The position numbers and the translations under genes were made by a program. Source: Nitrospirota bacterium (lineage in GTDB: Bacteria > Nitrospirota > Nitrospiria > 2-01-FULL-66-17). Taken from it: 64,000 nucleotides of DNA. The stretch covers positions 53,899 to 117,898 of the forward strand of contig JBFLXB010000003.1 of the NCBI GenBank assembly GCA_040757335.1. Reading direction: 5' to 3'. Numbering within the stretch: position 1 is the first letter of the stretch; each line of letters starts with the position of its first letter. Below, piece after piece: positions 1 to 64,000 of the stretch. The notes below the pieces were generated by a model. That model worked only from the letters and a program-made list of their open reading frames with translations. It had not been told where the DNA came from and did no database searches.

Positions 1-1
1 G

Positions 2-343
2 AAGGTCGTCGGCTATCATGACAGTTGGCCGTATTTCACGAAACGGTTCGGGCTCACCACCGTCGGATTCGTTGAACCCAAGCCCGGAGTTCCTCCGCCG
101 CCCAGTCACGTGTCGGAGTTGGCGGACCTCATCAAACGGGAGCAGGTACCGGTGATCCTCATGGAACCGTATCACGAACGGAGTATCCCGGATCTGTTGG
201 CCCGTCAGACGGGAATCAAGGTCTTGGTATTGGCTCCGACGGTCGGGGGAACTCCGGGAACGGAGAGCTACGTCGCGCTGTTCGACACGGATGTGGCGCG
301 CGTGGCGGAGGCGCTGGGCGCGGCGAGGCCCGTGGCTCGATAG
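2..343 (+). CDS. metal ABC transporter substrate-binding protein, C-terminal fragment (ZnuA/TroA family); 5' end lies outside the window
   Basis: Frame-2 ORF reads KVVGYHDSWPYFTKRFGL...VLVLAPTVGGTPGTESY. Typical ZnuA C-terminus and paralogous to the C-terminus of the ZnuA at 15684-16613. Stop codon at 341-343. Confidence 0.6.
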   Translation, partial: KVVGYHDSWPYFTKRFGLTTVGFVEPKPGVPPPPSHVSELADLIKREQVPVILMEPYHERSIPDLLARQTGIKVLVLAPTVGGTPGTESYVALFDTDVARVAEALGAARPVAR

Positions 344-347
344 CGGC

Positions 348-1109
348 ATGTTTGGACTCCCATTCATGCAGCAGGCGGCTTTGGCCTGCGTATTGTTGGC
401 GTTTGTGCTCGCGCCGCTGGGGACCGAGGTCATCCGCCGACGAATCGTGTTCGTGGATCTCGCGCTGGCCCAAATTGCGGCGCTCGGCGCGGCCATCGGC
501 ACCGCAGTGGACTGGGACCCGATCGCGACGTCGGTGGTTTTTACGTTGATCGGGGCCGCGCTCCTCTCTGTTCCGGCGGCAAGTACTCGTCTGCCCCAGG
601 AAGCGGTGATGGGCATGGTCTATGCGGTGGCGTCCGCGGCCGCCGTGTTGGTGGTCGCGAAGACCCCGCACGGCGATGCCGACTTCCTGCACCTGATGTT
701 CGGCAACATCCTGGCCGTGACCGACCGTCAAATCGCGGTGTTGGCGGGCCTGGCGATCGGTGTCGGGGGTTGGCGTGCGCTGACTCGACGCGCGGACCCG
801 ACCACGATCAGCCGCAGCGCCACGTTCGTCTTCTATCTGTTGCTCGGGGGGTCGATTGCGGCCGCGATCCGCAGCGCTGGCGTGTTGCTGGTCTTTACCT
901 ACCTGGTCGCGCCCGCGCTGGCGGTCAGGCTGCTGGCCATCGAGCGTGGGGCCGCGGCCCTGGCGGTCATCAGCGCGGCTACGTGCGGAGTCCTGGGGCT
1001 GTGGGCATCGTACCGCTGGGACCTGCCGTCAGGCTCCTCCGTCGTCGCCACGTTTGGAGTTTGGTTGGCGGTGACAGCTCTCGGAGCCACGGTATGGCGG
1101 CGCGCTTAA
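348..1109 (+). CDS. metal (Zn/Mn) ABC transporter permease, ZnuB/MntB family
   Basis: ORF 291-1109 with an internal ATG at 348, 4 nt after the upstream stop. Multi-TM protein paralogous to the ZnuB at 14061-14906. Confidence 0.7.
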   Translation: MFGLPFMQQAALACVLLAFVLAPLGTEVIRRRIVFVDLALAQIAALGAAIGTAVDWDPIATSVVFTLIGAALLSVPAASTRLPQEAVMGMVYAVASAAAVLVVAKTPHGDADFLHLMFGNILAVTDRQIAVLAGLAIGVGGWRALTRRADPTTISRSATFVFYLLLGGSIAAAIRSAGVLLVFTYLVAPALAVRLLAIERGAAALAVISAATCGVLGLWASYRWDLPSGSSVVATFGVWLAVTALGATVWRRA

Positions 1110-1141
1110 GATACGAGGCCGGCTGCTCAAATGGCATGCGA

Positions 1142-2320
1142 TCACGATCCCAAGATCAGCCCTGTCAGCCCGCCTCCGGCCACGAGCCAGACTGAATTGA
1201 GGCGGAACCCGACGAGGAGAATCAGGGCCGCCACGGCGAGAATCACGGTCCCCGCATCGACCAGCGCGGCTCGGCCTAGCTGCCACGTCACCACGGCCAT
1301 GAGGGCGAGCGAGGCGACGATGACTCCGTCGAGCGCGGCTCCCGCGGCCGGAGATTTTCGGATCCGCGGAACGAGCGGTCCGCTGAGGGCCACGAACACG
1401 AACGCCGGCAGAAAGATGCCGACCGTGGCCACGACTGCACCCGGCCAACCGGCGACGACGTATCCGACGAATGTGGCCGTGGTGAAGACCGGCCCCGGTG
1501 TGACCTGGCCGACCGCCACCGCGTCGAGCAGTTGCGTTTCGGTCAGCCAGCCCAGACGCTCCACGAAGTCCGCGCGGAGAAAGGCGAGCAACACGTAGCC
1601 GCTGCCAAAGAGCACGGCGCCGATTTTCGCGAACGTGGCGAAGAGCGCGCCGAGGCTCGCCGCCGCGCCGCCGGCGACTGCGCCCGCGGCGATCGCGGGT
1701 GTGGAAACGGGGAGCGCACCGGCCGTGGCCGCGAGCGCGGAAGATCGCCACATTCCCCTTCCGGCAACAGGACGACGGACGACCAGCGCACCCGCGGCTC
1801 CCGCGGCCGCGAGCACGGCGAGCTCGTGCACACCCAGAGCGGCCGCGGTCATGGCCACGAGGCCCAGCGCGGCCAGACCATACGATTTCACTGCTGAGCG
1901 GCCGAGGCTCCACAGCGCCTGGATCACCACCGCGATGACCACGGGCTTGATCCCGTAGAGAATCGCGGAGACCTCGGGCAACGCGCCGAAGCGAACATAG
2001 GACCACGCGAGCGCGCCGACCATGAGCGCGGCCGGAAGGATGAACGCGGCGCCCGCCACCAACAGTCCCGGCCAACCGGCCCTGGCGTGCCCGATGTGGA
2101 TCGCCATCTCTGTGGAGTTGGGACCGGGGATCAGGTTCGTGGCGCCGAGGTAGTCGAGGAATTGCTCGCGCGTCAGCCACTGCCGGCGGCGGACGACTTC
2201 GTCCTCCATCATGGCAATGTGCGCAGCGGGACCGCCGAACGCGATCGTCCCGAGTCGGAGGAAGAGGGCGGCTAGCTCAGCGAGCGAGGTGCGCGATCCC
2301 TCGCTTGGGCGGGCGCTCAC
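1142..2320 (-). CDS. chrA: chromate ion transporter (CHR family)
   Basis: 392-aa polytopic membrane protein with the N-terminal CHR motifs LFLRLGTIAFGGPAAHIAMMEDEVV...LIPGPNSTEMAIHIG and a second homologous half. Confidence 0.75.
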   Translation of the reverse strand: MSARPSEGSRTSLAELAALFLRLGTIAFGGPAAHIAMMEDEVVRRRQWLTREQFLDYLGATNLIPGPNSTEMAIHIGHARAGWPGLLVAGAAFILPAALMVGALAWSYVRFGALPEVSAILYGIKPVVIAVVIQALWSLGRSAVKSYGLAALGLVAMTAAALGVHELAVLAAAGAAGALVVRRPVAGRGMWRSSALAATAGALPVSTPAIAAGAVAGGAAASLGALFATFAKIGAVLFGSGYVLLAFLRADFVERLGWLTETQLLDAVAVGQVTPGPVFTTATFVGYVVAGWPGAVVATVGIFLPAFVFVALSGPLVPRIRKSPAAGAALDGVIVASLALMAVVTWQLGRAALVDAGTVILAVAALILLVGFRLNSVWLVAGGGLTGLILGS

Positions 2321-2345
2321 GCGTCAGTGTGTCGGTGCGGAGGGC

Positions 2346-2816
2346 TTACGTTTCCAGCAGGCTGCGCAACATCCAGGCGGTCTTTTCGTGCAGTTGGATA
2401 CGCTGGGTCAGCAGATCGGCCGTGGCCTCGTCGCCGGCCTTTTCCGCGATCGGGAAAATCGACCGGGCGGTGCGGACCGCGGCTTCCTGGCCTTCCACCA
2501 GGACACGAATCATCTCTTCGGCCTTGGGCACGCCGGGAGTTTCCTTGATCGAACTCAGCCGTCCGAACTCCGCGTATGTGCCGGGAGCCGGAGAGCCCAA
2601 CGCACGAATCCGCTCCGCGATCAGGTCCACGGCGGTGGCGAGTTCCGTGTACTGTGTTTCGAACATCAGGTGGAGCGTCTGGAACATGGGGCCGGTCACG
2701 TTCCAATGGAAGTTGTGCGTCTTCAGATACAGCGTGTAGGTGTCGGCGAGGAGCTTGGACAGTCCGTTCGCGATCTCCGCGCGGTCCTGTTCTTTGATTC
2801 CGATGTCGATTTTCAT
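2346..2816 (-). CDS. dps: Dps family DNA-binding ferritin-like protein
   Basis: [45 protein letters not shown]... carries the classic Dps ferroxidase-site residues. The start ATG was chosen at the MKIDIG motif inside the longer ORF. Confidence 0.8.
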
Positions 2817-2921
2817 GGCGTGATCCCTTCCAGGTGTGAGTGATCCGACTATACGCCTTGAACCAACCGAAGACAATGCCCCAACCGGAGCGGCGCTCGA
2901 CGTTCGTTCGGACACGATATC

Positions 2922-3887
2922 CTAACTCGAAGTGTGGATCACCGCGACCTGATCCGTCCCGGACTCGGGCAACCACACCTCGCCCGGTCGGCCGAGGATC
3001 TGACGTACTCGCGCGTCGCGGGTCGGGAGATGGAACGTGCTGAACTGTTCCGTGGTTGGATCAAAGCGTATGATCACGTCGTTGCCGAAGTCCGACAGCC
3101 AGACCATGTCCTTGTCGTCCACGAACACGGCATAAGTCTGCGGGCCTTTGCCCGGCAGTTTCCACTCGCGCCACTGATTTGTCTTGGGATCGTAGACCGC
3201 CACTTGCCCTGCATTCCATTCGCTGACCCAGACGCGGTTTTTGGAATCCGCCCACACGCGCCGCGCTCCCCGCCCACGCGTGGGCGGGTCGATGACAGTG
3301 GCCTCACCGGTTGTCGTATCGATCTTCGCGATATGCGAACCGGCCAGCGACGCGTACCACACGCTGCCGTCCGGCGCAGTACAGATCCCATACGGTCCGC
3401 GCCCACGCGGTGCTTCGAACGCTTCAACCTTGCCGGTCTTGGGGGCCACGCGGCCGTAATACCCGCTCTGCCCCGTGAACCACAGCGTGCCGGCGCGATC
3501 GAACGTGGCGGTGTTGAGATTGACGTTTTGTTTGATCGGCAGGGGGTAGGTGGTGACCTTGTCGGTCTTCGGATCTACGCGCACGATCGCGTTCATGCCC
3601 GAATCTGTGATCCACGGCGCCCCATCAGGACCCACGATCACGCCGTGCGGCGCCGAATCCTCGCCAAGCGGAATGTGCCGGGTCTTGCCGGTCTTGGGAT
3701 CGAGATATCCCAACGCCCCCTGATGCTGGGCCGTGTACCACACGCCCCCGTCTGCTGCGGGCGCGACGTCGTGCGGGTGTGAGCCCTTGGGAACAGGGTA
3801 TTCCCGGATCGGTTGATCGTCTGCGCGTGACCCCGTAGTCGCGAGGACAAGCACCGCAGCGGCAACGATGCTCGTTCTGGTCTTCAT
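2922..3887 (-). CDS. secreted beta-propeller protein, Vgb (virginiamycin B lyase)-like repeat family
   Basis: N-terminal signal peptide MKTRTSIVAAAVLVLATTGSRA. Repeated PHDVAPAADGGVWYT / PHGVIVGPDGAPWIT / PYGICTAPDGSVWYA blades typical of streptogramin-lyase-like 7-bladed propellers. Confidence 0.5.
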   Translation of the reverse strand: MKTRTSIVAAAVLVLATTGSRADDQPIREYPVPKGSHPHDVAPAADGGVWYTAQHQGALGYLDPKTGKTRHIPLGEDSAPHGVIVGPDGAPWITDSGMNAIVRVDPKTDKVTTYPLPIKQNVNLNTATFDRAGTLWFTGQSGYYGRVAPKTGKVEAFEAPRGRGPYGICTAPDGSVWYASLAGSHIAKIDTTTGEATVIDPPTRGRGARRVWADSKNRVWVSEWNAGQVAVYDPKTNQWREWKLPGKGPQTYAVFVDDKDMVWLSDFGNDVIIRFDPTTEQFSTFHLPTRDARVRQILGRPGEVWLPESGTDQVAVIHTSS

Positions 3888-4021
3888 AGGCGACTTCCTC
3901 GGGAGGGGACGAGCTATTGTCTCGGAGCGCGAGGCGGTTTGTCCAGTGAAGGCAGCAGTCGAGGGCTACTTCGCCGCGCGATAGGGCAGGAGGGCTTATG
4001 ATCGTTCACCAAGCCGACACC

Positions 4022-4528
4022 TTACATGAACGCATACACGATGGTGGAGCCGACAAAGCTGAATCCGCGGGTTTGGAGATCTTTCGACAGCGCGTCCGAT
4101 TCGGGAGAACGATCCGGGCTCCGGCCGCCAGGGTGGCGCCGCCGAATCGGCCGCCCGCCGACAAAGTCCCACAAGTAGTTCGAAAACGTCTCGAATTCCC
4201 CTCGGACCGTGAGCACGGCCTTGGCATTGTTGATGGCGGCGTCGATCTTCTGGCGGTTGCGGATGATGCCTGCGTCCGCGAGCAGTCGATGTCGTTCCCG
4301 CGCGCCGTAGCGCGCCACCTGATCCGCCTGAAAGTTATGAAACGCCCGCCGAAAGTTCTCGCGCTTGTAAAGAATCGTCCGCCACGACAGCCCGGCCTGA
4401 AACCCGCTCAGCACCAACTGTTCGAACAACAGCCGATCATCCCGCACCGGCACGCCCCACTCATCGCGGCAGACGATGAACAACGGATCATCGGTCTCCC
4501 AGCATTGGCAGCGGCCCGTCCGTTCCAT
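4022..4528 (-). CDS. tag: DNA-3-methyladenine glycosylase I
   Basis: CRDEWGVPVRDDRLLFEQLVLSGFQAGLSWRTILYKRENFRRAFHNF matches the Tag family (Zn-binding Cys/His, HhH). Confidence 0.8.
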   Translation of the reverse strand: MERTGRCQCWETDDPLFIVCRDEWGVPVRDDRLLFEQLVLSGFQAGLSWRTILYKRENFRRAFHNFQADQVARYGARERHRLLADAGIIRNRQKIDAAINNAKAVLTVRGEFETFSNYLWDFVGGRPIRRRHPGGRSPDRSPESDALSKDLQTRGFSFVGSTIVYAFM

Positions 4529-4540
4529 GCCCGCCTCGTG

Positions 4541-5071
4541 TTACCGGAACCGCCCCTTCAGGAAACCCTCCACGAAGCGCTGGAAGAAGAACAGATCGGT
4601 CGAAGGAACGGAGGCACGGATCATGCGATTCATTGCGCGCCGGATCTGAAGCTTCGTGATTTTGAAGCGGCGGATCAGAAACCGCGCGTCTTGGATATCG
4701 GAATCGCGCATCACGCGGAGTTTGGACATGACCAGATCGAGCGGCGAGAGAATACGCACCGTGACCCGGCCGCGTCGCCTGATCGTTTTCGCGCGATTGC
4801 GGTAGCCCGGAGGGAGATCGATCATCCCCCAGTGGGACACATCCGCGCTCAGGTCGGCCGGGAACCCGAGCAATTTCCACAGGCGCGTGAGTTGAGGCCT
4901 GGTCAGCGACGAGACTTCGGCGTCGAGGTCGCGCGTCTGTCGTGATGACCCGTACCAGGCCATCGCAAGGCCGCCGAGGAGGATGACGCTGACCGGCCGC
5001 CGGCTGATCGACTCGACCGAGCGGATGAGGGCGTCAATTGCATCTTCCGCAGCCAGATACTCTCGCGCCAT
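4541..5071 (-). CDS. putative nucleotidyltransferase (AbiEii/DUF1814-like NTase motif)
   Basis: Starts at MAREYL inside the 248-aa ORF. Motif ILLGGLAMAWYGSSRQTRDLDAEV matches the minimal NTase-fold signature hG[GS]x9-13DhD. Confidence 0.35.
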   Translation of the reverse strand: MAREYLAAEDAIDALIRSVESISRRPVSVILLGGLAMAWYGSSRQTRDLDAEVSSLTRPQLTRLWKLLGFPADLSADVSHWGMIDLPPGYRNRAKTIRRRGRVTVRILSPLDLVMSKLRVMRDSDIQDARFLIRRFKITKLQIRRAMNRMIRASVPSTDLFFFQRFVEGFLKGRFR

Positions 5072-5403
5072 CGCTGCTCCTCTGATCGAGTGACCGTGAT
5101 CGCCGTGTCGTTGGCTCGCCCGGCGTACCACACGCGCAGGGGACGCCCGAGCCAGTAGCGTGTCGCCGTACGCCAGACGGAGGAAAGCCGCGAGGCCTTC
5201 TCGCCCTGTTGGTGCAGCGCGGCGGCGAGTCGGGCGGGGACGGCGAGTCGTTTCCAGGGGATTTCGTTCACAGCCAGGTACAGCCACACCAGGTTGCGGG
5301 TTCGCGGCCGTGTCAATGCCTGCGCAACGATCTCGGACCGGGAGCCATGAAAGACTCGTCCGGTATACACTGCAAAGATGTCAAGGTCGAGGGAAGCCTT
5401 CAT
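4903..5403 (-). CDS. hypothetical ORF overlapping the NTase gene out of frame; either a small partner protein (only 5403 to about 5075 would be real) or the frameshifted N-terminal part of a longer NTase
   Basis: 166-aa ORF on the same strand in a different frame, overlapping 4903-5071. No recognisable domain. Confidence 0.2.
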   Translation of the reverse strand: MKASLDLDIFAVYTGRVFHGSRSEIVAQALTRPRTRNLVWLYLAVNEIPWKRLAVPARLAAALHQQGEKASRLSSVWRTATRYWLGRPLRVWYAGRANDTAITVTRSEEQRWRESIWLRKMQLTPSSARSSRSAGGRSASSSSAALRWPGTGHHDRRATSTPKSRR

Positions 5404-5473
5404 ACCGCGCAGTATATGACACTTCTTAGATACCCGACAAGCCGGGCGATCGCCCTTACTCAGCCCCGATCGC

Positions 5474-8400
5474 CTAGGCGCGCGCTTCTTCGGAATGGGA
5501 GAGCGTTGAGACGGGTCTGGTGGAAGGCTGTGCGGCGTAGTCGCGGCCCAAGTACAGGTAGACGGCGGGCACGACGAACAGCGTGAATGCGGTCCCGATG
5601 GTCATGCCGGTCGCGATGACCAGGCCGATGGAAAAACGAGCGGCGGCGCCCGGGCCGGTCGCGATCAGCAGCGGGACCACCGCGAGGACCAGGGCCGCGG
5701 TGGTCATGAGCACCGGGCGCAAGCGGATGGCGGCGGCTTCTTCGATCGCTTCCCGTTTGGTTCGGCCTTGTTCCTGCAGTCGGTTGGCGAATTCCACGAT
5801 CAAGATGCCGTGTTTGCTGATCACGCCGATGAGCGTGACGAGGCCGACTTGGGTGTAGATGTTGATGGTGGTCAGTCCCAGGCTCACGAAGATCAATGCC
5901 CCGCAGATGGACATGGGCACCGTGACCAGCATAACCACGGGGTCTCGGAAGCTCTCGAACTGCGCCGCGAGTACGAGGTAGATGATAATCAGCGCGAAGA
6001 AGAACGTCAGCACCAAGGCCGCGCCCTCGGTCTTGAACTGACGCGACTGGCCCGCGTAGTCCACGGTGTAGCCCGGCGGCAGAACCTCCTTGGCCGCCTG
6101 TTCGAGCACGCCCAGCGCCTGGCCCAACGTCACGCCCGGTCGCGGTACGCCGGAGATCACCACGGCGTTGAGCTGCTGGAAGCGTTTGAGCTGTTGCGGT
6201 TCCACGGATTCGCGCAAAGTCACCAGCGTGGAGAGCGGCACCAGCTTGCCGGACCCGGTCCGCGTGTAGTACTCCGTGAGCTGGTCGGCGTTCAAACGAT
6301 CCGTGCGCTGGACCTGCGGAATGACCTTGTAGCTCCGGCTCTCCATCGAGAACCGATTGACGTACCCGCCCGACATCATGGCGGCCAGATCGCTCCCCAG
6401 TTGGCGCATATCGATCCCGAGCAGCGCGGCCTTGTCGCGATCCACCTCGATGTTGATGCGCGGTTTGTCGATCTTGAGGTCCGTGTCCAAGAAGATGAAC
6501 TTGCGGCTCTCGAACCCTCGTTGGAGAATGCCCCCGGCCACTTCGTTGAGCACCTGGACCGGCTGCGTGCTGGCGACCACGAACTCGACCGGAAACCCCG
6601 CGCCGCCCGTGGGCAGGGGCGGCGGGGCGAACACGGCATTCTGTAGCCCTGCGATCTGTCCCGCTTTCTGCTGCACGTCCTGGATGACGGGCTGGGTCTT
6701 CCGTTCGCGTTCGTCCCATGGTTTCATGACGATACCGGAGATCGCGGTGTTGGTCCCCACCGCTGATCCGCTCCCGCCCACGCCGTTCATCAAAAAGTAG
6801 TTCTCTTTCTCCGGAATGTTGTTCGCGATCGCGGTCAACTCGTTGGTGAACCGCGTGAGGTAATCGAGCGAGGAGTACGGATCGCTCTGCGAAAAGATCA
6901 ACATGAAGCCCTGATCCTCTTCCGGTGCCAGCTCCCGCGGCGAGGTCAGGTACAGGAAGTACGTGCTCGTCAGCACGATCACGCCGAACGCGGCGATGAC
7001 CTGTTTGTCGTTGAGCGCGCCGTGCAGGCGGCGCTGATACCCGTGTCGCAGTCGATCGAATTGCCGATCCAACCACTTCTCCAGGCGGCGCCCGCTGCTT
7101 TGGTCGCGCGAACGCAAGAGTCTGCTGCACATCATGGGCGAAAGCGTGAGCGCGATGACCCCGGAGAGCAGCACGGCGCCCGCCAGCGCAAACGCGAACT
7201 CCACGAACAACGTCCCGGTCATGCCGCCGATGAAGCCGATCGGCAGGTACACCGCGACCAGCGTGATGGTCATGGCGATCACGGGCAGGCCCAACTCGCG
7301 CGCGCCCTTGATGGCGGCGTCGAACGGCCTCATGCCGGCCTCGATGTGGCGATGGATGTTCTCCAGCACGATGATGGCGTCGTCCACCACCATGCCGATG
7401 GCCAGCACCATCGCCAACAACGTGAGCAGGTTGATGGAAAAGCCCATCACCCACATCAGGAACAATGCGCCGATGATGGACAACGGCACCGTGACCGCGG
7501 GAATGATCACGGATCGCAGCGAGCCCAGGAATAGAAAGATCACCACGATCACGATAATGACCGCTTCGGCGAGCGTGATGACGACCTCGTTGATGGCGTT
7601 GCGGATGTAGCGCGTGCTGTCGTACGGGATGTTGGCTTGCAGGCCCTGCGGCAACTGCGCCAAGATGTCCGGCCACTCTTGGCGAACCCGAGCGACCACG
7701 TCCAGGGAGTTGGCGTCGGGAGCCACTTCGACCCCGATAAACGTTGCGCTTTGCCCGTTGAACGACACCTCGGTGCTGTATGTCTCGGCGCCCAATACCA
7801 CATCGGCCACGTCGCCGAGGCGCACGATCGCGTCACCCTCGGAGCGGATCACTAGATGACGAAATTCTTCCGCGGTCTGAAGGTCGGTGTCCGCTTTGAG
7901 GTCGACCGAGACCAACGCGCCCTTGGTGGCGCCCACCGCGGCCTGGACGTTGTTGGCTTGAAGCGCGGCCTGGACGTCGCTTGCGGTGAGGTTGAGCGCC
8001 GCCAGACGTTCCGGCTTGAGCCAGACGCGCATGGCAAAGGTCCGATCGCCGATGATGAGCGCGCGCTGCACGCCCGGCAACGTCGACAACCGGGGCTGGA
8101 TCACGCGCACCAGGTAATCCGTGATCTGATTGTTGTCGAGGATGTCGCTGTAGAAGCTCATGTACATCGCGGCGATCGTCTCACCCACCGACAGCTCGAC
8201 CACCGGGTCCTCGCTGCCCTCGGGCAGGTCGCGGCGGACCTTGTTGACTTTGGCGGCGATTTGGGTCAGCGCTTCGTTCGGATCGTAGTCCAGGCGAAGA
8301 TAGGCCTGGATCGAGCTCACGCCCGGGAGACTCGTGGACTGGATGTAGTCGATGCCTTGTGCACTCGCGATTTCCCGCTCGAGCGGCGTGGTGATGAACC

Positions 8401-8581
8401 CCTGGATCAACTCCGCGTCCGCCCCGACAAAGGTCGTTGCGACCGTGACCACCGCGTTTTTCATTTCGGGGTACTGGCGGACGTTCAACTCGGTCCAGGC
8501 GCGCAGGCCGAGCAATAGGATCATGAGGCTCACCACCGCGGCCAGTACGGGTCGCCGAATGAAGATGTCCGTGAAGTTCAT
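5474..8581 (-). CDS. RND efflux transporter permease (AcrB/HAE1 family)
   Basis: 1035 aa with 12 TM segments and two large periplasmic loops. N-terminus MNFTDIFIRRPVLAAVVSLMILLLG is the canonical AcrB start. Confidence 0.9.
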   Translation of the reverse strand: MNFTDIFIRRPVLAAVVSLMILLLGLRAWTELNVRQYPEMKNAVVTVATTFVGADAELIQGFITTPLEREIASAQGIDYIQSTSLPGVSSIQAYLRLDYDPNEALTQIAAKVNKVRRDLPEGSEDPVVELSVGETIAAMYMSFYSDILDNNQITDYLVRVIQPRLSTLPGVQRALIIGDRTFAMRVWLKPERLAALNLTASDVQAALQANNVQAAVGATKGALVSVDLKADTDLQTAEEFRHLVIRSEGDAIVRLGDVADVVLGAETYSTEVSFNGQSATFIGVEVAPDANSLDVVARVRQEWPDILAQLPQGLQANIPYDSTRYIRNAINEVVITLAEAVIIVIVVIFLFLGSLRSVIIPAVTVPLSIIGALFLMWVMGFSINLLTLLAMVLAIGMVVDDAIIVLENIHRHIEAGMRPFDAAIKGARELGLPVIAMTITLVAVYLPIGFIGGMTGTLFVEFAFALAGAVLLSGVIALTLSPMMCSRLLRSRDQSSGRRLEKWLDRQFDRLRHGYQRRLHGALNDKQVIAAFGVIVLTSTYFLYLTSPRELAPEEDQGFMLIFSQSDPYSSLDYLTRFTNELTAIANNIPEKENYFLMNGVGGSGSAVGTNTAISGIVMKPWDERERKTQPVIQDVQQKAGQIAGLQNAVFAPPPLPTGGAGFPVEFVVASTQPVQVLNEVAGGILQRGFESRKFIFLDTDLKIDKPRINIEVDRDKAALLGIDMRQLGSDLAAMMSGGYVNRFSMESRSYKVIPQVQRTDRLNADQLTEYYTRTGSGKLVPLSTLVTLRESVEPQQLKRFQQLNAVVISGVPRPGVTLGQALGVLEQAAKEVLPPGYTVDYAGQSRQFKTEGAALVLTFFFALIIIYLVLAAQFESFRDPVVMLVTVPMSICGALIFVSLGLTTINIYTQVGLVTLIGVISKHGILIVEFANRLQEQGRTKREAIEEAAAIRLRPVLMTTAALVLAVVPLLIATGPGAAARFSIGLVIATGMTIGTAFTLFVVPAVYLYLGRDYAAQPSTRPVSTLSHSEEARA

Positions 8582-8631
8582 CGTATGTCTTGAAGGCCTT
8601 TGAGCTGGGAGAGCCTGTTCAAGGACAGGCT

Positions 8632-9801
8632 CTAGCTTTCAGGGGGGGAGGGATTCAATTTCGCGCCGGGTTCGACCGCATTGTTGATCACCACGGCCGC
8701 ACCGTTTCGCAGCTTGAGCAGCCCCGAGGTCGCGACGCGTTCGCCGGGTTGAATCCCCTCGAGCACCGCTACAAAGTCGCCTCGGGTGGGGCCGGTCTTG
8801 ATCAACCGTCGGTTCACCACCAACTGGGGCCCCTCGCTGTCGCCCGCTGCCTGCACGTCCCCTTGGGGGGCCTCTCCTGCGGTAGGCGGCGCTGCTTGCA
8901 CGATGTACACCGAGTTGCCGTAGGGGTTATAGCTGACCGCGGTTTGCGGGATCACCACGTAGCTCTCCGCGTTGGGCAGCGCGATGTGAATGCGCGCAAA
9001 GAGCCCGGGCTGGAGGCGGGTGCTCGCGTTGCGGAATGTGGCCTGGGCGTTGAAGTTGCGCGTATTTTCATCCACCCGCGGTTCAATCGCGGTGAGGCGT
9101 CCCTCAAAGCTGGCGTCGGGAAACGCATCGACGCTGGCGGCGACGGGCATCCCGACGGCCAGTATCCCCAGGCGTTGTTCGGGCAGGGCGAAGTTCACAT
9201 AAATCGGATCCAGCGACTGGAGGGTCACCAGCGGCGTGCCCGGGCTCACGTACTGTCCGAGGTTGGCCTGCCTGATCCCGAGCACCCCCGCAAACGGGGC
9301 GCGGATCGTCTTCTTGGCGATGAGGGCGCGCTGCGCCTCGACCCGGGCCGCAGCCTGGGCTGCTTCGCTTTCCAGTTTGTCGAACTGTGACTTGGCCATG
9401 ACCTCAGACCCGAACAGCTCTCGTCCGCGAGCCAACTCCGTCTCGGCCAGGTCTCTCTGCGCTTCCAGGGTTCGCAGCTCAGCCTGGTCCATCACGGAGT
9501 CGAGGGTAACCAAGATGGTGCCCTCGGTGGTGCGTTCTCCGGATTGAAACCGAATGGACTGAACCACACCGGCGACCTCGGCGCTGACCGCGATGCCGTT
9601 GACCGCGGTGACCGTGCCGACCGCGTCGATGGTGGCGGGCCATGTTTGCTCGAGAGCCTCGGTGACCGTGATCGCCACCGGCGGGATCGGCATGTTGTCG
9701 AAGAACTGGTTCATCATCTTGTTGCCGAACCACTTGAACCCGAAGATGGCGCCGAAGACCACGCCCGTCGACACCAACATGATGACCATTCGCTTGTTCA
9801 C
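8632..9801 (-). CDS. RND efflux periplasmic adaptor (membrane fusion protein)
   Basis: N-terminal TM anchor, then coiled-coil and beta-barrel/lipoyl motifs. Co-directional, 50 nt upstream of the RND permease. Confidence 0.85.
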   Translation of the reverse strand: MNKRMVIMLVSTGVVFGAIFGFKWFGNKMMNQFFDNMPIPPVAITVTEALEQTWPATIDAVGTVTAVNGIAVSAEVAGVVQSIRFQSGERTTEGTILVTLDSVMDQAELRTLEAQRDLAETELARGRELFGSEVMAKSQFDKLESEAAQAAARVEAQRALIAKKTIRAPFAGVLGIRQANLGQYVSPGTPLVTLQSLDPIYVNFALPEQRLGILAVGMPVAASVDAFPDASFEGRLTAIEPRVDENTRNFNAQATFRNASTRLQPGLFARIHIALPNAESYVVIPQTAVSYNPYGNSVYIVQAAPPTAGEAPQGDVQAAGDSEGPQLVVNRRLIKTGPTRGDFVAVLEGIQPGERVATSGLLKLRNGAAVVINNAVEPGAKLNPSPPES

Positions 9802-9946
9802 GATCGCGCCTCACCGCGAGTGGATTTGAATTGCGTCTCGTTCACGGCCTTTATACAACGTCTGGGCGGCTTGTTCCAGCGAGACAAATTCCCATCCAAA
9901 CGCATCGGAGAGCATTGGTCGGCGCGGGTTGACGCAGGGTGCGGGT

Positions 9947-10390
9947 TTAACTGTGCTTGAGGACCGCCGCCATCAGGATGGTGAGCACGCCGAGGACCAA
10001 CGTGGCTTCCTGATAGGGGAAGTGCTGAAGGGGCTTTTTGTCGCCGAGTTCCTTGAGGTGGAGGAGGTAGAACGTCAACAGGATCGTAAAAAAGAAAATC
10101 TTGAGCATCAGGGCGTTGAAGTAGAGGCTGTTGAACGTCCCCCGGTATTGTTTGGCGAAGTGAATGTTGATCCCGCCGGTCACCAGCAACAACGTCACGA
10201 ACGCGCCGGAGAGTTTCTGAAAGCGGCCGTGGATTTGGCGAAGGAACGCGCCGCGGACGTCTTTGTCCAGATGCTTTTCGGCCGCGGGCAACAGGACGAG
10301 ACTGGAAAAAATAACGCCGCCGATCCAAATGAACGCCGAAACCAGATGCACCCAGAAGTTGACGATCCGAAAGATTTGATCCGCTTCCAT
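9947..10390 (-). CDS. small 4-TM membrane protein, HemJ/CopD-superfamily-like
   Basis: 147 aa with four hydrophobic helices. First helix FWVHLVSAFIWIGG has the H-x6-W-x-G-G spacing of the HemJ (UPF0093) signature. Start is 1 nt from the stop of the radical SAM gene, so the two are translationally coupled. Confidence 0.4.
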   Translation of the reverse strand: MEADQIFRIVNFWVHLVSAFIWIGGVIFSSLVLLPAAEKHLDKDVRGAFLRQIHGRFQKLSGAFVTLLLVTGGINIHFAKQYRGTFNSLYFNALMLKIFFFTILLTFYLLHLKELGDKKPLQHFPYQEATLVLGVLTILMAAVLKHS

Positions 10391-10391
10391 G

Positions 10392-11720
10392 CTAGCCTTT
10401 GGGAATCAGCCCTTGAAATCGTCCTGCGTCGAACACCGGGGTTTCGTTGCCGAACGTGCGTTTTCGCAAAGCTTCCATGAGCTCCGGCGTGATCATGGCG
10501 ACGCCTTGCTCCCGGCCAAACTTCTCCACGCGTTGCTTGACCATCTTTTGGAGGAAGAAGGGCAGCCGATGGAGGCGTTCCATCGCGGCCTCGCTCCACG
10601 GGGGCGGCGGACCGTCAAAGCTGTCGGTTAAGGGCTGGATCTTGGGTCCGCCCTTCGGGGTGTAATGGCACCACAGGTCCTCATCCAGGTAGTCCCCGTG
10701 TGAGGCGAATGGGCGCGCGCGGCAGCCGCCGCACAACTCGCCGTACTCGCAATCTCCGCACTTCCCCTTGAGCTTCGGCGCGCGCAGGTCGGCGAAGACC
10801 GGCGAGTTGTGCCACAGCGCTTCGAATCCCGATTGCCGCAGGTTGCCGACCGACAGCGGCATGAACGGGCAAGGCGTAAGGTCGCCCTCCGGCGTAATCC
10901 GTGCGTAATGCGTACCGGCCAAACATCCGCCGCCCTCGTAACCCTGGGCCTTGGTGATGGGTGACTCGGGATTCTTTTCGTAGGCGATGCGCTTGAAGTG
11001 CGGGGCGCAGCGCGAGCGCACCAGCATGCCGGGAAATTTGGTTTGAACGTCGAGCAGGTACCCGAGCACCTGCTCGTATTGCTCGGGGGTGATGTCGGAC
11101 ATTTCTTCGCCGCGCCCGGTGCACACGAGGAAGAACAGGTTGTAGACGCGAGCCCCCGCGCGATGGGCGAATTCCATGATCCTGGGGATTTCGTCGTAGT
11201 TCATGGAACTCGCCGTGGTATGAACCTGGAACTGCAGGCCGTTGCGGCGGCAGGCTTCGATCCCCGCGAGCGAGCCCTTGAGCGCGCCGGGCAGGCGGCG
11301 GAAGGCGTCGTGGTTGTGTTCGTCGAGCGAATCCACGGAAATCGAGACGCCCATGACCCCGGCGTCCAGCAGCTCCCGGATTTTGGCGTCGGTAAGCAGG
11401 GTGCCGTTGGTTCCCACCACGACCATCATGCCTTTGGTCGTGGCGTAGCGCGCGATCTGCGGAATATCGCGCCGCAGCAGCGGCTCGCCGCCCGTGAGGA
11501 CGAGGATCGACGCCGGGTTGACGGCCGCCATCTCGTCGACCACGCGGTAGCATTCCTCGGTCGTCAGTTCGTCGATCGAGCCCGCGTCGCGCTCACCGGC
11601 CGAGAGATAGCAATGCGCGCAACGCAGATTACAGCGTTTGGTCAGGTTCCAGGCGATCAGGAAGGGTTTGAAGTCTTCCTGTCGGGGAGTCAGGAGTGGG
11701 AGGTCTAAGTCGGTCGTCAC
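10392..11720 (-). CDS. radical SAM / SPASM-domain enzyme with a C-terminal PCP_red-like (protochlorophyllide reductase subunit B C-terminal) domain
   Basis: CNLRCAHCY is a CxxxCxxC motif. Auxiliary-cluster Cys motifs follow (GGCLAGTHYARITPEGDLTPCPF and CGDCEYGELCGGCRAR). C-terminal WSEAAMERLHRLPFFLQKMVKQRVEKFGREQGVAMITPELMEA resembles the PCP_red domain. Confidence 0.8.
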   Translation of the reverse strand: MTTDLDLPLLTPRQEDFKPFLIAWNLTKRCNLRCAHCYLSAGERDAGSIDELTTEECYRVVDEMAAVNPASILVLTGGEPLLRRDIPQIARYATTKGMMVVVGTNGTLLTDAKIRELLDAGVMGVSISVDSLDEHNHDAFRRLPGALKGSLAGIEACRRNGLQFQVHTTASSMNYDEIPRIMEFAHRAGARVYNLFFLVCTGRGEEMSDITPEQYEQVLGYLLDVQTKFPGMLVRSRCAPHFKRIAYEKNPESPITKAQGYEGGGCLAGTHYARITPEGDLTPCPFMPLSVGNLRQSGFEALWHNSPVFADLRAPKLKGKCGDCEYGELCGGCRARPFASHGDYLDEDLWCHYTPKGGPKIQPLTDSFDGPPPPWSEAAMERLHRLPFFLQKMVKQRVEKFGREQGVAMITPELMEALRKRTFGNETPVFDAGRFQGLIPKG

Positions 11721-11750
11721 GACGATCGGTAACTTGACGGGCCGTAGAGC

Positions 11751-11883
11751 CCGTTCAGGGACGCGTCAGACGCAAGGCGCCGCGAGCACCGGACCTGTAG
11801 GGGCGTATTGCAATACACCCCTACAGAAACGTGAGCACCGGATGCGCAGCGGCAACGCAGCAGATGACCGTTCATGGACGGGC
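11751..11883. repeat. interspersed ~118-bp TIR-bearing repeat, copy A (minus orientation). Its central segment is replaced by a near-perfect 35-bp palindrome at 11792-11826
   Basis: Aligns to the copies at 22667, 39388, 42273 and 52036 (cccgttcagg...gcaaggcg...cgcagcggcaacgcagcagatgaccgttcatggacggg). Supplies the stop codon of the upstream USP gene. Confidence 0.8.
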
Positions 11884-13911
11884 AACGGGTTCGGCCTTCT
11901 TGGGCATGAACTTCGCCAGGATCTCTTCCATCTTGGCGGGATTCTTCATCGCCTCTTCCATCGCGGCCTTCGCTTTTTCGATGCCCTCGTTGCAGATCTC
12001 CAGCGTGATGGCGCGCACGCCATGTTCACGAGCGTGGGTCTCGACCATGCCCTTGGTGCAATCGCGCATGTAGCCGGCCGGAACCCGCTCGATTCGTTGG
12101 ACCGCGTCCCGGGTCCACTCGAACTCGGGAGGCGGCGCGGCCAGCTTTTCTTCCGCGTCGCCGGCCAGCAACTCGTCTTTCCAGCTCACCTCGGAGGCGT
12201 ATTCCATGATGACCTTGCTGGCAAACTCGGTGGTGATCGTCTTGAGCCCCATCTTGCGGGCGGACTTGTCGATGATCGCCTTGGCGCGTCGCCGCATGTA
12301 TCCGGACGGCACCGCTTTGAGCCGCTCCTTGGCTTCGGCGGTCCACTGGATCACCACGTCGTCGTACGCGATTTCCACTTCGACGTTGCCTTCGGCCTTG
12401 GCCGCGGCCACGATGATGGATTTGTCGATGAGTTTGAACTTGGAGCCGTCGGCCGGACAGATCGGGCATTTGACCGGCTGGCCGCCTTTCGCCAGATACC
12501 CGCAATCGCTGCACACCCAGTAGTCCAACTCGCGGCGCTCTTCGTAGCTCAAGATTTTCTGGCCCGCACTTGCCGCGGCCGTGTCGCCCATCAGCCCCAT
12601 GATCTGCGCGCCCTGGGCGCCCATCAGGTCCTTCACCACCTCGTCGCTGGCTTCCATCTTGTTGCGGTCGACGCCCGCAGCGTCCAGCGTTTTCCCAAGC
12701 CCCTTCATCGCGGCCACGGCATCCGGCGGCAGGAGGTGCCCCATCGCCGCGTCCACGACTTCGTTGGAAATGATGGTATGGCCCTTCTCGATCGCGTAGC
12801 GGTAAATCGCGGTCCGGGCCACGCCGCGCGCGAAGACCGGGACCTTTTCCATGCGCTTGGCGGCTTCCTCGGTCCACGCGATCGTATACTGGGCCATGGT
12901 GTCGATCGGCGGTACGTAGGTGCGGTTGGAAATCAGGATGTTGCAGCCCGCCAGGCGCATGAGGTTCTCGGAGTTGCTTCCGATGTCCATGGTGTCGTCG
13001 GAGTGCACGCCGATGCGGCCCATCACCAGCAGCCACGGCTTGTTCTTCTTCACGTACTGCAGGCAGCGCTCGAACGCCTTGCCGTCGAGCAGCGTGGTCT
13101 TGAGCTCCATGCCTTCGGCCTGCGCGACTTGTTTCCCGATGTCCAGGTGCGCCTGGTAGATCTTGGCCAGGCCGGAGTCGATGATCTCTTCGTGCAGCTT
13201 CTCCTGCTCCTTGAACCGGAACACCTTACCGGCTTCTTCGGAGAGCACGTCCGCGATGCTGTTGAACATCGCGTAATGGAAGTAGGGGTCGAACGCCGAG
13301 ATGGCCTCGACCGGCACGTTGAGGGCTTTGCCCAACGCCAGGGCGGTCATCAAACCGCCGTAGGAATGGCCGCTGCCGTCGAGCGCGCACACGATCGGAC
13401 CGTCGGGCTCGATGGCCTTGGGGTTCTTCACGATGAAGAAGTCCGAGTCGTGGACCCGGCGGACCGTGCGCTCCACCACGCTCCCGATCACGCTGTCGCG
13501 GACCGCGCCCACGCCCAGGGCGCCCATGATTACCAAGTCGTATTTGTGGGTCTTGATGTCTTCGACCAGCACTTGGAAATTTTTCCCCTCCAGGAAGCGG
13601 CGCTCGAACCCCACGTTCGCGCTCTTGCACTGCTGATCCACCACGTCCAAATAACAATCGGTGATGATCTCCAGACCGCGGGTGATCAGCGAGTCGTGAA
13701 TGCGGCGTTGCCGCTCCAGCTCCTTTTCGTCGTGGTACTCCTCGGGCAGGCCGGCCTCCATCTGCTTGAACCGTTTGTCGTGCATCTTCGCCGCGTAGGC
13801 GTGACTGCCGACCACGGTGGCGCCGAACTGTTGGGCGAGTTTGACCGCGAGTTCAATGGCGCGGTTGGAATGATCCGAATTGTCGACGGGAACGTAAATC
13901 GTCTTGTACAT
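11872..13911 (-). CDS. multidomain protein: UspA - UspA - PCP_red-like - zinc-ribbon (rubredoxin-like) - PCP_red-like - PCP_red-like
   Basis: Two universal-stress-protein domains with an ATP motif (GALGVGAVRDSVIGSVVERT). CSDCGY...CPICP forms a CxxC...CxxC zinc ribbon. Three repeats W-T-x-E/D-A-x-x-R-hxxVP-x-G/F...R beginning WTEEAAKRMEKVPVFARG, WTAEAKERLKAVPSGYMR and WTRDAVQRIERVPAGYMR. Confidence 0.75.
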   Translation of the reverse strand: MYKTIYVPVDNSDHSNRAIELAVKLAQQFGATVVGSHAYAAKMHDKRFKQMEAGLPEEYHDEKELERQRRIHDSLITRGLEIITDCYLDVVDQQCKSANVGFERRFLEGKNFQVLVEDIKTHKYDLVIMGALGVGAVRDSVIGSVVERTVRRVHDSDFFIVKNPKAIEPDGPIVCALDGSGHSYGGLMTALALGKALNVPVEAISAFDPYFHYAMFNSIADVLSEEAGKVFRFKEQEKLHEEIIDSGLAKIYQAHLDIGKQVAQAEGMELKTTLLDGKAFERCLQYVKKNKPWLLVMGRIGVHSDDTMDIGSNSENLMRLAGCNILISNRTYVPPIDTMAQYTIAWTEEAAKRMEKVPVFARGVARTAIYRYAIEKGHTIISNEVVDAAMGHLLPPDAVAAMKGLGKTLDAAGVDRNKMEASDEVVKDLMGAQGAQIMGLMGDTAAASAGQKILSYEERRELDYWVCSDCGYLAKGGQPVKCPICPADGSKFKLIDKSIIVAAAKAEGNVEVEIAYDDVVIQWTAEAKERLKAVPSGYMRRRAKAIIDKSARKMGLKTITTEFASKVIMEYASEVSWKDELLAGDAEEKLAAPPPEFEWTRDAVQRIERVPAGYMRDCTKGMVETHAREHGVRAITLEICNEGIEKAKAAMEEAMKNPAKMEEILAKFMPKKAEPVARP

Positions 13912-14004
13912 CAGGACTCTCCTCTATGACGCATCCAGCGACCGCACGTAGTGTCCGGGTAGGTGACGCCTGGGACCACCCAGGATGGTGTGCGAAAACG
14001 GCCC

Positions 14005-14033
14005 ATTATAGTCCGAGGGGGCGGCGTTTGCAA
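14005..14033 (-). promoter_or_regulatory. sigma70-like promoter (TTGCAA-N17-TATAAT on the minus strand) driving the USP/PCP_red gene
   Basis: Reverse complement of 14005-14033 reads ttgcaa acgccgccccctcggac tataat. Located 95-120 nt upstream of the ATG at 13911, with an AGGAGAG Shine-Dalgarno sequence in between. Confidence 0.5.
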
Positions 14034-14060
14034 CGATTTGGACACCACGGCACCCATTCC

Positions 14061-14906
14061 TTACGCGGACGACGGGGTCGTGCGGGGGCGGGCAGCCCGC
14101 AGCCGGCGGCGTTTTGGCGAGAACGCGGCGGCGACGAAAAACAGCGCGGTGGCCAGGAGCACGATCGTGGCGCCGGACGGGACGTCGAACTGATACGAGA
14201 TGAGCACGCCGCCCACTGAAGACCCCACCCCGAGCGCCACCGCGAACGCCATCATACCCAGCATGGTGCGTCCCATCTGATACGCAGCGGCCGCTGGGAT
14301 GACGATCATCGCGAACACCAGCAGGGCGCCCACGGTTTTGAGCGACACGACCACGGTCAGCGCGATCAGGTTCAGCAAGAGGAAAAACAGTCGCTTGGAC
14401 GCGATCCCGGTGGCTTCGGCCATCTCGGGGTCGAAGGTGATGAAGTGAAACTCCTTGTAGAACAGCGCGACCAGCGTCAGCACGCCGCCCGCCAACCACA
14501 ACATCGCCGTCAAGTCTCCCCGCGTGACGGAGAGCACGCTTCCGAACAGGAAACCGTAGACTTCGGCGTTGTACGTGCCCATGAGGCCGAGAAACAGCAC
14601 GGCGAGCGCCATGGTGAAGGTGTAGAAGATCCCGATGGAGACGTCGAGTTTCATGATTCCGCGCTGATACAGCGCGTGGACGATCCAGACGGTTCCCAAT
14701 CCGAAGATGATCGCCATTGCGAACGGCGACACTCCGATCAGGTATCCGAACGTCACGCCTGCGAACGCCGCGTGGGACGTCCCGGCGCCGATAAACGACA
14801 GTCCTCTTAGGACCACGAAGACTCCGATCACTGCGCAGAGCGCACCGATGATCACCGAGGCGGCCAGGGCTCGCTGCATGAAGCCAAGGGAGAGCAGTTC
14901 ATGCAT
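14061..14906 (-). CDS. znuB: zinc/manganese ABC transporter permease
   Basis: 281-aa multi-TM protein of the ZnuB/MntB family. Overlaps the znuC stop by 8 nt. Confidence 0.8.
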   Translation of the reverse strand: MHELLSLGFMQRALAASVIIGALCAVIGVFVVLRGLSFIGAGTSHAAFAGVTFGYLIGVSPFAMAIIFGLGTVWIVHALYQRGIMKLDVSIGIFYTFTMALAVLFLGLMGTYNAEVYGFLFGSVLSVTRGDLTAMLWLAGGVLTLVALFYKEFHFITFDPEMAEATGIASKRLFFLLLNLIALTVVVSLKTVGALLVFAMIVIPAAAAYQMGRTMLGMMAFAVALGVGSSVGGVLISYQFDVPSGATIVLLATALFFVAAAFSPKRRRLRAARPRTTPSSA

Positions 14907-15687
14907 GGTGGTCCCCCACGATCACATAAGGCGCGGCGCCGTGGTTGGTGACCACGATTTCCTTCCCGTACACTTGGGCGAGGGTCTCGCGCCGCAGGAC
15001 GTCGGCGGGCGCGCCGGCGGCGAGCAGTCGTGTCTTAAGCAGCAGCAACCGATCAGCCGCTCCGCTGATGAGGTTGATGTCGTGGGTGACGAACAGGATG
15101 GTGAGCCGCAGGTCGCGGTGCAGCTTGGAGATCAACTCCATGATGGCGTGCTGGGTCGGCGCATCGATTCCGGTGGTGGGTTCGTCGAGGAGCAGAATCT
15201 CGGGGCGTTGCGCGAGTGCCCGCGCGATCATGACGCGCTGCTGCTGGCCGCCCGACAACTCCCCCACGGCCGCGCGCGCCAGCGGAACCAGGTCCACGGC
15301 GGCCAGCGCTTGGTTCACGATCTGTCGGTCGGCCCGCCCCGGGTAGCGGAACAATCCGATGGTGCTGTACCGCCCCATCATCACGGCCTCGGCCACGGTG
15401 AGGGGAAAGTGGGGATCGAGATGCTCCGTCTGTGGAAGATATCCGATGCGAGCACGGTGTTCGCACCGAAGGCGGTCGCAGGCGCAGTCGAAGACGCGCA
15501 CCGACCCGGAAGCGGGCGAGACTAAGCCCAGGATCGCCTTGAGGAACGTGGTCTTGCCGGACCCGTTGGGCCCGATCACGCCGATAAACTCTCCGGCGCG
15601 GACCCCGAGGGTCACGTCTTCAAGCGCGAGCCGGTCGCGATAATAGATCGTGGCGTGGTCGAAGGTGATGACGTCCGCGGCGGTCAC
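14899..15687 (-). CDS. znuC: zinc/manganese ABC transporter ATP-binding protein
   Basis: Walker A GPNGSGKTT, ABC signature LSGGQQQRV and Walker B ILLLDEPT. Confidence 0.85.
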   Translation of the reverse strand: MTAADVITFDHATIYYRDRLALEDVTLGVRAGEFIGVIGPNGSGKTTFLKAILGLVSPASGSVRVFDCACDRLRCEHRARIGYLPQTEHLDPHFPLTVAEAVMMGRYSTIGLFRYPGRADRQIVNQALAAVDLVPLARAAVGELSGGQQQRVMIARALAQRPEILLLDEPTTGIDAPTQHAIMELISKLHRDLRLTILFVTHDINLISGAADRLLLLKTRLLAAGAPADVLRRETLAQVYGKEIVVTNHGAAPYVIVGDHHA

Positions 15688-16613
15688 CGCAGGGCCTCCA
15701 GCAGCGTGGCCGCATTGTACCGCATCATGGACAGATAGTCGTCCGTGCCGGGAAGGGCCCCGGGCAGGGGCGTGAGCACGACCACCTTGGCTCCGGTCTC
15801 CTGCGCGAGGGCTTCCGGAATTTTGGGCGAGAGTTGCGGTTCGGAAACGATCACCCGGATCTGCTCTTTCTTGATGACGCGGACCAGCCCTGCAAGGCGC
15901 TTGGCCGAGGGCTCCGACCCGATCTGCGTGAAAATTTCGGCGCGGATGCGCAGGTCCAACCGTCTGGCGAAATACGGCCAGGCCGCGTGGTGCGTGACGA
16001 TCTTGCGGTTGGGGATGGACGCGAATTGAGCGACCAGGCTTCGCTCCAAGTCGTCGAGCTGCTTGAGGTAGGCGGCCTGGTTCGCGAGGTAGGCCTTGCG
16101 GTGGGCGGGGTCTGCTTTGATCAAGCCGTCCGTGACGTGGCGGACCATGATCTGGGCGTTCTCAGGGTCCAGCCACACATGAGGGTTTCCGCCGCTCCGG
16201 CGTTCTTCGGCGCGCGACAGCCCCTGCTTCTCGTCGCCGTGACCGTGTGGCTCCTCCCCCCGCATCAGGGCGATGCCCTTGGACGTGTCCACCACGATGA
16301 GCCGGGGATTCTCGGCGTTATTGATCAGCCCATTGACCCAGACCTCGAGACCGAGGCCCACTTTGACTAGGACCGCGGCCTGGCGCACGGCTTCGACGTC
16401 GCTCGGTTTCGGCGTGTAGGTGTGTTCGCTCTCGAGCCCGGTGATGAGGCTTCGGACGCTGACATGCTCCCCTCCGACCGCCCGCACGAAATCCGCGAGG
16501 ACCGGGAGCGTCGCGACCACCGGCAGCGACTCCGCAAACGCGCTGGGTCCGGCGATGATGGCGGCGACGGGGATCGCGAGGACCAGGCGCCGCAACGCGG
16601 CCCGGTTCACGTG
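15684..16613 (-). CDS. znuA: metal ABC transporter substrate-binding protein (ZnuA-like) with a His/acidic-rich loop
   Basis: Cluster A-I SBP. His-rich loop EEPHGHGDEKQGLSRAEE. Start placed at a GTG (VNRAALRRLVLAIP, signal-peptide-like); the upstream part of the ORF is Arg-rich GC-shadow sequence. Confidence 0.65.
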   Translation of the reverse strand, partial: HVNRAALRRLVLAIPVAAIIAGPSAFAESLPVVATLPVLADFVRAVGGEHVSVRSLITGLESEHTYTPKPSDVEAVRQAAVLVKVGLGLEVWVNGLINNAENPRLIVVDTSKGIALMRGEEPHGHGDEKQGLSRAEERRSGGNPHVWLDPENAQIMVRHVTDGLIKADPAHRKAYLANQAAYLKQLDDLERSLVAQFASIPNRKIVTHHAAWPYFARRLDLRIRAEIFTQIGSEPSAKRLAGLVRVIKKEQIRVIVSEPQLSPKIPEALAQETGAKVVVLTPLPGALPGTDDYLSMMRYNAATLLEALR

Positions 16614-17071
16614 GGGGGCTCGACGCGCGTGAGGAGGATGGTGTTCTCGATATCGTTGTCCACGAACTCGGTGGGCCGCACGCCCAGGGCGGCGGTATGC
16701 GGCATGCGGATCTTGAGTTTGTCTCTTCGCGCGAACTCCGCGATCGCCCGGATGGTGACGGTCTTTCCCTCGGTGACGGCGTCGAGGTCGAGCCACACCG
16801 GATCGTGCGAGCGGTCGAAGCGATAGCGGTACGGCAGGTTCGCCGCGCCGATCGTCATGGTCCCGGAGCCGTCGTCGTTGAAGGTAAACGTGACTTGGTT
16901 GTCAGTTGCGCGATTCGACCACGTGCCGACCAGGGTCGGCGCGAACACCCGGGGGTAGACCCACAAGGCAACCGCGGCCGCCACAACCACGCCGACCCAC
17001 ACCCACGGTCGCCGGCTCCGAGGAGGTGCAGGCAGGCCCGCGCCTTCGCTGGTTTGCGCGACGTCTTCCAT
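16607..17071 (-). CDS. hypothetical exported or membrane-anchored protein
   Basis: N-terminal hydrophobic segment WVWVGVVVAAAVALWVY. No recognisable domain. Confidence 0.4.
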   Translation of the reverse strand: MEDVAQTSEGAGLPAPPRSRRPWVWVGVVVAAAVALWVYPRVFAPTLVGTWSNRATDNQVTFTFNDDGSGTMTIGAANLPYRYRFDRSHDPVWLDLDAVTEGKTVTIRAIAEFARRDKLKIRMPHTAALGVRPTEFVDNDIENTILLTRVEPPT

Positions 17072-18010
17072 CTATGGCTGCCACAAGTACAGAAAGCCGG
17101 GCTGCCCTGCGGGCCAGAGGTCGAGGTCGATGTTCACGACCGGCGCGGCGTAGAGACTGCCCTTGTATTCACCCGGCCTGGTGTAGGTCACCACCACGGC
17201 CGAATCGAGGCCCGCGGCTTCGCGCAGCCCGGCGACGGCGTCGTCCAGGTATCCGATTTCGTCCACGAGCCCGGCGGTTTTTGCTTGCTCAGCGGTGTAG
17301 ATCCGGCCGTCCGCGAGCTCAAGGACGCGATCGCGAGCGAGAGAGGGGCGACCGGCGGTTACCGCGTCGACGAAGCGCAGGTATAAGTCGTCGATGACGG
17401 TCTGGAACAGGGCGCGCTCGTCATCGTCGAGCGGATGGAACGGGGAACCCATCCCCTTGTACGGGCCGGACGTGATCTCCGCCGTCTCCACCCCGATCTT
17501 TCCCAGGAGCCCGCTGAACGACGGCCTGACCATGATCACGCCGATGCTGCCTGTGACGGTCGTGGGTTGGGCCACGATTCGGTCCGCGGCTTGGGCGATG
17601 TAGTACGCCCCGGACGTCCCGAGATCCAGAATATGCGCGACCATGGGCACCCGCGCGCGCTGCTTGTAGGCGAGCAGCTCATGGTAGAGCGTGTCTGACG
17701 CGGTGACCGTCCCGCCGGGACTGTTGATGCGGAGAATGACGCCCTTGACGCGCGAATCTTTTTCGGCCTTGCGGACGATCTCCGCAACCTCGGACACGAG
17801 GCTCGGCCGCGTGTCTCCCAACACCGCGTTGCCGCGCTGTTGACCGGAAAGAAAGCCCGCAATCTCGACCAACAGCAGCTTGTTCTTGCCCTGACCGCTC
17901 AGGCGGGTTTCCTGCAACGGCTGGGGAACGGACCGGACATTCACCGTGATGCAGGCGGTGAGGGACAGGCCGAGCAGCAGGGCAACGGCGGTGGAAGTCC
18001 ATCGTGGCAT
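17072..18010 (-). CDS. sppA: signal peptide peptidase SppA (S49 family, 36K type)
   Basis: SGAYYIAQAADRIVAQPTTVTGSIGV contains the S49 catalytic Ser motif. Start at MPRWTSTAVALLLGLSLTAC (lipoprotein-like signal). Confidence 0.75.
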   Translation of the reverse strand: MPRWTSTAVALLLGLSLTACITVNVRSVPQPLQETRLSGQGKNKLLLVEIAGFLSGQQRGNAVLGDTRPSLVSEVAEIVRKAEKDSRVKGVILRINSPGGTVTASDTLYHELLAYKQRARVPMVAHILDLGTSGAYYIAQAADRIVAQPTTVTGSIGVIMVRPSFSGLLGKIGVETAEITSGPYKGMGSPFHPLDDDERALFQTVIDDLYLRFVDAVTAGRPSLARDRVLELADGRIYTAEQAKTAGLVDEIGYLDDAVAGLREAAGLDSAVVVTYTRPGEYKGSLYAAPVVNIDLDLWPAGQPGFLYLWQP

Positions 18011-18141
18011 GTCGATCCTCGCGAAATCGAAGAGGCATTCTACCGTGTCGGGTCGCCACATGCAACGGCTTGTCCCCTGATGACGCGACGGCACACGGGC
18101 GGTATCGCCCCCCGGGGTGAGCGCGGGTGGAGCGGGCCGGC

Positions 18142-18255
18142 TACTGGAGGAAATTGATGAGCAGACCGACGAGGCTGAGCGCGAGGATGACGAACCCTAA
18201 CCCCCGTTCAACGCTGGCGGAACCCGGCTGGCGGGCGGAATCCGTGGTCTTCATG
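18142..18255 (-). CDS. possible 37-aa hydrophobic small protein
   Basis: MKTTDSARQPGSASVERGLGFVILALSLVGLLINFLQ* lies in a 400-bp intergenic region. It has a single TM helix and no other support. Confidence 0.2.
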
Positions 18256-18434
18256 GAGCACCCTGATATGAACGTGTGGCGGTGAGTATAACGCGGGGAG
18301 GAGAAGTGTCAAAGGCGCAGAGAAAAGGCAAGAACGGGATAAGGTGGTTGCTTGCCCCGCGCGAATCGCGGGGCGGCGCCACCCGTAAGGTGAGAACCGC
18401 GATTTTGATCGCAAGCCCCTGGCTCGCTGCGGGT

Positions 18435-18463
18435 TTGACTTCATTTTGGGCGCACGTTACACT
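18435..18463 (+). promoter_or_regulatory. candidate sigma70 promoter (TTGACT-N17-TACACT) for uppS
   Basis: Hexamers at 18435-18440 and 18458-18463, about 35 nt upstream of the uppS ATG at 18497. Confidence 0.3.
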
Positions 18464-18496
18464 ACCGCTGCTCAAGCCCATGATGTCCGTCCAACG

Positions 18497-19285
18497 ATGA
18501 TGCCCACCTCGGTTGTCGGGCACGAATCCGACGAAGAGCTCAAATCCCTGGTGCTGCGCGGTCCCTTGCCCCGGCACGTGGCCATCATCATGGACGGCAA
18601 CGGTCGCTGGGCGGCGATGCGACACCTCCCGCGCGTCGCGGGACACCGAGAAGGGATCAAATCGGTCCGGGAAACCGTGACCGCCTGCCGCGAACTCGGG
18701 ATTTCTGCGCTCACCATTTATGCGTTTTCCGCAGAAAACTGGCGTCGCCCCACCTTCGAAGTGCAGGAGCTGATGCTGCTCCTGGAGCTGTATCTCCAGC
18801 GAGAGCTCGTCACGCTCATCGACAAGGACATCCGCTTTCGAACCATCGGGCGGATCGAGCGGCTGCCCGCCAGCGTGGTGGATTGGATTCGGCGGGTCGA
18901 ACACCAAACCGCCGCGTGCAGTGAGATGACCCTGACGTTGGCGCTCAGCTACAGCGGCCGCAGCGAGCTGGTGGATGCGGCGCGCCGCATGGTGGCGGAC
19001 GCCCAAGCCGGCGCGCTCGACCCGGCCACGATCGACGAAGACACGTTGGCTCGGTATCTGGATACGCGGGACGCTCAGGATCCCGACCTGGTCATTCGCA
19101 CCAGCGGCGAATACCGTATCAGTAACTTCCTGCTGTGGCAGATCGCCTATTCCGAACTGTACTTCACCAAGACATTGTGGCCGGACTTTCGTCGCCGCGA
19201 TCTGATGTTGGCGTTGCTGGATTATCAACGCCGTGAGCGGCGGTTTGGTCGCACGGGGGAGCAGCTCCAGGGGAGCACCGGGTGA
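18497..19285 (+). CDS. uppS: undecaprenyl diphosphate synthase
   Basis: HVAIIMDGNGRWA and the RTSGEYRISNFLLWQ motif. Confidence 0.85.
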   Translation: MMPTSVVGHESDEELKSLVLRGPLPRHVAIIMDGNGRWAAMRHLPRVAGHREGIKSVRETVTACRELGISALTIYAFSAENWRRPTFEVQELMLLLELYLQRELVTLIDKDIRFRTIGRIERLPASVVDWIRRVEHQTAACSEMTLTLALSYSGRSELVDAARRMVADAQAGALDPATIDEDTLARYLDTRDAQDPDLVIRTSGEYRISNFLLWQIAYSELYFTKTLWPDFRRRDLMLALLDYQRRERRFGRTGEQLQGSTG

Positions 19286-20142
19286 GGGAACACGCCGGGC
19301 GGGTGATTACCGCCCTCGTTGCCCTCCCGCTTGTGTACGGGGCCGTAGTCTGGCTGCCGGCCTGGGCGTTTGCCGTTCTGATAGGCGTCGTGGTGGTCGT
19401 GGCCCAGGTCGAATTGTACGCGATGGTTCTCCCGCTGGCCGACCGCAGTACGTGGCGCTCCGGCAGACTGCCGGTGTTCGCACTCGGGGTGCTCGGGGGT
19501 GTGGCGCTGACTGCGATCGTCGCCAGTCAAGGCGCGCGGGCGACCGCCTTGCCGATAGCGGCGACGGGGCTCGTGGCCGGGCTTGCGGTCACCGCCCTGG
19601 CATCTGGCCGCGATTTGCGGGTGGCTACCACGGACGCCGCGTTCGCGTTGTTCGGCGTCTGGTACGTGGCGTGGCTGCTCGGGCAGATCGTGTTGCTTCG
19701 AGGCGCCCCGCGCGGTGAGTGGCTGGTCTTGTTCGCGCTCTGGGTGACGTGGCTGGCGGACGCGGCCGCGTTCTACGTGGGACGTCTCTGGGGTCGGAGG
19801 CCGCTGGCGCCGCGGGTCAGTCCTCGCAAGACAGTTGAGGGCGCGGTCGCGGCGCTTGTCGGCGGCGTGTCGGCGGCGGTGCTCGGGGCCGCGTGGTTCG
19901 TGCCGGACTTCTCCCCGGGAGAAGCCGCGGTCTTGGGAGCGCTGATGGCTGCGGCGGGAATGGCCGGCGACCTGGTGGAATCGCTCATCAAGCGTGGAGC
20001 GGGCGTGAAGGATTCGGGCGGGCTCATCCCGTCGCACGGCGGCCTGCTCGACAAGATCGACGGCCTGTTGTTTACGGCTCCTCTCATCTATCATTACGTG
20101 GTGTGGGCGAAGGGATATGGAGGCGCCGGGGCCTCGCCCTGA
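19282..20142 (+). CDS. cdsA: phosphatidate cytidylyltransferase
   Basis: Multi-TM protein with the C-terminal CDS signature KRGAGVKDSGGLIPSHGGLLDKIDGLLF. GTG start overlaps the uppS stop. Confidence 0.8.
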   Translation: MREHAGRVITALVALPLVYGAVVWLPAWAFAVLIGVVVVVAQVELYAMVLPLADRSTWRSGRLPVFALGVLGGVALTAIVASQGARATALPIAATGLVAGLAVTALASGRDLRVATTDAAFALFGVWYVAWLLGQIVLLRGAPRGEWLVLFALWVTWLADAAAFYVGRLWGRRPLAPRVSPRKTVEGAVAALVGGVSAAVLGAAWFVPDFSPGEAAVLGALMAAAGMAGDLVESLIKRGAGVKDSGGLIPSHGGLLDKIDGLLFTAPLIYHYVVWAKGYGGAGASP

Positions 20143-20157
20143 GGACGCGACGACGCG

Positions 20158-21351
20158 ATGACGCGCAAGCGACTGACGATTCTCGGGTCGACCGGATCCA
20201 TTGGATGTGCCGCGCTCGATGTGGCGGCGTCGTTCCGCGACGAGTTCGAGGTGGTGGGGCTGGCCTCGGGTCGGGGCGGAGACGCCTTCGAACGCCAACT
20301 CCGGGCGTGGCGCCCCCAGCTGGCATCCGTCGCGTCGGCTGATGAAGCCGTGCGCCTACGCTCCCGGTGTGCTGATCTTCCGACCGAAATTCTGGGCGGC
20401 CGCGACGCGGCGGTGACTGTGGCGGCGTCCACCGACGCCGATGTGGTGGTGTCCGCGATCGTCGGCGCGGCCGGACTCCTTCCCACGTTGGCCGCGATTC
20501 GTGCGGGTCGGACGGTGGCGCTGGCGAACAAGGAGACGATGGTGATGGCCGGCGCCCTGGTCACGGCCGAGGCCGTACGTTGCAACGTATCCATTCTGCC
20601 GGTGGACAGCGAGCACAACGCGATCTTTCAAGTTTTGGCCGGGCATCGCCGCGACGACGTCAGACGGCTGATCCTGACCGCTTCGGGCGGGCCGTTTTGG
20701 GACTTGCCCAGCGATCGGCTGTCACGGGTGACGCGCGAGGACGCGCTCCGGCACCCCACGTGGTCGATGGGTCCGAAGATCACGATCGACTCGGCCACGC
20801 TCATGAACAAAGGCCTGGAAGTGATCGAGGCGCACTGGTTGTTCGGAATCCCCGCGGAGCGGATCGACGTGGTGGTCCATCGACAGAGCGTGGTGCATTC
20901 GATGGTCGAATACCGCGACGGGTCGATTCTCGCCCAGATGGGCCCGGCCGATATGCGCGGGCCCATCGCCTATGCGTTGAGTTATCCGAGGCGGCTGCCG
21001 CTGCCGGTGCCCGCGCTCGACGTGGTGGCGCGCGGTGCGCTGACGTTCGAGCCGCCGGATCTGGTCAGGTTCCCGTGCCTAGGGCACGGATACGCGGCGC
21101 TCAAGGCGGGTGGCACCGCACCCGCGACGCTCAACGCCGCCAACGAGGAGGCCGTGGCCGCGTTCCTGGAGGGGCGGATCGACTATGTGCGAATCGCCGA
21201 CACGATCGACCGGGTGTTGAACGCGACGGCCGGTGGTTCGGCGGCCACGGTCGACGACGTGTTGGAGGCCGACGCCGCGGCGCGCCGCATCGCGCGCCGC
21301 GCCCTGGGAACGGCGCCCGCGGAATCGCTGGTCTCCAGCGGCGCCGGATAA
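20158..21351 (+). CDS. dxr: 1-deoxy-D-xylulose 5-phosphate reductoisomerase
   Basis: LTILGSTGSIGCAALDV is the NADPH-binding motif. Conserved Dxr catalytic region follows. Confidence 0.9.
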   Translation: MTRKRLTILGSTGSIGCAALDVAASFRDEFEVVGLASGRGGDAFERQLRAWRPQLASVASADEAVRLRSRCADLPTEILGGRDAAVTVAASTDADVVVSAIVGAAGLLPTLAAIRAGRTVALANKETMVMAGALVTAEAVRCNVSILPVDSEHNAIFQVLAGHRRDDVRRLILTASGGPFWDLPSDRLSRVTREDALRHPTWSMGPKITIDSATLMNKGLEVIEAHWLFGIPAERIDVVVHRQSVVHSMVEYRDGSILAQMGPADMRGPIAYALSYPRRLPLPVPALDVVARGALTFEPPDLVRFPCLGHGYAALKAGGTAPATLNAANEEAVAAFLEGRIDYVRIADTIDRVLNATAGGSAATVDDVLEADAAARRIARRALGTAPAESLVSSGAG

Positions 21352-21364
21352 TGTGAGGTGATGA

Positions 21365-22666
21365 ATGATTGACACGGTGTTGGTGTTTCTGGTTGTCCTG
21401 GGGTTTTTAATCTTCGTCCACGAGCTGGGCCATTTTCTGGTTGCGCGCTGGACGGGGGTGCGCGTGTTGCGCTTCTCGCTCGGCTTCGGTCCCAAGATCT
21501 ACAGCCGGCAGGTGGGCGACACCGAATACATGATTTCGGCGATTCCGCTGGGGGGATACGTCAAAATGGCGGGCGACGACCCCACGCAGGAGACTCCCAA
21601 ACAACCGGACGAGTTCTCCGCCCGCACCTTGGGAGAACGCACGCGCATCGTTCTCGCCGGTCCCGTGATGAACATCTTGGTCGCGTTCCTGTTGATGCCC
21701 GTGGTGTACCTGATCGGGACCCAGGTTCCGGCCTTCTTGGAACAGCCGCCGGTCGTGGGGTGGGTGGAAGAGGACTCTCCTGCGCAGACCGCGGAGTTTG
21801 AAGCCGGGGACCGGATCGTGTCCATCGGCGGAACCGACGTACCCACGTGGGAGGCTGCGGTTTCCCAACTCGTGCGCAACCCCGAACAGGCGGTGGACGT
21901 CGTGGTGGAGCGCGGCGATCAGCGACTCACCTTGCCGATCACCGTGCCCGCGCAGTTCGAGAAGGGCGCAGGCACGCTGGGATTCCTCCCGGAGAAACCG
22001 CCGGTGGTGGGGATGGTCAGCCCCGGCATGCCCGCGGCCGTGGCTGGGCTCAAGCCGGGCGATGAAATCGTCTCGCTCAACGGCGAGCCGATTCATAACT
22101 GGTATCAGATGTCCGCCGCGATCCAGAAGAACCAAGGTACCCAGATGACACTGGGGTACCGGCGCGACGGCGTCGAGTCCACGGTGGAACTTACTCCCGC
22201 CATGGACGACGTCTCTGATCGGTGGGTCATCGGGATCGGGGGGAAAGACGCGACGCTGGTGCGCCAGTACGGGTTCGGCGAAGCCGTGGTCAAGGGCACG
22301 GAAAAGATGTGGGAGCTCACCGGCCTCACGTTCCAAGTGCTCGGACAGCTGTTCACGGGGAATCTGTCGATCAAGGCGTTGGGCGGCCCGATCATGATCG
22401 CGCAGGTCACGGGTGAGGCCGCGGACTCCGGGTTTACCGACGTGATACGGCTGGTGGCCTTCATCAGCCTTCAACTGGGCATCATGAACCTATTGCCCAT
22501 CCCGGTGCTGGATGGTGGGTGGCTGGTGTTTTTCTTGATCGAGGCGATCCTGGGACACCCGCTGAATCGCCGCGGGTTGGAGATCGCCCAAACAGTGGGG
22601 ATGGTATTGCTAATCACTCTCGCACTGGTCGTGTCGTATAACGACATAATGAGGATTATTGGGTAA
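21365..22666 (+). CDS. rseP: RIP zinc metalloprotease RseP (site-2 protease) with PDZ domains
   Basis: HELGHFLVARW HExxH motif in TM1, two PDZ domains, and a C-terminal LDGG motif. Confidence 0.85.
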   Translation: MIDTVLVFLVVLGFLIFVHELGHFLVARWTGVRVLRFSLGFGPKIYSRQVGDTEYMISAIPLGGYVKMAGDDPTQETPKQPDEFSARTLGERTRIVLAGPVMNILVAFLLMPVVYLIGTQVPAFLEQPPVVGWVEEDSPAQTAEFEAGDRIVSIGGTDVPTWEAAVSQLVRNPEQAVDVVVERGDQRLTLPITVPAQFEKGAGTLGFLPEKPPVVGMVSPGMPAAVAGLKPGDEIVSLNGEPIHNWYQMSAAIQKNQGTQMTLGYRRDGVESTVELTPAMDDVSDRWVIGIGGKDATLVRQYGFGEAVVKGTEKMWELTGLTFQVLGQLFTGNLSIKALGGPIMIAQVTGEAADSGFTDVIRLVAFISLQLGIMNLLPIPVLDGGWLVFFLIEAILGHPLNRRGLEIAQTVGMVLLITLALVVSYNDIMRIIG

Positions 22667-22784
22667 GCCTGTCCATGAACGGCCATCTGCTGCGTTGCCG
22701 CTGCGCTTCCGGTGCTCACGTACAACTCAGTACGCTGCGCTCCGGTTCTCGCGGCGCCTTGCATCTGACCGTTCCTGAACAGGC
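22667..22784. repeat. interspersed ~118-bp TIR-bearing repeat, copy B (plus orientation)
   Basis: gcctgtccatgaacgg...ccgttcctgaacaggc form 16-bp terminal inverted repeats. The internal sequence aligns to the other copies. Confidence 0.8.
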
Positions 22785-22799
22785 TAAGGGCCAACGTCA

Positions 22800-23903
22800 G
22801 TGAACATCGTGAGGCGCAAGACCAGACAAATTCACGTCGGCAATGTCGCCATCGGCGGGGATGCGCCGATTTCGGTGCAGTCCATGACCACGACCGAGAC
22901 GTGGCAGATCGACAAGACCGTGGCGCAGATCGCGGAGCTGGAGCGCGCCGGGTGCGAGATCGTGCGGGTGGCGGTGCCGGACGTGCCCTCGGCCGAAGCG
23001 CTGCCGGAGATTCGCCGGCAGACCGCGCTGCCGCTGATCGCGGACGTGCACTTCGACTACAAGCTCGGGCTCAAGGCCCTGGACGCGGGGGTGGATTGCC
23101 TGCGCATCAACCCCGGGAACATCGGGGATCGCGACAAGGTCGAACGGGTGGTGAAGGCCGCCAAGGAGCGGCGCACGCCGATCCGCATCGGCGTGAACGC
23201 GGGCTCACTCGAGCGCGAATTGCTCGACAAGTACGGCTATCCCACTCCGGATGCGATGGTGGAGTCGGCGCTGGCGCACATCCGCATCCTCGAGGAGCTC
23301 GACTTTCACGACATCAAGGTCTCGCTCAAAGCCTCGAACGTGGGTCTCGCGGTCGCCGCGTATCGCGCGTTCTCCCTGGTCAGCGACTACCCGCTGCACC
23401 TGGGCATTACCGAAGCGGGCACGACGTTCTCCGGCGGCATCAAGTCCGCGGCCGGGTTGAGCATTCTCTTGGCCCAGGGGATCGGCGATACGATTCGCGT
23501 GTCGCTCGCAGCCGATCCGGTCGAAGAAGTCAAAACCGGGTTCGAGATTCTGAAAGCGCTCGAGCTCCGGCGGCGCGGCGTCAACGTGGTGGCCTGCCCC
23601 ACCTGCGGGCGGCTGGAGATCGACGTGATCCGCATGGCCAATGAGGTCGAGCGTCGTCTCGCACACGTCAAGGAACCGTTGACCGTGTCGATCCTCGGCT
23701 GCGTGGTGAACGGGATCGGTGAAGGCAAGGAAGCGGACATCGGCATCGCGGGCGGCCGCGGCGTCGGCTTGCTGTTCAAACACGGCGAGATCGTACGCAA
23801 GGTGCCGGAGTCCGAGCTGTTCGAGGTGCTGCTCAAAGAAATCGACGCCATGCTGGCGGAACGCGGAGAGCCGCAGCCCGCCAGCCTGCCTCTTCATTCG
23901 TAG
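22800..23903 (+). CDS. ispG: 4-hydroxy-3-methylbut-2-enyl diphosphate synthase
   Basis: GcpE family, with [18 protein letters not shown] and the C-terminal CPTCGR...GCVVNG [4Fe-4S] ligands. Confidence 0.9.
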
Positions 23904-23938
23904 GGCGGGTTTGACCCCGCTCCGACGAACGTAGTCCC

Positions 23939-25654
23939 ATGCGGTATTCCACCCTGCTGATTCCCACGCTGCGCGAGGACCCCGGCGAGGCCGAGACCGT
24001 CAGCCACCGGCTGCTGCTGCGCGCCGGGATGATCCGCAAGGTCGCGGCCGGGATCTACAATTTCCTGCCGCTCGGGTTGCGCGTGCTCAAGCAGGTGGAG
24101 CGCATCGTGCGCGAAGAGATGAACCGTGCTGGCGCGCAAGAGATCCTGATGCCGTTCGTGCAACCCGCCGAGTTGTGGCAGGAGACCGGACGGTGGGGCC
24201 AGTACGGGAAAGAGCTCGCCAGGCTCAAGGACCGGCACGACCGCGACTTCTGCCTGGGCCCCACGCACGAGGAGGTCGTGACCGACCTGGTGCGCCGAGA
24301 GGTCAAGTCCTACCGACAGTTGCCGATCACGCTCTACCAGATCCAGTCGAAGTTTCGCGACGAGGTTCGCCCGCGCTTCGGCCTGATGCGCGCGCGCGAG
24401 TTCCTGATGAAGGACGCGTACAGCTTCGACCGAGACGATGAAGGGAGCAAGAAGAGCTATGACGCGATGTTCCAGGCGTATTCGCGGATTTTTGCGCGCT
24501 GCGGGCTCACGTTCAAAGCCGTCGAGGCCGACGCGGGATTGATCGGCGGCAGTTCGTCGCATGAGTTCATGGTGCTGGCGGAAACCGGGGAAGACGCGAT
24601 CGCGAGTTGCGATCGCTGCGGGTACGCGGCCAACCTGGAACGCGCCGAAGCCAAAGCCACGTCCGCTGCGGAGGTGCCCTCGCCGGCAACGGTTCCTTCG
24701 GCCAAAGAGGTGTCTACCCCGGGCAAACATACCGTGGCGGAGGTGGCGACGTTTCTCAACGTGCCGACCGAGCGTTTGGTCAAAACCATGCTCTACCAGG
24801 CCGGCGAGCAGATCGTCGCCGTGCTCATCCGCGGCGACCACGAGGCCAACGACGTCAAACTGAAACGCCATCTGAAGGTCGATCACGTCGCGCTCGCCTC
24901 TGATGCAGCGATCGCCCGGACGACCGGCGGCCCCAAGGGGTTTTCGGGCCCGGTGGGCCTTGGCGGAGTCAGGATCATTGCCGATCATGCGGCGGTGGTA
25001 CGCGACGCGGTGGTCGGAGCGAACAAGGCCGATGCGCACTTCGTGCACGTGGAGCCGTTTCGAGATTTTCAGATCGACGCGATCGCGGACCTGCGGAACG
25101 TGGTCGACGGTGACCCGTGCCCTCGGTGCGAGGCCGGGCGGCTGTCCATCTTCCGGGGAATCGAGGTCGGACACGTCTTTCGCCTCGGCACCAAGTACAC
25201 GGAGGCCATGAAGGCTATGTACTTGGATCAGGACGGCAAGGAGCGCGCCATCGTCATGGGCTGCTACGGCATCGGCGTGAGCCGCATCGCGGCCGCCGCA
25301 GTGGAGCAGAACCATGATGCCAAGGGCATTATCTGGCCCGCGCCGCTTTCTCCTTTTGCGGCGCATCTCATCCCGTTGAGCGACAAGCCGGCGGTGGTCG
25401 ACGCCACTGCACGCATCGAATCCATTCTGGCCGAAGCCGGCGTGGATGTGCTGATCGACGATCGGCCCGAGCGCCCGGGCGTGAAGTTCAACGACGCGGA
25501 TCTGATCGGCATATCACTCCACGTCGTGCTCGGCGACAAGTCGCTGGCCCAGGGCGAGGTCGAATTCAAAGAACGCCGCACCGGCAACGTCCGCAAGATC
25601 AAACTCGACGACGCAGCCGGCGCGATCGTCGCCTGGGCGAACGCTTCGCAATGA
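23939..25654 (+). CDS. proS: proline--tRNA ligase
   Basis: Class II aaRS motifs and a bacterial-type ProRS with an insertion (editing) domain. 571 aa. Confidence 0.9.
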   Translation: MRYSTLLIPTLREDPGEAETVSHRLLLRAGMIRKVAAGIYNFLPLGLRVLKQVERIVREEMNRAGAQEILMPFVQPAELWQETGRWGQYGKELARLKDRHDRDFCLGPTHEEVVTDLVRREVKSYRQLPITLYQIQSKFRDEVRPRFGLMRAREFLMKDAYSFDRDDEGSKKSYDAMFQAYSRIFARCGLTFKAVEADAGLIGGSSSHEFMVLAETGEDAIASCDRCGYAANLERAEAKATSAAEVPSPATVPSAKEVSTPGKHTVAEVATFLNVPTERLVKTMLYQAGEQIVAVLIRGDHEANDVKLKRHLKVDHVALASDAAIARTTGGPKGFSGPVGLGGVRIIADHAAVVRDAVVGANKADAHFVHVEPFRDFQIDAIADLRNVVDGDPCPRCEAGRLSIFRGIEVGHVFRLGTKYTEAMKAMYLDQDGKERAIVMGCYGIGVSRIAAAAVEQNHDAKGIIWPAPLSPFAAHLIPLSDKPAVVDATARIESILAEAGVDVLIDDRPERPGVKFNDADLIGISLHVVLGDKSLAQGEVEFKERRTGNVRKIKLDDAAGAIVAWANASQ

Positions 25655-25702
25655 CCCGGCGCCCGGCTCGCTGGCGTTTGCGCGGTTTCGCAACGAACGT
25701 TC

Positions 25703-26620
25703 ATGAATAATCCGGGCTGGACGCTCGCGCGGCCCATGTCCACGGCGCGGTCGCACTGCGCGGCTGCGGTTTACAGCGATCGCATCTATGTCTTCGGCGG
25801 CGGCGGCCAAGCCTTTGCCGCGCTCAAGACCGCCGAATGTTACGACCCCGCCAAGGACACGTGGACGCCGATCGCGACCATGCCCACCGCGCGATCAGGC
25901 ATCGTCGCCGTGCCATTCCAGAACCGCATCTACGTCATGGGCGGCGGTTTCAAGAAACCCGACGGCACGTTCCAGTTCCTCACGGTGGTCGAGATCTACG
26001 ATCCCGGAAAAGACTCCTGGACCAAAGGCCCCGACCTCCAACGCCGCCACGACGCCCCGGCCGCAACGGTCATGGGCGGACGGATCTACCTGGTCGGCGG
26101 CCACCTGCCGGACACACCGGGCGGCCCGTTGACCGATCCTGCGTTTAATTTCTTCGAGGTGTTCGACGTTGTCAACGGCCGCTGGCTCGAACTCTCCCCC
26201 ATGCCGACGCCCCGTTTCTCCCTTGCTCTAGTTCCGTGGGAAGGTAAGTTGCTTGCGATGGGCGGCGGTGCTTTTCGCGACAACACGTTCCGTAACTTCG
26301 ACGTGATTGAAGCCTACAACCCAGCCAAAGGCGCTTGGGAAACCTCAGACATCAGCCCGCTCCCATGGCCCACCGCCGGGGTGGCTGCCGTGCTGGTCAA
26401 TGATTCGATCTACGTCTTCGGCGGCAACGACGGTATCGGCATTCAGCCCAAAGCTGCTCGCTACACACGCGATGCCGGCTGGACCATGCTGCCGCCAATG
26501 CCCGAACCCCGGGCCGCAGCCGCTGCGGTGACCCTCTGCAGCGCCATCTACCTCATCGGTGGTCGCGCCGCTGACGGGAGGACGCCGTCGGATACGCTCA
26601 TGGCTTTCCGGAACCCCTAA
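25703..26620 (+). CDS. Kelch-repeat beta-propeller protein
   Basis: Six repeats of the (R)IYV(F/M)GG...W pattern. Confidence 0.6.
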   Translation: MNNPGWTLARPMSTARSHCAAAVYSDRIYVFGGGGQAFAALKTAECYDPAKDTWTPIATMPTARSGIVAVPFQNRIYVMGGGFKKPDGTFQFLTVVEIYDPGKDSWTKGPDLQRRHDAPAATVMGGRIYLVGGHLPDTPGGPLTDPAFNFFEVFDVVNGRWLELSPMPTPRFSLALVPWEGKLLAMGGGAFRDNTFRNFDVIEAYNPAKGAWETSDISPLPWPTAGVAAVLVNDSIYVFGGNDGIGIQPKAARYTRDAGWTMLPPMPEPRAAAAAVTLCSAIYLIGGRAADGRTPSDTLMAFRNP

Positions 26621-26640
26621 TCTGGACGATTTGTTTTCTG

Positions 26641-26856
26641 CTAACGAAAATCTGCTCGGTCGATTCCCGCCTGTTTGAGGATTGAGAGGAGGGTGCCTTT
26701 CGGGAGATCGCCGCGGTGAAAGGGCACGGTCACCCGGCGTTTTGTAGTGGGGTGGTAGTACAGGCGATGGCTTCCGGACGAGTGGTCCAGGATGAAGCCG
26801 TGACGTTCGAGGATTTTGATAACCTGTTGCGACGTCAGCGTCGGCAGCTTAGGCAT
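26641..26856 (-). CDS. hicA: HicA-family mRNA interferase toxin
   Basis: 71 aa. VIKILERHGFILDHSSGSHRLYYHP is YcfA/HicA-like. Confidence 0.75.
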   Translation of the reverse strand: MPKLPTLTSQQVIKILERHGFILDHSSGSHRLYYHPTTKRRVTVPFHRGDLPKGTLLSILKQAGIDRADFR

Positions 26857-27115
26857 ACCGGACGCGTAGCGTGCTTTCCAAGACCTCCGAATCGTCTGGG
26901 ATGGGTTCCCCGTGTTTTTTCAGGCTCTGCAGATACACCGCGATGGCGTCGGAGGCCATTAAGCGAGCGTCCTCGACCGTTTCGCCATACGTCACGCACC
27001 CCGGAAGTGAAGGGACAAGTACGGTGTATCCCCCCTCAGGCTCCGGCCGCAGCAGGATGCGGTAGGACAACTCTTTCTTAAGAACGGGTGCCGCTTTACG
27101 TCGTTTAGTCGCCAT
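26849..27115 (-). CDS. hicB: HicB-family antitoxin (UPF0150)
   Basis: 88 aa. YRILLRPEPEGGYTVLVPSLPGCVTYGETVEDA. Overlaps hicA by 8 nt. Confidence 0.7.
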   Translation of the reverse strand: MATKRRKAAPVLKKELSYRILLRPEPEGGYTVLVPSLPGCVTYGETVEDARLMASDAIAVYLQSLKKHGEPIPDDSEVLESTLRVRYA

Positions 27116-27258
27116 GCCTTGGGTTTGGAGCGTCTTTCGCCGCGATATTCCTTGCCAGCGTGCTTTTGATCGTAGCGGATCGCGTCAGATGCGGTCAAGT
27201 GCGGACTTCGTTTCGGGGTGGGCTTGCATTGCCACATGGGCCGCGATAGATTCGGTCC

Positions 27259-27963
27259 ATGACGCGCCTTGAGCGCCTCTTGGGGATCGCGCTCCTCTTG
27301 TCCGCGCGGCGGCGGTTGCGTGCGGATGACCTGGCAAGCCATTTCAGCATCAGCCTACGAACCGTGTATCGCGACGTGCGCGCGCTGCAGGCGTCCGGGT
27401 TTCCGGTGGTCGGCACGGCTGGGGACGGGTATCGGCTGCCGCCTACGTCGCAGCTCAGGCCGCTGGCGCTTGATCCGCAGGAAGCGGAAGCCTTGGCGGT
27501 CGGCGCTCGGCTGCTGGCCGGGCTCGCCGATGCGCCGTTAAAGGACCGGCTGAAAACGGCGATGGCCAAGCTGGAGGCGGTGCTCCCGCCGGCTGCGATC
27601 GACCGGGTCGCTGATGTGAGCGAGAAGGTGGTGGTGGAAGGCTCTCGGTCGGCCACCGGGCCGCTCGCAACGCTCCTGGAAGCGGTCAATGATCGGCGCG
27701 TGGTGGATCTGACCTATGACGGCATTGCGCGCGGAGAAGTCACGCGGCGCGAAATCGAGCCGTTGGGGCTCGTGCGGTATGCCAATGTCTGGCTCATCCC
27801 CGCGTACTGTCGTCTCCGCGATGATCTCCGCGTGTTCCGCGCCGACAGGATCTTGGGCGCCAAGCTGACCGCATCCACCTTCACGCCGCGGCCGGGATTG
27901 AGTCTCAAGGACTACCTACACAAGGCCGAAATAGAGGCCGCGCGTTTCCCGCACGACTCCTGA
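27259..27963 (+). CDS. HTH + WYL-domain transcriptional regulator (YafY-like, short form)
   Basis: N-terminal wHTH (RLERLLGIALLLSARRRLRADDLASHFSISLRTVYRDV). A WYL domain follows (VVDLTYDGIARGEVTRREIEPLGLVRYANVWLIPAYCRLRDDLRVFRADRI). Confidence 0.65.
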   Translation: MTRLERLLGIALLLSARRRLRADDLASHFSISLRTVYRDVRALQASGFPVVGTAGDGYRLPPTSQLRPLALDPQEAEALAVGARLLAGLADAPLKDRLKTAMAKLEAVLPPAAIDRVADVSEKVVVEGSRSATGPLATLLEAVNDRRVVDLTYDGIARGEVTRREIEPLGLVRYANVWLIPAYCRLRDDLRVFRADRILGAKLTASTFTPRPGLSLKDYLHKAEIEAARFPHDS

Positions 27964-28034
27964 CACCCTCCTGTCACCAGCGCGTTGTATTGTCCATCCG
28001 CGTGAGGATCGGCACCACTCACCCGGAGGACAAA

Positions 28035-28424
28035 ATGAACGCGCACACGCAAACCATCACCATCAACACCGCACCCAAGGTCGTCTTTGATTTCGTCGCC
28101 AACCCGGAGAACCTGCCCAAATGGGCCGTCGTGTTCTGCCGCGGCCTGCGGCATGAGGAATCGCGGTGGATCGTCACCACGCCCGAGGGGGACATGGTGA
28201 TCCGGTACGAGTCCGACGCCAAGACTGGGGCGATCGACATGTACGTGACGGTTTCGCCGAGCGTCGAGAGCCCGGCGTTCTCGCGCGTGCTGGCGAACGG
28301 CGAGGGGTCCGAGTACGTGTTCACGTTCTTTCAGCCGCCCGGCCTTCCGGATGAGGAGTTTCGCAACCAGACGGAGGCGCTGAAGAAAGAGTTGGGTGTG
28401 CTGAAAGGACTTTTGGAGGCGTAG
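28035..28424 (+). CDS. SRPBCC-superfamily protein (polyketide cyclase / AHSA1-like)
   Basis: TITINTAPKVVFDFVANPENLPKWA is the typical SRPBCC N-terminal motif. Confidence 0.5.
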   Translation: MNAHTQTITINTAPKVVFDFVANPENLPKWAVVFCRGLRHEESRWIVTTPEGDMVIRYESDAKTGAIDMYVTVSPSVESPAFSRVLANGEGSEYVFTFFQPPGLPDEEFRNQTEALKKELGVLKGLLEA

Positions 28425-28456
28425 AGGTATCAGAACGACATTGGAGGAGGCTGATC

Positions 28457-28828
28457 ATGGATCGAGCAGACACGACAGGACAGATTGACCGGGGGCAGGT
28501 TGTCGAGTGGGCACCGTTCGAACTGGCGGACGGGGCGAGCGAGGCCGACCTGTTAAAAGCCTCTGCGGCCCTTCAGAGCGATTTCTTGGACAGGCAGCCG
28601 GGGTTTGTTCGCCGAGAGCTGCTCAAGGGCAAAGACGGCAAGTGGGTCGACCTCGTGTACTGGAGCAACCGCGAGGCGGCGGAACGAGCCGTGCAGGAGG
28701 CGGCGGCCAGCCCGGCGTGTCATCGGTACTTTCAACTGATGCGTGAAGCGGACCACGCCGACCCCGGTGCCGGCGTGGTCCACCTCGAACGGGCCATGAC
28801 GTATCCCGCTTTGCCCGTTGCGTCGTGA
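28457..28828 (+). CDS. small alpha+beta-barrel protein, ABM-monooxygenase-like
   Basis: 123 aa. Secondary-structure pattern and conserved acidic/aromatic positions resemble ABM or stress-responsive dimeric alpha/beta barrels. Weak call. Confidence 0.35.
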   Translation: MDRADTTGQIDRGQVVEWAPFELADGASEADLLKASAALQSDFLDRQPGFVRRELLKGKDGKWVDLVYWSNREAAERAVQEAAASPACHRYFQLMREADHADPGAGVVHLERAMTYPALPVAS

Positions 28829-28856
28829 CCCCCGGGTGATCCCGGCCAGCGACAGA

Positions 28857-29276
28857 TCATTGACCGCCAGCTTCGTACATCAGTTTCGCCTGCGCCAGTG
28901 TGGTGCCTGACGCGTCCACTACCGACACGGTCCATTCGCCAGTCCAACTCGGATCGAGTTGTTTGCTGGACCACACGCGCCAGCGCGGGGCTTTCACGTC
29001 GAAGGTCACCGCGGCCTTGACCTCTCCGGCGTATTCCCATTTGTGCGCGACGGCCTGACCTTCGAGGCCCGTCAGTTCGGTGTAGAAAAAGACCTGGGGG
29101 ACGTCGTTCGTAAGCGAGGTGATCTGGTCCGCGGGTTCGCGGTCCGCCACGCCGGTGGTGAACATGGCGCGGGCGACTTTGTCGGAAGCGGGAGCTGCTC
29201 CTGGCGGAGTGGATTCCTGGGCGAAGAGCGGGGCGGTGAGCAAGAGTCCCAAGACGGTGAACACGAGTCGTTTCAT
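28857..29276 (-). CDS. secreted hypothetical protein, DUF2914-like
   Basis: Signal peptide MKRLVFTVLGLLLTAPLFA. VAHKWEY...RWRVWSSK...GEWTV motifs. Confidence 0.4.
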   Translation of the reverse strand: MKRLVFTVLGLLLTAPLFAQESTPPGAAPASDKVARAMFTTGVADREPADQITSLTNDVPQVFFYTELTGLEGQAVAHKWEYAGEVKAAVTFDVKAPRWRVWSSKQLDPSWTGEWTVSVVDASGTTLAQAKLMYEAGGQ

Positions 29277-29361
29277 GGGAGGCCTCCTTTTTTGCGGTGC
29301 CGAGAGCGGTTGGCGGGCAAAGCCTAGCGCATTGTGTCGGGTTGGCAAGGCGTGTTGTTTA

Positions 29362-29478
29362 GCCACGTGAGGGGGGCTGCGGCGCGCGGGATGGCGCGCT
29401 GCACCTTGCTTCGCCATGTGAGGGGAAGCCTGCGGCGTCATAGAAGGCGCACCACTTTGTGGTGCGCTGCACATTGAC
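29362..29478. repeat. two imperfect ~50-bp direct repeats plus an embedded palindrome, in the divergent promoter region upstream of rplI
   Basis: gccacgtgaggggggctgcggcg...ggcgcgctgcaccttg is repeated as gccatgtgaggggaagcctgcggcg...ggtgcgctgcacattg. The palindrome ggcgcaccac-ttt-gtggtgcgc is inserted in the second copy. Confidence 0.55.
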
Positions 29479-29537
29479 ATCCCTCGGGCGGCTCCGGTAT
29501 CATCGATCCTTCGTTCGATACGTATGGAGCTGCGGTT

Positions 29538-29990
29538 ATGAAGATTATTCTACGAGAAGACGTGGATCACGTTGGCAAAATGGGCGATCTGGTGACCGTC
29601 AAAGACGGGTACGCCCGCAACTACCTCCTGCCCCGCGACATGGCGGCGCCGGCCACCGAGCGCAACGTGCGGGCCTTGGAGCACCAAAAGCGCCTGATCG
29701 AAGCTAAGCGCAAGAAAGAACGCGCAGCCGCCGAGGAACTGGTCAAACGGCTGACGTCGATTCCTTTGACGTTCCCCGTGCAGGCCGGGGAAGACGACAA
29801 GCTGTTCGGCTCGGTGACGAGCAAGGATATTTCCGAGGCCCTGGCTGCAAAGGATTTTGTGGTCGATAAGCGGAAGATCGTGCTGGACAAGCCCATCAAA
29901 GCGCTCGGGACCTTCACGGTCCCGATCAAGCTCTCCTCGGAAGTTGTCGGCGAGGTGACGGTCTCGGTGGTTAAACAGGAAACGGTTTAA
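29538..29990 (+). CDS. rplI: 50S ribosomal protein L9
   Basis: MKIILREDVDHVGKMGDLVTVKDGYARNYLLP is the canonical L9 N-terminus. Confidence 0.85.
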   Translation: MKIILREDVDHVGKMGDLVTVKDGYARNYLLPRDMAAPATERNVRALEHQKRLIEAKRKKERAAAEELVKRLTSIPLTFPVQAGEDDKLFGSVTSKDISEALAAKDFVVDKRKIVLDKPIKALGTFTVPIKLSSEVVGEVTVSVVKQETV

Positions 29991-30066
29991 AGCGGTCCCT
30001 CGTGGCCGCGGTTGCCTGACCTCCCCGCATCAGCTAGACTCATCCCCGTTCCCCGTCACAGAGGGC

Positions 30067-30594
30067 GTGGCGATGGTTTCCTTCCCAATTCTGGTCGGCT
30101 TTCTGGGATTCTTGAGCGCGTCGTCTCCGGAGACGTCCCACTCGCCCTTCCTGACCCGTGTGGATCCCGCGTGTGAGCGTACGCTGTCAACGCGCCTGGT
30201 CCAATCCGTCTCGGGGCGGTCCGGGGTGACCCTGGTCCCGCGCGATTCCCGTTCCGGCGCTCACGGCACCTGCAACTATGCGATCAGCGGCGAGATCGTG
30301 ATCTTGTCGGTTGCCATCAACCCGCTGACCAATCCTGCGTTTTACGAGAGCTACCGGCGCAACTGCGGGCATGAAGCGCCGGCGGTTCGTATCACGGGGG
30401 TTGGCGACGAAGCGCTCGCCTGTGCCGCGTATGGAGGCGGAGCCGACCACGCGGTGGTGGTCCACAAGGGACGGCTCGTCGTGGTGATCCAGAGCACCAA
30501 GCGCCTGGACCCTCAGACCCGCCGGATCCGCGAAAGTTACTTCACGACCGACCAGTTGACGGAGCTGGCGCGCACCGTCGTCAGGAACCTGTAA
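30067..30594 (+). CDS. hypothetical exported protein
   Basis: N-terminal hydrophobic segment and several Cys residues. No recognisable domain. Confidence 0.35.
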   Translation: MAMVSFPILVGFLGFLSASSPETSHSPFLTRVDPACERTLSTRLVQSVSGRSGVTLVPRDSRSGAHGTCNYAISGEIVILSVAINPLTNPAFYESYRRNCGHEAPAVRITGVGDEALACAAYGGGADHAVVVHKGRLVVVIQSTKRLDPQTRRIRESYFTTDQLTELARTVVRNL

Positions 30595-30753
30595 ACCGGC
30601 GCTCAGGGACGAGCCCGTTCCATCGCCGCGTCGTGCGGGTTTCGACACTGCCCGGCGTGCTTGAACTCGGCGACCAGCGGGCGTATTGTGAAAACGTTTG
30701 TCCGGCGCACCGTGCGTCGGGTGGGAGACGCGATGAGGCGAAAAGGAGATCGG

Positions 30754-31455
30754 ATGAGTATGCGAGGGATAGCGGCGGTAGCGGTAATCGTCGGACTGTT
30801 GTCGGGAGTTGCCCATGCGCAAAACAAGCCGTCGCTCAAAACCGACCAAGAGAAAGTCAGTTACAGCATCGGGCTGGACATCGGGGCCAACTTCAAACGG
30901 CAGTCGGTGGAGCTGGATTCCAAGGCGCTAGCTGCCGGCATCTCCGACGGCCTATCGGGCGCAAAACCGGCGCTGAGCGAAGACGAGGTGAAAAAGGTCT
31001 TGGCGGATTTTCAACAGCAGATGCGGGCCCGAGCCGCTGCAATGGCCCAACAACTGGCTGATCAGAACAAGAAGAACGGCGAGGCGTACCTGGCGGAGAA
31101 CAAGAAGCAGAAGGGCATCGTGACCCTACCCAGCGGACTCCAGTACAAGGTCCTGAAGGAAGCCAAGGGCGCCAAACCCAAGGCCACCGACACGGTCTCC
31201 GTGCATTATCGCGGGACGTTGATCGACGGGACGGAGTTCGACAGTTCGATCAAACGAGGTCAACCGGCCGAATTTCCCGTGAACCAAGTCATCCCGGGCT
31301 GGACCGAAGCCCTCCAACTCATGCCGGTGGGCTCCAAGTGGCAGTTGTTCATCCCGTCCGGCCTGGCCTATGGAGCGCAGGGCGCCGGCAACATGATCGG
31401 ACCCAATTCTACCCTGATCTTCGAGGTGGAGTTGCTCGAGATCAAGAAGAAATAG
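30754..31455 (+). CDS. FKBP-type peptidyl-prolyl cis-trans isomerase (FkpA/Mip-like)
   Basis: Signal peptide MSMRGIAAVAVIVGLLSGVAHA and an N-terminal dimerisation helix. The FKBP domain carries VSVHYRGTLIDGTEFDSS...GWTEAL...LAYG. Confidence 0.8.
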   Translation: MSMRGIAAVAVIVGLLSGVAHAQNKPSLKTDQEKVSYSIGLDIGANFKRQSVELDSKALAAGISDGLSGAKPALSEDEVKKVLADFQQQMRARAAAMAQQLADQNKKNGEAYLAENKKQKGIVTLPSGLQYKVLKEAKGAKPKATDTVSVHYRGTLIDGTEFDSSIKRGQPAEFPVNQVIPGWTEALQLMPVGSKWQLFIPSGLAYGAQGAGNMIGPNSTLIFEVELLEIKKK

Positions 31456-31485
31456 GCGACGAACGCCGCTCCCGCGTCTGCGGCC

Positions 31486-32112
31486 GTGACCCACGAAACG
31501 GATCAACGGCCCACTCGGCTGTCCGATGATCTGCGCGCGATCCTCGACCGCGCCGCTGGCAACGCGCTCTCGCTCCGCCAAATCGTGGAGGTCCTGCACG
31601 GCCGGGGTTTTGACGTCCTGGTCATCATCCTGGTCCTGCCGTTTTGCCAGCCGATTCCACTGCCCGGTCTCTCCACACCCTTCGGCCTGGCGCTGATGTT
31701 CTTCGGGTTGCGCATCGCCCTCCGACAACGACCGTGGCTGCCCGACTGCCTGCTGCGGCGTGAGATCTCGTACGAGACCCTGGCCAAGATCGTGACCACC
31801 GCGACGGCCGTGGCCAAACGCCTGGAAAAGGTGATCCACCCGCGGTTCCGATTCATGAAACAGTGGTGGAGTTTCAATGCGGTCAATGGATTGGCGATCG
31901 CGTCCAGCTCGTTCTTGCTGATGCTGCCGCTGCCCATCCCGTTTTCCAACACGATCCCGGCTTGGTCGATCTTGTTGCTCGCCCTGGGCATGATGGAGGA
32001 AGACGGAGCGGTGATCGTGCTCGGTTATCTCATGGCCGGTGCGGCATGGACGTATATCGTGACGCTGTGGATGTTGGGGGAGGCGGGAATCCAGCGATTG
32101 GGTTTGTTCTAA
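31486..32112 (+). CDS. ExoD-family membrane protein
   Basis: SLRQIVEVLHGRGFDVLVIILVLPFCQPIPLPGLSTPFGL is ExoD-like. Confidence 0.7.
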   Translation: MTHETDQRPTRLSDDLRAILDRAAGNALSLRQIVEVLHGRGFDVLVIILVLPFCQPIPLPGLSTPFGLALMFFGLRIALRQRPWLPDCLLRREISYETLAKIVTTATAVAKRLEKVIHPRFRFMKQWWSFNAVNGLAIASSSFLLMLPLPIPFSNTIPAWSILLLALGMMEEDGAVIVLGYLMAGAAWTYIVTLWMLGEAGIQRLGLF

Positions 32113-32113
32113 A

Positions 32114-32806
32114 TTAGCCCTTACGCCGCGCGACCATCACGCCGTCCCGGATTGGGTTGAGAAAACAGTCGTAGTCCGGGTCATCGGCGATCAGGCGGTT
32201 GTGTTCCCGGATGGCTTCGGTCCAGCCCGGCGCCACATCGTCCACCACGCGTTGCTGCACCACGCGGCCGTACCAGAGCGTGTTGTCCGCGATGTACAGG
32301 CCTCCGGGCCGGATGCGTTCGCGGGCCAGGCGCCAGACCTCGGGATAGGCGTCTTTGTCCACGTCGTTGTAGACGACGTCGAACAAGCCATCGGTCTCGC
32401 GGAACACGTCTTGCGCCCAACCCACCCGAAAATCGATCCGGTCCCAGCGGCCCACGCGCTCCAGGTACGCGCGGGCCTTTCGGGCGTTCTCGGCCTTCCC
32501 GTCCGTGCAGATCACGGCGCCGACGGCGCCGACCGCGCGAGAGAACCAGTAGGCGGAATACCCGTACCCGCTGCCGAACTCAAAGATCCGCCGCGCCCTC
32601 ACGCTGAGCGCCATGACCTCCAAAAACGCGCCGACCACGCGGCCGACGATGGGGAAGCCGCGCGCTTCGGCCTCGGCCTCCATTTCAAGGATCACCGGTT
32701 CGTCGCGGCGCCGGTGAAGGGTCGTGAGGTAATCAAAAACCTTCGGGTGGACTGGTTCGATGAGTCCACGCGGCGTTCGACTCGGATTGAGCGGGCGTCT
32801 CGGCAT
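32114..32806 (-). CDS. class I SAM-dependent O-methyltransferase (family 3, caffeoyl-CoA OMT-like)
   Basis: SAM motif EFGSGYGYSAYWF and YNDVDKDAYPE. Start at MPRRPL inside a longer GC-shadow ORF. Confidence 0.7.
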   Translation of the reverse strand: MPRRPLNPSRTPRGLIEPVHPKVFDYLTTLHRRRDEPVILEMEAEAEARGFPIVGRVVGAFLEVMALSVRARRIFEFGSGYGYSAYWFSRAVGAVGAVICTDGKAENARKARAYLERVGRWDRIDFRVGWAQDVFRETDGLFDVVYNDVDKDAYPEVWRLARERIRPGGLYIADNTLWYGRVVQQRVVDDVAPGWTEAIREHNRLIADDPDYDCFLNPIRDGVMVARRKG

Positions 32807-33422
32807 GCGGACCTCCGTGACACGGGTGGTCGCGCTTCTGTACCATGAGCCCTTGTCGTCAATCAACGAGAGACGGGTGGAACTGGTTATCGACGGATAC
32901 AACGTGATCGGCAGCCGCGGGGGCTTGTACGGCGACGTGGCGGCCAAGCGCGAGGCGTTCGTCGCGGAGTTGGGGCGGTACGCGCGTCTCAAAGGCCACG
33001 CCATCACCGTGGTCTTCGACGGCTTTCCGCCGGGTCTGGCCCCCACGGCGGGCGGGGCGTCCGGCGCGGCGCGGTATCCGGCGAGCGTGCGGGTGCGCTT
33101 CGCCGAGCACGAACGGGCCGACGATGTGATCATTCGCCTGGCGCAACGACTCCGCGAAGGGGGGACGATCGTGTCCTCCGACCGGGAGGTGCGCGACGCG
33201 TGTCGAGCATACGGCTGCGTGGTCTTGGGCGCGCAAGCCTTTGATCAACGACTGGTCGATGCGCTAGTCAGCAACCAGGGGTTGTCGGGCGACCCGGGAG
33301 CTGAACCGGATAAGGACAGGGATGCTGACTCCGGATTGGACGGTCGAAGGGTCAAGCGCGGCAATCCGCGGCGCCTGTCGAAGGTCGCACGCAAGACGCG
33401 AAAGCGCCTGGACCGGCTCTAA
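32805..33422 (+). CDS. NYN-domain protein, YacP/Rae1-like
   Basis: LVIDGYNVIG...VVFDG...IVSSDREV are PIN-like NYN catalytic motifs. Confidence 0.5.
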   Translation: MRTSVTRVVALLYHEPLSSINERRVELVIDGYNVIGSRGGLYGDVAAKREAFVAELGRYARLKGHAITVVFDGFPPGLAPTAGGASGAARYPASVRVRFAEHERADDVIIRLAQRLREGGTIVSSDREVRDACRAYGCVVLGAQAFDQRLVDALVSNQGLSGDPGAEPDKDRDADSGLDGRRVKRGNPRRLSKVARKTRKRLDRL

Positions 33423-33441
33423 ATCGGGAGCGTGAAGGCGT

Positions 33442-34977
33442 TCAGCGCCCCGCGATCGACGCAGCCGGGACCGTGCGTCGCTGCGTGAGACGGTCTTTGA
33501 ACATCGCGCGGTAGTATCGGTACCAATCGCTCTGGAAGAGCTCGCCGGGGTCGTAGCGCTGCTTGAGCGTCAGGAACTCCGCCATCTGCGGGTAACACGC
33601 CTCGATCTGTTCGCGGGTGGCCCATCGGTGGTAGGTGAGGAAGTATTTGCCGCCGTGTTCGACGGCGCGGTCGATGATCCGCCGAAAATTCGCTTCCGCC
33701 TGCGCGAGGCCCTCCGGGGTGTGGGTCACGTGCAGGTTCATGACGGTACACGCCCACGGTTCGCTCGCCCACGCGAGGAACGACTCCTTGTCGGGTTCGA
33801 TCAGCCGGATGGTGCCGTAGATCACGTGGACCGAGTGACGACGAAAGTCGTCGCGCAGCGTGGCGAGGAACGCGGCGAGCTTGGGGCGCGGGACGTAGAC
33901 CTCCGTGATCATCTCCGTGCCTTGTGCTGGGGCGTGCAGGCGTCGGTCCACCTCACGGTGGTAGTTCTCGATATACACGCTGAGCTGATGGGTGTCTGAC
34001 CAGTAGCGCTGCCCGGAGGTCGTGAGGTAGTAGGACGAGTACCGCTCGAAGGCCCGCTTGGTGTCGGCGTGGGCGAGGTAATACAGCTCCCGCCAGTCAT
34101 CCGGAGCCAGTTCTCGCTCCACGTCCGGCATGGCGGCATCGTCCGGTAGCGGCCGGTAACACGAAAACACCCCGGTTTTCAGGAAGGCGTCGGACGGGGT
34201 GTCGATCGAGAACTGACAGTCGCCGTAAAGAAACCCGTCCGCGATGCGCTTCTCCAGGGCCGGCATCAGGTCGTCCACGTCAATGACTTCCACCACGCGT
34301 TCGAGCTTCGTGCGGGGCATCAGGCGCAGACGGACCCGTACCACGACCCCGAAGTTGCCGTACCCGCCGATGACCAGCCGAAACAATTGAGCGTTTTCGG
34401 TGCGGCTGCACGTCAGGACCGAGCCTTCGGCGTCCACCAGATCGAACGATTCCACGTCTCCGATCATGGGCCGGAGCCGCAGCCCTCTGCCGTGGATGTT
34501 GGCGCCCAAGGCCCCGCCGATGGTGAGCCGATCGGCTCCGGTTTGCTTCTGGATAATGCCCCACGACTTCGCGTCGCCGGCTTGCAGCGCGACCAGCGCC
34601 TTGATCAAGTCGGGCCATTGGATGCCGGCCTCGACCTCCACCACGCCGCGCACGGCGTCCAGATCCAGGACGCGATTCATGGGCCGCGTGTCGATCAGCA
34701 CGGTGTCAGCGCCGAATTGCTGGCCGCCCATGGCATGCCTTCCGCCGGCCACGCTGACGGTCTTGCCGGCACGGCGGGCGGTGTCCAGGGCCGATCGAAG
34801 CGCGGTCAGTGAGTCCACAGCAAGAACCCGATCCACCTGCGTGGGGTTGAGCTGGGAGTGGACGTCATTGACCAGCACGCCGGCCGAGGGCCGAACGATC
34901 CACGAGCAGGCGCTCGGAAACAGGGCGAGCCCGGCGCCGCCGGCCATTGTGGTGAGGAACGTCCGTCGCGTGAGCAT
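33442..34977 (-). CDS. Tat-exported FAD-binding (PCMH/VAO-type) oxidoreductase
   Basis: Twin-arginine signal MLTRRTFLTTMAGGAGLALF. FAD-binding motif VSVAGGRHAMGGQ. ALO/VAO-like C-terminal domain. Confidence 0.7.
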   Translation of the reverse strand: MLTRRTFLTTMAGGAGLALFPSACSWIVRPSAGVLVNDVHSQLNPTQVDRVLAVDSLTALRSALDTARRAGKTVSVAGGRHAMGGQQFGADTVLIDTRPMNRVLDLDAVRGVVEVEAGIQWPDLIKALVALQAGDAKSWGIIQKQTGADRLTIGGALGANIHGRGLRLRPMIGDVESFDLVDAEGSVLTCSRTENAQLFRLVIGGYGNFGVVVRVRLRLMPRTKLERVVEVIDVDDLMPALEKRIADGFLYGDCQFSIDTPSDAFLKTGVFSCYRPLPDDAAMPDVERELAPDDWRELYYLAHADTKRAFERYSSYYLTTSGQRYWSDTHQLSVYIENYHREVDRRLHAPAQGTEMITEVYVPRPKLAAFLATLRDDFRRHSVHVIYGTIRLIEPDKESFLAWASEPWACTVMNLHVTHTPEGLAQAEANFRRIIDRAVEHGGKYFLTYHRWATREQIEACYPQMAEFLTLKQRYDPGELFQSDWYRYYRAMFKDRLTQRRTVPAASIAGR

Positions 34978-34978
34978 G

Positions 34979-35638
34979 TCAATCTCCCGTGGTCGGTGAG
35001 TCGAGTAGGCGGCGGGCTGTGAGATAAAAGAGCCCCATCGCGACGCCCTGGACGGCGTGATACAGCGCGTTGTGGCTGAAGTAGACGGGGTGTACCGTCA
35101 CGCCCGCGCGTTGCGCCATCGCGGCCAGCAACATCAGCGCCACGGAGACCGCTCCCAGACCGAACGCAAATTGGTGTCCCTGAAAGTATCGAGTCGTGAA
35201 TGCCCCGAGAAGGAACAACGCGGAAGGCGCGTAGTGGGCAATCGCCACCGCGAAGGTCTGTGTGACACCCAGCACCACCACCGCGTAACCCGCGAACGCG
35301 ACCGCCGCCGCCGCGGTCACCCGACGCGCCCAGCGGGTAGGCAGCACCACATAGCCGCCGATAGCCCATGCCGACACCGCGGTGCCGCCGATCGCCAGGA
35401 GGCTCAGCGGCCACAACACGCCAAATCCCAGTGACTGCTCGTCCGGAAAGAACCCGTGCACCGTGCCTCCGGTCACGGCCGCGAGGCCGATGGTCCCAAA
35501 AAACAGGGCGAGCCACCCACGCAACCGTCGATCGGGAGTCTTGCGCCGGGCGATCCACGTTGCCAGTACCGCGCACTCGACCGCCAGACCGTAGTCCGTG
35601 AACGTGACATCAGGTTCCAGAGCCGTCATGCGGTCCAT
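34979..35638 (-). CDS. polytopic membrane protein of unknown function
   Basis: 6-7 predicted TM helices. Start ATG 2 nt downstream of... rather, its stop is 2 nt upstream of the FAD oxidase start, so the two are co-directional and adjacent. Confidence 0.4.
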   Translation of the reverse strand: MDRMTALEPDVTFTDYGLAVECAVLATWIARRKTPDRRLRGWLALFFGTIGLAAVTGGTVHGFFPDEQSLGFGVLWPLSLLAIGGTAVSAWAIGGYVVLPTRWARRVTAAAAVAFAGYAVVVLGVTQTFAVAIAHYAPSALFLLGAFTTRYFQGHQFAFGLGAVSVALMLLAAMAQRAGVTVHPVYFSHNALYHAVQGVAMGLFYLTARRLLDSPTTGD

Positions 35639-35756
35639 CCGGTCTCGGAAGTCGTGGGCGCATGATCGACGTGATACCGCCCAAGTGTGCACAAACGCGG
35701 ACAGAACGGCACCCAAGATGAACGAGGACCGAGTGCTGGGCACAGCCTGCGCACGC

Positions 35757-36305
35757 TCAGGTCTGATCCAAACCCGGCAAACCGTCGATGCTGCGCGCGT
35801 TCTTGTCTTGGCGATACGCCCGGAGCATGGTCGGTCCCTTTGCGTCCGCCCATTGCTCGAGCGCGTCTCGGTCGGCGCGATGGTCGAACAGCGGGACCCC
35901 GAATCCGCAGGAGTCGGACACCCGGGTCACGTTGATCTTGATAAAGGCCCGCGTCCCAACGCGGTTGGGGAACTGTGCTCGGAGGAAGTTGAACTCCGGA
36001 TGCTCCGGCGAGATGACGTCGCCCCGTCCGTGTAATCTGACGATTTTGGGCGGGCCCTCGAACGCGCAGAACATAATCACGATGCGGCCGTTGTCTCGGA
36101 GGTGGGCGATCGTTTCCACGCCGCTTCCGGTCAGGTCCTGATACGCGACGGTTCGTGGGCCGATGATGCGAAACGCATCCCCGCCTTTGGGTGAGCAGTT
36201 GACGTGCCCGTCCCGGGACAGGGGCGCCGTGGCCACGAAGAAGACGCGTTGCCGCCGAATCCAAGCCGCGAGTTGATCGTCGATCCGGTCGTGGAGTCTT
36301 CCCAA
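35757..36305 (-). CDS. pyridoxamine 5'-phosphate oxidase-like FMN-binding protein
   Basis: RVFFVATAPLSRDGHVNCSPKGG is the split-barrel PNPOx-family N-terminus. Confidence 0.65.
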   Translation of the reverse strand: MGRLHDRIDDQLAAWIRRQRVFFVATAPLSRDGHVNCSPKGGDAFRIIGPRTVAYQDLTGSGVETIAHLRDNGRIVIMFCAFEGPPKIVRLHGRGDVISPEHPEFNFLRAQFPNRVGTRAFIKINVTRVSDSCGFGVPLFDHRADRDALEQWADAKGPTMLRAYRQDKNARSIDGLPGLDQT

Positions 36306-36527
36306 GACGACCCTCCGTTACCATGCCGTGGTGCACGGTTTGCCGTCGTACCCCACGCGGATCATGTCCTGCCGCTCTTTTCCGGTTCTGCCAGGATCAT
36401 GCGGAGAACACGATGGGTTGTATTGGACCGTAGGAGACAGCAGCGTGTCAATCGTTGATTTGTGATGATTTGACCCAGGCTGCCCGTCCGCCTTTGCCGG
36501 CCCAAGAACGTCCTCCCGCCGGATTCC

Positions 36528-36556
36528 TTGACAGCATAGCCCGCCGGGCCTATGAT
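36528..36556 (+). promoter_or_regulatory. sigma70 promoter (TTGACA-N17-TATGAT) for marC
   Basis: ttgaca at 36528-36533, a 17-nt spacer, and tatgat at 36551-36556. It lies inside the 5' end of the annotated ORF, so the real start must be downstream at 36627. Confidence 0.45.
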
Positions 36557-36626
36557 CCCGGCCGTACTGCGAGGGGTTGGTGTCGAGTCGACACGGATCG
36601 TCGGCGACGACGCGGCCCACGCTGCC

Positions 36627-37250
36627 ATGACGGCCCTCTCGTTTCTGCAACAGCCCGACGCGCTCGAGCGCTTTGTGCTCGTGTTTATCCCGATCTTCGT
36701 TGCCGTCGACATCATCGGCGTCTTGCCGACCTACTACGCCCTGACCGCCCCGCTGGCGGCCGACGAGAAACCGCGCATTGCGCGTCTGTCCGTGCTCACG
36801 GCATTTTCCATCACAGTGACGTTCATCTTGCTGGGAAACGCCACGTTCGCCGTCCTGGGCGTGCGCGTCGAAGACTTCATGGTAGCCGGCGGGATTTTGT
36901 TGCTGGTGTTTGCGGTCTCGGATCTGCTGCGCGACGGCACGCGGTCCGCCGCCCCCAAGGCGGCGCAGACGTTGGCGGTGGTGCCGCTGGGCACGCCCAT
37001 CATCGCGGGGCCGGCCACGCTCACCACATCGCTGATGCTCACCGGGACGTACGGCTTCGGGCTGGTCTTCGTGTCGCTGGCGCTCAATCTCCTGCTCGCG
37101 TGGGTGGTGGTGCGGTATGCCGACCAAGTGATCGGCGTATTGGGCGTGAACGGCGCAACGGCCATCGCCAAAGTGTTCTACCTGTTGCTTGCGGCGATCG
37201 CAGTGAGTATGATTCGCCGCGGATTGGCGGGGTTTTTGACCGCCGTCTAG
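36627..37250 (+). CDS. marC: MarC-family (UPF0056) membrane protein
   Basis: FVLVFIPIFVAVDIIGVLPTYYAL... is a 6-TM MarC signature. Confidence 0.75.
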   Translation: MTALSFLQQPDALERFVLVFIPIFVAVDIIGVLPTYYALTAPLAADEKPRIARLSVLTAFSITVTFILLGNATFAVLGVRVEDFMVAGGILLLVFAVSDLLRDGTRSAAPKAAQTLAVVPLGTPIIAGPATLTTSLMLTGTYGFGLVFVSLALNLLLAWVVVRYADQVIGVLGVNGATAIAKVFYLLLAAIAVSMIRRGLAGFLTAV

Positions 37251-37256
37251 GGTCGT

Positions 37257-38633
37257 ATGGAGCCCACTGCGACATATCAAGGCCGCATCGGCGCGTATCC
37301 GTTGACGCCGTCGCAGATCCTGGTCCTCTGGTTTGCCGGGGCGGTGGCGCTGGGGACGATCTGCCTGTTGCTGCCGGTCGCGTCCGCGCCGGACCGCTCG
37401 ATCCGTTTCGTCGACGCGCTGTTCATGGCGACCTCGGCGATCTGCGTGACCGGCCTCGTTGTCAAGGACCTGGCGTCCGATTTGAGCACCACCGGCCAGA
37501 TCATGATTCTCGTCCTGATCCAACTCGGTGGGCTCGGGTATATGGTGCTGTCCACCATCATCATCATCTTGTTGGGCAAGAAAGTCGGTATCAAGCAGCG
37601 TCTCGTGATGCAGGAAGCCCTCAATGTCTTGACCGTCGAAGGGGTGATCGGGCTGCTCAAAGGTATTCTCCTGCTGACGGTCGTCGCAGAGGGACTCGGC
37701 GCGATCCTGCTGGCCATCCGGTTTTCCGTGGAATTCCCGTGGCCTCGTGCAGCCTATCTCGGACTGTTTCACGCAATCTCAGCGTTCAACAACGCGGGGT
37801 TTTCGCTGTTTCCCACGAGTCTGGTTGCGTACCAACGCGATTGGGTGGTCAACTTCCTGGTGACGATCCTGGCGATCATCGGGGGGATCGGCTTTATCGT
37901 GTACCGGGATCTCATCCGCCTGGTCAAGCGGGAGGTTTTTCGGCTGACGGTCCACTCCTGGATGGTGTTGAGCATCACGGCGGCGTTGATTGTCGGCGGC
38001 ACCTTGCTGTTTCTGGCGCTGGAAGGGGGAAACCCCAAGACGCTTGGCTCCCTTCCGCTCAGGGCTCAAGTCTTGGTGTCATATTTTCACTCGGTCACCG
38101 CGAGGACGCTGGGATTCAACACGATCGACATTGGTGCCTGCACCGGAGCCACGTTGTACCTCTTGGTGCTGTTGATGTTCATCGGCGCCTCGCCGGGCGG
38201 AACCGGCGGCGGGGTCAAAACCTCGACGTTCGGGACCATGGTGGTCGGCGTGTGGGCGGGCATTGTGGGGCGGAGTGATGTCACCGCGTTTCATCGTCGG
38301 ATTCCGCAAGAGACCGTCATCCGGGCGTTCTCCGTGGCGTTGTTGGCGTTCGCGCTGGTCACGGGCGTGACACTTATTCTTCAGGTCAGCGACCGCCAAG
38401 ACTTCCTGCGCACGTTGTTCGAGTCCGCCTCCGCGTTCGGCACGGTGGGTTTGTCGACCGGTGACGGCGGGGTGTTGAGCTTTTCGGCGCTGTTTACGGA
38501 CTTCGGTAAGCTGATGGTCGTCCTGACGATGCTCGTCGGACGAATCGGTCCGCTGACCGTCAGCGTCGCCTTGGTGCGACTGGAGGAAACGCGCCGATTT
38601 CGGTATCCTCCGGAACGCGTCCTTATCGGGTAG
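37257..38633 (+). CDS. ktrB: Trk/Ktr-type K+ transporter membrane subunit
   Basis: Four MPM repeats with selectivity-filter-like glycines (LIQLGGLGY, AFNNAGFSL, GASPGGTGGGV). Confidence 0.85.
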   Translation: MEPTATYQGRIGAYPLTPSQILVLWFAGAVALGTICLLLPVASAPDRSIRFVDALFMATSAICVTGLVVKDLASDLSTTGQIMILVLIQLGGLGYMVLSTIIIILLGKKVGIKQRLVMQEALNVLTVEGVIGLLKGILLLTVVAEGLGAILLAIRFSVEFPWPRAAYLGLFHAISAFNNAGFSLFPTSLVAYQRDWVVNFLVTILAIIGGIGFIVYRDLIRLVKREVFRLTVHSWMVLSITAALIVGGTLLFLALEGGNPKTLGSLPLRAQVLVSYFHSVTARTLGFNTIDIGACTGATLYLLVLLMFIGASPGGTGGGVKTSTFGTMVVGVWAGIVGRSDVTAFHRRIPQETVIRAFSVALLAFALVTGVTLILQVSDRQDFLRTLFESASAFGTVGLSTGDGGVLSFSALFTDFGKLMVVLTMLVGRIGPLTVSVALVRLEETRRFRYPPERVLIG

Positions 38634-38642
38634 GAGCACACG

Positions 38643-39332
38643 ATGGCTCGTCAATTTGCTGTAATCGGCCTTGGGCGGTTCGGGTACAGCGTCGCAGAAA
38701 CGCTCATCAAGAAAGGCTACGAGGTGCTGGCCATCGACAGCAACGAGGACCAGATCGAGGCCGTGAGCGACTTTGCGACCTACGCGGTGCAGTGCGACGC
38801 CACGGACGAACGTGCGCTCAAAGCGGTCAGCATTCAGAACGTCGACGTTGCGGTGGTGAGCATCGGGGAGAACATCGAGGCAAGCATTCTGATCGTCATG
38901 ACGCTCAAGGAACTGGGGGTCAAGGAGATCATTGCCAAGGCCGTGACCCCGCTGCACGGGAAGATCCTGGCCAACATGGGCGTGACGGAAGTGATCTATC
39001 CGGAACGGGACGCGGCGATCCGGCTCGCGCACCGCCTCATTGCTCCGAACGTGCTCGAGTACCTCGAACTTGCGCAGGGTTACAGTATCGAAGAGATCGA
39101 GGTGCCGGGGCAGTTCGTGGGCAAGCCGCTGAAAGAAGCCTCGATCCGGACCTCCTACGGCATCAACGTCATTGCGATCAAGCGCCGCGTCACCAAGCTC
39201 GTTCGCGGGGAGTGGAAGAGCGTCGAGGAGATGAACGTCAACCCCGACGCGGAGGACATCCTCCAGAAGGGCGACGTCATGGTTATTGTTGGCAAAGAGG
39301 AGGACTTAGACCGTCTTTCCAAATTAGATTGA
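38643..39332 (+). CDS. ktrA: Trk/Ktr K+ uptake regulatory subunit (RCK_N + RCK_C)
   Basis: Rossmann motif FAVIGLGRFGYSVAETL and a C-terminal TrkA-C domain. Confidence 0.85.
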   Translation: MARQFAVIGLGRFGYSVAETLIKKGYEVLAIDSNEDQIEAVSDFATYAVQCDATDERALKAVSIQNVDVAVVSIGENIEASILIVMTLKELGVKEIIAKAVTPLHGKILANMGVTEVIYPERDAAIRLAHRLIAPNVLEYLELAQGYSIEEIEVPGQFVGKPLKEASIRTSYGINVIAIKRRVTKLVRGEWKSVEEMNVNPDAEDILQKGDVMVIVGKEEDLDRLSKLD

Positions 39333-39387
39333 CCGCCATTTTTGCAGTTTCTATCCCCACCCTGCAGTCGTAGCCCTAGAAGTCGAC

Positions 39388-39504
39388 ACTCGCGCGCCCG
39401 TTCAGGAACGCGTCAGATGCAAGGCGGAGCGAGCGCCCGCACCGCAGCGTACTGGGTCGTACGTGAGGAGCGGACGCGCAGCGACAACGCAGCAGATGAT
39501 CGTT
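39388..39504. repeat. interspersed ~118-bp TIR-bearing repeat, copy C (minus orientation)
   Basis: cccgttcaggaacgcgtcagatgcaaggcgg...cgcagcagatgatcgttcatggacggg is the reverse complement of the copy B/D/E consensus. Confidence 0.8.
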
Positions 39505-39563
39505 CATGGACGGGTGCTGCCTAGGCCCTTCGCCCCAAGGCCGCGGTTAGGTCCTTTAGCCGC

Positions 39564-39592
39564 TTGACTGTCGAAAATACGGCGTGTTACAA
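39564..39592 (+). promoter_or_regulatory. weak candidate promoter (TTGACT-N17-TTACAA) for the nuo operon
   Basis: Good -35 element but a poor -10. Lies between repeat copy C and nuoA. Confidence 0.2.
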
Positions 39593-39627
39593 CGTCCGCT
39601 CCGGTAAAAAAATCAAGGCCCTATGGC

Positions 39628-40017
39628 GTGGCGATGACTCCGGATTCCGTGCTCTCTACATACCTGGCGAACTACGGTCCAGTCGTCATCTTTATGGCGA
39701 TTGCGGCGGCGTTCGGGGCCGGGACGCTGGTCTTCAGCTACCTGATCCACCCGCGGATCTACTCCACCGAGAAGCTTTCGGCGTACGAGTGCGGGAGTGA
39801 GCCGATTTCCGACGCACGGATGCCGTTTCCGGTCCGCTACTACATCATCGCCATGTTGTTCGTGATCTTCGACGTGGAACTCGTGTTTCTCTATCCCTGG
39901 GCCGTGGCGTTCGACAAAATCGGCCTGTTCGGGTTGATCGAGATGATCATCTTCATCCTGCTGTTCGTCGCGGCCTACGCGTACGCCTGGCGCAAGGGAG
40001 CGTTGGAATGGGATTGA
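39628..40017 (+). CDS. nuoA: NADH-quinone oxidoreductase subunit A
   Basis: 3-TM protein with YECG and PFPVRYY motifs. Confidence 0.85.
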
Positions 40018-40538
40018 TCAACATCACGCCGAGCGCGGGCGACGGCAAGACCGGGGACGTGGGGTTCGTCACCCTCAAGCTGGAGCAGGCCGTCAACTGG
40101 GCCCGCAAAGGCTCGTTGTGGCCCATGACGTTTGGGCTGGCGTGCTGCGCCATCGAGATGATCGCGGCGGTGTCGTCGCGTTACGACATGGACCGCTACG
40201 GCGCCGGGGTGTTTCGCGCCTCGCCGCGACAATCCGACCTGATGATCGTCGCCGGCACGGTTTGCCGCCGCATGGCGCCCGTGATCCGCAAGGTGTACGA
40301 CCAGATGCCCGAGCCCAAATACGTGATCGCGATGGGCTCGTGCGCCACGTCGGGCAACATCTACAACAGCTACCCGGTGGTCCAGGGCGTTGACCGCTTC
40401 GTGCCGGTGGATATCTACGTGCCGGGTTGCCCGCCGACGCCGGAGGCGTTGTTCGACGGGATTTTGCGGCTGCAAGAGAAGATCATGAAGCAGCGGGTGT
40501 TTGTTCAACGCGAAACATACGGGGCCATTAAAGCCTGA
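40008..40538 (+). CDS. nuoB: NADH-quinone oxidoreductase subunit B
   Basis: Contains the [13 protein letters not shown] and PGCPP N2-cluster ligand motifs. Confidence 0.9.
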
Positions 40539-41053
40539 TGCATCCGGTTGCTGAACAGATCAAAGCCAAGTTCCCCGAGACGTTCGTGCGGGCCACGGAG
40601 TTTCGCGGGGATTGGGCGGTGGAGGTCACGCGTGAAGGGCTGTTGGAAGTCGCCCGGTTTTTGCGCCACGACCCCGCGATGGACTACGACTACATCGTAC
40701 ACGTCAGCTCCGTGGACTGGCTCGGCGAGCCCGTGCGGTTCGAAGTGGTGTGGGAGATTTACTCCGTACGGCGCCGGCACCGGATTCGACTCAAGACGCG
40801 CGTGCCCGAATCCGACCCGGTCGTGGAGTCGCTGACCGGGTTCTGGAAGGGCTGTGAGTTCATGGAGCGCGAAGTGTACGACATGATGGGCATCCGCTTC
40901 GCGCATCACCCGGACCATCGCCGAATCCTGATGCCCGATGACTACCCCGAGGGGTACCCCCTGCGCAAGGATTTCCCGCTGGTGGGCAAGGGTTGGCGCG
41001 ACACGTTTGACTTCATGGAAGGCGGCGCCCCGTCGCCGCCGCGTAACCCATGA
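40538..41053 (+). CDS. nuoC: NADH-quinone oxidoreductase subunit C (30 kDa)
   Basis: EREVYDMMGIRFAHHPD...PLRKDFP motif. ATGA overlap with nuoB. Confidence 0.85.
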   Translation: MHPVAEQIKAKFPETFVRATEFRGDWAVEVTREGLLEVARFLRHDPAMDYDYIVHVSSVDWLGEPVRFEVVWEIYSVRRRHRIRLKTRVPESDPVVESLTGFWKGCEFMEREVYDMMGIRFAHHPDHRRILMPDDYPEGYPLRKDFPLVGKGWRDTFDFMEGGAPSPPRNP

Positions 41054-42270
41054 CCACGCCGGTCCAAACTCCCCCTCACTCCCAGAAAAAGCTGCCGCTG
41101 CTGCGGACCGAAGAACTCATGCTCAACATGGGACCGCAGCACCCCAGTACCCACGGCGTGTTGAAGGTCGTGCTGGAGTTGGAAGGCGAGCGGATCATGA
41201 AGGCCACGCCGGTGATGGGCTTCCTGCATCGTGGTGTGGAAAAGCTCGCCGAAGACGGAACCTATCACCAGTTCATCCCGCACACGGATCGGCTCGACTA
41301 CGTGTGCGCGATGTACAACAACTTTGCCTACGTCCGGGCCGTTGAGAAGCTCATGGGGATCACGGTCCCTCCGCGCGCCGAATACCTCCGTACCGTCGTC
41401 GCCGAAGTGCAACGGATCATCGGGCATCTGTTCTGGCTCGGCACCCAGGCCCTCGACATCGGCGCGATGACCGTGTTCTTCTACACGTTTCGCGACCGCG
41501 AGGAGCTGCTCGATTTCTTCGACAAGCTGTGCGGCGCGCGGCTGACCACGAGTTGGTATCGGATCGGCGGGGTGGAGCGCGACTTTACGCAGGATCTGAT
41601 CGACCAGCTCTACGCGTTCATCAAGACCTTTCCGCCCAAGATCGAGGAGTACAACGTGCTTCTCGAAAAGAACCGGATCTGGATGGCGCGCACCAGGGGA
41701 ATCGCCGTGATCTCGGCCGAAGACGCGTTGAGTTTCGGCCTGTCCGGTCCCACGTTGCGCGGCTCCGGGGTGGAGTACGATCTGCGCAAGGCCGAGCCCT
41801 ACGGCGCGTACGCCGACGTGGAATGGAGCGTGCCGATCGGCACCAACGGCGATACCTACGACCGGTATTGGGTGCGCATCGAGGAACTCAAAGAGAGCAG
41901 CAAAATCATCCGGCAGTGTCTGGACAGGCTGCCGGACGGGCCCATCATGGCCGATGTGCCTCAGGTCGTGGCGCCGACCAAGGACCGGGTGTTCAACAAC
42001 CTTGAGAGCATGATCATGCAGTTCAAGTTCTTTTCCGTGGGCTTTCCCACGCCCAAGGGGGAGATCTACTGTGGGACCGAGGCGCACAAGGGCGAACTGG
42101 GCTTCTACATCGTCAGCAACGGCGAGGGCAAGCCGTACCGGCTCAAGATCCGCGCGCCCTCGTTCATCCATATGGGCGCGTTCGACTATATGTCGCGGGG
42201 CTATATGATCGCCGATATCGTCACGATTTTTGGGACGTATGACATTGTTATGGGGGAGTGCGACCGGTGA
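41050..42270 (+). CDS. nuoD: NADH-quinone oxidoreductase subunit D (49 kDa)
   Basis: MLNMGPQHPSTHGVL...C-terminal DIVMGECDR. Confidence 0.9.
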   Translation: MTTPVQTPPHSQKKLPLLRTEELMLNMGPQHPSTHGVLKVVLELEGERIMKATPVMGFLHRGVEKLAEDGTYHQFIPHTDRLDYVCAMYNNFAYVRAVEKLMGITVPPRAEYLRTVVAEVQRIIGHLFWLGTQALDIGAMTVFFYTFRDREELLDFFDKLCGARLTTSWYRIGGVERDFTQDLIDQLYAFIKTFPPKIEEYNVLLEKNRIWMARTRGIAVISAEDALSFGLSGPTLRGSGVEYDLRKAEPYGAYADVEWSVPIGTNGDTYDRYWVRIEELKESSKIIRQCLDRLPDGPIMADVPQVVAPTKDRVFNNLESMIMQFKFFSVGFPTPKGEIYCGTEAHKGELGFYIVSNGEGKPYRLKIRAPSFIHMGAFDYMSRGYMIADIVTIFGTYDIVMGECDR

Positions 42271-42272
42271 TC

Positions 42273-42393
42273 GCCTGTCCATCAACGGCCATCTGCGGCG
42301 TTGTCGCTGCGCGTCCGCTCCTCACGTACGCACCCAGTACGCTGCGGTGCGGGCGCTCGCTCCGCCTTGCATCTGGCGCGTTGCTGAACAGGC
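42273..42393. repeat. interspersed ~118-bp TIR-bearing repeat, copy D (plus orientation)
   Basis: Begins 3 nt after the nuoD stop. cgcctgtccatcaacgg...gcgttgctgaacaggcg. Confidence 0.8.
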
Positions 42394-42414
42394 GCCGCTA
42401 CGCGGATTGGAAAG

Positions 42415-45189
42415 ATGGCTGAAGAGTTAATTTCAATTACCACGGACAAACCTGCGGTCCAGCTCACGATCGACAACGAAGTCGTCAATGTGCCGGAGGG
42501 GACGTCGATCTACGACGCGATCGTGGGGATGGGCAAGACTATCCCGAGCATGTGTTACCACTACACGTTCAATCCCTTTGGGTCCTGCGGCGTGTGTCTG
42601 GTCGAGGTCGAGGGGAAGAAGGCGCCGGTGCGATCGTGTACGTCGCCGGTTGCCGCGGGAATGATCGTGCGCGTGGACACCAAGGCCATGTTCGACGCGC
42701 GCAAAAAGGCGGTCGAGAAACACCTGCAGACGCATCCGCTCGATTGCCCGGTGTGCGACGCGGACGGACACTGCGAGCTGCAGGACATGAGCTTCAACTT
42801 CGGCATCGTCCAGATCGGCGAGGTCAAGCAAAAGGGGTTGCCCGAAGATCGGCGCAGCACCGTGCTCGATTTCAACATGAACCGGTGTATCCTGTGCGCG
42901 CAATGCATCAACATCTGCAAAGAAGTGGTCATGGTGGACGCCCTGCAGTTTTTCAAGAAGGGCGGCTTCACGCACGTGGTGGCCAAGGGCGACAAGGCCC
43001 TGGAGTGCGAATTTTGCGGCGACTGCCTGGCGGTGTGCCCGGTGGGCGCGATCACCAACAAGTTCTCCAAGTATCTCTACAAACCGTGGCAGCTCAAGCG
43101 GACCGTGACCGCGTGCAACTACTGCGCGGACGGCTGCCAGATGCGCGTCGAGGTCAAGGACGACGCGGTGGTGCGCGTGACGTCGCTGCTCTCCTGGAAG
43201 GACAAGTGGGACGACCACACTGCGACTGTGGACGGCCACGGCGGGTTGTGCGTCAGGGGGAGGTTCGGGTTCGCGTACATCAATAGCCCCGAGCGCCTGA
43301 AGAAACCGCTGATTCGCAAGGACGGCCGACTCGTGGAGGCGTCGTGGTTCGAATCGACCAACGAAGTCGTCAGCCGGCTGAAGGCGATCAAGGCCCAACA
43401 CGGCCCCGACGCCGTCGCCGGGTTGATCACCGCCCGGTGTACGAACGAGGATCTCTACGCGTTCCAGCGGTTCATGCGGCAGGTGGTGGGCACGAATCAA
43501 GTGGATTCGAGCAGCCGCTACGGCCACGCGGTCTACGTGGAGGCGATGGAGCGCGCGTTGGGCGTGGTGCAGCCCACGGTCTCGTTCCGCGACCTCACGC
43601 TCGCGCGCGCGATTCTGGTCGTCGGGTCGGACGTGACCGAGACCAATCCCATCACGGCGCTGCGGATCAAGGACGCGTTCAGCAATTTCCACAGCCAGTT
43701 GATCGTCGCGCATTCGATGCAGACCAATTTGGCCAAGCTGGCGCCGTATCCCTATCAAATTGCGGTGGCTTCGGAGGGTGCATTCATCCAGGGCTTGACC
43801 AAGGCCGTGCTGGAGGGGGAATTGGTCCCGTCCCGCGTCGTCAATGAGCACGGGACGGCGCTGAGTGCGCTCAAAACCGCGGTTGGGACTCTGTCGTGGG
43901 ATGCGCTGTGTGCCGCAACCGGCCTCTCTCGCGAGGCGTTCACCGAAGCCGCCCGAGTCTTCATGTCGGACGGTTCGCGCGTGATCGTGCTCGGCGAGCA
44001 GATCGTGGATCGGCCGGACGCGTACGCCAACGTGTTGCGGGTCGCCGACCTCATGCTGGCCGCCGGGATGGTGGGACAACGTGGTTCGGGCGTGCTGCGC
44101 TTGTGTGAAGAGAACAACGAGCGCGGCGCGGTGGCGGTGGGCGCGATGGCGGATCGGCTGCCCGGCGGATCCCGGTACGGCGACGTTGCGGCGCGGGCCA
44201 AAGTCGAGACCGCGTGGGGCGGCGGGCTGCCGAACGGTGGGGCGACGCTGACCGAGATTCTCGACGGGATCCGCGCGGGCCGAATCAAGGCGTTGTACGC
44301 CGTGGGCGAAAACCCGTTGGGGACGTTGCCCTCGAATGCGGACGTGCGCGACGCGTTGACGAAGCTCGATCTGGTGATCGTGCAGGACGCGTTTCTGACC
44401 GAAATGGGTGACGTCGCCCACATCGTGCTACCGGCCGCACTGGCGGCCGAGAAGGACGGGACGTTCCTGGACGGACAGGGGAAACTGCAGCCGGTCGTAC
44501 GGGCGCTGGATGCTCCGGGTGAGGCTCGAAGTGATTGGGAGATTTTTTCGGAACTGGGCCAGCTCATGGGCGCGCCGTTCGATTACACGGCGCCGGAGGA
44601 AATCCGGCGCGAATTGCTCCAGATCGCGCCGGGGGTGTTCGAGATGCCGACGCCGGTCGCGCGGCGCGACGACCGGGCGACCGACCTGACGGCTCGGTAC
44701 GCGCAGCCAGCAGTGGCTGGCGACGCGCCCAGCAAGGAGTATCCCTTCGACCTGTCGCTCTACCAGGTGCTCTATCATTCGGGCAAGATGTCCACCCGAG
44801 ACAAAGGGCTGCTCGAAATCCATGCCAAGAAGCTGCTACAAATCTCGGCGAAAGACGCCGAAGCGCTGGGCGTCACTGATGGCGGCCGGGTGAAGGTCAC
44901 CTCGCCGTATGGGTCGGTCGAGGTCGGCGTCGAAATCAGCCTCGACCTCCCGAACGGATCGTGTCGGTTTCCCGAACACTTCAACGACCCGGCAGTGAGA
45001 GATCTGTTGCCAATGCGCGTAGATCCGGTGAGCAAGGCGCCGGTGTTCAAGTCGGGACGGGTGCGGATCGAGAAAGTCGCCCCCCCACCCGGCCCTCCCC
45101 CGCAAGGGGGGAGGGTGGAAAATCACACCGTGACCATTCCCTCCCCCTTGACGGGGGAGGGCGAGGGAGGGGGTGTGTCCGGCGCATGA
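42415..45189 (+). CDS. nuoG: NADH-quinone oxidoreductase subunit G-like (2Fe-2S, 4Fe-4S, molybdopterin-oxidoreductase fold)
   Basis: N-terminal 2Fe-2S region (CYHYTFNPFGSCGVCLV), His-ligated HPLDCPVCDADGHC, then two 4Fe-4S motifs. Long MoCo-like domain. The last ~35 codons are encoded by GC hairpin repeats. Confidence 0.8.
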   Translation: MAEELISITTDKPAVQLTIDNEVVNVPEGTSIYDAIVGMGKTIPSMCYHYTFNPFGSCGVCLVEVEGKKAPVRSCTSPVAAGMIVRVDTKAMFDARKKAVEKHLQTHPLDCPVCDADGHCELQDMSFNFGIVQIGEVKQKGLPEDRRSTVLDFNMNRCILCAQCINICKEVVMVDALQFFKKGGFTHVVAKGDKALECEFCGDCLAVCPVGAITNKFSKYLYKPWQLKRTVTACNYCADGCQMRVEVKDDAVVRVTSLLSWKDKWDDHTATVDGHGGLCVRGRFGFAYINSPERLKKPLIRKDGRLVEASWFESTNEVVSRLKAIKAQHGPDAVAGLITARCTNEDLYAFQRFMRQVVGTNQVDSSSRYGHAVYVEAMERALGVVQPTVSFRDLTLARAILVVGSDVTETNPITALRIKDAFSNFHSQLIVAHSMQTNLAKLAPYPYQIAVASEGAFIQGLTKAVLEGELVPSRVVNEHGTALSALKTAVGTLSWDALCAATGLSREAFTEAARVFMSDGSRVIVLGEQIVDRPDAYANVLRVADLMLAAGMVGQRGSGVLRLCEENNERGAVAVGAMADRLPGGSRYGDVAARAKVETAWGGGLPNGGATLTEILDGIRAGRIKALYAVGENPLGTLPSNADVRDALTKLDLVIVQDAFLTEMGDVAHIVLPAALAAEKDGTFLDGQGKLQPVVRALDAPGEARSDWEIFSELGQLMGAPFDYTAPEEIRRELLQIAPGVFEMPTPVARRDDRATDLTARYAQPAVAGDAPSKEYPFDLSLYQVLYHSGKMSTRDKGLLEIHAKKLLQISAKDAEALGVTDGGRVKVTSPYGSVEVGVEISLDLPNGSCRFPEHFNDPAVRDLLPMRVDPVSKAPVFKSGRVRIEKVAPPPGPPPQGGRVENHTVTIPSPLTGEGEGGGVSGA
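45093..45161. repeat. two 23-nt GC hairpins with an identical 9-bp stem (ccctccccc/gggggaggg) embedded in the nuoG 3' end
   Basis: 45093-45115 ccctccccc-gcaag-gggggaggg and 45139-45161 ccctccccc-ttgac-gggggaggg. Confidence 0.6.
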
Positions 45190-45737
45190 CGCTCAAGGAA
45201 CTTTTCGATAAGGCGGTGATGACCGAGATCTTGGACGGCTTGAAGACCACGTTCAAGCACATGTTCGTGAAGCCCGTGACCTTCCAGTATCCGCACGAGA
45301 AACGCGAGATACCCGACACGCATCGGGGCGCGCTGTGCCTGTTGCGGTACGACGACGGCAAGGAACGCTGCGTGGGCTGCGATCTCTGCGAGGCGGCCTG
45401 CCCCTCGCGCTGTATCAAAGTCGTGAGCGAAGAGGACCCCGAGACCCCGCTGCGCCGGATCGCGACGGAATTTTATATCGACATCACCAAGTGCGTGTTT
45501 TGTGGGTTCTGCGTGGAGGCGTGCCCGGTCAATGCGCTCGGCATGACCAAGATGTACGAGTACTCCACGACGAATAAGCGCGATTTGATGTTCGACAAGG
45601 CTCGGCTCTACCAGATCGGCGATCAGTTGCTCGCCGACGCCAAGAAGTACCTCGTTGCGCACCACCAGGAAGAGAGCGACGAGGCCGCCCGCCAGTACCG
45701 CTACAAGTTCCCCTACGCCACCGCCAGGAAGGGCTGA
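45186..45737 (+). CDS. nuoI: NADH-quinone oxidoreductase subunit I (2x[4Fe-4S] ferredoxin)
   Basis: CVGCDLCEAACP and CVFCGFCVEACP. ATGA overlap with nuoG. Confidence 0.85.
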   Translation: MTLKELFDKAVMTEILDGLKTTFKHMFVKPVTFQYPHEKREIPDTHRGALCLLRYDDGKERCVGCDLCEAACPSRCIKVVSEEDPETPLRRIATEFYIDITKCVFCGFCVEACPVNALGMTKMYEYSTTNKRDLMFDKARLYQIGDQLLADAKKYLVAHHQEESDEAARQYRYKFPYATARKG

Positions 45738-45745
45738 TTGGGCGG

Positions 45746-46378
45746 ATGAGCGCGGTCGCTTTCTACTACCTCGCCGCGGTCACCATTGTGACCGGCGTGC
45801 TCGCCATCACGCTGCGCAGTCCCGTGCACTGCGGCCTGTCGCTGGTCGCGATGCTCATCCACATGGCCGGCTTCTTCGTCCTGCTGAACGCCGAATTCAT
45901 CGCGGCGGTCCAGGTGATCGTGTACGCGGGCGCGATCCTGGTCCTCTATTTATTCGTGATCATGCTCTTGAACCTCAAGAGCGACGAGCGGGTGTTCCAC
46001 AAACGCTATATCGGCATCGGGCTCATCACCATCGCGATCATCACCCAGGTGGCGATCCTGGTATTTCGCTCGCCGTATGCCGGGATGACGGGCGACGCGA
46101 CCCCGGAGGTCGTGCTGGGGGTGGGACAGACCAAGGCGATCGGGATCGTCATGTTCCGCGACTACCTGTTGCCGTTCGAGCTGATCGGCCTCTACCTCCT
46201 CGCAGCGATCGTAGGCGCGATCGTGCTGGCCAAGACGCCCGCGGCATCGGATCGGCCCGCGCTGGCCGAGGGAGACCGGTTGCCGCTTGGGACGGGGGAT
46301 GGCGACGGGTTGCCGAGTGCGGCATCCGAGGAGACAGCGGAGACCGTCGGCGGCCACCATGGAGGCCACGGTCCCTGA
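45746..46378 (+). CDS. nuoJ: NADH-quinone oxidoreductase subunit J
   Basis: 5-TM ND6-like protein with a low-complexity C-terminal tail. Confidence 0.8.
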   Translation: MSAVAFYYLAAVTIVTGVLAITLRSPVHCGLSLVAMLIHMAGFFVLLNAEFIAAVQVIVYAGAILVLYLFVIMLLNLKSDERVFHKRYIGIGLITIAIITQVAILVFRSPYAGMTGDATPEVVLGVGQTKAIGIVMFRDYLLPFELIGLYLLAAIVGAIVLAKTPAASDRPALAEGDRLPLGTGDGDGLPSAASEETAETVGGHHGGHGP

Positions 46379-46683
46379 TGACGATCACGCTGACCCACTA
46401 CCTCGTCGTCAGCACGATCATCTTTTCACTCGGGCTTCTCGGCGTGCTGATCCGCCGCAATTTCATCATCGTGCTCATGGCCGTGGAAATGATGCTCAAC
46501 GCCGCCAATCTCAATCTGGTGGCGTTTTCGCACTACCTCAATTCCCTCACCGGCCAGATGGTCGCATTGTTTACGATCGCCATTGCCGCGGGCGAGGCCG
46601 CGGTGGGGCTCGCCATCATCGTGGTGATTTTCCGCGGCAAGATCGCGACCAATGTGGATCAGATCAATCTCCTGAAATGGTGA
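46378..46683 (+). CDS. nuoK: NADH-quinone oxidoreductase subunit K
   Basis: 101-aa 3-TM ND4L-like protein (LMAVEMMLNAANLNLVAFS). ATGA overlap with nuoJ. Confidence 0.85.
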   Translation: MTITLTHYLVVSTIIFSLGLLGVLIRRNFIIVLMAVEMMLNAANLNLVAFSHYLNSLTGQMVALFTIAIAAGEAAVGLAIIVVIFRGKIATNVDQINLLKW

Positions 46684-46717
46684 GACCGACCTCCGTCAAT
46701 CCCGGAAATCCCCCCAT

Positions 46718-46804
46718 CCCCCCTTTTTCAAAGGGGGGTAGAGGCGGGGCGGCTCCCGTGAATCTGTTGACCCTTCCTAGTATCCCCCCTTTGGAAAAGG
46801 GGGG
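46718..46804. repeat. two 21-nt hairpins (ccccccttt-NNN-aaagggggg) flanked by G-runs, in the nuoK-nuoL spacer
   Basis: 46718-46738 and 46784-46804. The loops are ttc and gga. Confidence 0.6.
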
Positions 46805-46833
46805 TGAGGGGGGATTTGGTTTTAAAACCTAGC

Positions 46834-48828
46834 ATGCTCTCCGTCGTCCTCATCCCGCTCCTGCCGCTGCTGGCCGTCCTCATCAACGGCGTGTTCGGCC
46901 GCCGGTACCTCAAAGAAGCCTCGCACTACTTCGCGGTAGGGTCGGTCGCGATCTCGTTCGTGCTGTCCATCTCGCTCTTGCTGCGCGTGATGGGCGGCGA
47001 TTCGCCGATCTCCGTTCCCATCTACTCGTGGATTTTTGGCGGAGGCCTCGATATCCACCTGGGATTCCTGATCGATCCGCTCTCCGCCGTGATGTTGATG
47101 GTGGTCACGGGCGTGGGGTTGCTGATCCACATCTATTCGATCGGGTACATGCACGGGGACCCCGGGTACTACCGCTTCTTCACGTACCTCAATCTGTTCA
47201 TGGTCTCCATGCTCCTGCTGGTGATGGGGGACAACTACCTGGTCCTCTTCATCGGGTGGGAAGGCGTGGGCCTGTGCTCGTACCTGTTGATCGCGTACTA
47301 CTTTGAGAAGGAATCCGCGACCAAAGCGGGCACCAAGGCGTTCGTGGTCAACCGCATCGGCGACGCGGGTTTTCTCGTCGCGATCTTTCTGATCATCCAG
47401 GAGTTCGGCACGCTGAACTATCTGGAAGTCTTCGACCGCGCCCACGAGCTGTCCACGGGCATGGCCACCGCGATCGCGTTGTGCCTGTTCATCGGCGCGA
47501 TCGGTAAATCCGCTCAGATCCCGCTGTACACGTGGTTGCCGGACGCGATGGAAGGTCCCACGCCGGTCAGTGCCTTGATCCACGCGGCCACCATGGTCAC
47601 CGCCGGGGTCTACATGGTAGTGCGCAACCACGCGATCTACGACCTGGCGCCGGTGGCGCTGACCACGGTGGCGGTCATCGGCGGGCTGACCGCGATCTTC
47701 GCCGCGACCATCGGCTTGGTCCAAACCGATATCAAGCGCGTGTTGGCCTACTCGACCGTGAGCCAGCTCGGGTACATGTTCCTGGGCTGCGGCGTAGGCG
47801 CGTACGCGGCCGCGATTTTCCACCTGGTTACACACGCGTTTTTCAAGGCGCTGCTGTTTTTGGGCTCCGGCAGCGTGATCCACGCGTTGGGCGGGGAGCA
47901 GGACATCCGCAAGATGGGCGGACTCAAGGCTGAGATTCCGGTGACTGCGCTGACGTTCTTAATCGGCACGATCGCGATCGCCGGGCTGCCTCCGTTGGCC
48001 GGGTTTTGGAGCAAAGACGAGATTCTTGGCATGGCGTTCAAGGGCGGGCACGGCGTGCTCTGGCTGATCGGCATGACCGGCGCATTCCTGACGTCGTTCT
48101 ACATGTTCCGCCTGTTCTATGTCACGTTCACCGGTACCACCAGGATGGACCACCACGTGGCGCAACACGTCCACGAGTCGCCCGGCGTGATGACCGTCCC
48201 GTTGATGATCCTGGCCGGGTTGTCGTTGCTCGGCGGGCTGATCCTGGGTGTCCCGCCCGAGGGCGGGTTGCTCCATGCTTTTCTCGCGCCGGTGGCATCG
48301 GCCGAGGGCGGGGAGGCGCACCACGGGTTCGGCGCCACTGACGTGGTCCTGATGGTCGCGTCCGTCCTCATTGCGCTGGGCGGCTGGTGGCTCGCGTACA
48401 CCATGTATGTGCGTCGTCCCGAGATGGCCGAGGCGTGGGCGCTGAAGTACGGGAATGCGCACCGTTTATTGCTGAACAAGTATTGGGTGGATGAGCTGTA
48501 CGATTTGCTGGTGGTCGAGCCGTCCAAGCGTCTCAGCGAGATCTGGGCGTGGTTCGACAACGTGGTGATCGACGGCGTGGTCCGCGGTGCGGCGCGCATG
48601 ACCCAGAGCAGTGCCTGGCTGTCGACCGCGATCGAGAAGTACGTTATTTATGGCTTCTTGAATGTGGTGGGCTACTCCAATCACTTGGGCGCGCGCACGT
48701 TCCGCCTCTTGCAGACCGGGTTTGTGCACCACTACGCGTTCATCCTGGTCATCGGCCTGGCGTTGATGGTGTATGTCTTCTGGTGGTGGAGCGGAGGCAG
48801 CGTGGCCGGCCTGCTGGCGCAGCGATGA
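46834..48828 (+). CDS. nuoL: NADH-quinone oxidoreductase subunit L (long form)
   Basis: ND5-like antiporter subunit, about 665 aa from MLSVVLIPLL. This is roughly 50 aa longer than E. coli NuoL (as recalled), which fits an extended lateral helix. Confidence 0.85.
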   Translation: MLSVVLIPLLPLLAVLINGVFGRRYLKEASHYFAVGSVAISFVLSISLLLRVMGGDSPISVPIYSWIFGGGLDIHLGFLIDPLSAVMLMVVTGVGLLIHIYSIGYMHGDPGYYRFFTYLNLFMVSMLLLVMGDNYLVLFIGWEGVGLCSYLLIAYYFEKESATKAGTKAFVVNRIGDAGFLVAIFLIIQEFGTLNYLEVFDRAHELSTGMATAIALCLFIGAIGKSAQIPLYTWLPDAMEGPTPVSALIHAATMVTAGVYMVVRNHAIYDLAPVALTTVAVIGGLTAIFAATIGLVQTDIKRVLAYSTVSQLGYMFLGCGVGAYAAAIFHLVTHAFFKALLFLGSGSVIHALGGEQDIRKMGGLKAEIPVTALTFLIGTIAIAGLPPLAGFWSKDEILGMAFKGGHGVLWLIGMTGAFLTSFYMFRLFYVTFTGTTRMDHHVAQHVHESPGVMTVPLMILAGLSLLGGLILGVPPEGGLLHAFLAPVASAEGGEAHHGFGATDVVLMVASVLIALGGWWLAYTMYVRRPEMAEAWALKYGNAHRLLLNKYWVDELYDLLVVEPSKRLSEIWAWFDNVVIDGVVRGAARMTQSSAWLSTAIEKYVIYGFLNVVGYSNHLGARTFRLLQTGFVHHYAFILVIGLALMVYVFWWWSGGSVAGLLAQR

Positions 48829-50450
48829 TGGAGCAGGTGTTCGCGGCGCAGCAGCTCGGATTCCCGATCCTCACCATCGTCACGTTCCTGCCGTTGGCCG
48901 GGGCGCTCGTGGTCTGGGCGCTGCGCGACGAAGCGATTGCCTGGAAAGTCGGGTTCGCGGTGGCGGCGGCCGACTTCGCGTTCAGCCTGCCCGTGTTTTT
49001 CGCGTTCACGCTCGACTCGTCGGCGATGCAGTTCGTGGAGCGGTACGCGTGGATTCCCGTTATCGGCGTGAGCTATCACGTCGGCGTGGACGGGATCAGC
49101 ATGCTGTTCGTGGTGCTGACCACGCTGCTGGGGTTCTTGATCGTGGTCTACGCGTCCGGGGTCGTGACGGAGCGCGTGCGCGGTTTCCTCATGGCGCTTT
49201 TCGCGTTGCAGACCACGATGTTGGGCGTGTTTGTCTCGCTGGATCTTGTGTTGTTTTTCCTGTTCTGGGAACTGATGCTGATCCCCTCGTACTTCATGAT
49301 TCGGCTGTGGGGCACCGAAGGCAAGGAGTACGCCGCGATCAAGTACGTGGTCTACACCCTATTGGGCAGCGTGCTGATGCTGGTGGGGATCGTGATCTTG
49401 TACCTGCAGCACTACCGGTTCGCGTCGATCCATGGTCTGGCCCCCGCGTTGTCGTTCGATCTGCTCGATCTGTTGCGGACGCCGATGTCCCTGGAAGTCC
49501 AGCTGGCGATCTTCGTGTTTCTCTTTTTCGGGTTCGCGTTCAAGACGCCGATCATTCCGTTTCACACCTGGATGCCTGATGCGCTGTATTCGGGGCCCAT
49601 CGCGATGAGTGTGATCCTGGCCGGTGTCAAGCTGGGAACGTTCGGGTTCGTGCGCTACTCGTTGCCGCTGGTGCCGGACGCGGCTCGTGCCGCGCTCCCG
49701 GTGATGATGGTGCTCGGGTTGATCGGCATTCTCTACGGTGCGTACATCGCGCTGATGCAGGCCGACTTCCGCAAGCTGTTGGCGTATTCCTCGATCAGCC
49801 ACCTCGGGTACGTGGCGCTCGGGATCTTCGCGCTGACGTACCAAGGGATCCAGGGAGGGCTGATCCAGATGATCAACCTCGGGATCTCGACCGCGGGGCT
49901 GTTCTTCTTCGCAGGCTTTCTCTGGACCCGGCGGCAGACGTTGACCATCGCGGAGTTCGGCGGGCTGGCCAAGACCACGCCCGTGCTGGCCACGTTTTTC
50001 CTCATCATGGTGCTCTCATCGATCGGCCTGCCGGGCACCAACGGGTTCATCGGGGAGTTCCTGATCCTGTTCGGCGCATTCAAAGCGCACTGGATCTACG
50101 GCGCGGTCGGGGTGCTGGGCGTGATCCTCGGCGCCGCGTACATGCTGTGGTTTTACGAACGCGCCGTTTTCGGCGCCGTGACTAAGGCCGTCAATGAACG
50201 CTTGCCGGACCTGGGCGGGCGTGAACTGGCGATTGCGCTGCCGCTGGTCGCGCTGGTCTTCTGGATCGGCGTGTATCCGTCGCCGTTTTTGCATCGGATC
50301 AACGGCTCGGTCGAGTCCCTGCACGCGCGGTTGCAGCCCAAAGCCGCCCTGTCAGCCACCGTTGGGGTTTCGCCTGATCAGGACGCGCTTTCTCCCCCTC
50401 TCCCAGTCGCCCCCTCTCCCCCTCGTCTTGCTTCTTCCGGGGCCCCGTGA
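48825..50450 (+). CDS. nuoM: NADH-quinone oxidoreductase subunit M (copy 1)
   Basis: ND4-like protein with a Pro/Ala-rich C-terminal tail. ATGA overlap with nuoL. Confidence 0.85.
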   Translation: MMEQVFAAQQLGFPILTIVTFLPLAGALVVWALRDEAIAWKVGFAVAAADFAFSLPVFFAFTLDSSAMQFVERYAWIPVIGVSYHVGVDGISMLFVVLTTLLGFLIVVYASGVVTERVRGFLMALFALQTTMLGVFVSLDLVLFFLFWELMLIPSYFMIRLWGTEGKEYAAIKYVVYTLLGSVLMLVGIVILYLQHYRFASIHGLAPALSFDLLDLLRTPMSLEVQLAIFVFLFFGFAFKTPIIPFHTWMPDALYSGPIAMSVILAGVKLGTFGFVRYSLPLVPDAARAALPVMMVLGLIGILYGAYIALMQADFRKLLAYSSISHLGYVALGIFALTYQGIQGGLIQMINLGISTAGLFFFAGFLWTRRQTLTIAEFGGLAKTTPVLATFFLIMVLSSIGLPGTNGFIGEFLILFGAFKAHWIYGAVGVLGVILGAAYMLWFYERAVFGAVTKAVNERLPDLGGRELAIALPLVALVFWIGVYPSPFLHRINGSVESLHARLQPKAALSATVGVSPDQDALSPPLPVAPSPPRLASSGAP

Positions 50451-52036
50451 TGCTCGACCAGCACCTCTTGTCGATCATTCTGTTCGCGCCGTTCGTCGGC
50501 GCCGCCGTGCTCTTGTTCGTCGACGGCAAGAAGTTGATGCAGGTTCGCGTGATCGCGGCGGTTTCCAGCGGGATCTCGTTCGTCGCGTCGGTGTACCTGT
50601 TGTACGCCTTCAACTACGCGCCCGGGTCGCCGCAGTTTCAGTTCCTCGAACAGTACGAGTGGTCGAAGGACCTGGGGATTTCGTTCTTCCTGGGCGTGGA
50701 CGGCATGTCGGTGCCGCTCGTGCTGGCGTCGTCGGTGTTGTTGTTCGCGGGGGTGTTCGTGTCGTGGCACATCGAAGACCGGGCGCGCGAGTTCTATATC
50801 TTCCTGCTGATCCTGGCGTCCGCAACGATCGGCGTGTACGTCTCGCTGGACCTCTTCTTCCTCTACTTTTTCTACGAGATGTCGGTGTTGCCCATGTATC
50901 CGCTCTTGGGCGTGTGGGGCAGCCACACCAAGGGCTACCTGGAGATGAAGGACACGGCCAAACGCGACTCCGTGGGCTTCATTTTCAACTTCGCGTCCAA
51001 CAGCAAGGAATACGCCGCGATGAAGCTGACGTTGTTTCTGTCGGCCGGCGCGGTGGTGGCGTTGCTGGGGATCTTCCTGACCTATGTGGGCACCGGCCTC
51101 AACACGTTCAACCTCATCGAACTGCAGGGTCACGAGCAGCAGTTTTCGCCCGTGATGCGCAGCGTGATCTGGCTGCTGCTCTTTTTCGGGTTCGCCTCGA
51201 TCGCGCCTCTCTGGCCCATGCACTCGTGGTCTCCGGTGGGCCACGCGGCCGCGCCCGCCGCGGTGTCCATGCTGCACGCGGGCGTGCTGATGAAGCTCGG
51301 GCATTTTTCGATCATCCGCGTCGCGTACTGGCTGTTCCCCCAGACCACCCAGGAGTGGGCGTTCCTGATCGCGATCCTGTGCGTGTTCTCGATCATCTAC
51401 GGCGGACTGGTGGCGTTCTTCCAGCGCGACACCAAATACGTGATCGGCTACTCCAGCTCCAGTCACATGGGCTACATCTTCCTGGGGATGGCCGCGCTCA
51501 ACATGATCAGCATGACCGGCGCCGTGCTCTACATGTTTGCGCACGCGCTGGCCACGGGGATGCTCTTTGCCATGGCCGGCTGGGTGTACGACCAGACCCA
51601 CACGCGGGATATCCCCTCGCTGGGCGGCCTGGGCCAGAAGATGCCGTTCATCATGGGCGCGTTCGTCGTGGCCCTGGTGGCTTCGGTGGGGCTGCCGGGC
51701 ACCGTCAACTTCATCGGCGAGCTGATGATCCTATCCGGGAGTTGGGAGCAGTATCCCGTCCAGGTGGTGATCGCCGTGATCGGCATCGTCATCACCCTCG
51801 CGTATCTGATGCGGATGTTCATCGGATTGTTCCTGGGCGACATGCAGCCCAAGTGGGCGCACGCCGGCGACGCGCGCTGGATCGACCGCGTGCCTTTGCT
51901 CATCATGATCTTCGGGAGCCTGTACTTTGGGTTGTTCCCCAGCCAGTTCATCCACGTGATCAGCGCGGGCATGCAGCCGATCCTGGAACAAATTAACGCG
52001 GCGGGCGCAGTAGCCTCCGCCGGGGGCGGAGGCTAG
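50447..52036 (+). CDS. nuoM: NADH-quinone oxidoreductase subunit M (copy 2, divergent paralog with an internal insertion)
   Basis: ND4-like protein. Insertion GSHTKGYLEMKDTAKRDSVGFIFNFASNSKEYAAMK. Start overlaps the nuoM copy 1 stop. Confidence 0.8.
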   Translation: MMLDQHLLSIILFAPFVGAAVLLFVDGKKLMQVRVIAAVSSGISFVASVYLLYAFNYAPGSPQFQFLEQYEWSKDLGISFFLGVDGMSVPLVLASSVLLFAGVFVSWHIEDRAREFYIFLLILASATIGVYVSLDLFFLYFFYEMSVLPMYPLLGVWGSHTKGYLEMKDTAKRDSVGFIFNFASNSKEYAAMKLTLFLSAGAVVALLGIFLTYVGTGLNTFNLIELQGHEQQFSPVMRSVIWLLLFFGFASIAPLWPMHSWSPVGHAAAPAAVSMLHAGVLMKLGHFSIIRVAYWLFPQTTQEWAFLIAILCVFSIIYGGLVAFFQRDTKYVIGYSSSSHMGYIFLGMAALNMISMTGAVLYMFAHALATGMLFAMAGWVYDQTHTRDIPSLGGLGQKMPFIMGAFVVALVASVGLPGTVNFIGELMILSGSWEQYPVQVVIAVIGIVITLAYLMRMFIGLFLGDMQPKWAHAGDARWIDRVPLLIMIFGSLYFGLFPSQFIHVISAGMQPILEQINAAGAVASAGGGG

Positions 52037-52155
52037 CCTGTCCATGAAGGACCATCTGCGGCGTTGCCGCTGCGCATCCGGTGCTCACGTACGCACCCAG
52101 TACGCTGCGCTCCGGTGCTCGCGGCGCCTTGCATCTGGCCCGTTCCTGAACAGGC
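52036..52155. repeat. interspersed ~118-bp TIR-bearing repeat, copy E (plus orientation)
   Basis: gcctgtccatgaaggacc...cccgttcctgaacaggc. Begins at the nuoM copy 2 stop. Confidence 0.8.
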
Positions 52156-52191
52156 TTGTAGGGGCACGACATTGGATGGATATCTAGGCCA

Positions 52192-53658
52192 ATGGAATTC
52201 ACACTGACCATCTCGTTTGCCGACCTGCTCTTGATGCTCCCGGAGCTCTTGCTCACGGGATTGATCGGTGTCGTCCTCTTCATCGACTTTACCTTCACCA
52301 AGGTCAGCAAGAACTCCCTGGCTTGGATCACGGTCGCTGGCCTGTGCGGTATTCTGGCGAGTCTGGTGTGGATGTGGGCCGCGGGCGTCCAAGGGGCGTT
52401 GTTCAAGCAGACCTTCGTGCTCGATCCGTTCGCGGTGTTCTTCAAAATCGTGGTGGTGCTGGCGACGATCTTGATCGTGCTGGCGTCGCTCGACTACATC
52501 AAGCGCATCGTCTTGTTCCGCGGCGAGTACTACCTCATGGTCATGTTGTCGGCGTTGGGGATGCTGTTCATGGCGTCGTCCAACGACCTCCTGACCATGT
52601 TCATCACCATCGAGTTCTCCACGTTCGGCTTCTACATTCTGGTGGCCTATTTGCGCGAGGACGATCTTCGATCCAGCGAGGCGGGTTTGAAGTACTTCGT
52701 CCTGAGCGTCTTCACCGCCGCGGTGATGGTGTTCGGGATCAGCCTGATTTACGGCGAGACCGGCACGATCATTTTCCCCGAGATCGCGGCGGCACAGCCG
52801 GTCCTGACCGGCGGTTTGATCATCGGGTTCCTCTGCTTGTTGGTGGGCCTGGGATTCAAGATCGGCGCGTTCCCGTTCCACAACTGGATTCCTGATATCT
52901 ACCAGGGCGCGCCGACCCCGATCACCGCCTACCTGGGGATCGCCCCCAAAGCCGCGGCATTAGCGATCGTGCTGAGGGTGTTCTTTTCAACCTTCGGCCA
53001 GTTCAAGCCCGAGTGGGTGTGGCTGGTGATCGGCATGGCTGCGTTGTCCATGACCTACGGGAACGTGGTGGCCATTGCGCAGACCGACATCAAGCGCATG
53101 CTCGCGTATTCCGGCATCGCGCAGATGGGCAATATGCTGATCGGCCTCGCGGCCGGGACCAAAATGGGCGGCGACTCGGTGATGTTCTACCTGCTGACGT
53201 ACCTGGTGGCCAACATCGGGGCGTTCGCCGTGGTCATCGTCTTCTCCAACCTGACGGGCAGCGATCGCATCGAGGACTACCGAGGCCTGGCCCGCCGCGC
53301 GCCGCTGTTGGCCGCGGCGATGTTGGTCTTTCTGCTTTCGCTCGCCGGCGTCCCGCCGTTGGCGGGCTTCATCGCGAAGATCTACGTGTTCACGGCGGCC
53401 ATGAAGCAGGGGTTGATCGTGCTGGTCTGTATCGGCTTGGTCAACATCGTGATCTCGATGTACTACTACCTCGTCATCGTGAAGAGGATGTACATCAACG
53501 AGCCCACGGACCGTCGCCCGATCCCGATGTCGGCTCCGATGCAGGCCGTGGTCTACACCACGCTCGCGGGCACCGTGATCCTCGGCATCTACCCCAAGCC
53601 CTTCATCGAGTGGGCGGTCTCCTCCACCGCCCTGTTCGCGCACCTCGTCGGGCCGTAA
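52192..53658 (+). CDS. nuoN: NADH-quinone oxidoreductase subunit N
   Basis: ND2-like 14-TM protein. Confidence 0.85.
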   Translation: MEFTLTISFADLLLMLPELLLTGLIGVVLFIDFTFTKVSKNSLAWITVAGLCGILASLVWMWAAGVQGALFKQTFVLDPFAVFFKIVVVLATILIVLASLDYIKRIVLFRGEYYLMVMLSALGMLFMASSNDLLTMFITIEFSTFGFYILVAYLREDDLRSSEAGLKYFVLSVFTAAVMVFGISLIYGETGTIIFPEIAAAQPVLTGGLIIGFLCLLVGLGFKIGAFPFHNWIPDIYQGAPTPITAYLGIAPKAAALAIVLRVFFSTFGQFKPEWVWLVIGMAALSMTYGNVVAIAQTDIKRMLAYSGIAQMGNMLIGLAAGTKMGGDSVMFYLLTYLVANIGAFAVVIVFSNLTGSDRIEDYRGLARRAPLLAAAMLVFLLSLAGVPPLAGFIAKIYVFTAAMKQGLIVLVCIGLVNIVISMYYYLVIVKRMYINEPTDRRPIPMSAPMQAVVYTTLAGTVILGIYPKPFIEWAVSSTALFAHLVGP

Positions 53659-53698
53659 GTCCGTTGTCGCACCGGCTGTGTCACGCTCCATTCGTATC

Positions 53699-53727
53699 TT
53701 GAGCGGGGTGACGGCGTATGCCATAAT
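53699..53727 (+). promoter_or_regulatory. candidate promoter (TTGAGC-N17-CATAAT) for the M48 peptidase gene
   Basis: Hexamers at 53699-53704 and 53722-53727. Confidence 0.3.
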
Positions 53728-53748
53728 CCGCTTCCGAACGGAGTCGGA

Positions 53749-54531
53749 ATGAAGACCTCGCATCGTTGGCTGCTCGCCGCGAGCAGCGCGCTCGCCATGT
53801 TGGTCGTGGCGTGCCAGACCGTGCCGCTCACGGGGCGGCAACAGTTGATCTTGATCTCGACCGAGGAGGAACTGAGTCTCGGCGCCGAAGCGTATAAAAA
53901 GACGCTCAAGGAGTCGAAGCTTAGCCAGGATCAGGCGGCCACGGCCATGGTGCGCCGCGTGGGCGAGCGCATCGCCAAGGTGGCGAATCGGCCGGACTTC
54001 ACGTGGGAGTTCAATCTCGTCGAGGACAAGACTCCGAACGCGTTTTGCCTGCCGGGCGGCAAGGTCGTGGTCTATACCGGGATCTTGCCGTTCACCAAGG
54101 ACGAGACGGGCTTGGCCGTGGTGGTGGGCCATGAGGTTGCGCACGCTCTCGCCCGGCACGGGGCGGAGCGCATGTCCACCGGCGTGCTGGCCGATCTTGC
54201 GGGGAAGACCGCAGGGGTCGTGTTCGGGGGCGGGAATCCCGAGACCGCCAGCGCGGTGGAACAGGCGTTCGGGATCGGGAGTGGCGTGGGTGTGATTCTC
54301 CCGTTCAGCCGCCACCAGGAATCTGAGGCCGACAAGATCGGCCTGCTGCTGATGGCTCAGGCTGGGTACGACCCGCGCGCGGCCACGGAATTCTGGAAGC
54401 GCATGGGCCAGGGGAAAGACGGCGCTCCGCCGGAGTTTCTCTCCACGCACCCCAGCGACGAGACGCGGATCAAACGCATCGAAGGCTGGATGCCCGAGGC
54501 ACTGAAGATCTACCAGGCCGGGGCAGGGTAG
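53749..54531 (+). CDS. M48-family zinc metallopeptidase (lipoprotein)
   Basis: HEVAHAL zincin motif plus downstream ESEAD. Lipobox ALAMLVVAC. Confidence 0.75.
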   Translation: MKTSHRWLLAASSALAMLVVACQTVPLTGRQQLILISTEEELSLGAEAYKKTLKESKLSQDQAATAMVRRVGERIAKVANRPDFTWEFNLVEDKTPNAFCLPGGKVVVYTGILPFTKDETGLAVVVGHEVAHALARHGAERMSTGVLADLAGKTAGVVFGGGNPETASAVEQAFGIGSGVGVILPFSRHQESEADKIGLLLMAQAGYDPRAATEFWKRMGQGKDGAPPEFLSTHPSDETRIKRIEGWMPEALKIYQAGAG

Positions 54532-54614
54532 TCCGTCGCCCACGCCGGCATGGTCTTACCGCACGCCCGTCCGCCCCTTCCGATTGAACGCTTGATCCCG
54601 AGCTGCCGGACGGG

Positions 54615-57197
54615 CTACAGCGGCAATTCCGTTCTGGTCAGATCTAATGTGAGGGCCGGTGTGGGCGACCCCATGACGGTCCGAAGGTTGCGCCACTCGG
54701 CGGCGAGCATCCCGCGGTCCCACGGGACGCGCTGGGTGGTGAGATCCGCGTAGCGAAACAGGTCGAGCCGCGTGCCGTCGGTGACGATTTTCACGGCCCC
54801 GTCGAGGTCGGTGCGGAACACCGCGGCGTTGAGACGGTTGTAGGCCCTGAGCGTTTGCGGAGCGGGGTGGCCGTAGGTGTTGGTCGCCCCCACCGAGATC
54901 ACGGCGACCTTGGGCGCGACGGCGCGCAAGAACGTGGGGTCCAACGACCCGCGGCTGCCGTGGTGCGGCACCTTGAGGATCGTGCTCCGCAGCAGATTCC
55001 ACTGCGGATTGGCGGCGACCATCAGGCGCTCGCCCGCTGCCTCGATGTCGCCCGTCAACAGGATCGAGGCCCGGCCGTACTCCACCCGCAGCACGATCGA
55101 CCGGTCGTTCTCGGAGGCGTCTTTTGGCAGGGGGCTGAACGGGGACTCGGCCCAGGGATTGACCCGCCAGACGCGCACGGCATCGATCCACAGCGGCTGC
55201 TGCTTGGGAATGATCGAGGTTGGAATCCCCCGTTGCGTGAGCAGGTCCTCGAACTCGCGCGCCGTCCACCGGTCGGGCCGGCGGCCGTTGGTCCAGACCT
55301 CGCCGATCGGAAAACGATCGGCCACGAAGAGCAGACCCCCGATGTGGTCGAGCTGCGGGTGCGAGGCGACGAGATAATCGATCCGGTCGACCCCTTGGTT
55401 CCACAACATGGGAGCCACGACCAGGCGGCCGGCGTCGAGGTCAAAGAACCGCTTGCCCCCGTCCACCACCATGACGCGCCCGGATGGAAAGCGAATCACC
55501 GCGCCGTCGCCTTGGCCCACGTCGAGCCACGTGACCTCCAGCGCCGCCTTGGAGATCCAGCGCGGGGTCCCGACCAGCCAAGGCACGGCGAGGATCACCA
55601 GCGCGCCTCCGGCGAGACCGCGTTTCCAGGGTTTGACCCGCCGGTCCACCAGCGCGGCCAGCACGGCGTAGCAGACCGCAACCACCGCAATCGGAGGCGC
55701 GGCCACATGGGCGATCGCCATGGGCCACGACGCGAAGAAGTCCACCAGTCGGAGCAGGACGTCGAGCGCGGCCGCGTTCCAGTCGGCGAGGGGTAGGGTG
55801 GGTGACTGCGATGCAGCGGCGGCGACGCCGGACGCGAGTCCCAGCGGGACGACCAGGATGCCGGCCAGCGGGATCGCGATCGGGTTGGACACCACCCCCA
55901 CCCAATTGACCTGGTTGAAGTGATAGGCAACCAGCGGCGCGGTGCCGACGCCCGCGGCCACCGACGTGATCAGGAGCGCGGCAGTGTAGGACCGCAGGCG
56001 TTGGGTCCATCCCAGCGCGCCGGGGTCAGCTTGTTGGGGCGCTTGAGCCGACCACCATTCCACGCCGAGCGCGATGCACCAAACCGACAGGAACGAGAGC
56101 TGAAACGACACGTCGGTCAGGGCGTGGGGATCCCACGCGAGGATCAGGATCGCGGCAAAGGCGAGCGCGTTGAACAGGTCGTCTTCCCGATGGATGATGA
56201 CGGCTACGAGGTAGACCAGGATCATCACCAGCGCGCGAATCGTGGCCACCTGCCCGCCGGCCAACAGCGCGTAGAAGGTGACGGGGATCGCAGTGGCCAC
56301 CGCAGCGATCTGCGAGGGCATGACCACCAGCGTCAGGCGTACCAGGAGGCGTTCCGGCAACCACAGCACGGCGCGGCGGACTACGAAGAACACCACCAGC
56401 GCGATCAGGCCGAGATGCGACCCGGAGATCGAGAGCAGATGCACGGTTCCCGAAGCCATGAACCGTTCGCGGAGCTCCGCCGTGAGGTAGCCTGTCTCGC
56501 CGGTGATCATGGCGAGAAAAAACGGCGCCGTGTCCGCGGGCAGCGATGCCAGCGCCGCGACGCGAATGCGCTCCCGCCACTCGTAGACGCGATCAAGAAT
56601 CCGCGACGGTTGATGTCCGATGCGCGCGATGGCGCCCGGTTTGATCGTAGCGACCGCACCCACGCCCTGGCCCGCCAGCCAGTGTCCGTAATCGAAGAGA
56701 CCCGGGTTGCGAAAGCCGCGGGGTGCCCGGAATTGCCCCTCAACCCGGATGCGATCCCCGTACCGAAGTTCCGCGAACGCTTCGGGAGGGCCCGACAGCC
56801 TGAGGCGCCCCCTGACCAGCGTGGATGAGGGGCGTTCGACCAGGCGCACGTCGGTCGCGGTCACCGAGGACCACTCGTTCATGTGGCGGACCGGGGCGTC
56901 GAGGACCGCTTCGAGGGTCACGCGTCCCGACAGCACCCGGGGGTCTGGGGAGGGCGGTGGGGTCGCCATCGTATACGCCATTGCGACGCCCAACACGATC
57001 CAGTGCGTGGGGCCGAACGCCAGCGCCCGCGGCAGGGTCCGGCGCATCACGATGGTCGACGCCACGATGATCAGGCCGATGGCCACTGCAGAGAGCGGAA
57101 AACGCGCGGCCAGCGTGCCCAACGCACTGCCGACCGCGAGCGCAAGTGCCAAGGGCACTAGCGGCCTGACGACCCGCGTATCAGCCGAGACTTGCAC
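54615..57197 (-). CDS. comEC: DNA internalisation competence protein ComEC/Rec2
   Basis: Polytopic N-terminal domain plus a C-terminal metallo-beta-lactamase domain (HPQLDHIGG...LTGDIE...VPHHGS). Confidence 0.8.
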   Translation of the reverse strand: MQVSADTRVVRPLVPLALALAVGSALGTLAARFPLSAVAIGLIIVASTIVMRRTLPRALAFGPTHWIVLGVAMAYTMATPPPSPDPRVLSGRVTLEAVLDAPVRHMNEWSSVTATDVRLVERPSSTLVRGRLRLSGPPEAFAELRYGDRIRVEGQFRAPRGFRNPGLFDYGHWLAGQGVGAVATIKPGAIARIGHQPSRILDRVYEWRERIRVAALASLPADTAPFFLAMITGETGYLTAELRERFMASGTVHLLSISGSHLGLIALVVFFVVRRAVLWLPERLLVRLTLVVMPSQIAAVATAIPVTFYALLAGGQVATIRALVMILVYLVAVIIHREDDLFNALAFAAILILAWDPHALTDVSFQLSFLSVWCIALGVEWWSAQAPQQADPGALGWTQRLRSYTAALLITSVAAGVGTAPLVAYHFNQVNWVGVVSNPIAIPLAGILVVPLGLASGVAAAASQSPTLPLADWNAAALDVLLRLVDFFASWPMAIAHVAAPPIAVVAVCYAVLAALVDRRVKPWKRGLAGGALVILAVPWLVGTPRWISKAALEVTWLDVGQGDGAVIRFPSGRVMVVDGGKRFFDLDAGRLVVAPMLWNQGVDRIDYLVASHPQLDHIGGLLFVADRFPIGEVWTNGRRPDRWTAREFEDLLTQRGIPTSIIPKQQPLWIDAVRVWRVNPWAESPFSPLPKDASENDRSIVLRVEYGRASILLTGDIEAAGERLMVAANPQWNLLRSTILKVPHHGSRGSLDPTFLRAVAPKVAVISVGATNTYGHPAPQTLRAYNRLNAAVFRTDLDGAVKIVTDGTRLDLFRYADLTTQRVPWDRGMLAAEWRNLRTVMGSPTPALTLDLTRTELPL

Positions 57198-57241
57198 CGA
57201 CGCGGGCGACTCGCGCGCGCCGGATGCCGGCGGCTCGTTCG

Positions 57242-57976
57242 TCAGCGGTCGTGGCAGATGAAGCAGAGATCCTGGGCGGGCGCGCGGAGAAACGGCGCGC
57301 TGCCGTTATCGTGGGGGTCGTGGCAGCTGTCGCATTGGACCCGTCCCTCCGAGGTGCGGACGACCTGAACGCCCGGACTCGCGTCGTCCGCCGACACCGC
57401 GGGGACGGCCAGCAAACGCGAGGTGGGACCCGTCGGCAGGACCAGATCGCCGTTGCGAAGGTCGGGAATCGACCAATACCGGTATTGGTTGACCGTGGGG
57501 CGCTCGGGGATGAACTTGCCGTTGGCGCGGCGAGGGTAGACCACGTTGTACGGGTGGTCGAACTTCTGCGCGTCCGGGTCGCCCATTTGGTGAACCTCCT
57601 GGCCCAACACGCCGTCGTGACACCCGAGGCACGCCGTCGAGGACCCGCCGGTGGCCAAGGAGACGGTGTAGGCCGGTGCCCCTCGTTGCCAGAGCGGGGG
57701 TGCGGGAGGGGGCTCCGCGTCGAGAGGCGCACTCAGCGCGGGTGGGACCGCGACCTCCGGAGCTTGCGCTTCGTCCGCTCGCGGCGAGGTCGCGCCCGGA
57801 CCGACGCGCCCGGGTCCTTCCGCGTGGCAGCCGTAGCAGACGCGGCTTCCGATCGGGAACTCGGTCCGTGCAAAGAAGTTGTGCGGGCTGGACAGGACAG
57901 TTTCGTACGGCTCGAGCGCTGCAGCGCCCGTCGGGGCCAACGCGACCAGCGTCGCGAGGAGCAACCACCGGATCAT
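57242..57976 (-). CDS. periplasmic tetraheme cytochrome c
   Basis: Signal peptide [20 protein letters not shown]. Four CxxCH motifs: CYGCH, CLGCH, CDSCH, CFICH. Start overlaps the glmM stop by 4 nt. Confidence 0.75.
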
Positions 57977-59376
57977 TGGTCCACCGTCGAACCGGCGCCC
58001 ACACGACTTCTCAGCGCCTCGGCCAACTCTTCGGCGACGCGAGAAATCACGTGGAAGTCCTCGCCCTCCACCATCACCCGCAGCAGCGGTTCGGTTCCGG
58101 AATACCGGACGAAGATTCTCCCCTGGGGGCCCAATCGACGCTCCAAGTCGGACACGATTTGGGTGTAACCCTGAATGTCGGCGAGTTCGCGGCGCTCGGC
58201 CACGCGGACGTTGACCAGCACCTGGGGAAAGACCGTCATGCACGCGCTGAGTTCGGACAACCGTTTCCCGGTGCGCTCCATCGTGGCGAGGACTTGGAGC
58301 GCGGTAATGAGTCCGTCGCCGGTGGTGTTGAAATCCAGGAAGATGACGTGTCCAGACTGTTCGCCGCCGAACACGCACCCGTCTTTGAGCATCCGCTCGA
58401 GCACGTACCGATCGCCGACCGCGGTGCGCACGAGCGAGATGCCCGCGTGGCGCAACGCCAGTTCCAACCCGAGGTTGCTCATGACCGTGGCGACGACGGT
58501 GTGTCCCGCCAGTCGCCCCGCACGCTCCATCTCGAGCGCGCACAACGCCAGGATTTGGTCGCCGTGCACGACTTTGCCCTGCTCGTCGCAGAACACCACG
58601 CGGTCCGCGTCGCCGTCGTGGGCGATGCCGATGTCCGCGCGGTGCGCCGCCACCGCTTTCTGCAGGGCTTCGGGGTACAGGGCTCCGCAGTGCTGATTGA
58701 TGTTGGTGCCGTTGGGCCGGTCTCCGATCGTGATCACCTCGGCACCCAACTCGCGCAGCACCGTCGGCGCGACCTTGTACGCGGCGCCGTTCGCGGTGTC
58801 CACGACGATCTTCATGCCGTCGAACTGCATGCCCTTCGGCAACGTGTTCTTGACGAATTCGATGTAGCGGCCGTCGGCGTCGTCCACGCGGAACGCCTTG
58901 CCGATCTCCCGCGCGGTGGGACGTTCGTGGTCGATCGCCCCGGAGAAGATCAACTCTTCGATTTCTTGTTCCACCCCATCGGGCAGCTTGAAGCCGTCGT
59001 GTGAAAAGAACTTGATGCCGTTGTCTTCGAACGGGTTGTGCGAGGCGGAAATTACGACGCCGGCGTCGGCGCGGAGGCTCTTGGTCAGAAAGGCGATGGC
59101 CGGGGTGGGCATCGGCCCCACCAGCAGGACGTCGACGCCCATCGAGCAGATGCCGGCCGTCAGGGCGCTCTCCAGCATATAGCCGGATAGGCGGGTGTCC
59201 TTTCCGATCACGAAGCGGTGGTGTCCGGTCCGGTGCTTCTTGAAGAGATAGGCCGCCGCTCGCCCCAGCTTCATGGCGGTTTCGGCGGTGACCGGCTCGA
59301 CGTTGGCGGTGCCGCGAACGCCGTCGGTTCCGAAGAGTCTGCGCTCGACGCTCAGTCTCGACACGATGTCGGTCAT
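57973..59376 (-). CDS. glmM: phosphoglucosamine mutase
   Basis: GTDGVRG is the conserved N-terminal motif. The phosphoserine-loop motif is also present. Confidence 0.85.
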
Positions 59377-59430
59377 CTTAGCAGGCAGGTGCCACCTTTT
59401 CAACCAACGCGCTGCGCGGTGCGAAGCGGG

Positions 59431-60363
59431 TCAGGGCGTCTCGCAGCATCCGGTCCCCAGCAGCCCCACCCCGGCCAGCGTCAGCCCCACTCCGAGCCAT
59501 TCCCTCCCGGCGAGGCGCTCCTGGAGGCGATGTCGCGCGATCAGGATCGTAACCAAGGGATAGGCCGAGGCGATCGGGGCCGCCACCGCGGCCGGAGCGT
59601 CGCGAAGGGCGACGCCGTACGCGAAAAATGCCGTCAGGTCGAGCAACGCGGCCGCGACCACCACGCCCCAGAGTCCGTTGCGAGGCTCTGCGCGAGGTGC
59701 TGCGACGCTGGCGGACGAGGCCGGTTCGCGAGGCGTGCCGCTGGATCGGGATCGCCCGATCAGCCACCAGGTGCTGATGATCGCCAAAACCTCGAGACGC
59801 AGGGTGGCGACGGGAACGAACGCTCCCGCGCTCCGCACCGCGGGCAACAGCAATGCCGTCCCGGATCCCCACGCCAGCAGGGTGACCACCCCCGCGCGGA
59901 TCCCCTGCCGACGTCCTATCGGGGCCAGGGCGCCGATCGCGCCGGGGTCGGCTGAGAGGACGCAGATTCCGATCAAGGTCAGGCCGATGCCCCCGAGCCG
60001 GGCTCCGGACGCGGCTTCGCCGAAAAAACCGATCCCGGCCAGCACCGGCACGGCCGCGCCCGCGCTGCTGATGGGGCTGACCAGCGAAATCGCGCCGACG
60101 CGAAGACCGTAGAAGAACGCCAGATACCCGACCACGAAGCAGCCAGCGGCGGGCGTGATCCACACGAGATCGCGCGTGTCGGGGAGGGGCGCACGGAGGA
60201 TGGCCCACAACGACAACAGGACGGGCACACCGACCAGTTGGATGCGGAGCAGCGCACCAATTTCCCCCACCCGGCGCGTGACGCGCGCGGCGAGATAGTC
60301 CGCCACGCCCCATGCGAGACAGGTGACGACCGCACAGGCGATTCCGAGCGCCGGGGCGGTCAC
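59431..60363 (-). CDS. EamA/DMT-superfamily transporter
   Basis: 10 TM segments with two EamA repeats. Confidence 0.7.
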   Translation of the reverse strand: MTAPALGIACAVVTCLAWGVADYLAARVTRRVGEIGALLRIQLVGVPVLLSLWAILRAPLPDTRDLVWITPAAGCFVVGYLAFFYGLRVGAISLVSPISSAGAAVPVLAGIGFFGEAASGARLGGIGLTLIGICVLSADPGAIGALAPIGRRQGIRAGVVTLLAWGSGTALLLPAVRSAGAFVPVATLRLEVLAIISTWWLIGRSRSSGTPREPASSASVAAPRAEPRNGLWGVVVAAALLDLTAFFAYGVALRDAPAAVAAPIASAYPLVTILIARHRLQERLAGREWLGVGLTLAGVGLLGTGCCETP

Positions 60364-60382
60364 GGCGGGAATCGTCTGGCGA

Positions 60383-61114
60383 TTATCGTCGGATCCCGCA
60401 CGCCCGCGCGACGCCGTCTCGGTATGCGAGCCACAGATCGAGCGAACGCTCCATGGCGTGTACGACGCGCTCCTGGGCTTCAGGAGCGGTTGCGTAGTCC
60501 ATCACCATCTTCCAGGCGTCCCGGCGGTGGAGCCCTTCGACGGCTCCGTGCGCGCGGGCCAGCTCCAAGTACCGCGGAGCCACGTGATGGTACTTCACCA
60601 GCGGGTGTTCGGCGATCTTTCGCTCGATATCGGGTTCCTCCCGGACCGTGCCGTTCAACACCGCACGCTCGTGGACGCTCCCCTCGACAAAGATCGTGGC
60701 GACCGCCGCGCCCTCGATCCACGAGGCCGTGGTGGTGACTTGGTCAAGCCATCGCCGATAGGCCGCGCTTTCGGGCAGCAATTCAACGGTGTCGAAGTCC
60801 TGGGGGGAAAACCCGAGGCCTTCCATCAGATACAGGAAGAGGTCGGGGTGGGCGCGCCCGCGGGTCAGCCCGCCGGTTTCTTCCTCGTACAGGTTCTCGG
60901 CGAGCGCCCGCCGAACCGGAGTGGGCGGGTTCTTGCCGTGCACGCGGGCCAGAAAAACGGGGAAATCGCGGACGTAGACCGCGTACTCCTGTTGGAAGTG
61001 GGTCTTGAGTTGATCGACGGTGACCGCGCCGGTCGCGAACGCGTTCCACGCCCAGTGGTCCTTGTGATCCATCACGTTCAACAACCGCTCTCGAAACGCA
61101 TCGTGCGTCGTCAT
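60383..61114 (-). CDS. heme-oxygenase-like fold protein (TenA/PqqC family)
   Basis: ERLLNVMDHKDHWAWNAF...QQEYAVYVRDFPVFL is the typical TenA/PqqC helical core. Start at MTTHD. Confidence 0.5.
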   Translation of the reverse strand: MTTHDAFRERLLNVMDHKDHWAWNAFATGAVTVDQLKTHFQQEYAVYVRDFPVFLARVHGKNPPTPVRRALAENLYEEETGGLTRGRAHPDLFLYLMEGLGFSPQDFDTVELLPESAAYRRWLDQVTTTASWIEGAAVATIFVEGSVHERAVLNGTVREEPDIERKIAEHPLVKYHHVAPRYLELARAHGAVEGLHRRDAWKMVMDYATAPEAQERVVHAMERSLDLWLAYRDGVARACGIRR

Positions 61115-61236
61115 ACCGGTCCTCCGTGCCCTTCGATGTGCGGACGTCATTGTAACACAGCGCTGTGAGAAGCCGTGCGCGCCGACCATCACGATGTCCA
61201 GTCGGTCGCCTGGAAATGACCGGCGCGGGATCTGTG

Positions 61237-61266
61237 TTGACAAACGTTTTCCGCGCGGCATACAAT
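61237..61266 (+). promoter_or_regulatory. sigma70 promoter (TTGACA-N18-TACAAT) immediately upstream of the DsrE-like gene. Implies a leaderless or very short-leader transcript
   Basis: -10 hexamer ends 5 nt before the ATG at 61272. Confidence 0.35.
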
Positions 61267-61271
61267 TCGCC

Positions 61272-61610
61272 ATGAAAATCGGTATCTTGCTGACCACCGG
61301 CAGCGATCATGAGAACGGATACCTCGTGGGGAAATTGTCGGAGGCGTGGCTGAAACAGGGCCACGAAGTCGACCTGTTTCTGATGGGGGAGGGCGTGTAT
61401 CACGCGCAGGCCATCGCGTCTCCCAAGCGACCCTACGCGGCGATGCCGGCGTTGCTGGCCCTGGGTGCCAAGGTTGCCGTGTGTGGCGTGACCGCGGAGG
61501 CGCGGGGCGTGTCCGAAACCGACCTATATCCCGGGATTGAAATCGCAAGTCAGTACGAGCTGTCCCGCATCGTGGACCGAGCCGATCGGTTCCTCACCTT
61601 CGGCGACTGA
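61272..61610 (+). CDS. DsrE/TusD-like sulfur-relay protein
   Basis: MKIGILLTTGSDHENG...VAVCGVTAE. DsrE/DsrF-like family with a conserved Cys. Confidence 0.6.
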   Translation: MKIGILLTTGSDHENGYLVGKLSEAWLKQGHEVDLFLMGEGVYHAQAIASPKRPYAAMPALLALGAKVAVCGVTAEARGVSETDLYPGIEIASQYELSRIVDRADRFLTFGD

Positions 61611-61616
61611 TCGACG

Positions 61617-61961
61617 GTGAAAGGCGTGGTGGTGGCCGTCCGGAGCAGCCCCCTGACCACGGGGCGGGTTCATGAAGCGCTGCGGATGGCACTCGGAATG
61701 ACGCTCTCGAATCACCGCGTCACGGTGGTATACACGGGCGACGGTGCGTCTGCCGCGCTGACGCTGAACGGCGAAATCCTGCATCGCCCGGGGCTCGCCG
61801 AGTCGCTGGAGCTGCTGGACGCGTGCCAGATTCGAGAGGTGGTCGAGCGGGAGGCGTTGGCGCCCGGCAACCGATCCGCCCTGCGAAAACGCGTGGAACT
61901 TTTGGATCGCGACGCCGTAGTCGGGCTGCTCGCGGCGTCGGATGTGGTGATTGCATGGTAG
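61617..61961 (+). CDS. DsrF/TusC-like protein
   Basis: VVVAVRSSPLTTGRVHEALRMALGMT is DsrE/F fold. Confidence 0.5.
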   Translation: MKGVVVAVRSSPLTTGRVHEALRMALGMTLSNHRVTVVYTGDGASAALTLNGEILHRPGLAESLELLDACQIREVVEREALAPGNRSALRKRVELLDRDAVVGLLAASDVVIAW

Positions 61962-62218
61962 CCGGCCGTGCGCTCCATATCGTCCGACGGCGAGCGGACG
62001 GTCTGGCCATGTCCGTGATCGCCGCCCAGAGCGGCGTGCGACCGGTTGAGGTGGTATTGGTCCAGGACGGGGTCTTCGCCGACATTCCCCCGCCACTCGC
62101 GGTCTGCGTCAATGACGAGGACGTGGTCGCGCGCGGTATCGACACGCGGTATCGGCGGGTGGGATACGACGAGATCGCAGAAATGGTCTGTGACGCCGTC
62201 TGCGTCACGGTGTGGTGA
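61955..62218 (+). CDS. DsrH/TusB-like small protein
   Basis: 88 aa. Third gene of a DsrEFH-like triplet. ATG overlaps the preceding stop. Confidence 0.4.
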   Translation: MVAGRALHIVRRRADGLAMSVIAAQSGVRPVEVVLVQDGVFADIPPPLAVCVNDEDVVARGIDTRYRRVGYDEIAEMVCDAVCVTVW

Positions 62219-62242
62219 CGCGGGACGAACCGCAGAGAAAGG

Positions 62243-62500
62243 GTGGAGCACACGACGATGGGTGCAGCGTACACGATCGATCACGTGTTGGACTGCAAAG
62301 GACTGAACTGTCCGTTGCCGGTGATCAAGACCAAAAAAGCCATTGAAAAGATGACGGTCGGCCAAATTCTGCAGATGGTGGCGACCGATCCGGGGTCCAA
62401 ACCTGATATGGCGGCGTGGTCAAAGAGCACGGGTCACGAATTGCTCGAAACACGGGAAGAAGCGGGTTTGTACACGTTCTTCATCCGGAAGACGAAGTAA
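62243..62500 (+). CDS. tusA: TusA-family sulfurtransferase
   Basis: LDCKGLNCPLPVIKTKKAI contains the CPxP motif. Confidence 0.7.
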   Translation: MEHTTMGAAYTIDHVLDCKGLNCPLPVIKTKKAIEKMTVGQILQMVATDPGSKPDMAAWSKSTGHELLETREEAGLYTFFIRKTK

Positions 62501-62535
62501 CGACCGTGCGGCCGCGATCAATCATGAGGTGAGCG

Positions 62536-63135
62536 ATGGGGACGACGTCACAAGATCTCGATCAATTGGTGGCGGCCAAAGTCAAGGAGCTGGCCGAACA
62601 CCGACTTGAAGAACTTGTCCGCGAACAGGTCAAAGTTGCGCTCGACGCGGAAGCCCGTAAGGCATCTCGGCCCAAGCGGATCGCCATCGTCTCCTCCAAA
62701 GGGACACTCGACGCCGCCTACCCGCCGCTGATTCTGGCCACCACGGCGGCCGCACTGGACATGGAGGCGGGGGTCTTTTTCACCTTTTTCGGGCTCCACA
62801 TCCTGAAAAAGGAAGGCATCGAGAAGCTCAAATTCGTTCCGCTGGCCAACCCGGCGATGCCCATGCCGATGCCCAACCTGGTGGGGGCGCTTCCGGGTAT
62901 GACCGGGCTCGCCACGTTCATGATGAAACAGACCATCAAACACAAGCACATCGCGTCGATCCCCGAGCTCATGGATCTCGCCAAGGAGAGCGGAGTCAAG
63001 CTCTGGCCGTGTCAGATGACCATGGACATGATGGACATCAAGCGGGAGGATCTGATCGAAGGCCTCGAAGACCCGGTCGGGGCGGCGACGTTTTTGGAGT
63101 TCGCTTCACACAGCGACATCACGCTGTTTGTGTGA
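62536..63135 (+). CDS. DsrE2-like (DsrE/DsrF family, 'peroxiredoxin family protein'-type) sulfur carrier with an N-terminal helical extension
   Basis: RIAIVSSKGTLDAAYPPLILATTAAALDMEAGVFFTFFGL...LWPCQMTM. Confidence 0.5.
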   Translation: MGTTSQDLDQLVAAKVKELAEHRLEELVREQVKVALDAEARKASRPKRIAIVSSKGTLDAAYPPLILATTAAALDMEAGVFFTFFGLHILKKEGIEKLKFVPLANPAMPMPMPNLVGALPGMTGLATFMMKQTIKHKHIASIPELMDLAKESGVKLWPCQMTMDMMDIKREDLIEGLEDPVGAATFLEFASHSDITLFV

Positions 63136-63154
63136 CGACCAGTAACGACGCGAC

Positions 63155-63179
63155 AAGGGCACCCGTAGGGGGTGCCCTT
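63155..63179 (+). terminator. GC-rich hairpin (10-bp stem, aagggcaccc-gtagg-gggtgccctt) after the DsrE2-like gene
   Basis: Perfect 10-bp stem with no U-tract. High-GC genomes often lack one. Confidence 0.35.
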
Positions 63180-63233
63180 CGCGTATCGGAGATCCGCGTG
63201 GGCGCGGATGGCGACGGACAAGGAGGAGGACTG

Positions 63234-63416
63234 ATGTCGGATATTTTGGTGGTATCGTCGAAGATCAAGAAGTTCGTTCGGGAGAAAGCCGGGTTCAATA
63301 CCTCGGCGGAGACGCTGGAGGCGCTCAGTCAGCGGGTTGAGAAGATCTGTGCCGACGCGATCGAGCGCGCGCGGGCCGACGGACGCAAGACCGTCAAAGC
63401 GCGTGATATCGTCTGA
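63234..63416 (+). CDS. bacterial histone-fold protein (DUF1931 / HBb-like singlet histone)
   Basis: 61 aa. MSDILVVSSKIKKFVREKAGFNTSAETLEALSQRVEKICADAIERARADGRKTVKARDIV closely resembles bacterial histone singlets. AGGAGGAGGA Shine-Dalgarno 5 nt upstream. Confidence 0.6.
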   Translation: MSDILVVSSKIKKFVREKAGFNTSAETLEALSQRVEKICADAIERARADGRKTVKARDIV

Positions 63417-63467
63417 GCGCCGGCGGAGCCAGAGGCTGTGGATGGTGCCGGCGGGGCGAAATACCGT

Positions 63468-63496
63468 TTGACACGTTTGGGCAGGCCCCGTATAAT
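63468..63496 (+). promoter_or_regulatory. consensus sigma70 promoter (TTGACA-N17-TATAAT) for rho, followed by a ~220-nt leader
   Basis: Exact consensus hexamers with 17-nt spacing. Confidence 0.55.
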
Positions 63497-63721
63497 ATGA
63501 GCCGGTTTCCGTATCTTCCAAGCGCTGATCCCCAGACATATTCGCGGTGGTAGGGACATCCAACCCCCAAGTACGATTTGAACACCAACGGGCTTCGCAG
63601 TAGGACACACTAACCGAACGGACCACACTGTCCAACGCACGGGGATAAGCGCATTTGCGCGACACTGGCGAACGGTGGGATCGCGCGCGTGGGGCGTGAT
63701 CTCAAGCCGGTAGGAGGACCC

Positions 63722-64000
63722 ATGAATCTGAGCGAACTTAAAGAGAAGACGATCGCGGACCTGAACGAAGTTGCCAGGGACCTGAAAATCGAAGGGGCCA
63801 GCAACCTGCGAAAGCAGGAACTGATCTTTGCGATCCTACAGGCGCAGGCCGAGAAGAACGGGACGATCTACGGCGAGGGAGTTCTCGAGACGCTGCAAGA
63901 CGGTTTTGGGTTCCTGCGTTCGCCGGACTACAACTACCTCCCCGGTCCGGACGACATCTACATTTCCCCGTCACAGATCCGTCGGTTCAATCTGCGGACC
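63722..64000 (+). CDS. rho: transcription termination factor Rho, N-terminal part (continues beyond the window)
   Basis: [39 protein letters not shown]...[33 protein letters not shown]. Confidence 0.9.

Follow-up and report, generated by a model that had tools for sequence, protein, structure and literature searches.

An AhbD-like radical SAM enzyme with a PCP_red tail and its conserved partner genes in a Nitrospirota bacterium: a probable module for the final stage of heme synthesis

Do three adjacent genes of an uncultured Nitrospirota bacterium, two of which encode PCP_red domains, form one biochemical system, and which reaction would it carry out? A preliminary description made from the sequence alone had placed three co-directional genes here, with a 1-nt gap between the second and third and an RND efflux pair following on the same strand. 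All of this held in the window, i.e. the whole stretch of 64,000 nt that was analysed: the three ORFs lie on the minus strand and encode 679, 442 and 147 aa (Table 1), the radical SAM (rSAM) stop and the start of the membrane protein are joined as TAG-C-ATG, and HlyD-type and AcrB-type genes follow downstream. We consider it probable that the three genes work together as a conserved unit in the final stage of heme synthesis, with an AhbD-type core and multi-PCP_red partners.

Table 1. Features of the module and its surroundings, with positions in the window
Feature	Position	Strand	Basis or remark
679-aa USP-PCP_red protein	11872..13911	-	ORF; USP - USP - PCP_red - zinc ribbon - PCP_red - PCP_red
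Two tandem USP domains (PF00582), residues about 1-165 and 170-330	12922..13911	-	Pfam and motifs
PCP_red repeat 1, residues 346-390	12742..12876	-	Pfam
Rubredoxin-like zinc ribbon, C465xxC468...C483xxC486	12454..12519	-	PF21349 and motif
PCP_red repeat 2, residues 523-568	12208..12345	-	Pfam
PCP_red repeat 3, residues 599-644	11980..12117	-	Pfam
Spacer of 151 nt between USP and rSAM genes, with a palindromic intergenic repeat copy	11721..11871	-
442-aa AhbD-like radical SAM/SPASM enzyme with C-terminal PCP_red domain	10392..11720	-	ORF, GTG start
Radical SAM core, residues 25-185, C30-x3-C34-x2-C37	11166..11648	-	Pfam and motif
SPASM region, Cys 238, 266, 284, 321, 324, 330, 333, 351	10668..11009	-	Full AhbD motif spacing
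PCP_red domain of rSAM, residues 375-419	10464..10598	-	Pfam, E=1.3e-14
147-aa four-helix membrane protein, CopD/DUF4149/HemJ superfamily	9947..10390	-	ORF, ATG start
HlyD-type (HlyD_D23) membrane-fusion protein of RND pair	8632-9801	-	Co-directional, downstream of module
AcrB-type pump of RND pair	5474-8581	-	Co-directional, downstream of module
ZnuA/C/B genes	14061-16796	-	Same strand, upstream of module
Promoter-like TTGCAA-17 nt-TATAAT	14005..14033	-	10/12 matches; in 149-nt spacer upstream of USP-PCP_red gene

The rSAM protein matched the Pfam families Radical_SAM (E=6.7e-27), SPASM (E=1.6e-9) and PCP_red (54.4 bits), and its CxxxCxxC cysteines were invariant in 76 homologues. Eight further cysteines, spaced X27, X17, X36, X2, X5, X2 and X17, exactly matched the full AhbD motif C-X20-33-C-X17-C-X36-37-C-X2-C-X5-C-X2-C-X17-35-C (PMC10452713), implying two auxiliary [4Fe-4S] clusters. 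The best NCBIfam match was AhbD heme b synthase (337.8 bits, residues 21-355 against positions 1-339 of the 339-position model), followed by NirJ2 (324 bits); the top non-tetrapyrrole family among the matches listed was the GeoRSP rSAM (157 bits). The proposed membership in the tetrapyrrole-modifying class was thus borne out, the nearest families being AhbD and NirJ2 rather than a non-tetrapyrrole subfamily, and some family members are named "AdoMet-dependent heme synthase" by JGI. However, the AhbD score lies below the NCBI equivalog cut-off of 500 bits and the protein belongs to a clade apart from tail-less AhbD-like proteins, so that its substrate could differ.

That clade is marked by the C-terminal tail, whose likeness to PCP_red had been noticed previously and which the Pfam match confirmed. 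In a neighbour-joining tree the tail-bearing enzymes formed one clade, in which 28 tailed sequences were accompanied by only 2 tail-less ones; the tail was not found in tail-less AhbD-like relatives. One PCP_red copy was present in 75/84 family members and two or three copies in 7/84. In the structure model (pTM 0.88) the domain was placed together with the core, with pLDDT of 84-96 in that region. Judged from these sequences, the enzymes would form a distinct subfamily, apparently of single origin, whose members almost all have a PCP_red domain at the C-terminus.

With the neighbouring 679-aa protein, the locus encodes four PCP_red domains in two proteins, as had been proposed. That protein matched PCP_red three times (E=3.1e-33, 114 bits against a cut-off of 32.5), Usp twice (E=6.9e-29) and the rubredoxin-like family RUBY_RBDX (27.1 bits against 26.5), so the claimed two UspA domains, zinc ribbon and three repeats were all recovered. 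The ATP motif G-x2-G-x9-G-S occurs in each USP domain (residues 130 and 298), and there was a weak match to the ATP-binding USP structure 1WJG. The rSAM tail had been likened to the C-terminal domain of BchB; repeat 1 of the USP protein aligned with the BchB C-terminus in solved DPOR structures. Homologues with the same architecture are widespread in Nitrospirota, including a Nitrospira orthologue (L001) that is 61% identical over the full length. The zinc ribbon was found in Nitrospirota and Poribacteria orthologues and not in proteobacterial ones.

The third protein had been linked to HemJ on the basis of its first helix. The H15-x6-W22-x-G24-G25 spacing is indeed present, with H15 invariant in 27 homologues, but this spacing is not specific to HemJ and the Pfam search gave no PF03653 (HemJ) match for the window protein; its identification as HemJ was rejected. 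Its scores for CopD (25.6 bits) and DUF4149 (23.5 bits) fell below the cut-offs of 32.1 and 24.6, respectively, and weak PF03653 matches occurred in 10/27 homologues. Hydropathy and an AlphaFold model both gave four hydrophobic helices. The protein is best called a predicted member of the CopD/HemJ superfamily only.

The three genes occur together elsewhere: 80 genomes from several bacterial phyla share the gene set, and the rSAM family centres on Nitrospira, Nitrospina, anammox bacteria and their relatives. The Nitrospirota order is USP-PCP_red, rSAM-PCP_red, 4-TM protein; the USP-PCP_red gene lies directly 5′ of the rSAM gene in 32/37 Nitrospirota loci and most proteobacterial loci, and the 4-TM gene adjoins the rSAM gene in 35/37 Nitrospirota and 15/15 Poribacteria loci, in the latter directly upstream. 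In Proteobacteria the third position is taken by a HemY porphyrinogen oxidase, which directly follows the rSAM gene in 16 of 17 loci, usually with a 4-nt overlap. The 4-TM gene (50 loci) and HemY (16 loci) were never found together beside the rSAM gene. These HemY proteins scored 254 bits with TIGR00562 (cut-off 98), their closest PDB entries are protoporphyrinogen oxidases, and they scored higher against the protoporphyrinogen oxidase of Myxococcus (218 bits) than against the coproporphyrinogen oxidase of Bacillus (173 bits); a protoporphyrin-type route therefore fits at least as well. The HemY adjacency independently supports a tetrapyrrole link of the module.

PCP_red domains are also distributed differently among lineages. 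Anammox bacteria and other lineages have extra repeats fused onto the rSAM enzyme (4 copies in P0241, 3 in P0242 and P0245), which is at least 560 aa long in 6/6 anammox/Planctomycetota loci, and Zetaproteobacteria have a stand-alone 4xPCP_red protein after it. At L002/L003, a relative about 70% identical is followed by a hemerythrin gene, with no USP or 4-TM gene within 8 kb. A SCO1/SenC-like gene (cluster c35, named by sequence appearance only) follows HemY in L042, and L058 has upstream genes for a molybdoenzyme resembling NarG and a chaperone resembling NarJ.

A near-consensus sigma70 promoter had been assigned to the USP-PCP_red gene. The site exists and is the sole one in 9700-14200, but about 0.9 such sites are expected by chance in 4.5 kb, so that only its place in the upstream spacer favours it; it is suggestive as a candidate promoter. 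In relatives, the USP and rSAM genes either overlap or are at most about 100 nt apart. The repeat in the spacer between them here comprises a 14-bp hairpin (11795-11826) between 13-nt direct repeats (11781-11793 and 11830-11842), with a folding z of -3.1; two more copies lie at about 22692 and about 52061. The hairpin was rejected as an intrinsic terminator because it has no T-run.

In the proteome of Nitrospira marina (PMC8115632), the USP protein (699 aa, about 119 spectral counts) and the rSAM enzyme (460 aa, about 33) were abundant at both atmospheric and low O2. These two proteins are constitutive in this organism, at abundances like those of housekeeping enzymes. Their genes adjoin those for SAM synthetase and S-adenosylhomocysteinase, an order shared with L001, and HemE and HemY are adjacent to each other away from the module. 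No protein named coproporphyrinogen oxidase was among those detected; a 235-aa "chlorite dismutase" family protein, which might be ChdC, was expressed.

AhbD homologues are reported to act as anaerobic coproheme decarboxylases in organisms without other Ahb enzymes (PMC13564367; PMC10114771). Against a role of the module in heme synthesis stand the possible ChdC of N. marina and the lack of ferrochelatase and further late heme genes in the window. By homology, the 442-aa enzyme would be an AhbD-type propionate-to-vinyl decarboxylase, most likely acting on Fe-coproporphyrin III (coproheme), whose propionates would become vinyl groups with loss of CO2 to yield heme b. Electrons would leave through the two SPASM auxiliary clusters, in a reaction expected to run without O2. 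The soluble partner would add two to five PCP_red domains, carried here on a tandem ATP-binding-type USP module; by analogy with BchB they may hold or cap the tetrapyrrole, or they may dock partner proteins, possibly within a physical complex. The 4-TM protein would be a lineage-specific third partner, perhaps a redox protein binding heme or a metal, which would accept electrons or oxidise the porphyrinogen.

In several lineages the [USP]-rSAM genes directly follow a respiratory operon encoding a Cyt_bd_oxida_I-like protein, c-type cytochromes and an EB_dh/DMSO-reductase-type heme b subunit: L046 (Thermodesulfovibrionales), L078 (Deltaproteobacteria), L042 and L073 (Alphaproteobacteria) and L059 (Anammoxibacter). 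This position suggests that the role could be dedicated rather than general, namely the making or insertion of a special heme, with or without copper, for "bd-like oxidase"/NXR-type complexes instead of the synthesis of bulk heme b. The SCO1/SenC-like and NarG-like/NarJ-like genes, the centring of the family on Nitrospira, Nitrospina and anammox bacteria, where such complexes are typical, and a third gene resembling CopD, a family tied to copper handling, point the same way. However, the respiratory neighbourhood occurs in only about 10/80 loci and is absent from the window, most Nitrospirota loci and Poribacteria, ordinary heme chemistry is favoured by the neighbouring HemY and by the exact match to the AhbD motif, and the N. 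marina proteins are made constitutively at housekeeping levels. We regard a dedicated role as unlikely.

The rSAM-HemY order with overlapping codons could instead reflect consecutive steps of the protoporphyrin route, in which the rSAM enzyme, as an analogue of HemN/CgdH, would convert metal-free coproporphyrinogen III into protoporphyrinogen IX, and HemY in Proteobacteria or the HemJ-like 4-TM protein in Nitrospirota and Poribacteria would oxidise the latter to protoporphyrin IX. The similarity of HemY to the Myxococcus enzyme, the mutual exclusion of HemY and 4-TM genes, the weak PF03653 matches and the lack of a named coproporphyrinogen oxidase among detected N. marina proteins are consistent with this scheme. 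Homology nevertheless points to AhbD, whose substrate is an iron complex with a proposed electron path through the substrate iron (PMC10114771), and in the NCBIfam comparison similarity to HemN did not go beyond the rSAM core. N. marina has HemY genes elsewhere besides its 4-TM gene, so the 4-TM protein is not required as sole oxidase, and bit-score gaps between HemY subtypes are no functional test. An earlier substrate is thus improbable, and coproheme remains the favoured one.

The rSAM model was structurally nearest to SkfB, PqqE, SuiB and anSME, i.e. RiPP- or protein-modifying SPASM enzymes, and many weaker NCBIfam matches are peptide maturases, as if PCP_red recognised a peptide or protein and the USP protein were substrate or regulator, with no tetrapyrrole involved. 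We found no solved AhbD structure, which accounts for the structural ranking. The large score advantage of the tetrapyrrole families, the AhbD cysteine spacing, the translational coupling of HemY in Proteobacteria and the lack of a conserved small precursor gene among the neighbour clusters make a peptide maturase very improbable. A metal-homeostasis unit of the CopD-like, RND, ZnuABC and rubredoxin-like USP proteins, all encoded on one strand in the window, is effectively refuted: only 3 loci have the RND pair beside the module and no locus outside the window has Znu genes there, so that neither belongs to it, the rSAM-USP pairing is kept in quite different neighbourhoods, and proteobacterial USP orthologues have no zinc ribbon.

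The preliminary description had regarded the domain combination as uncharacterised, and our literature search found no paper mentioning this USP/PCP_red/rSAM/4-TM combination; the catalytic core, however, is probably AhbD-like, with a known type of reaction, so that the module is better seen as a variant than as an entirely new system. Its core resembles an oxygen-independent heme-making enzyme, to which the PCP_red domain and the two partner proteins are uncharacterised additions.

Three co-directional genes on the minus strand, encoding a universal stress protein (USP)-PCP_red protein, a radical SAM enzyme (rSAM) with a C-terminal PCP_red tail and a four-helix membrane protein (4-TM), were found by ORF reading. 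The 679-aa protein contained two stretches matching Usp (Pfam PF00582; E=6.9e-29, 101.6 bits), three PCP_red repeats (PF08369; E=3.1e-33, 114 bits versus a gathering threshold of 32.5) and a marginal rubredoxin-like ribbon (PF21349; 27.1 versus a cut-off of 26.5 bits). Direct reading of its sequence placed the PCP_red repeat starts at residues 346, 523 and 599, the ribbon cysteines at C465xxC468...C483xxC486, and the ATP-type motif G-x2-G-x9-G-S of the two USP domains at residues 130 and 298. The 442-aa protein gave Pfam hits to Radical_SAM, SPASM and one PCP_red (residues 375-419, E=1.3e-14, 54.4 bits), and NCBIfam BchB models matched the same regions as Pfam PCP_red in both large proteins. 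Every domain named in the preliminary description was thus present, with Pfam hits for USP, PCP_red, Radical_SAM, SPASM and the ribbon, and its three-gene observation was borne out in full, from ORFs, domains and motifs to the TAG-C-ATG junction between the rSAM and membrane-protein genes. A promoter-like site, TTGCAA-17-TATAAT, lies within the spacer upstream of the USP-PCP_red gene, where it is supported by position only, the frequency of one site per 4.5 kb being close to chance expectation. An Rfam search of 9700-14200 returned nothing real, and thus neither riboswitches nor known RNAs in the spacers.

The window also contains three copies of a palindromic intergenic repeat of ~110-130 nt, with conserved arms GCGTTGCCGCTGCGCATCCGGTGCTCACG ... 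TCCGGTGCTCGCGGCGCCTTGC and a variable central hairpin, each copy sitting between co-directional genes. It looks like a REP/MITE-type element. The copy between the USP and rSAM genes accounts for their 151-nt separation in the window, as against their overlap in relatives. A role of the spacer hairpin as a regulator or terminator was rejected, since it lacks a T-run and is one of the three repeat copies.

Coordinates of the trio, the repeat copies and neighbouring features in the window and in loci (L handles) from the genome scan with the rSAM
Feature	Sequence	Coordinates	Strand	Remark
USP-PCP_red ORF, 679 aa	window	11872-13911	-	ORF reading
rSAM ORF, 442 aa, GTG start	window	10392-11720	-	ORF reading
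4-TM ORF, 147 aa	window	9947-10390	-	ORF reading
Palindromic repeat copy 1	window	11721-11871	-	USP/rSAM spacer
Palindromic repeat copy 2	window	about 22692-22720	+	between ORFs 21365-22666 and 22800-23903
Palindromic repeat copy 3	window	about 52040-52160	+	gap 50447-52036 to 52192-53658, two Proton_antipo_M-type complex I antiporter-subunit genes
HlyD-type protein and AcrB-type RND pump	window	5474-9801	-	
HlyD-type protein and AcrB-type RND pump	L028	9790-15375		after trio
ZnuA/ZnuC/ZnuB-type importer	window	14061-16796	-	
Complex I run	window	42415-53658	+	
Extra overlapping ORF	window	50194-51996		in complex I run
Hemerythrin-domain gene	L002	9326-9757		after rSAM
Hemerythrin-domain gene	L003	1820-2251		after rSAM
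SAM-cycle gene pair	L001	2693-5338		
SAM-cycle gene pair	L005	2473-5105		
Gene pair upstream of USP, genus Nitrospira	L019	3090-5501		example
Added Poribacteria genes	L052	9343-10651		example
Mrp/ApbC + multi-PCP_red pair	L004	4300-6014		
Mrp/ApbC + multi-PCP_red pair	L052	5860-7298		
Mrp/ApbC + multi-PCP_red pair	L072	4922-6344		
Mrp/ApbC + multi-PCP_red pair	N. marina	IMG 2597410652/2597410653		
bd-like operon ending in [USP]-rSAM	L046	2167-9260		
bd-like operon ending in [USP]-rSAM	L078	1661-7992		
bd-like operon ending in [USP]-rSAM	L042	553-10693		
bd-like operon ending in [USP]-rSAM	L073	9278-15915		
bd-like operon ending in [USP]-rSAM	L059	2095-10157		

The best NCBIfam matches of the rSAM were the AhbD heme b synthase (EC 1.3.98.6; 337.8 bits), with alignment end to end along the 339-position model (TIGR04545), and NirJ2, which scored nearly at the AhbD level (324 bits). 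NirJ (190 bits), AhbC (181 bits) and NirJ1 were much lower, within 178-190 bits, and the top non-tetrapyrrole family among the matches listed reached 157 bits. The CxxxCxxC motif of the rSAM core, shared with AhbD, is C30-x3-C34-x2-C37 and was invariant across 76 homologues. Its eight SPASM cysteines (residues 238, 266, 284, 321, 324, 330, 333 and 351; spacing X27, X17, X36, X2, X5, X2, X17) match exactly the full AhbD motif, C-X20-33-C-X17-C-X36-37-C-X2-C-X5-C-X2-C-X17-35-C, as defined by Fix et al. (PMC10452713); in Methanosarcina AhbD this motif binds two auxiliary [4Fe-4S] clusters (PMC10452713). NirJ, NirJ2 and AhbC, which serve heme d1 and siroheme-dependent heme synthesis, belong to the same rSAM/SPASM subfamily and target iron tetrapyrrole side chains, but the motif given for NirJ is C-X2-C-X5-C-X20-21-C (PMC10114771), whereas the window rSAM has the AhbD form including the extra C-X2-C, and no nir or ahb genes lie near it. 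Among the annotated conserved neighbour clusters of the scanned loci there was no ahbA/ahbB (siroheme decarboxylase) or ahbC. Absence of ahbA/B/C neighbours is also reported for AhbD of coproporphyrin-pathway organisms, the proposed anaerobic coproheme decarboxylases. A lone NirD/AsnC-type fusion was seen in P0355, a distant relative (35% identity) with no PCP_red hit.

Despite these likenesses, the rSAM scored below the curated AhbD equivalog cut-off in NCBIfam (337.8 versus 500 bits). It also carries a ~45-residue C-terminal PCP_red domain and linker that AhbD lacks. When 1.8 billion representative proteins were searched exhaustively, relatives down to ~40% identity still aligned through residue ~420, and PCP_red was present in 24 of 31 sampled relatives. 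In a neighbour-joining distance tree of the catalytic core, computed without support values, 28 tail-bearing sequences formed one clade with only 2 tail-less sequences inside, and 46 tail-less AhbD/NirJ2-like proteins lay outside it. The main hosts of the tailed enzyme are Nitrospirota, Poribacteria, anammox bacteria and some Proteobacteria; unlike AhbD, it is not found in methanogens, sulfate reducers or Gram-positives. Judged by its sequence, the enzyme is AhbD-like but falls outside AhbD by both curated score and separation from the tail-less clade, and it adds a domain and obligate partners. Public databases name it 'radical SAM protein' (NCBI) or, for some members in the automatic annotation of JGI, 'AdoMet-dependent heme synthase'. 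The closest homologues of both large proteins are from uncultured Nitrospirota of the class Nitrospiria, where identity reaches 90-97% for metagenomic sequences, as against about 61-63% for the genus Nitrospira. An AlphaFold model of the rSAM built from the 76 homologues had a mean pLDDT of 90 and a pTM of 0.88, with 84-96 pLDDT in the tail. Searching solved structures with the rSAM sequence gave generic rSAM matches only and no AhbD structure, and Foldseek of the model against the PDB retrieved generic SPASM enzymes and was uninformative on the tail.

All four PCP_red repeats are clearly homologous to the C-terminal domain of BchB/ChlB of dark-operative protochlorophyllide reductase (DPOR), with Pfam and NCBIfam hits and alignment to solved BchB chains. 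In published DPOR structures, the helical PCP_red domain of BchB helps to enclose the tetrapyrrole substrate; PDB entries 2L09 and 2KRU are stand-alone PCP_red proteins. Here, in contrast, the domain occurs in multiple copies on a radical SAM enzyme and a USP protein of non-phototrophs, and neither window protein contains a nitrogenase-like domain. The USP part resembles tandem ATP-binding USPs of the UspFG/MJ0577 type in its two PF00582 domains with the G-x2-G-x9-G-S motif, but differs in its fusion to three PCP_red domains and a rubredoxin-like ribbon and in its linkage to a radical SAM enzyme gene. The zinc ribbon is not conserved in the proteobacterial USP-PCP_red orthologues. We also considered the USP protein as a substitute ferrochelatase and judged this unlikely, because the iron-binding-type ribbon is not conserved and Nitrospirae own ordinary ferrochelatases (PMC8529089).

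Scanning one genome per species with the rSAM yielded 80 loci, in which ORFs were called, searched with the three window proteins and clustered by neighbour, and a local PCP_red HMM was built. Because the ORF calls were simple and the DNA GC-rich, only clusters conserved across loci were used, and taxa are named as in the deposited MAG records. In Nitrospirota (37 loci), USP-PCP_red was directly upstream of the rSAM in 32, most of the others being without enough flank, and the 4-TM gene adjoined the rSAM in 35. In Alpha-, Gamma- and unclassified Proteobacteria (17 loci), a USP-USP-(2 to 5)xPCP_red gene was directly upstream or overlapping in most, the 4-TM gene occurred in none, and a 465-490-aa gene followed the rSAM in 16, with a 4-nt overlap in most. 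This gene encodes a HemY-type porphyrinogen oxidase (TIGR00562, 254 bits versus a cut-off of 98), whose closest solved structures are protoporphyrinogen oxidases. The Poribacteria had the 4-TM gene directly upstream of the rSAM in 15 of 15 loci and a USP-USP-PCP-ribbon-PCP-PCP gene 3.6-5.5 kb upstream in 9, with an Mrp/ApbC-type Fe-S ATPase and two small proteins of one PCP_red each encoded between or after these genes. Extra PCP_red repeats were fused to the rSAM (583-696 aa) in anammox and other Planctomycetota (6 loci), and Anammoxibacter had the fused rSAM together with an upstream USP-USP-PCP_red gene. In the one zetaproteobacterial locus, the rSAM was followed by a stand-alone 4xPCP_red protein, and the subfamily members P0241, P0242 and P0245 have three or four PCP_red copies after the rSAM part.

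Across loci, the constant feature is an AhbD-like rSAM with one PCP_red domain and several more in cis or in trans, which AhbD itself does not have. Movement of PCP_red domains between the rSAM and USP genes is a textbook indication that their products act jointly. The proposed linkage of the three genes held across genomes in Nitrospirota, and the rSAM also kept PCP_red partners in Proteobacteria and Poribacteria. The 4-TM gene was beside the rSAM in 50 loci and HemY in 16, never both.

Other neighbours varied with lineage. The RND pair (HlyD-type membrane-fusion protein and AcrB-type pump), which also follows the trio in locus L028, was rejected as part of the module: it follows the trio in only three loci, and its adjacency is shared ancestry of close relatives, not a functional link. 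The complete Znu-type metal ABC importer, which ends 149 nt upstream of the USP gene, was beside the trio in none of the other loci and is likewise a chance neighbour. Two further candidates were rejected, namely an aminotransferase near some loci considered as HemL, which is an AptA-type omega-aminotransferase, and the Nitrospina rSAM neighbours considered as hem genes, which are type IV pilus genes or had no match. In L002 and L003, from a close relative whose rSAM is ~70% identical, the position after the rSAM is taken by a hemerythrin-domain gene instead of the 4-TM gene; USP-PCP_red is absent within 8 kb, and a V-type ATPase operon comes next. In 22 loci of the genus Nitrospira (L009-L038 and others), two same-strand genes lie directly upstream of USP, encoding a UbiE/MenG-type methyltransferase and a B12-binding radical SAM protein akin to cyanobacterial slr0320 (445 bits, cut-off 775); this pair is possibly quinone-related. 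The operon continues downstream of the rSAM in 12-15 loci of Poribacteria with genes for a 137-aa protein with a weak terminal PCP_red, a 130-160-aa protein without a Pfam hit and a ~140-aa HEAT-repeat protein with an N-terminal CxxC...CxxC ribbon. In three lineages, a gene for an Mrp/ApbC (NUBPL-type) Fe-S P-loop ATPase adjoins a small multi-PCP_red gene, which hints at a possible partnership between PCP_red proteins and these ATPases; the Mrp/ApbC family shares its P-loop class with BchL/NifH. In L004, two PCP_red genes also flank a heme-oxygenase-like 'Haem_oxygenas_2' gene.

Elsewhere, the window genes are housekeeping and none is heme-related; they include genes for prolyl-tRNA synthetase, complex I subunits, ComEC and TrkH, and an undecaprenyl-pyrophosphate synthase-like gene with adjoining isoprenoid/phospholipid genes, named from the appearance of their sequences only. 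A tblastn search of the window with the conserved neighbour families (bd-like oxidase, EB_dh, cytochromes c, HemY, SCO1, Mrp and others) found none. The complex I run encodes three antiporter subunits of Proton_antipo_M type besides a NuoG-like subunit of 924 aa, and contains an extra overlapping ORF without a Pfam hit. An additional NuoM copy has been reported in Nitrospira genomes (PMC8115632).

The membrane protein had been likened to HemJ for the H-x6-W-x-G-G spacing in its first helix. The spacing is present, but the HemJ identity did not hold, as Pfam gave no HemJ (PF03653) hit for the 147-aa protein and CopD was the better match in 25 of 27 homologues. The protein fell below the cut-offs of CopD (PF05425; 25.6 versus 32.1), DUF4149 (23.5 versus 24.6) and NCBIfam CopD NF033808 (39 versus 195, model positions 144-245 of 295 only). 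Homologues scanned singly matched CopD (25 of 27), DUF4149 (18), the PuuD urate oxidase membrane domain Urate_ox_N (12), DUF2269 (10) and HemJ (10; best E=2e-4), all weakly and most below curated thresholds. The spacing is therefore a trait of the helix-bundle superfamily and not of HemJ. The family shares with HemJ and CopD a small helical membrane protein with an invariant histidine, but the window member is below every curated cut-off and has only four helices and no CopC partner, no CopC-like gene lying near it in the window. It is 26% identical to its Nitrospira counterpart (E=6e-19), and H15, P35, T71-G72, Y90 and K97 are invariant in the 27-homologue alignment. A profile search for the family in other contexts found only Nitrospirota- and Poribacteria-type proteins, to which it seems restricted. 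Since the 4-TM gene is coupled to the rSAM and takes the place held by HemY in Proteobacteria, to the exclusion of HemY, the most economical guess is a redox role in the same pathway.

Expression was assessed in the published Nitrospira marina proteome (PMC8115632), in which about half of the proteome was detected, so that absences are weak. Consecutive N. marina genes (adenosylhomocysteinase, methionine adenosyltransferase, a 699-aa 'UspA family' protein and a 460-aa 'radical SAM ... SPASM' protein) reproduce the order of the loci L001 and L005. In 8 marine-type Nitrospirales loci, including these two, the S-adenosylmethionine synthetase and S-adenosylhomocysteinase genes are divergent, just upstream of USP-rSAM, a SAM-cycle link to a SAM-consuming enzyme. 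The N. marina USP protein had a mean of ~119 spectral counts, level with the two SAM-cycle enzymes, and the rSAM a mean of ~33 (PMC8115632). Neither rose at low O2 (rSAM ~0.63-fold, not significant). The high counts and lack of a low-O2 rise indicate that this 'stress protein' is abundant and constitutive rather than stress-induced, unlike UspFG/MJ0577-type proteins, and that the module is not an anaerobic back-up. HemE and HemY genes are adjacent elsewhere in the N. marina genome, and a 235-aa chlorite-dismutase-family protein was abundant. No named coproporphyrinogen oxidase was among the detected proteins, a weak absence at ~half coverage of the proteome. At least three further PCP_red proteins were expressed, one encoded beside an Mrp/ApbC-type ATPase gene.

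Taken together, the core enzyme carries all the sequence hallmarks of AhbD, and its gene is coupled to a porphyrinogen oxidase in one large genome group and to PCP_red-rich partners everywhere. AhbD decarboxylates two propionates of Fe-coproporphyrin III oxidatively to vinyls without O2 and requires a donor of electrons to the SAM cluster and an acceptor, not yet identified, of those released from the substrate (PMC10114771). In some coproporphyrin-pathway organisms without other Ahb enzymes, homologues of AhbD have been proposed to stand in for ChdC (PMC13564367). We consider it fairly probable that in Nitrospirota and the other hosts the tailed subfamily completes heme synthesis by AhbD chemistry, where the PCP_red domains would either hold or shield the tetrapyrrole or serve as docking sites for partners, the USP module would add nucleotide-dependent control, and the 4-TM protein would be an electron sink or a porphyrinogen oxidase.

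A more far-reaching but doubtful reading is that the trio forms an undescribed, self-contained, O2-independent end of the heme pathway, with PCP_red as a general tetrapyrrole-handling (or Fe-S ATPase-docking) module. The 4-TM protein would then be a new membrane-bound coproporphyrinogen (or protoporphyrinogen) oxidase in place of HemY, the tailed rSAM the decarboxylase, and USP-PCP_red an ATP-gated carrier that delivers coproheme to the rSAM and passes heme b on to the numerous heme proteins found in nitrite oxidisers and anammox bacteria. The further PCP_red proteins of N. marina and the pairing of Mrp with PCP_red in N. marina, L004 and Poribacteria would fit such a wider PCP_red-based trafficking system.

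Dedicated maturation of a respiratory complex is unlikely. In about ten loci from five distant lineages, [USP]-rSAM closes an operon whose other products are a homologue of cytochrome bd-like oxidase subunit I, one or two cytochromes of c type and a ~540-aa heme b protein of EB_dh/DMSO-reductase type, sometimes with a NarG-like enzyme and NarJ-like chaperone nearby or a SCO1/SenC-like gene, the last recognised by sequence appearance alone; however, most loci are without this context. Such 'bd-like oxidase' clusters have been discussed for Nitrospira and anammox bacteria. Less likely again is a metal-free substrate, whereby the rSAM would act on coproporphyrinogen and HemY or the 4-TM protein would take the next step; this fits the rSAM-then-HemY gene order, as well as the closer similarity of this HemY to the Myxococcus protoporphyrinogen oxidase than to the Bacillus coproporphyrinogen oxidase. 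Poorly supported are a SPASM peptide (RiPP) maturase, which is very improbable given that the best matches are tetrapyrrole rSAMs and that neighbouring ORFs of 60 aa or more included no conserved small precursor-like cluster, and a metal-homeostasis cluster, which we regard as the most improbable of all.

The novelty relative to AhbD-type heme synthesis is the combination of a PCP_red-tailed AhbD-like rSAM with an uncharacterised, abundant USP-PCP_red protein and a CopD/HemJ-superfamily membrane protein. No description of a PCP_red/radical SAM combination was found in the literature searched, which excludes most subscription journals. Heme proteins abound in Nitrospira, Nitrospina and anammox bacteria, the drivers of global nitrite turnover, yet the searchable literature contained no description of their final heme-synthesis steps. 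For this step, the module is a concrete, testable candidate that is conserved in Nitrospirota, Poribacteria, Planctomycetota including anammox bacteria, Nitrospinaceae and several proteobacterial classes, and highly expressed in the one proteome checked, yet its annotations go no further than 'radical SAM protein', 'universal stress protein' and 'hypothetical protein'. The module offers a possible set of partners for AhbD-type enzymes, for which it is still being asked what accepts the electrons and how substrate is delivered (PMC10114771), and it provides the first strong genomic context for PCP_red outside chlorophyll synthesis.

Follow-up and report, generated by a model that had tools for sequence, protein, structure and literature searches.

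Complex I homologues of the '2M' type (clade 3) have been published with the architecture that we describe here (Chadwick et al. 2018, ISME J 12:2668). One of them, CI_1 of N. moscoviensis, has no nuoH, nuoE or nuoF and an enlarged nuoG, is expressed above the median, and has been discussed under a quinol-to-ferredoxin hypothesis (Mundinger et al. 2019, PMC6606698); the link of 2M complexes to reverse electron transport is a hypothesis of the literature. In the Nitrospira 2M complex, helix HL of NuoL carries a 26-aa insertion (PMC9040806), and a 2M complex in which NuoC and NuoD are separate occurs in all cultivated Nitrospiraceae and UBA8639 genomes (PMC12342949). Complex_I_3 of Candidatus Manganitrophaceae shares the 26-aa HL insertion, and its two NuoM and single NuoN are relatives of the Nitrospira 2M subunits, but two MrpD-like subunits replace NuoL, giving five pump modules (Yu et al. 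2022, PMC9040806). For Nitrospina gracilis NUO-2 and its Kuenenia stuttgartiensis homologue the same role, quinol-to-ferredoxin reverse electron transport, was proposed; these differ in that nuoH is kept and NuoE and a modified NuoF2 are present, and their description makes no mention of a duplicated NuoM (Lucker et al. 2013, PMC3578206).

A 2M-type operon in a Nitrospirota genome outside the Nitrospirales

The window, i.e. the whole 64-kb stretch of DNA analysed, holds twelve co-directional genes at 39628-53658 on the forward strand, in the order nuoA-B-C-D-G-I-J-K-L-M1-M2-N. Each ORF was identified via Pfam, which agreed ORF by ORF with the gene calls of the original prediction, and all 12 ORFs were intact, with overlaps of 1-10 nt at the junctions A/B, B/C, C/D, G/I, J/K, L/M1 and M1/M2 (translational coupling). 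NuoH, NuoE and NuoF, which had been described as missing from the cluster, gave no tblastn match anywhere in the 64 kb with E. coli queries (E ≤ 1e-3), nor did they match in any of 40 related Nitrospirota loci. Judged by its sequence, the region is one operon, in an intact copy, and encodes the complex I homologue of the 2M type (clade 3) of Nitrospirota.

Gene order was unchanged in every cluster-spanning locus among the 40 related Nitrospirota loci and was the same in 34 Nitrospirales/Nitrospira loci, the genomes with conserved order covering 51-96% identity. The host, an uncultured Nitrospirota bacterium represented by a MAG, is nearest to RIFCSPHIGHO2_01_FULL_66_17 and not a member of the Nitrospirales: its subunits share 79-96% identity with a small clade that includes RIFCSPHIGHO2_01_FULL_66_17 but only 51-85% with Nitrospirales. 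The window also contains DsrE-like genes at 61194-63135.

Like N. moscoviensis CI_1 (PMC6606698), the locus combines a tandem divergent nuoM, an HL insertion of ~26 aa and separate nuoC and nuoD with an enlarged NuoG homologue in an operon without nuoE/F/H; unlike it, it has a 122-nt repeat in its spacers and a 34-aa nuoG read-through tail. The quinone module and the antiporter-like subunits L, M1 and N share all their core residues with canonical 14-subunit complex I (E. coli Nuo, T. thermophilus Nqo), subunits being 25-59% identical to those of E. coli; the differences are that NuoE/F/H are absent from the operon, one NuoM is extra and helix HL is longer by 27-29 residues. The presence of NuoG without NuoE/F/H had been called an atypical combination; this holds against canonical complex I, but the architecture is that of the published clade 3 2M complex and the combination is therefore typical of a known class. 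The 2M architecture has already been described, and its occurrence here, in an uncultured Nitrospira relative, is ordinary for Nitrospira-type bacteria. What is new is the FdsA-like NuoG with Gly at the Mo-ligand position, the M2 subunit without the TM7 Lys, the placement of the host and the 122-nt spacer repeat.

Quinone module and channel subunits

The operon encodes the core of the quinone module. NuoB (40008-40538, 176 aa, PF01058; 59% identity with E. coli NuoB) keeps the cluster N2 ligands CC-x-C-x-C, with all five Cys invariant among 38 orthologues, and nuoC (40538-41053, 171 aa, PF00329, E = 1e-40) is separate from nuoD (41050-42270, 406 aa, PF00346, E = 2.5e-115). The quinone-site residues His35, Tyr84 and Asp136 of NuoD, which align with H224, Y273 and D325 of E. 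coli NuoCD, were retained and invariant (40/40), as were the 8 motif Cys in the two CxxCxxCxxxCP motifs of NuoI (45186-45737, 183 aa, Fer4 families; 40% identity with E. coli NuoI; 40/40). The channel subunits NuoA (39628-40017, 129 aa, PF00507, E = 2e-38; 32% identity with E. coli NuoA), NuoJ (45746-46378, 210 aa, PF00499) and NuoK (46378-46683, 101 aa, PF00420) are also encoded, and NuoK retains Glu37 and Glu73, both invariant in 39/39. NuoH is indispensable for the quinone cavity, and a complex that lacks it is not known to have a quinone channel; NuoH would be supplied by another nuo operon of the genome.

Antiporter-like subunits and the lateral helix of NuoL

Four antiporter-like subunits are encoded (L, M1, M2 and N), not three. 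The nuoL gene (46834-48828, 664 aa, PF00662 and PF00361) most likely begins at ATG 46834, which was favoured over GTG 46804 (674 aa); the 664-aa protein is 100% identical to the NCBI MAG protein MEW6681927.1 (P0123). An excess of ~50 aa over E. coli NuoL had been estimated, and the lengths of 664 vs 613 aa put it at +51. The lateral-helix segment, bounded by the conserved motifs VDELYD and LQTGF, is 74 aa long here and in 39/39 orthologues but 45 aa in E. coli and 47 aa in T. thermophilus, and it accounts for 27-29 of the extra residues. When NuoL was aligned by MAFFT with its counterparts from E. coli (NuoL) and T. thermophilus (Nqo12), an insertion of 26-29 residues was located in helix HL (GVVRGAARMTQSSAWLSTAIEKYVIY) at ~48574-48651, the exact borders being alignment-dependent, so the lateral-helix insertion expected in the original prediction is present, and of equal length in 39/39 orthologues. 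AlphaFold2 modelled the HL segment as one continuous helix (residues 549-624, 664-aa numbering) at low pLDDT (33-55); as a helix, the extension would measure about 40 Å, approximately as much as one additional subunit is wide. Key NuoL residues were invariant among orthologues. Unlike Manganitrophaceae Complex_I_3, the operon has a genuine NuoL (PF00662 + PF00361) and four modules.

The start of nuoM1 (48825-50450, 541 aa, PF00361) overlaps the nuoL stop (ATGA) and that of nuoM2 (50447-52036, 529 aa, PF00361) the nuoM1 stop (GTGA), with nuoN (52192-53658, 488 aa, PF00361; 35% identity with E. coli NuoN) following. Both M1 and M2 are of the NuoM/ND4 type, the best PDB match of each being NuoM (336 and 235 bits, respectively), and they are only 29% identical, which excludes a near-identical recent duplicate and bears out the divergent tandem. 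With this pair (29%), the long NuoL (+51 aa) and the HL insertion, each of the 2M hallmarks named in the original prediction was found. M1 is the more canonical paralogue and M2 a divergent second NuoM: M1 keeps the equivalents of E. coli E144, K234, K265 and E407, with H248 and H348 changed to Leu in 39/39, while in M2 Ile replaces the TM7 Lys (E. coli K234) in 39/39 and extra invariant His residues occur. E141, K223, K253 and K396 of NuoN were invariant, as were the charged residues of L, M1 and N overall (38-40 orthologues). The four pump modules would sit together in a single membrane arm held by the longer NuoL helix, increasing the stoichiometry to about 5 H+ per 2 e−. Mutagenesis has shown that the TM7 lysine is required for activity of canonical NuoM; since M2 does not have it, the fourth module may not be a standard pump, which leaves the figure of 5 H+ uncertain.

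Proposed electron transfer through a NuoG-like subunit

The NuoG-like gene (42415-45189, 924 aa; Fer2_4, NADH-G_4Fe-4S_3, Fer4_Nqo3, Molybdop_Fe4S4, Molybdopterin and Molydop_binding) encodes a subunit for electron transfer that has the ligands of five Fe-S clusters (one [2Fe-2S], four [4Fe-4S]) and a degenerate Mo-bisPGD domain. All 20 Fe-S ligands were invariant (40/40), and the 2x[4Fe-4S] ferredoxin-like domain was the most constrained part of the protein (72% invariant columns vs 19% in the Mo domain). Unlike canonical NuoG, the subunit is FdsA-like and has one extra [4Fe-4S] motif; Nitrospina NUO-2 and the Kuenenia homologue likewise have a NuoG with N1b, N4, N5, N7 and one additional [4Fe-4S] motif (PMC3578206).

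As NuoE and NuoF are absent there is no NADH/FMN site, and electrons would have to enter or leave via the NuoG-like Fe-S chain, where the low-potential carrier would most likely be ferredoxin; no ferredoxin gene was found in the 64-kb window. We consider it probable that the operon works in proton-motive-force-driven electron transport from quinol to ferredoxin, with NuoH acting in trans. In autotrophs using the rTCA cycle the enzyme would run backwards, the proton-motive force lifting electrons from quinol to ferredoxin, and the reduced ferredoxin would then feed 2-oxoglutarate and pyruvate synthases. The rTCA cycle, which depends on reduced ferredoxin, is reported for the order 2-01-FULL-66-17 (PMC9802188).

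The architecture is silent on direction, and the same enzyme may run forward as a ferredoxin (or other low-potential donor):quinone oxidoreductase, a larger redox span paying for the fifth proton by analogy with ferredoxin-dependent NDH-1. The lineage of the closest relatives reportedly does not oxidise nitrite and instead uses H2, sulfide or sulfite (PMC9802188), which weakens the case for reverse flow being imposed by a high-potential donor, and the DsrE-like genes in the window also fit forward operation. We nevertheless regard this direction as unlikely, as autotrophs with the rTCA cycle must still obtain reduced ferredoxin and no further ferredoxin-reducing system is reported for Nitrospira in the literature (PMC6606698). 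One direction does not preclude the other.

A complex I that remains linked to NADH, with NuoE/F (and NuoH) encoded elsewhere and the 2M arm tuning H+/e− for reverse transport to NAD+ instead of ferredoxin, seems improbable. It is in line with the orphan nuoF of N. moscoviensis, which is very highly expressed, lies beside a ferredoxin gene and was suggested to interact with CI_1 (PMC6606698), and with the N-terminal NuoG/FdsA fold kept by the NuoG-like protein, which docks NuoF-like partners in FdsABG. Against it, nuoE and nuoF are absent from the operon in 40/40 loci that are otherwise collinear, and the same genomes hold complete canonical nuo operons for NADH (PMC12342949, PMC7784846).

The best PDB matches of the NuoG-like protein were FdsA-type formate dehydrogenase alpha subunits (4e-112 and 4e-107), with NuoG/Nqo3 chains scoring lower (2e-76 to 1e-43); it is closer to the former than to canonical NuoG. 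With FdsA of the Rhodobacter capsulatus NAD-dependent formate dehydrogenase (PDB 6TG9), the best match to residues 14-742, it shares the five Fe-S motifs and the order of the Mo-bisPGD domains. This similarity (4e-112 vs 2e-76 for any NuoG), the retained Molybdopterin, Molydop_binding and Fe4S4 domains, and a formate:quinone annotation once tentatively given to the related Kuenenia cluster (PMC3578206) would suit a formate:quinone oxidoreductase with the FdsA-like subunit as its catalytic part. That function is very improbable, and already disfavoured by the Mo site: in 39/39 sequences Gly takes the place of the Mo-ligand Cys/Sec (FdsA Cys386), the position of the catalytic Arg587 is not conserved and holds C, T, V or A, and no part of the protein is less constrained than the Mo domain. 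Unlike fdsA, the gene also lies inside a nuo operon without FdsB/G partners. The Mo site is of the formate-dehydrogenase type and, from its residues, dead.

A decaying or incomplete operon, non-functional without the nuoH that is absent from the window and all related loci, is effectively refuted by 12 intact ORFs in identical order in 40 genomes spanning 51-96% identity, by the invariance of every cofactor ligand and key charged residue, and by transcription of the orthologous N. moscoviensis operon above the median (PMC6606698).

Repeats in the operon spacers

A structured palindromic repeat of ~122 nt lies in the 5' spacer upstream of nuoA (39388-39520, reverse strand; nhmmer E = 5e-38, inverted-repeat pairs and alignment), where it marks the spacer and is no part of the enzyme. 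On the forward strand, inverted repeats, alignment and nhmmer identified further copies at 42268-42397, filling the whole nuoD-nuoG spacer, and at 52031-52162 between nuoM2 and nuoN (E = 1.7e-40). The nuoD-nuoG copy, with a predicted RNA fold of −66.5 kcal/mol (z = −4.1), occupies the place of nuoE/F in the canonical operon; in the related locus L005 nuoD abuts nuoG without a spacer. The insertion between nuoM2 and nuoN occurs in this genome only, M2 adjoining N in L002, L005 and L006, and the repeat is mobile and lineage-specific.

At its 3' end nuoG reads through 34 extra codons (about 45088-45186) of G/C hairpin repeat, a tail found in this genome only, as 39/39 orthologues end ~34 residues earlier; the ATGA overlap of nuoG with nuoI noted in the original prediction is real here but limited to this genome. 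Inverted-repeat search and the sequence itself revealed a pair of G/C-rich hairpins (CCCTCCCCC-loop-GGGGGAGGG) in this tail at 45081-45173, and two CCCCCCTTT..AAAGGGGGG hairpins in the nuoK-nuoL spacer at 46706-46817, both on the forward strand.

Gene content and class of the cluster

Twelve co-directional open reading frames on the + strand (39628-53658), with coding-type codon composition (GC3 0.77-0.92), make up the order nuoA-B-C-D-G-I-J-K-L-M1-M2-N. Pfam matches identified NuoA (PF00507), NuoB (PF01058), NuoC (PF00329), NuoD (PF00346), NuoI with two 4Fe-4S motifs, NuoJ (PF00499) and NuoK (PF00420). The 924-aa NuoG-like product (42415-45189) carried Fer2_4, NADH-G_4Fe-4S_3, Fer4_Nqo3, Molybdop_Fe4S4, Molybdopterin and Molydop_binding domains. 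NuoL matched both PF00662 and PF00361, and two further PF00361 genes on the + strand, nuoM1 (48825-50450) and nuoM2 (50447-52036), were found alongside NuoN. When the proteins of the E. coli K-12 nuo operon were used as tblastn queries, every E. coli Nuo subunit had a counterpart in the window except NuoE, NuoF and NuoH, for which the 64 kb returned no match, in agreement with the original prediction that these three genes are absent from the cluster. A hidden or fused NuoH was ruled out, as the cluster ORFs had no PF00146 match in addition to the lack of a tblastn match.

nuoC (40538-41053) and nuoD (41050-42270) are separate ORFs that overlap by 4 nt. Overlaps of 1-10 nt occur at the A/B, B/C, C/D, G/I, J/K, L/M1 and M1/M2 boundaries, such that most junctions in the operon are translationally coupled; the ATGA overlap claimed for nuoG and nuoI is present in the sequence. 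The 144-nt spacer between nuoD and nuoG is wholly taken up by a repeat element. Both flanks are unrelated to nuo (marC-trkH-trkA upstream, an M48 peptidase gene and comEC downstream), and the remainder of the window is ordinary chromosome, including uppS-cdsA-dxr-rseP-ispG-proS, an RND efflux pump, znuABC and similar genes. Promoter and terminator scans of the operon gave counts equal to chance, and a tRNA scan found none.

Two divergent nuoM genes, an insertion in the NuoL lateral helix (HL), the lack of nuoE, nuoF and nuoH, and collinearity with the orthologous Nitrospira 2M operon all uphold the earlier reading of the cluster as a 2M complex I. Judged by sequence, it is an already described type of complex I, here in a sister lineage of the Nitrospirales. 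Mundinger et al. (2019, PMC6606698) assign CI_1, the 2M complex I of N. moscoviensis, to clade 3 of the 2M class of Chadwick et al. 2018, and, as summarized there, clade 3 shares with our operon a second divergent nuoM adjoining the first, the HL insertion, the absence of nuoE, nuoF and nuoH, and an enlarged nuoG homologue. Retention of NuoG without NuoE, NuoF and NuoH had been called an atypical combination; it is instead a published signature of the 2M class.

NuoC and NuoD are separate in the 2M complex that occurs in all cultivated Nitrospiraceae and UBA8639 genomes, whereas canonical Nitrospirales operons encode a fused NuoCD (2025 Nitrospirales comparison, PMC12342949), and the operon resembles the former. 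It also differs from the canonical 14-subunit NADH:quinone oxidoreductase, in which NuoE, NuoF and NuoH are encoded with the other subunits, and from the rhizobial 'green' complex I and Manganitrophaceae Complex_I_3, in which two MrpD-like subunits replace NuoL, while a genuine NuoL is encoded here. No 2M-type chain was among the PDB matches of NuoL, M1 and M2. The operon is no new kind of system, but a clean and complete example from a sister lineage outside the Nitrospirales.

Synteny was surveyed by searching genomes, sampled at one per species, for the NuoG-like protein; 40 loci were returned, all from Nitrospirota. Distinct M1 and M2 orthologues and the order A-B-C-D-G-I-J-K-L-M1-M2-N were found in every locus that spanned the cluster, and tblastn detected no NuoE, NuoF or NuoH homologue within ±10 kb in any of the 40. 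Of these loci, 34 belonged to Nitrospirales or Nitrospira (51-85% identity) and kept the 12-gene order wherever the cluster was spanned. The other six formed a close clade (NuoG identity 79-83%; NuoB, NuoD and NuoK up to 96-97%) that includes the MAG 'Nitrospirae bacterium RIFCSPHIGHO2_01_FULL_66_17', which, by the GTDB naming convention, we take to be the type of the placeholder order 2-01-FULL-66-17. This order has been placed among 'other Nitrospiria' (PMC12342949) and reported to have the rTCA cycle and to lack nitrite oxidation (PMC9802188).

Extended lateral helix of NuoL

NuoL has 664 aa from the ATG at 46834, compared to 613 aa in E. coli, so the predicted excess of about 50 aa holds, and NCBI MEW6681927.1, which comes from a MAG labeled 'Nitrospirota bacterium', matches this form at 100% identity. 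The cluster has only one genuine NuoL, which bears the PF00662 N-terminal domain and aligns with its E. coli counterpart at 51% identity over 431 aa; Ca. Nitrospira neomarina and Nitrospira sp. Kam-Ns4a are among those with a homologue of equal length. C-terminal alignment with E. coli NuoL and T. thermophilus Nqo12 (sequence from the PDB alignment) left 26-29 residues of our NuoL unmatched within the lateral-helix segment, which maps the proposed extension to helix HL. The segment from VDELYD to LQTGF, the motif that opens TM16, measures 74 aa here vs. 45 in E. coli and 47 in T. thermophilus, and is exactly 74 aa long in 39/39 orthologues. An AlphaFold2 model of NuoL (mean pLDDT 73) predicted one continuous helix at 549-624 followed by TM16 at 632-652, with the low pLDDT of the lateral helix (33-55) being expected for an isolated lateral helix. 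As a helix, 27-29 residues would extend about 40 Å, which we estimate to be close to the width of one subunit. An HL insertion similar in length and position to the 26-aa insertion of MrpD2 is known from Nitrospira 2M NuoL (Yu et al. 2022, PMC9040806).

Complementary residue changes in NuoM1 and NuoM2

M1 and M2 are 29% identical over 526 residues and both find their best PDB matches among NuoM/ND4 chains rather than NuoN or NuoL, as anticipated for two adjacent, divergent nuoM paralogues. Recent tandem duplication was ruled out by this low identity and by the presence of separate orthologues for each copy in all genomes. Against the same best PDB chain, M1 scored 336 bits and M2 235 bits, which makes M1 the more canonical copy. 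The canonical charged residues are all kept in NuoL, M1 and NuoN. M2 keeps the TM5 Glu, TM8 Lys and TM12 Glu, and its TM7 Lys position (E. coli NuoM K234), which belongs to the Glu-Lys gating pair, is Ile in all 39 orthologues; where E. coli has L259 and A268, M2 carries additional invariant histidines. In M1, two lateral-pathway histidines (E. coli H248 and H348) are replaced by Leu, again in 39 of 39. Since these changes are all invariant among the orthologues, the two copies differ in complementary ways. A literature search, which did not extend to Chadwick 2018, returned nothing relevant on the NuoM1 and NuoM2 residue patterns, and potential novelty is confined to what was seen at residue level in M2, M1 and the NuoG-like subunit. 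Separately, four loci on Nitrospirales chromosomes (L016, L021, L031 and L039) carry an extra NuoM-like gene just upstream of the 2M operon, ~42-44% identical to M1.

NuoG-like subunit and quinone module

The NuoG-like protein had its strongest PDB matches to FdsA-type formate dehydrogenase alpha subunits (9wxb_B, 4e-112; 6tg9_A, 4e-107), compared to 2e-76 for the best NuoG/Nqo3 (E. coli 1e-47, T. thermophilus 1e-43), and by these scores it is closer to the alpha subunit of FdsA-type NAD-dependent formate dehydrogenase than to any NuoG/Nqo3. Its 924 aa compare with 883-926 aa in related loci (longest-ORF lengths). Alignment to R. capsulatus FdsA showed that the Mo-ligand Cys386 is replaced by Gly (RYGH) in 39/39, with His387 retained and the Arg587 position occupied by C, T, V or A. 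The loss of the Mo-ligand Cys and the catalytic Arg rules out formate dehydrogenase function: the protein shares five Fe-S motifs with FdsA/FdhF-type enzymes but not their Cys/Sec ligand or catalytic Arg.

Twenty ligand positions, invariant in 40/40, lie ahead of the Mo-bisPGD domains in the Pfam order and account for one [2Fe-2S] and four [4Fe-4S] clusters, which correspond to N1b, N5, the N7/FS0 site and a pair within the ferredoxin-like domain. A matching pattern is known from Nitrospina NuoG2, which has N1b, N4, N5, N7 and one additional [4Fe-4S] (PMC3578206). Invariant columns made up 72% of the two-cluster 2x[4Fe-4S] ferredoxin-like domain vs. 18-19% of the Mo domains, so selection acts on the electron wire and not on a catalytic Mo site.

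Residues of the quinone module were likewise invariant, including NuoD His35, Tyr84 and Asp136 (equivalent to E. coli NuoCD H224, Y273 and D325), the NuoB cysteines, the eight NuoI cluster cysteines, and NuoK Glu37 and Glu73. This conservation argues that quinone chemistry is retained, in which case NuoH would have to come from elsewhere. NuoJ (45746-46378; 210 aa) ends in a Gly/Asp/His-rich tail of ~35 aa; NuoJ has 204-210 aa in the close clade vs. 172-180 aa in Nitrospirales orthologues, a suggestive difference based on ORF lengths.

Proposed electron route and alternatives

In the favored mechanism, L, M1, M2 and N would assemble into a membrane arm of four modules that the longer helix HL holds together, placing four antiporter-like subunits in one complex, possibly at a ratio above 4 H+ per 2 e-. 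NuoH would be supplied by a canonical nuo operon. With NuoE and NuoF lacking, the partner in electron exchange for the Fe-S chain of the NuoG-like subunit may be ferredoxin, or an orphan NuoF-like protein as has been suggested for N. moscoviensis (PMC6606698). In autotrophs using the rTCA cycle, proton-motive force would then drive electron transfer from quinol to ferredoxin, with the extra module providing additional energy for this step. Among candidate routes from high-potential electrons to low-potential ferredoxin in Nitrospira-type rTCA autotrophs, the 2M complex I ranks first, and the ferredoxin-supply proposal is an important hypothetical link in the bioenergetics of nitrification.

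The same complex could instead, with lower probability, operate in the forward direction, from ferredoxin to quinone. Alternatively, it could be an NADH-linked enzyme to which NuoE and NuoF are supplied in trans. A formate:quinone oxidoreductase is suggested by the resemblance to FdsA, but is disfavored given the dead active site of the NuoG-like subunit. A decaying operon is refuted by the conservation of the cluster.

A more speculative possibility, which we regard as less likely than not, is that M2 is not a simple fourth pump, that functions are divided between M1 and M2 with M2 as a relay or altered-stoichiometry module, and that the enzyme is tied to ferredoxin supply for the rTCA cycle and not to nitrite oxidation as such. 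The division of functions is suggested by the invariant loss of the TM7 Lys and the histidine-rich central axis in M2 together with the loss of two histidines in M1. The tie to ferredoxin supply draws on the presence of the operon in a Nitrospiria lineage reported without nitrite oxidation, and on the highly constrained 2x[4Fe-4S] domain of a NuoG of formate-dehydrogenase origin. Strictly invariant positions usable for structural or mutational work include the Fe-S ligands, the dead Mo site, the 74-residue HL segment and the loss of the M2 TM7 Lys.

Repeat elements and neighboring genes

A strongly structured, imperfect palindrome of ~122 nt was present in five copies in the window, at 11746-11886 (-), 22661-22790 (+), 39388-39520 (-), 42268-42397 (+) and 52031-52162 (+). 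Its predicted fold reached -66.5 kcal/mol (z = -4.1), with compensating inner-stem changes between copies, and Rfam, searched at gathering thresholds across the full window, yielded nothing, which leaves the repeat outside the curated RNA families. Among the surveyed loci, it was also found in L002, L003, L004, L005 and L006 and was limited to the close clade of MAGs. The spacers it occupies vary by genome: most, L005 excepted, carry it at D-G, L002 has it at B-C and K-L, and the M2-N copy is unique to the window genome. Restriction to the close clade and insertion at different operon spacers in different genomes suggest a mobile REP/MITE-like element that is tolerated within the operon.

Short G/C hairpins form a second repeat class, at 45081-45173 (CCCTCCCCC..GGGGGAGGG) and 46706-46817 (CCCCCCTTT..AAAGGGGGG), with those at 46706-46817 filling the K-L spacer. 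The pair at 45081-45173 continues the nuoG reading frame at its 3' end, where it encodes a 34-aa Pro/Gly-rich tail and creates the ATGA overlap with nuoI; this tail is specific to the window genome and missing in all 39 orthologues.

Two adjacent genes with unusual domain architectures lie at 10392-13911 (-). One encodes a radical-SAM/SPASM protein that ends in a PCP_red domain (protochlorophyllide reductase 57 kD C-terminal), and the other (679 aa) contains two universal-stress-protein (Usp) stretches, three PCP_red repeats and a rubredoxin-like domain. Towards the other end of the window, a haem-oxygenase-like/TENA family gene (60383-61297, -) adjoins DsrE/DsrF-like genes of the sulfur-relay type (61194-61610, 61617-61961 and 62536-63135, +), which may bear on the sulfur-based energy metabolism that has been reported in the lineage.

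Follow-up and report, generated by a model that had tools for sequence, protein, structure and literature searches.

We consider it likely that the four hairpins at the nuoG end and in the nuoK–nuoL spacer of the window (the whole 64-kb stretch of Nitrospirota DNA that was analysed) are repeat units of the BoxC/PIT/triplex-motif (TM) class, arranged as two inverted pairs, and that they are tolerated as selfish or neutral repeats and do not serve as dedicated nuo regulators.

Architecture of the four hairpins

Each hairpin has a perfect 9-bp stem made of a pyrimidine arm and a purine arm (9/9 Watson–Crick pairs in all four units) and a loop of 3 or 5 nt. The two at the nuoG end (CCCTCCCCC-5 nt-GGGGGAGGG) occupy 45093–45115 and 45139–45161, with a start-to-start spacing of 46 nt, and those in the nuoK–nuoL spacer (CCCCCCTTT-3 nt-AAAGGGGGG) occupy 46718–46738 and 46784–46804. 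Both pairs had been described in an earlier note on this DNA, as identical 9-bp stems 46 nt apart in nuoG and as two related hairpins in a 150-nt spacer, and both are present as described. Adjoining each hairpin, across a linker of 2–3 nt, is a 9-nt tail, rich in G (or in C), that mirrors the hairpin's own purine arm, with 9/9 mirror triads in all four units. A TM unit is composed of a pyrimidine arm, a 3–5 nt loop, a purine arm, a 2–3 nt linker and the mirror block, in which G stands opposite G, and A or T opposite A. By analogy with its E. coli counterparts, a unit of this build can form a purine-motif triple helix within one DNA strand. The features are as follows.

42415–45189, plus strand: gene for the NuoG-like Fe-S/molybdopterin subunit, host of the insertion (Pfam; translation)
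45079–45180, plus strand: 102-nt in-frame insertion at the 3' end of the NuoG-like gene (ortholog comparison)
45082–45115, minus strand: TM unit 1, reading CCCTCCCCC-cttgc-GGGGGAGGG-cc-GGGTGGGGG on the minus strand; 9/9 pairs, 9/9 triads
45116–45138, plus strand: 23-nt spacer between units 1 and 2, with a small hairpin TCAC-acc-GTGA inside
45139–45173, plus strand: TM unit 2, CCCTCCCCC-ttgac-GGGGGAGGG-cga-GGGAGGGGG; found by the motif finder, no mismatches
45186–45737, plus strand: nuoI, whose ATG overlaps the stop of the NuoG-like gene (ATGA), as in 4/5 orthologous loci
46684–46833, plus strand: nuoK–nuoL intergenic spacer of 150 nt, of which the second doublet fills 110
46707–46738, minus strand: TM unit 3, reading CCCCCCTTT-gaa-AAAGGGGGG-at-GGGGGGATT on the minus strand; A/T-containing subfamily, found by the motif finder
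46739–46783, plus strand: 45-nt spacer of the nuoK–nuoL doublet
46784–46816, plus strand: TM unit 4, CCCCCCTTT-gga-AAAGGGGGG-tga-GGGGGGATT; found by the motif finder

With their tails, the units form two inverted pairs in the order '-+', at 45082–45173 and 46707–46816, and the tails point outward, which is the commonest arrangement in the TM family. Each pair is foldable as a single hairpin of 92–110 nt with a predicted energy of -79 kcal/mol (z = -5.8 and -5.1), as calculated with ViennaRNA for the hairpin part only, triplexes being outside its model. The mirror tails, the long fold of the inverted doublets and the restriction to these two sites in 64 kb had escaped the earlier note.

A triplex-motif finder, which recovered both published E. 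coli units in the hrpB–mrcB spacer as positive control, returned just four perfect 9-triad units for the window and none for 30 shuffles, and the CCCTCCCCC-5 nt-GGGGGAGGG pattern had no match in 100 shuffles. The copy count is four units at two sites, with no further hairpins of this kind elsewhere in the 64 kb. An nhmmer profile made from 106 units of other genomes matched unit 1 with E = 2e-8 and unit 2 with E = 5.6e-9. The A/T-containing subfamily, to which unit 3 belongs, occurs also in the loci L001, L070, L077, L113 and L126, and in L113, another Nitrospirota genome, both subfamilies lie within 8 kb. An Rfam scan of 39000–54000 at E <= 1 gave only sub-threshold matches to miRNA precursors, a generic noise of long hairpins.

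Relation to the E. coli elements and distribution of the family

Earlier work on the E. coli BoxC/PIT elements is reportedly that of Bergler (1992) and of Hoyne, Maher et al. (2000). BoxC repeats and PIT elements are the same as the intrastrand triplex motif TMECO of E. coli, for which a consensus (CCCTCNCCC-N3-6-GGGNGAGGG-N3-GGGNGAGGG) and in-vitro evidence of triplex formation have been reported, whereas no stable triplex was seen in living E. coli (Holder et al. 2015, PMC4666352). The same study describes inverted pairs, hairpin-preserving deletions, local instability and no link to transposons for these repeats, and in MG1655 all copies are intergenic (PMC4666352). The window units share with the E. 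coli elements the 9-nt arms, the loop (3–6 nt), the linker of about 3 nt and the 9-nt mirror block, and the finder treats the hrpB–mrcB units and the window units identically. Inverted pairing, deletions that leave a hairpin, the lack of an adjacent transposase and presence/absence variation among relatives are likewise common to both. The literal TMECO consensus is nevertheless not matched, as the nuoG units agree with its first two blocks only and the nuoK–nuoL units differ throughout. The third block in the window is GGG(T/A)GGGGG or GGGGGGATT instead of GGGNGAGGG, in each case mirroring the unit's own arm, and the window units are therefore sequence variants of the class and not TMECO itself. 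Other differences are the Nitrospirota host and the position of one doublet, since the nuoK–nuoL doublet is intergenic but the nuoG doublet is inside an ORF. Because at least 8 in-frame cases are found in other genomes, an exclusively intergenic location is a property of E. coli and not of the class. A literature search by literal sequence strings gave nothing relevant, and the quadruplex repeat of Rehm et al. 2015 (GGGNATC heptamers) is a different element.

The hairpin pattern was found at more than 120 genome loci from many phyla, with a tail consensus ttg-GGG-T/A-GGGGG in 106 of about 140 matches, and 25 other arm sequences form units with matching mirror tails. The mean mirror score was 0.900, compared with 0.784 +/- 0.012 under permutation, and the observed value was reached in 0/2000 permutations; perfect mirror tails were present in 37/60 cases and direct-orientation matches in 10/60. 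Neighbouring units no more than 150 nt apart were inverted in 79 of 80 cases (120 loci). According to a crude GC3-filtered gene caller, the units are mostly intergenic and rarer between divergent genes. In-frame doublets do occur inside DnaE, GltB, GlnE, an oxoprolinase, a PFL-like enzyme, a P-type ATPase and HupE, and 8 of the 9 cases inside genes that were checked by Pfam were confirmed. The mirror covariation across many phyla, the near-constant inverted pairing and the read-through in conserved enzymes together provide evolutionary evidence for selection on triplex-forming geometry. The 115 genes that adjoin units in other genomes belong to ordinary housekeeping families, and no mobilising gene (RAYT, DUF559 or transposase) was detected by Pfam among these flanking ORFs. 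We know of no mobilising enzyme for the TM family.

The two insertion sites in the nuo operon

The NuoG-like ORF ends in ...EKVAPPPGPPPQGGRVENHTVTIPSPLTGEGEGGGVSGA*, and its stop overlaps the nuoI start as ATGA, in agreement with the odd tail that had been noticed before this overlap. The protein has 924 aa in the window and 889–890 aa in orthologs. The five orthologous loci without exception, and almost every one of 120 homologues, stop directly after ...IEKV, and the orthologs read GAGAAgGTsGGCGCATGA or GTCGCCCCATGA at the insertion site with nothing between. The earlier note had named orthologs sharing the tail without hairpins as the sign of ordinary coding sequence; the opposite is found, namely orthologs that lack the tail. 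A TM inverted pair has been inserted, as the comparison shows, right at the 3' end of the gene. The 102-nt insertion comprises the doublet with 3 nt on its 5' side and 7 nt on its 3' side, lengthens the gene by 34 codons and leaves the ATGA overlap intact, so the suggested remodelling of gene ends applies literally at nuoG. Its boundaries were placed by eye, the MAFFT alignment being misled by the end gap, and they are ambiguous (GTC|G...TCC|G), with no definable target-site duplication. Since 102 nt is a multiple of three and the frame has no stop, a Pro/Gly-rich tail of 34 residues would be read through, and we infer from the reading frame that it is translated. A ribosome that completes NuoG would be expected to unwind the hairpin (-79 kcal/mol) and to start again on nuoI, which would make an insertion tolerable at this end of the gene. 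What looks like the same element is present at this nuoG site in the homologue P0008, in another reading frame, which suggests that the history is not that of a simple single recent gain.

The content of the nuoK–nuoL spacer also varies in the comparison with related genomes that the earlier note had proposed. In L001 the doublet has collapsed, slippage between the two identical hairpins having deleted 66 nt and left one hairpin that is flanked by a tail on either side. The 3' flank ATTTGGTT is common to L001 and the window, and the pair is shown to predate the split of the two lineages. Two other relatives have an unrelated palindromic repeat of about 120 nt, and in L005 and L006 the spacers are 23 and 43 nt without any element. 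A structured element of some kind is therefore found in 4/6 lineages, which could mean selection for a nuoK–nuoL hairpin and not mere tolerance. The one close metagenome locus found via NuoI (L127, 90% identity) has no element. In 400 kb of nuoI-centred loci from relatives there is one TM site. The most likely reading is that TM repeats mark unstable, permissive sites.

Alternative explanations and wider meaning

That the nuoG tail is ordinary coding sequence, or that the hairpins arose by chance or local duplication, has a negligible probability. As such a reading would have it, no stop interrupts the frame and the nuoG hairpins repeat directly at an interval of 46 nt, but it is refuted by the shuffles, by the orthologs without the tail, and by the match of both nuoG units to a profile built only from other phyla. 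A role as selected RNA-level regulators, i.e., as an attenuator, exonuclease barrier or processing site that sets the ratio of NuoA–K (or NuoG/I) to NuoL–N, is unlikely. Long hairpins of great stability are possible in the transcript (-79 kcal/mol, z about -5 to -6), long palindromic elements are present in the nuoK–nuoL spacer of 4/6 lineages, and in E. coli a REP hairpin can make the mRNA upstream of it more stable. However, the spacers of L005 and L006 are without an element, the nuoG element is in no ortholog, and the same units adjoin unrelated genes in many phyla. As in Rho-independent terminators, there is a GC-rich stem-loop, and the nuoK–nuoL doublet is followed by ATTTGGTTTT, but these T's belong to the mirror tail (the ATTT being explained as the mirror of AAA), and the nuoG doublet, situated within an ORF, is without a T-tract. 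A terminator scan of 44800–47100 made no call at either doublet, its sole call being an unrelated site at 46551, and in published E. coli tests PIT elements acted neither as promoters nor as terminators (Hoyne & Maher, cited in PMC4666352). A terminator or promoter reading was accordingly dropped, and the earlier proposal of an attenuator that tunes subunit stoichiometry finds no support in the close relatives, where the elements are unconserved.

Two further readings concern the nature of the repeat itself. The functional structure might be a G-quadruplex of the G-runs (or an i-motif of the C strand) and not a triplex, and the nuoG-type units, G5-A-G3-N2-3-G3-W-G5, do contain four G-tracts with loops of about 1:2-3:1, by sequence a good quadruplex former. 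This is very improbable, because units of the nuoK–nuoL type, like others with A/T in their arms, show the same architecture with just two G-tracts per unit, so that the four-tract motif is not conserved across the family. What co-varies over the 25 arm variants is the A of the arm with the A/T of the tail in mirror register, including AAA/ATT ends for which a quadruplex has no need, and the E. coli units gave CD and NMR results that pointed to a triplex (PMC4666352). The quadruplex proposed in the earlier note is thus not supported as the defining structure. Its proposal of REP-like insertions fared better, given that the tail is absent in orthologs and that the units are members of a repeat family with dispersed copies. 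As a rule, a REP family is restricted to one lineage. It is decidedly improbable that the doublets are REPINs proper, i.e., an ordinary family of REP doublets moved by a RAYT-type tyrosine transposase. Short palindromic units, the predominance of inverted doublets, each foldable as one long hairpin, a mostly intergenic location that is rarer between divergent genes, and presence/absence differences among relatives are all REPIN-like. Unlike REPs, the TM units have no GTAG-type head in their consensus, no Y1 transposase (Y1_Tnp) or other RAYT association among the 115 flanking genes, and a unit sequence common to many phyla, and their conserved mirror-repeat third block, without counterpart in REPs, is not explained by hairpin recognition.

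Given the preferred assignment to the BoxC/PIT/TM class, a parallel in behaviour is provided by the Rickettsia palindromic elements (RPE; Ogata et al. 2000, reviewed in PMC10969869). These are also palindromic repeats of about 100 nt inserted in frame in housekeeping genes and read as an extra peptide, as seen for TM doublets also in DnaE, GltB, GlnE and others. RPEs are AT-rich and Rickettsia-specific and lack a triplex-type mirror block, so the likeness is one of behaviour and no sequence relationship is expected. As a tentative extension, TM doublets may be a pan-bacterial RPE-like mobile element, repeatedly inserted in frame in essential genes such as DnaE, GltB, GlnE and the complex I subunit of the window and present also on phage genomes, with the triple helix selected as a single-stranded DNA intermediate that some copying or insertion machinery would recognise and the nuoG recurrence reflecting target specificity. 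If so, the covariation of mirror tails over at least 25 arm variants and many phyla would imply selection on the triple helix itself, and the same nuoG codon hit in two lineages would imply target specificity. So far the TM family has been investigated almost exclusively in E. coli, whose copies are intergenic.

Repeat insertion accounts for both the odd NuoG tail and the oversized nuoK–nuoL spacer, which guards against reading them as nuo regulation, and caution is called for in annotation, as the last 34 residues of the NuoG-like protein are repeat-derived. Natural presence/absence pairs, e.g., the window versus L001–L006, are available for effects on expression and stability. The polypyrimidine tract that had been grouped with the hairpins is a separate matter.

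50392–50424, plus strand: pyrimidine mirror repeat, CTCCCCCTCTCCC-7 nt-CCCTCTCCCCCTC, in the C-terminal tail of NuoM copy 1; not a TM unit

The tract at the end of nuoM copy 1 (50385–50450) is indeed 79% pyrimidine, but it has no purine arm and forms no hairpin, and a degenerate TM unit was rejected for that reason. The repeat within it is the only 13-nt perfect mirror repeat in the window, and the C-terminal tail of NuoM copy 1 is variable in orthologs.

Paired hairpins in the nuo cluster

The nuo cluster of the window (39628-53658) and the orthologous loci of relatives (L001-L006) have the gene order A-B-C-D-(NuoG-like)-I-J-K-L-M-M-N, with NuoM present as two copies, and no nuoE, nuoF or nuoH was found in the window or in five orthologous nuo loci. 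The genes around the hairpins are as follows.

42415-45189, NuoG-like Fe-S/molybdopterin subunit, 924 aa (Pfam)
45186-45737, nuoI (Pfam)
45746-46378, nuoJ (Pfam)
46378-46683, nuoK (by position; no Pfam match in the frame scanned; the ortholog gene is Oxidored_q2)
46834-48828, nuoL (Pfam)
3' of nuoL, two nuoM copies and nuoN (Pfam)

Two copies of CCCTCCCCC-N5-GGGGGAGGG (45093-45115 and 45139-45161) lie at the nuoG 3' end, a pattern with no match in 100 dinucleotide-preserving shuffles, and the translated protein has the C-terminus ...RIEKVAPPPGPPPQGGRVENHTVTIPSPLTGEGEGGGVSGA*. Between nuoK and nuoL are two copies of CCCCCCTTT-N3-AAAGGGGGG (46718-46738 and 46784-46804). The earlier note had placed the hairpins and the odd nuoG tail accurately, as judged by direct reading, pattern scan, shuffles and translation. 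A whole-window scan for perfect hairpins with homopyrimidine arms revealed no others of the C-run/G-run kind; one further hairpin, at 19908, has a 7-bp CTTCTCC stem without a C-run. Because each pair lies within a bigger inverted repeat (45081-45115 pairing with 45139-45173, and 46706-46738 with 46785-46817, according to a repeat finder), every hairpin is flanked on the outside by an additional block: CCCCCACCC (left) and GGGAGGGGG (right) in nuoG, and AATCCCCCC (left) and GGGGGGATT (right) in the nuoK-nuoL pair. On RNA folding, each composite prefers one long hairpin (-79.0 and -78.5 kcal/mol; z relative to shuffles, -5.8 and -5.1).

This layout of hairpin plus mirror block is that of the BoxC/PIT/intrastrand triplex motif (TM), and a simple program written for it was applied to the window, to E. 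coli and to 120 genome loci. In the window it called exactly four perfect 9-triad units, and in 30 shuffled windows none.

45082-45115, - strand, TM unit
45139-45173, + strand, TM unit
46707-46738, - strand, TM unit
46784-46816, + strand, TM unit

The element, earlier named BoxC or PIT, was described by Holder et al. 2015 (PMC4666352), with the E. coli consensus CCCTCNCCC-N3-6-GGGNGAGGG-N3-GGGNGAGGG. MG1655 has 23 copies, all intergenic and several in inverted pairs; the triplex was seen in vitro by CD and NMR, while a stable triplex was undetected in vivo. The E. coli elements are not linked to transposons, phages or plasmids, and strains differ more in the sequence around them (PMC4666352). 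Both published units of the hrpB-mrcB spacer were recovered by our program. The program calls perfect units in the window and the published units in E. coli alike, and the window elements are therefore canonical in architecture; in sequence they are variants on the E. coli consensus and fall into two subfamilies, a nuoG-type and an A/T-containing nuoK-nuoL-type. The window hairpins are BoxC/PIT/intrastrand-triplex-motif repeats. The two hrpB-mrcB units (MG1655 164547-164631) are unannotated in RefSeq, and annotation look-ups therefore miss the family.

Mirror covariation and spread of the family

A search for the nuoG-type hairpin in one genome per bacterial and archaeal species gave more than 120 loci among the matches listed, from Alpha-, Beta- and Gammaproteobacteria, Desulfobacterota, Chloroflexota, Bacteroidota, Planctomycetota, Gemmatimonadota and Nitrospirota; some matches in high-GC DNA could be explained by chance alone. 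A 3' extension is common to 106 of about 140 oriented matches among those listed, with the consensus YY-CCCTCCCCC-cttgN-GGGGGAGGG-ttg-GGG-T/A-GGGGG. A profile built from these matches with the window left out picked up just the two nuoG units (E = 6e-9 and 2e-8) when run against the window. Hairpins with other arms in the same loci have tails that repeat the arm in mirror order.

Purine arms and their mirror tails
GGGGGAGAG, tail GAGAGGGGG
GGGAGAGGG, tail GGG(T/A)GAGGG
GGGGGAAGG, tail GGATGGGGG
GGGGAGAAGG, tail GGAAGAGGGG
AAAGGGGGG, tail GGGGGGATT
AAAGAGGGG, tail GGGGAGATT

For 60 units with 25 arms (query arm excluded), the mean mirror score was 0.900, compared with 0.784 +/- 0.012 for permuted tails (0 of 2000 permutations as high); 37 of the 60 have perfect mirror tails and 10 match in direct orientation, and an A in the arm lies opposite A 102 times and opposite T 86 times. 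Since copies that share a genome are kin by descent, the mirror counts are not all independent events; still, each of the 25 arm types has its own matching tail across phyla. A mirrored purine block beside a Watson-Crick hairpin is how an intramolecular triplex of the purine motif is built (triads G*G:C, A*A:T and T*A:T). The mirror tail is not explained by Watson-Crick pairing, nor is it required by a quadruplex, because variants that contain A/T possess just two G-tracts. In the 120 genome loci the program found 204 units. Of 80 neighbouring pairs at most 150 nt apart, 79 are inverted, 11 of these being one hairpin that bears two tails.

A crude gene caller placed about 79% of the listed hairpin matches in intergenic DNA, with few of them between divergent genes. 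The genes beside them are ordinary ones and show no transposase enrichment. At least eight doublets are in frame inside real genes of unrelated phyla (L035:4263-4400, L087:3380-3480, L052:1340-1420, L050:5500-5600, L072:2060-2120, L064:4560-4700, L090:2120-2210 and L107:4500-4600), with Pfam domains flanking or spanning the doublet. The hosts are DnaE, oxoprolinase, GltB, a PFL-like enzyme, GlnE, a P-type ATPase, HupE/UreJ and a FecR-TPR protein, and the encoded peptides include SLPPCGGGLGRGV and PSPLVGEGGGGG. Such doublets in conserved genes resemble the Rickettsia palindromic elements (PMC10969869); the E. coli-centred paper makes no mention of in-frame insertion into genes (PMC4666352).

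In the window organism's own clade the family looks sparse, because 400 kb of nuoI-centred loci from relatives yielded a single site. Both window subfamilies also occur within 8 kb in Nitrospirae bacterium RIFCSPHIGHO2_01_FULL_66_17 (L113), where a nuoG-type doublet (2818-2890) and a nuoK-nuoL-type unit (~3312) are less than 500 nt apart. The same hairpin is present on at least 120 predicted viral contigs (L208-L327, IMG/VR); 70 of the 120 listed carry full TM units (127 units, mostly inverted pairs), though some of these contigs may include host flanks of proviruses. These viral units bear on how the family could cross phyla and, together with the cross-phylum mirror covariation and the in-frame insertions in essential genes, are leads beyond the window that merit dedicated study.

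The nuoG and nuoK-nuoL sites

The nearest NuoG homologues, from Nitrospirota MAGs, are 79-86% identical and 889-890 aa long. In five orthologous loci (L001, L002, L003, L005 and L006) nuoG ends in ...EKV(G/A)(A/P) or ...(E/V)KVG, directly adjoined by nuoI except in L005, which has a 78-nt spacer, and the hairpins are absent from all five. Given these hairpin-free ends, the window carries an in-frame insertion of 102 nt (34 codons) at ~45079-45180. The stop lies 0-3 residues from IEKV in essentially all of 120 NuoG homologues. The exception, P0008, ends in ...IEKITPHPSLPRKGG, which is a +1-frame reading of the element that gives SPPHPALPRKGGGWKITP* in frame 1 of the window. Because of this match, the nuoG site is apparently occupied by the element in another lineage too, one of moderate divergence; the P0008 record is probably broken within the palindrome. 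Either an old element has been lost on several occasions, or this position is a hotspot.

The insertion is a multiple of three in length, four of the six frames run through the doublet without a stop, and the ATGA overlap between nuoG and nuoI is retained. The extra 34 residues are Pro/Gly-rich and lie beyond the conserved end of the molybdopterin-binding domain, near residue 880 (Pfam). Ribosomes translating to the original nuoG stop would unwind the hairpin and re-initiate on nuoI. Left untranslated just 5' of nuoI, a hairpin this strong would probably block the nuoI start, so that only an in-frame copy would be expected to survive here. That a complex I subunit gene has taken up an in-frame copy is noteworthy, but not unique.

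As for the nuoK-nuoL spacer, the doublet takes up 110 of its 150 nt. The spacers of L005 and L006 (23 and 43 nt) have no element, those of L002 and L003 contain an unrelated palindromic repeat of ~120 nt, and that of L001 holds a single hairpin with tails on both sides, AAATCCCCCCCTCCCCCCTTTTTCAAAGGGGGGTAAGGGGGGATTT, sharing the 3' flank ATTTGGTT with the window. Window and L001 differ by exactly 66 nt, the period between the two window hairpins, which fits a putative slippage between identical hairpins. The E. coli BoxC "palindrome effect" has the same outcome: when an inverted pair suffers a deletion, a hairpin stays behind (PMC4666352).

The earlier note had offered REP-like insertion, gene-end remodelling, and G-quadruplex or attenuator structures. 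REP-like insertion was right, in that the nuoG element is inserted relative to orthologs and its units form a dispersed repeat family, and remodelling is borne out by 34 in-frame codons missing from all available orthologs. The ortholog comparison it proposed found ...EKV-type termini without the tail, which is hence not ordinary coding sequence; chance is likewise refuted. An origin as REPIN/RAYT elements would account for the doublet architecture, but the GTAG head is absent, no RAYT was seen among 115 genes flanking units elsewhere, and the mirror block would be unexplained. A regulatory RNA hairpin in the nuoK-nuoL spacer could be argued from the long palindrome that four of six lineages have there. 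This reading, and with it the attenuator, is disfavoured, as the element is not conserved among lineages, no terminator-like or promoter-like site was called at either window doublet, and E. coli tests of promoter/terminator activity were negative (Hoyne & Maher, cited in PMC4666352). Quadruplex formation by nuoG-type units is possible and their sequence suits it, but it is not a conserved feature of the family, whose constant is mirror symmetry. The simplest reading is that the window doublets are tolerated repeat DNA at permissive sites.

Other repeats of the nuo cluster

The polypyrimidine tract that the earlier note grouped with the hairpins is real (50385-50450, the 3' end of NuoM copy 1, 79% pyrimidine) and includes the only 13-nt perfect pyrimidine mirror repeat of H-DNA type in the window (50392-50424). 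It has no purine arm, however, and does not belong with them. All orthologs vary in the last ~35 residues of NuoM copy 1, and the nuoM tail stands apart as a minor feature.

A different palindromic repeat of ~120 nt, with ends GAGCCTGTYCA...TGAACAGGCTC and core CACGTACG...CAGTACG, folds at -56 to -72 kcal/mol.

42273-42395, + strand, ~120-nt repeat
52036-52155, + strand, ~120-nt repeat
39394-39514, - strand, ~120-nt repeat
22667-22784, + strand, ~120-nt repeat
11749-11883, - strand, ~120-nt repeat

The three copies inside the scanned 39000-54000 interval gave no Rfam match. The repeat occupies the nuoD-nuoG, nuoM2-nuoN and trkA-nuoA spacers of the window and other nuo spacers in relatives (B-C, D-G, K-L and M2-N), and is probably the "first family" of the earlier note.
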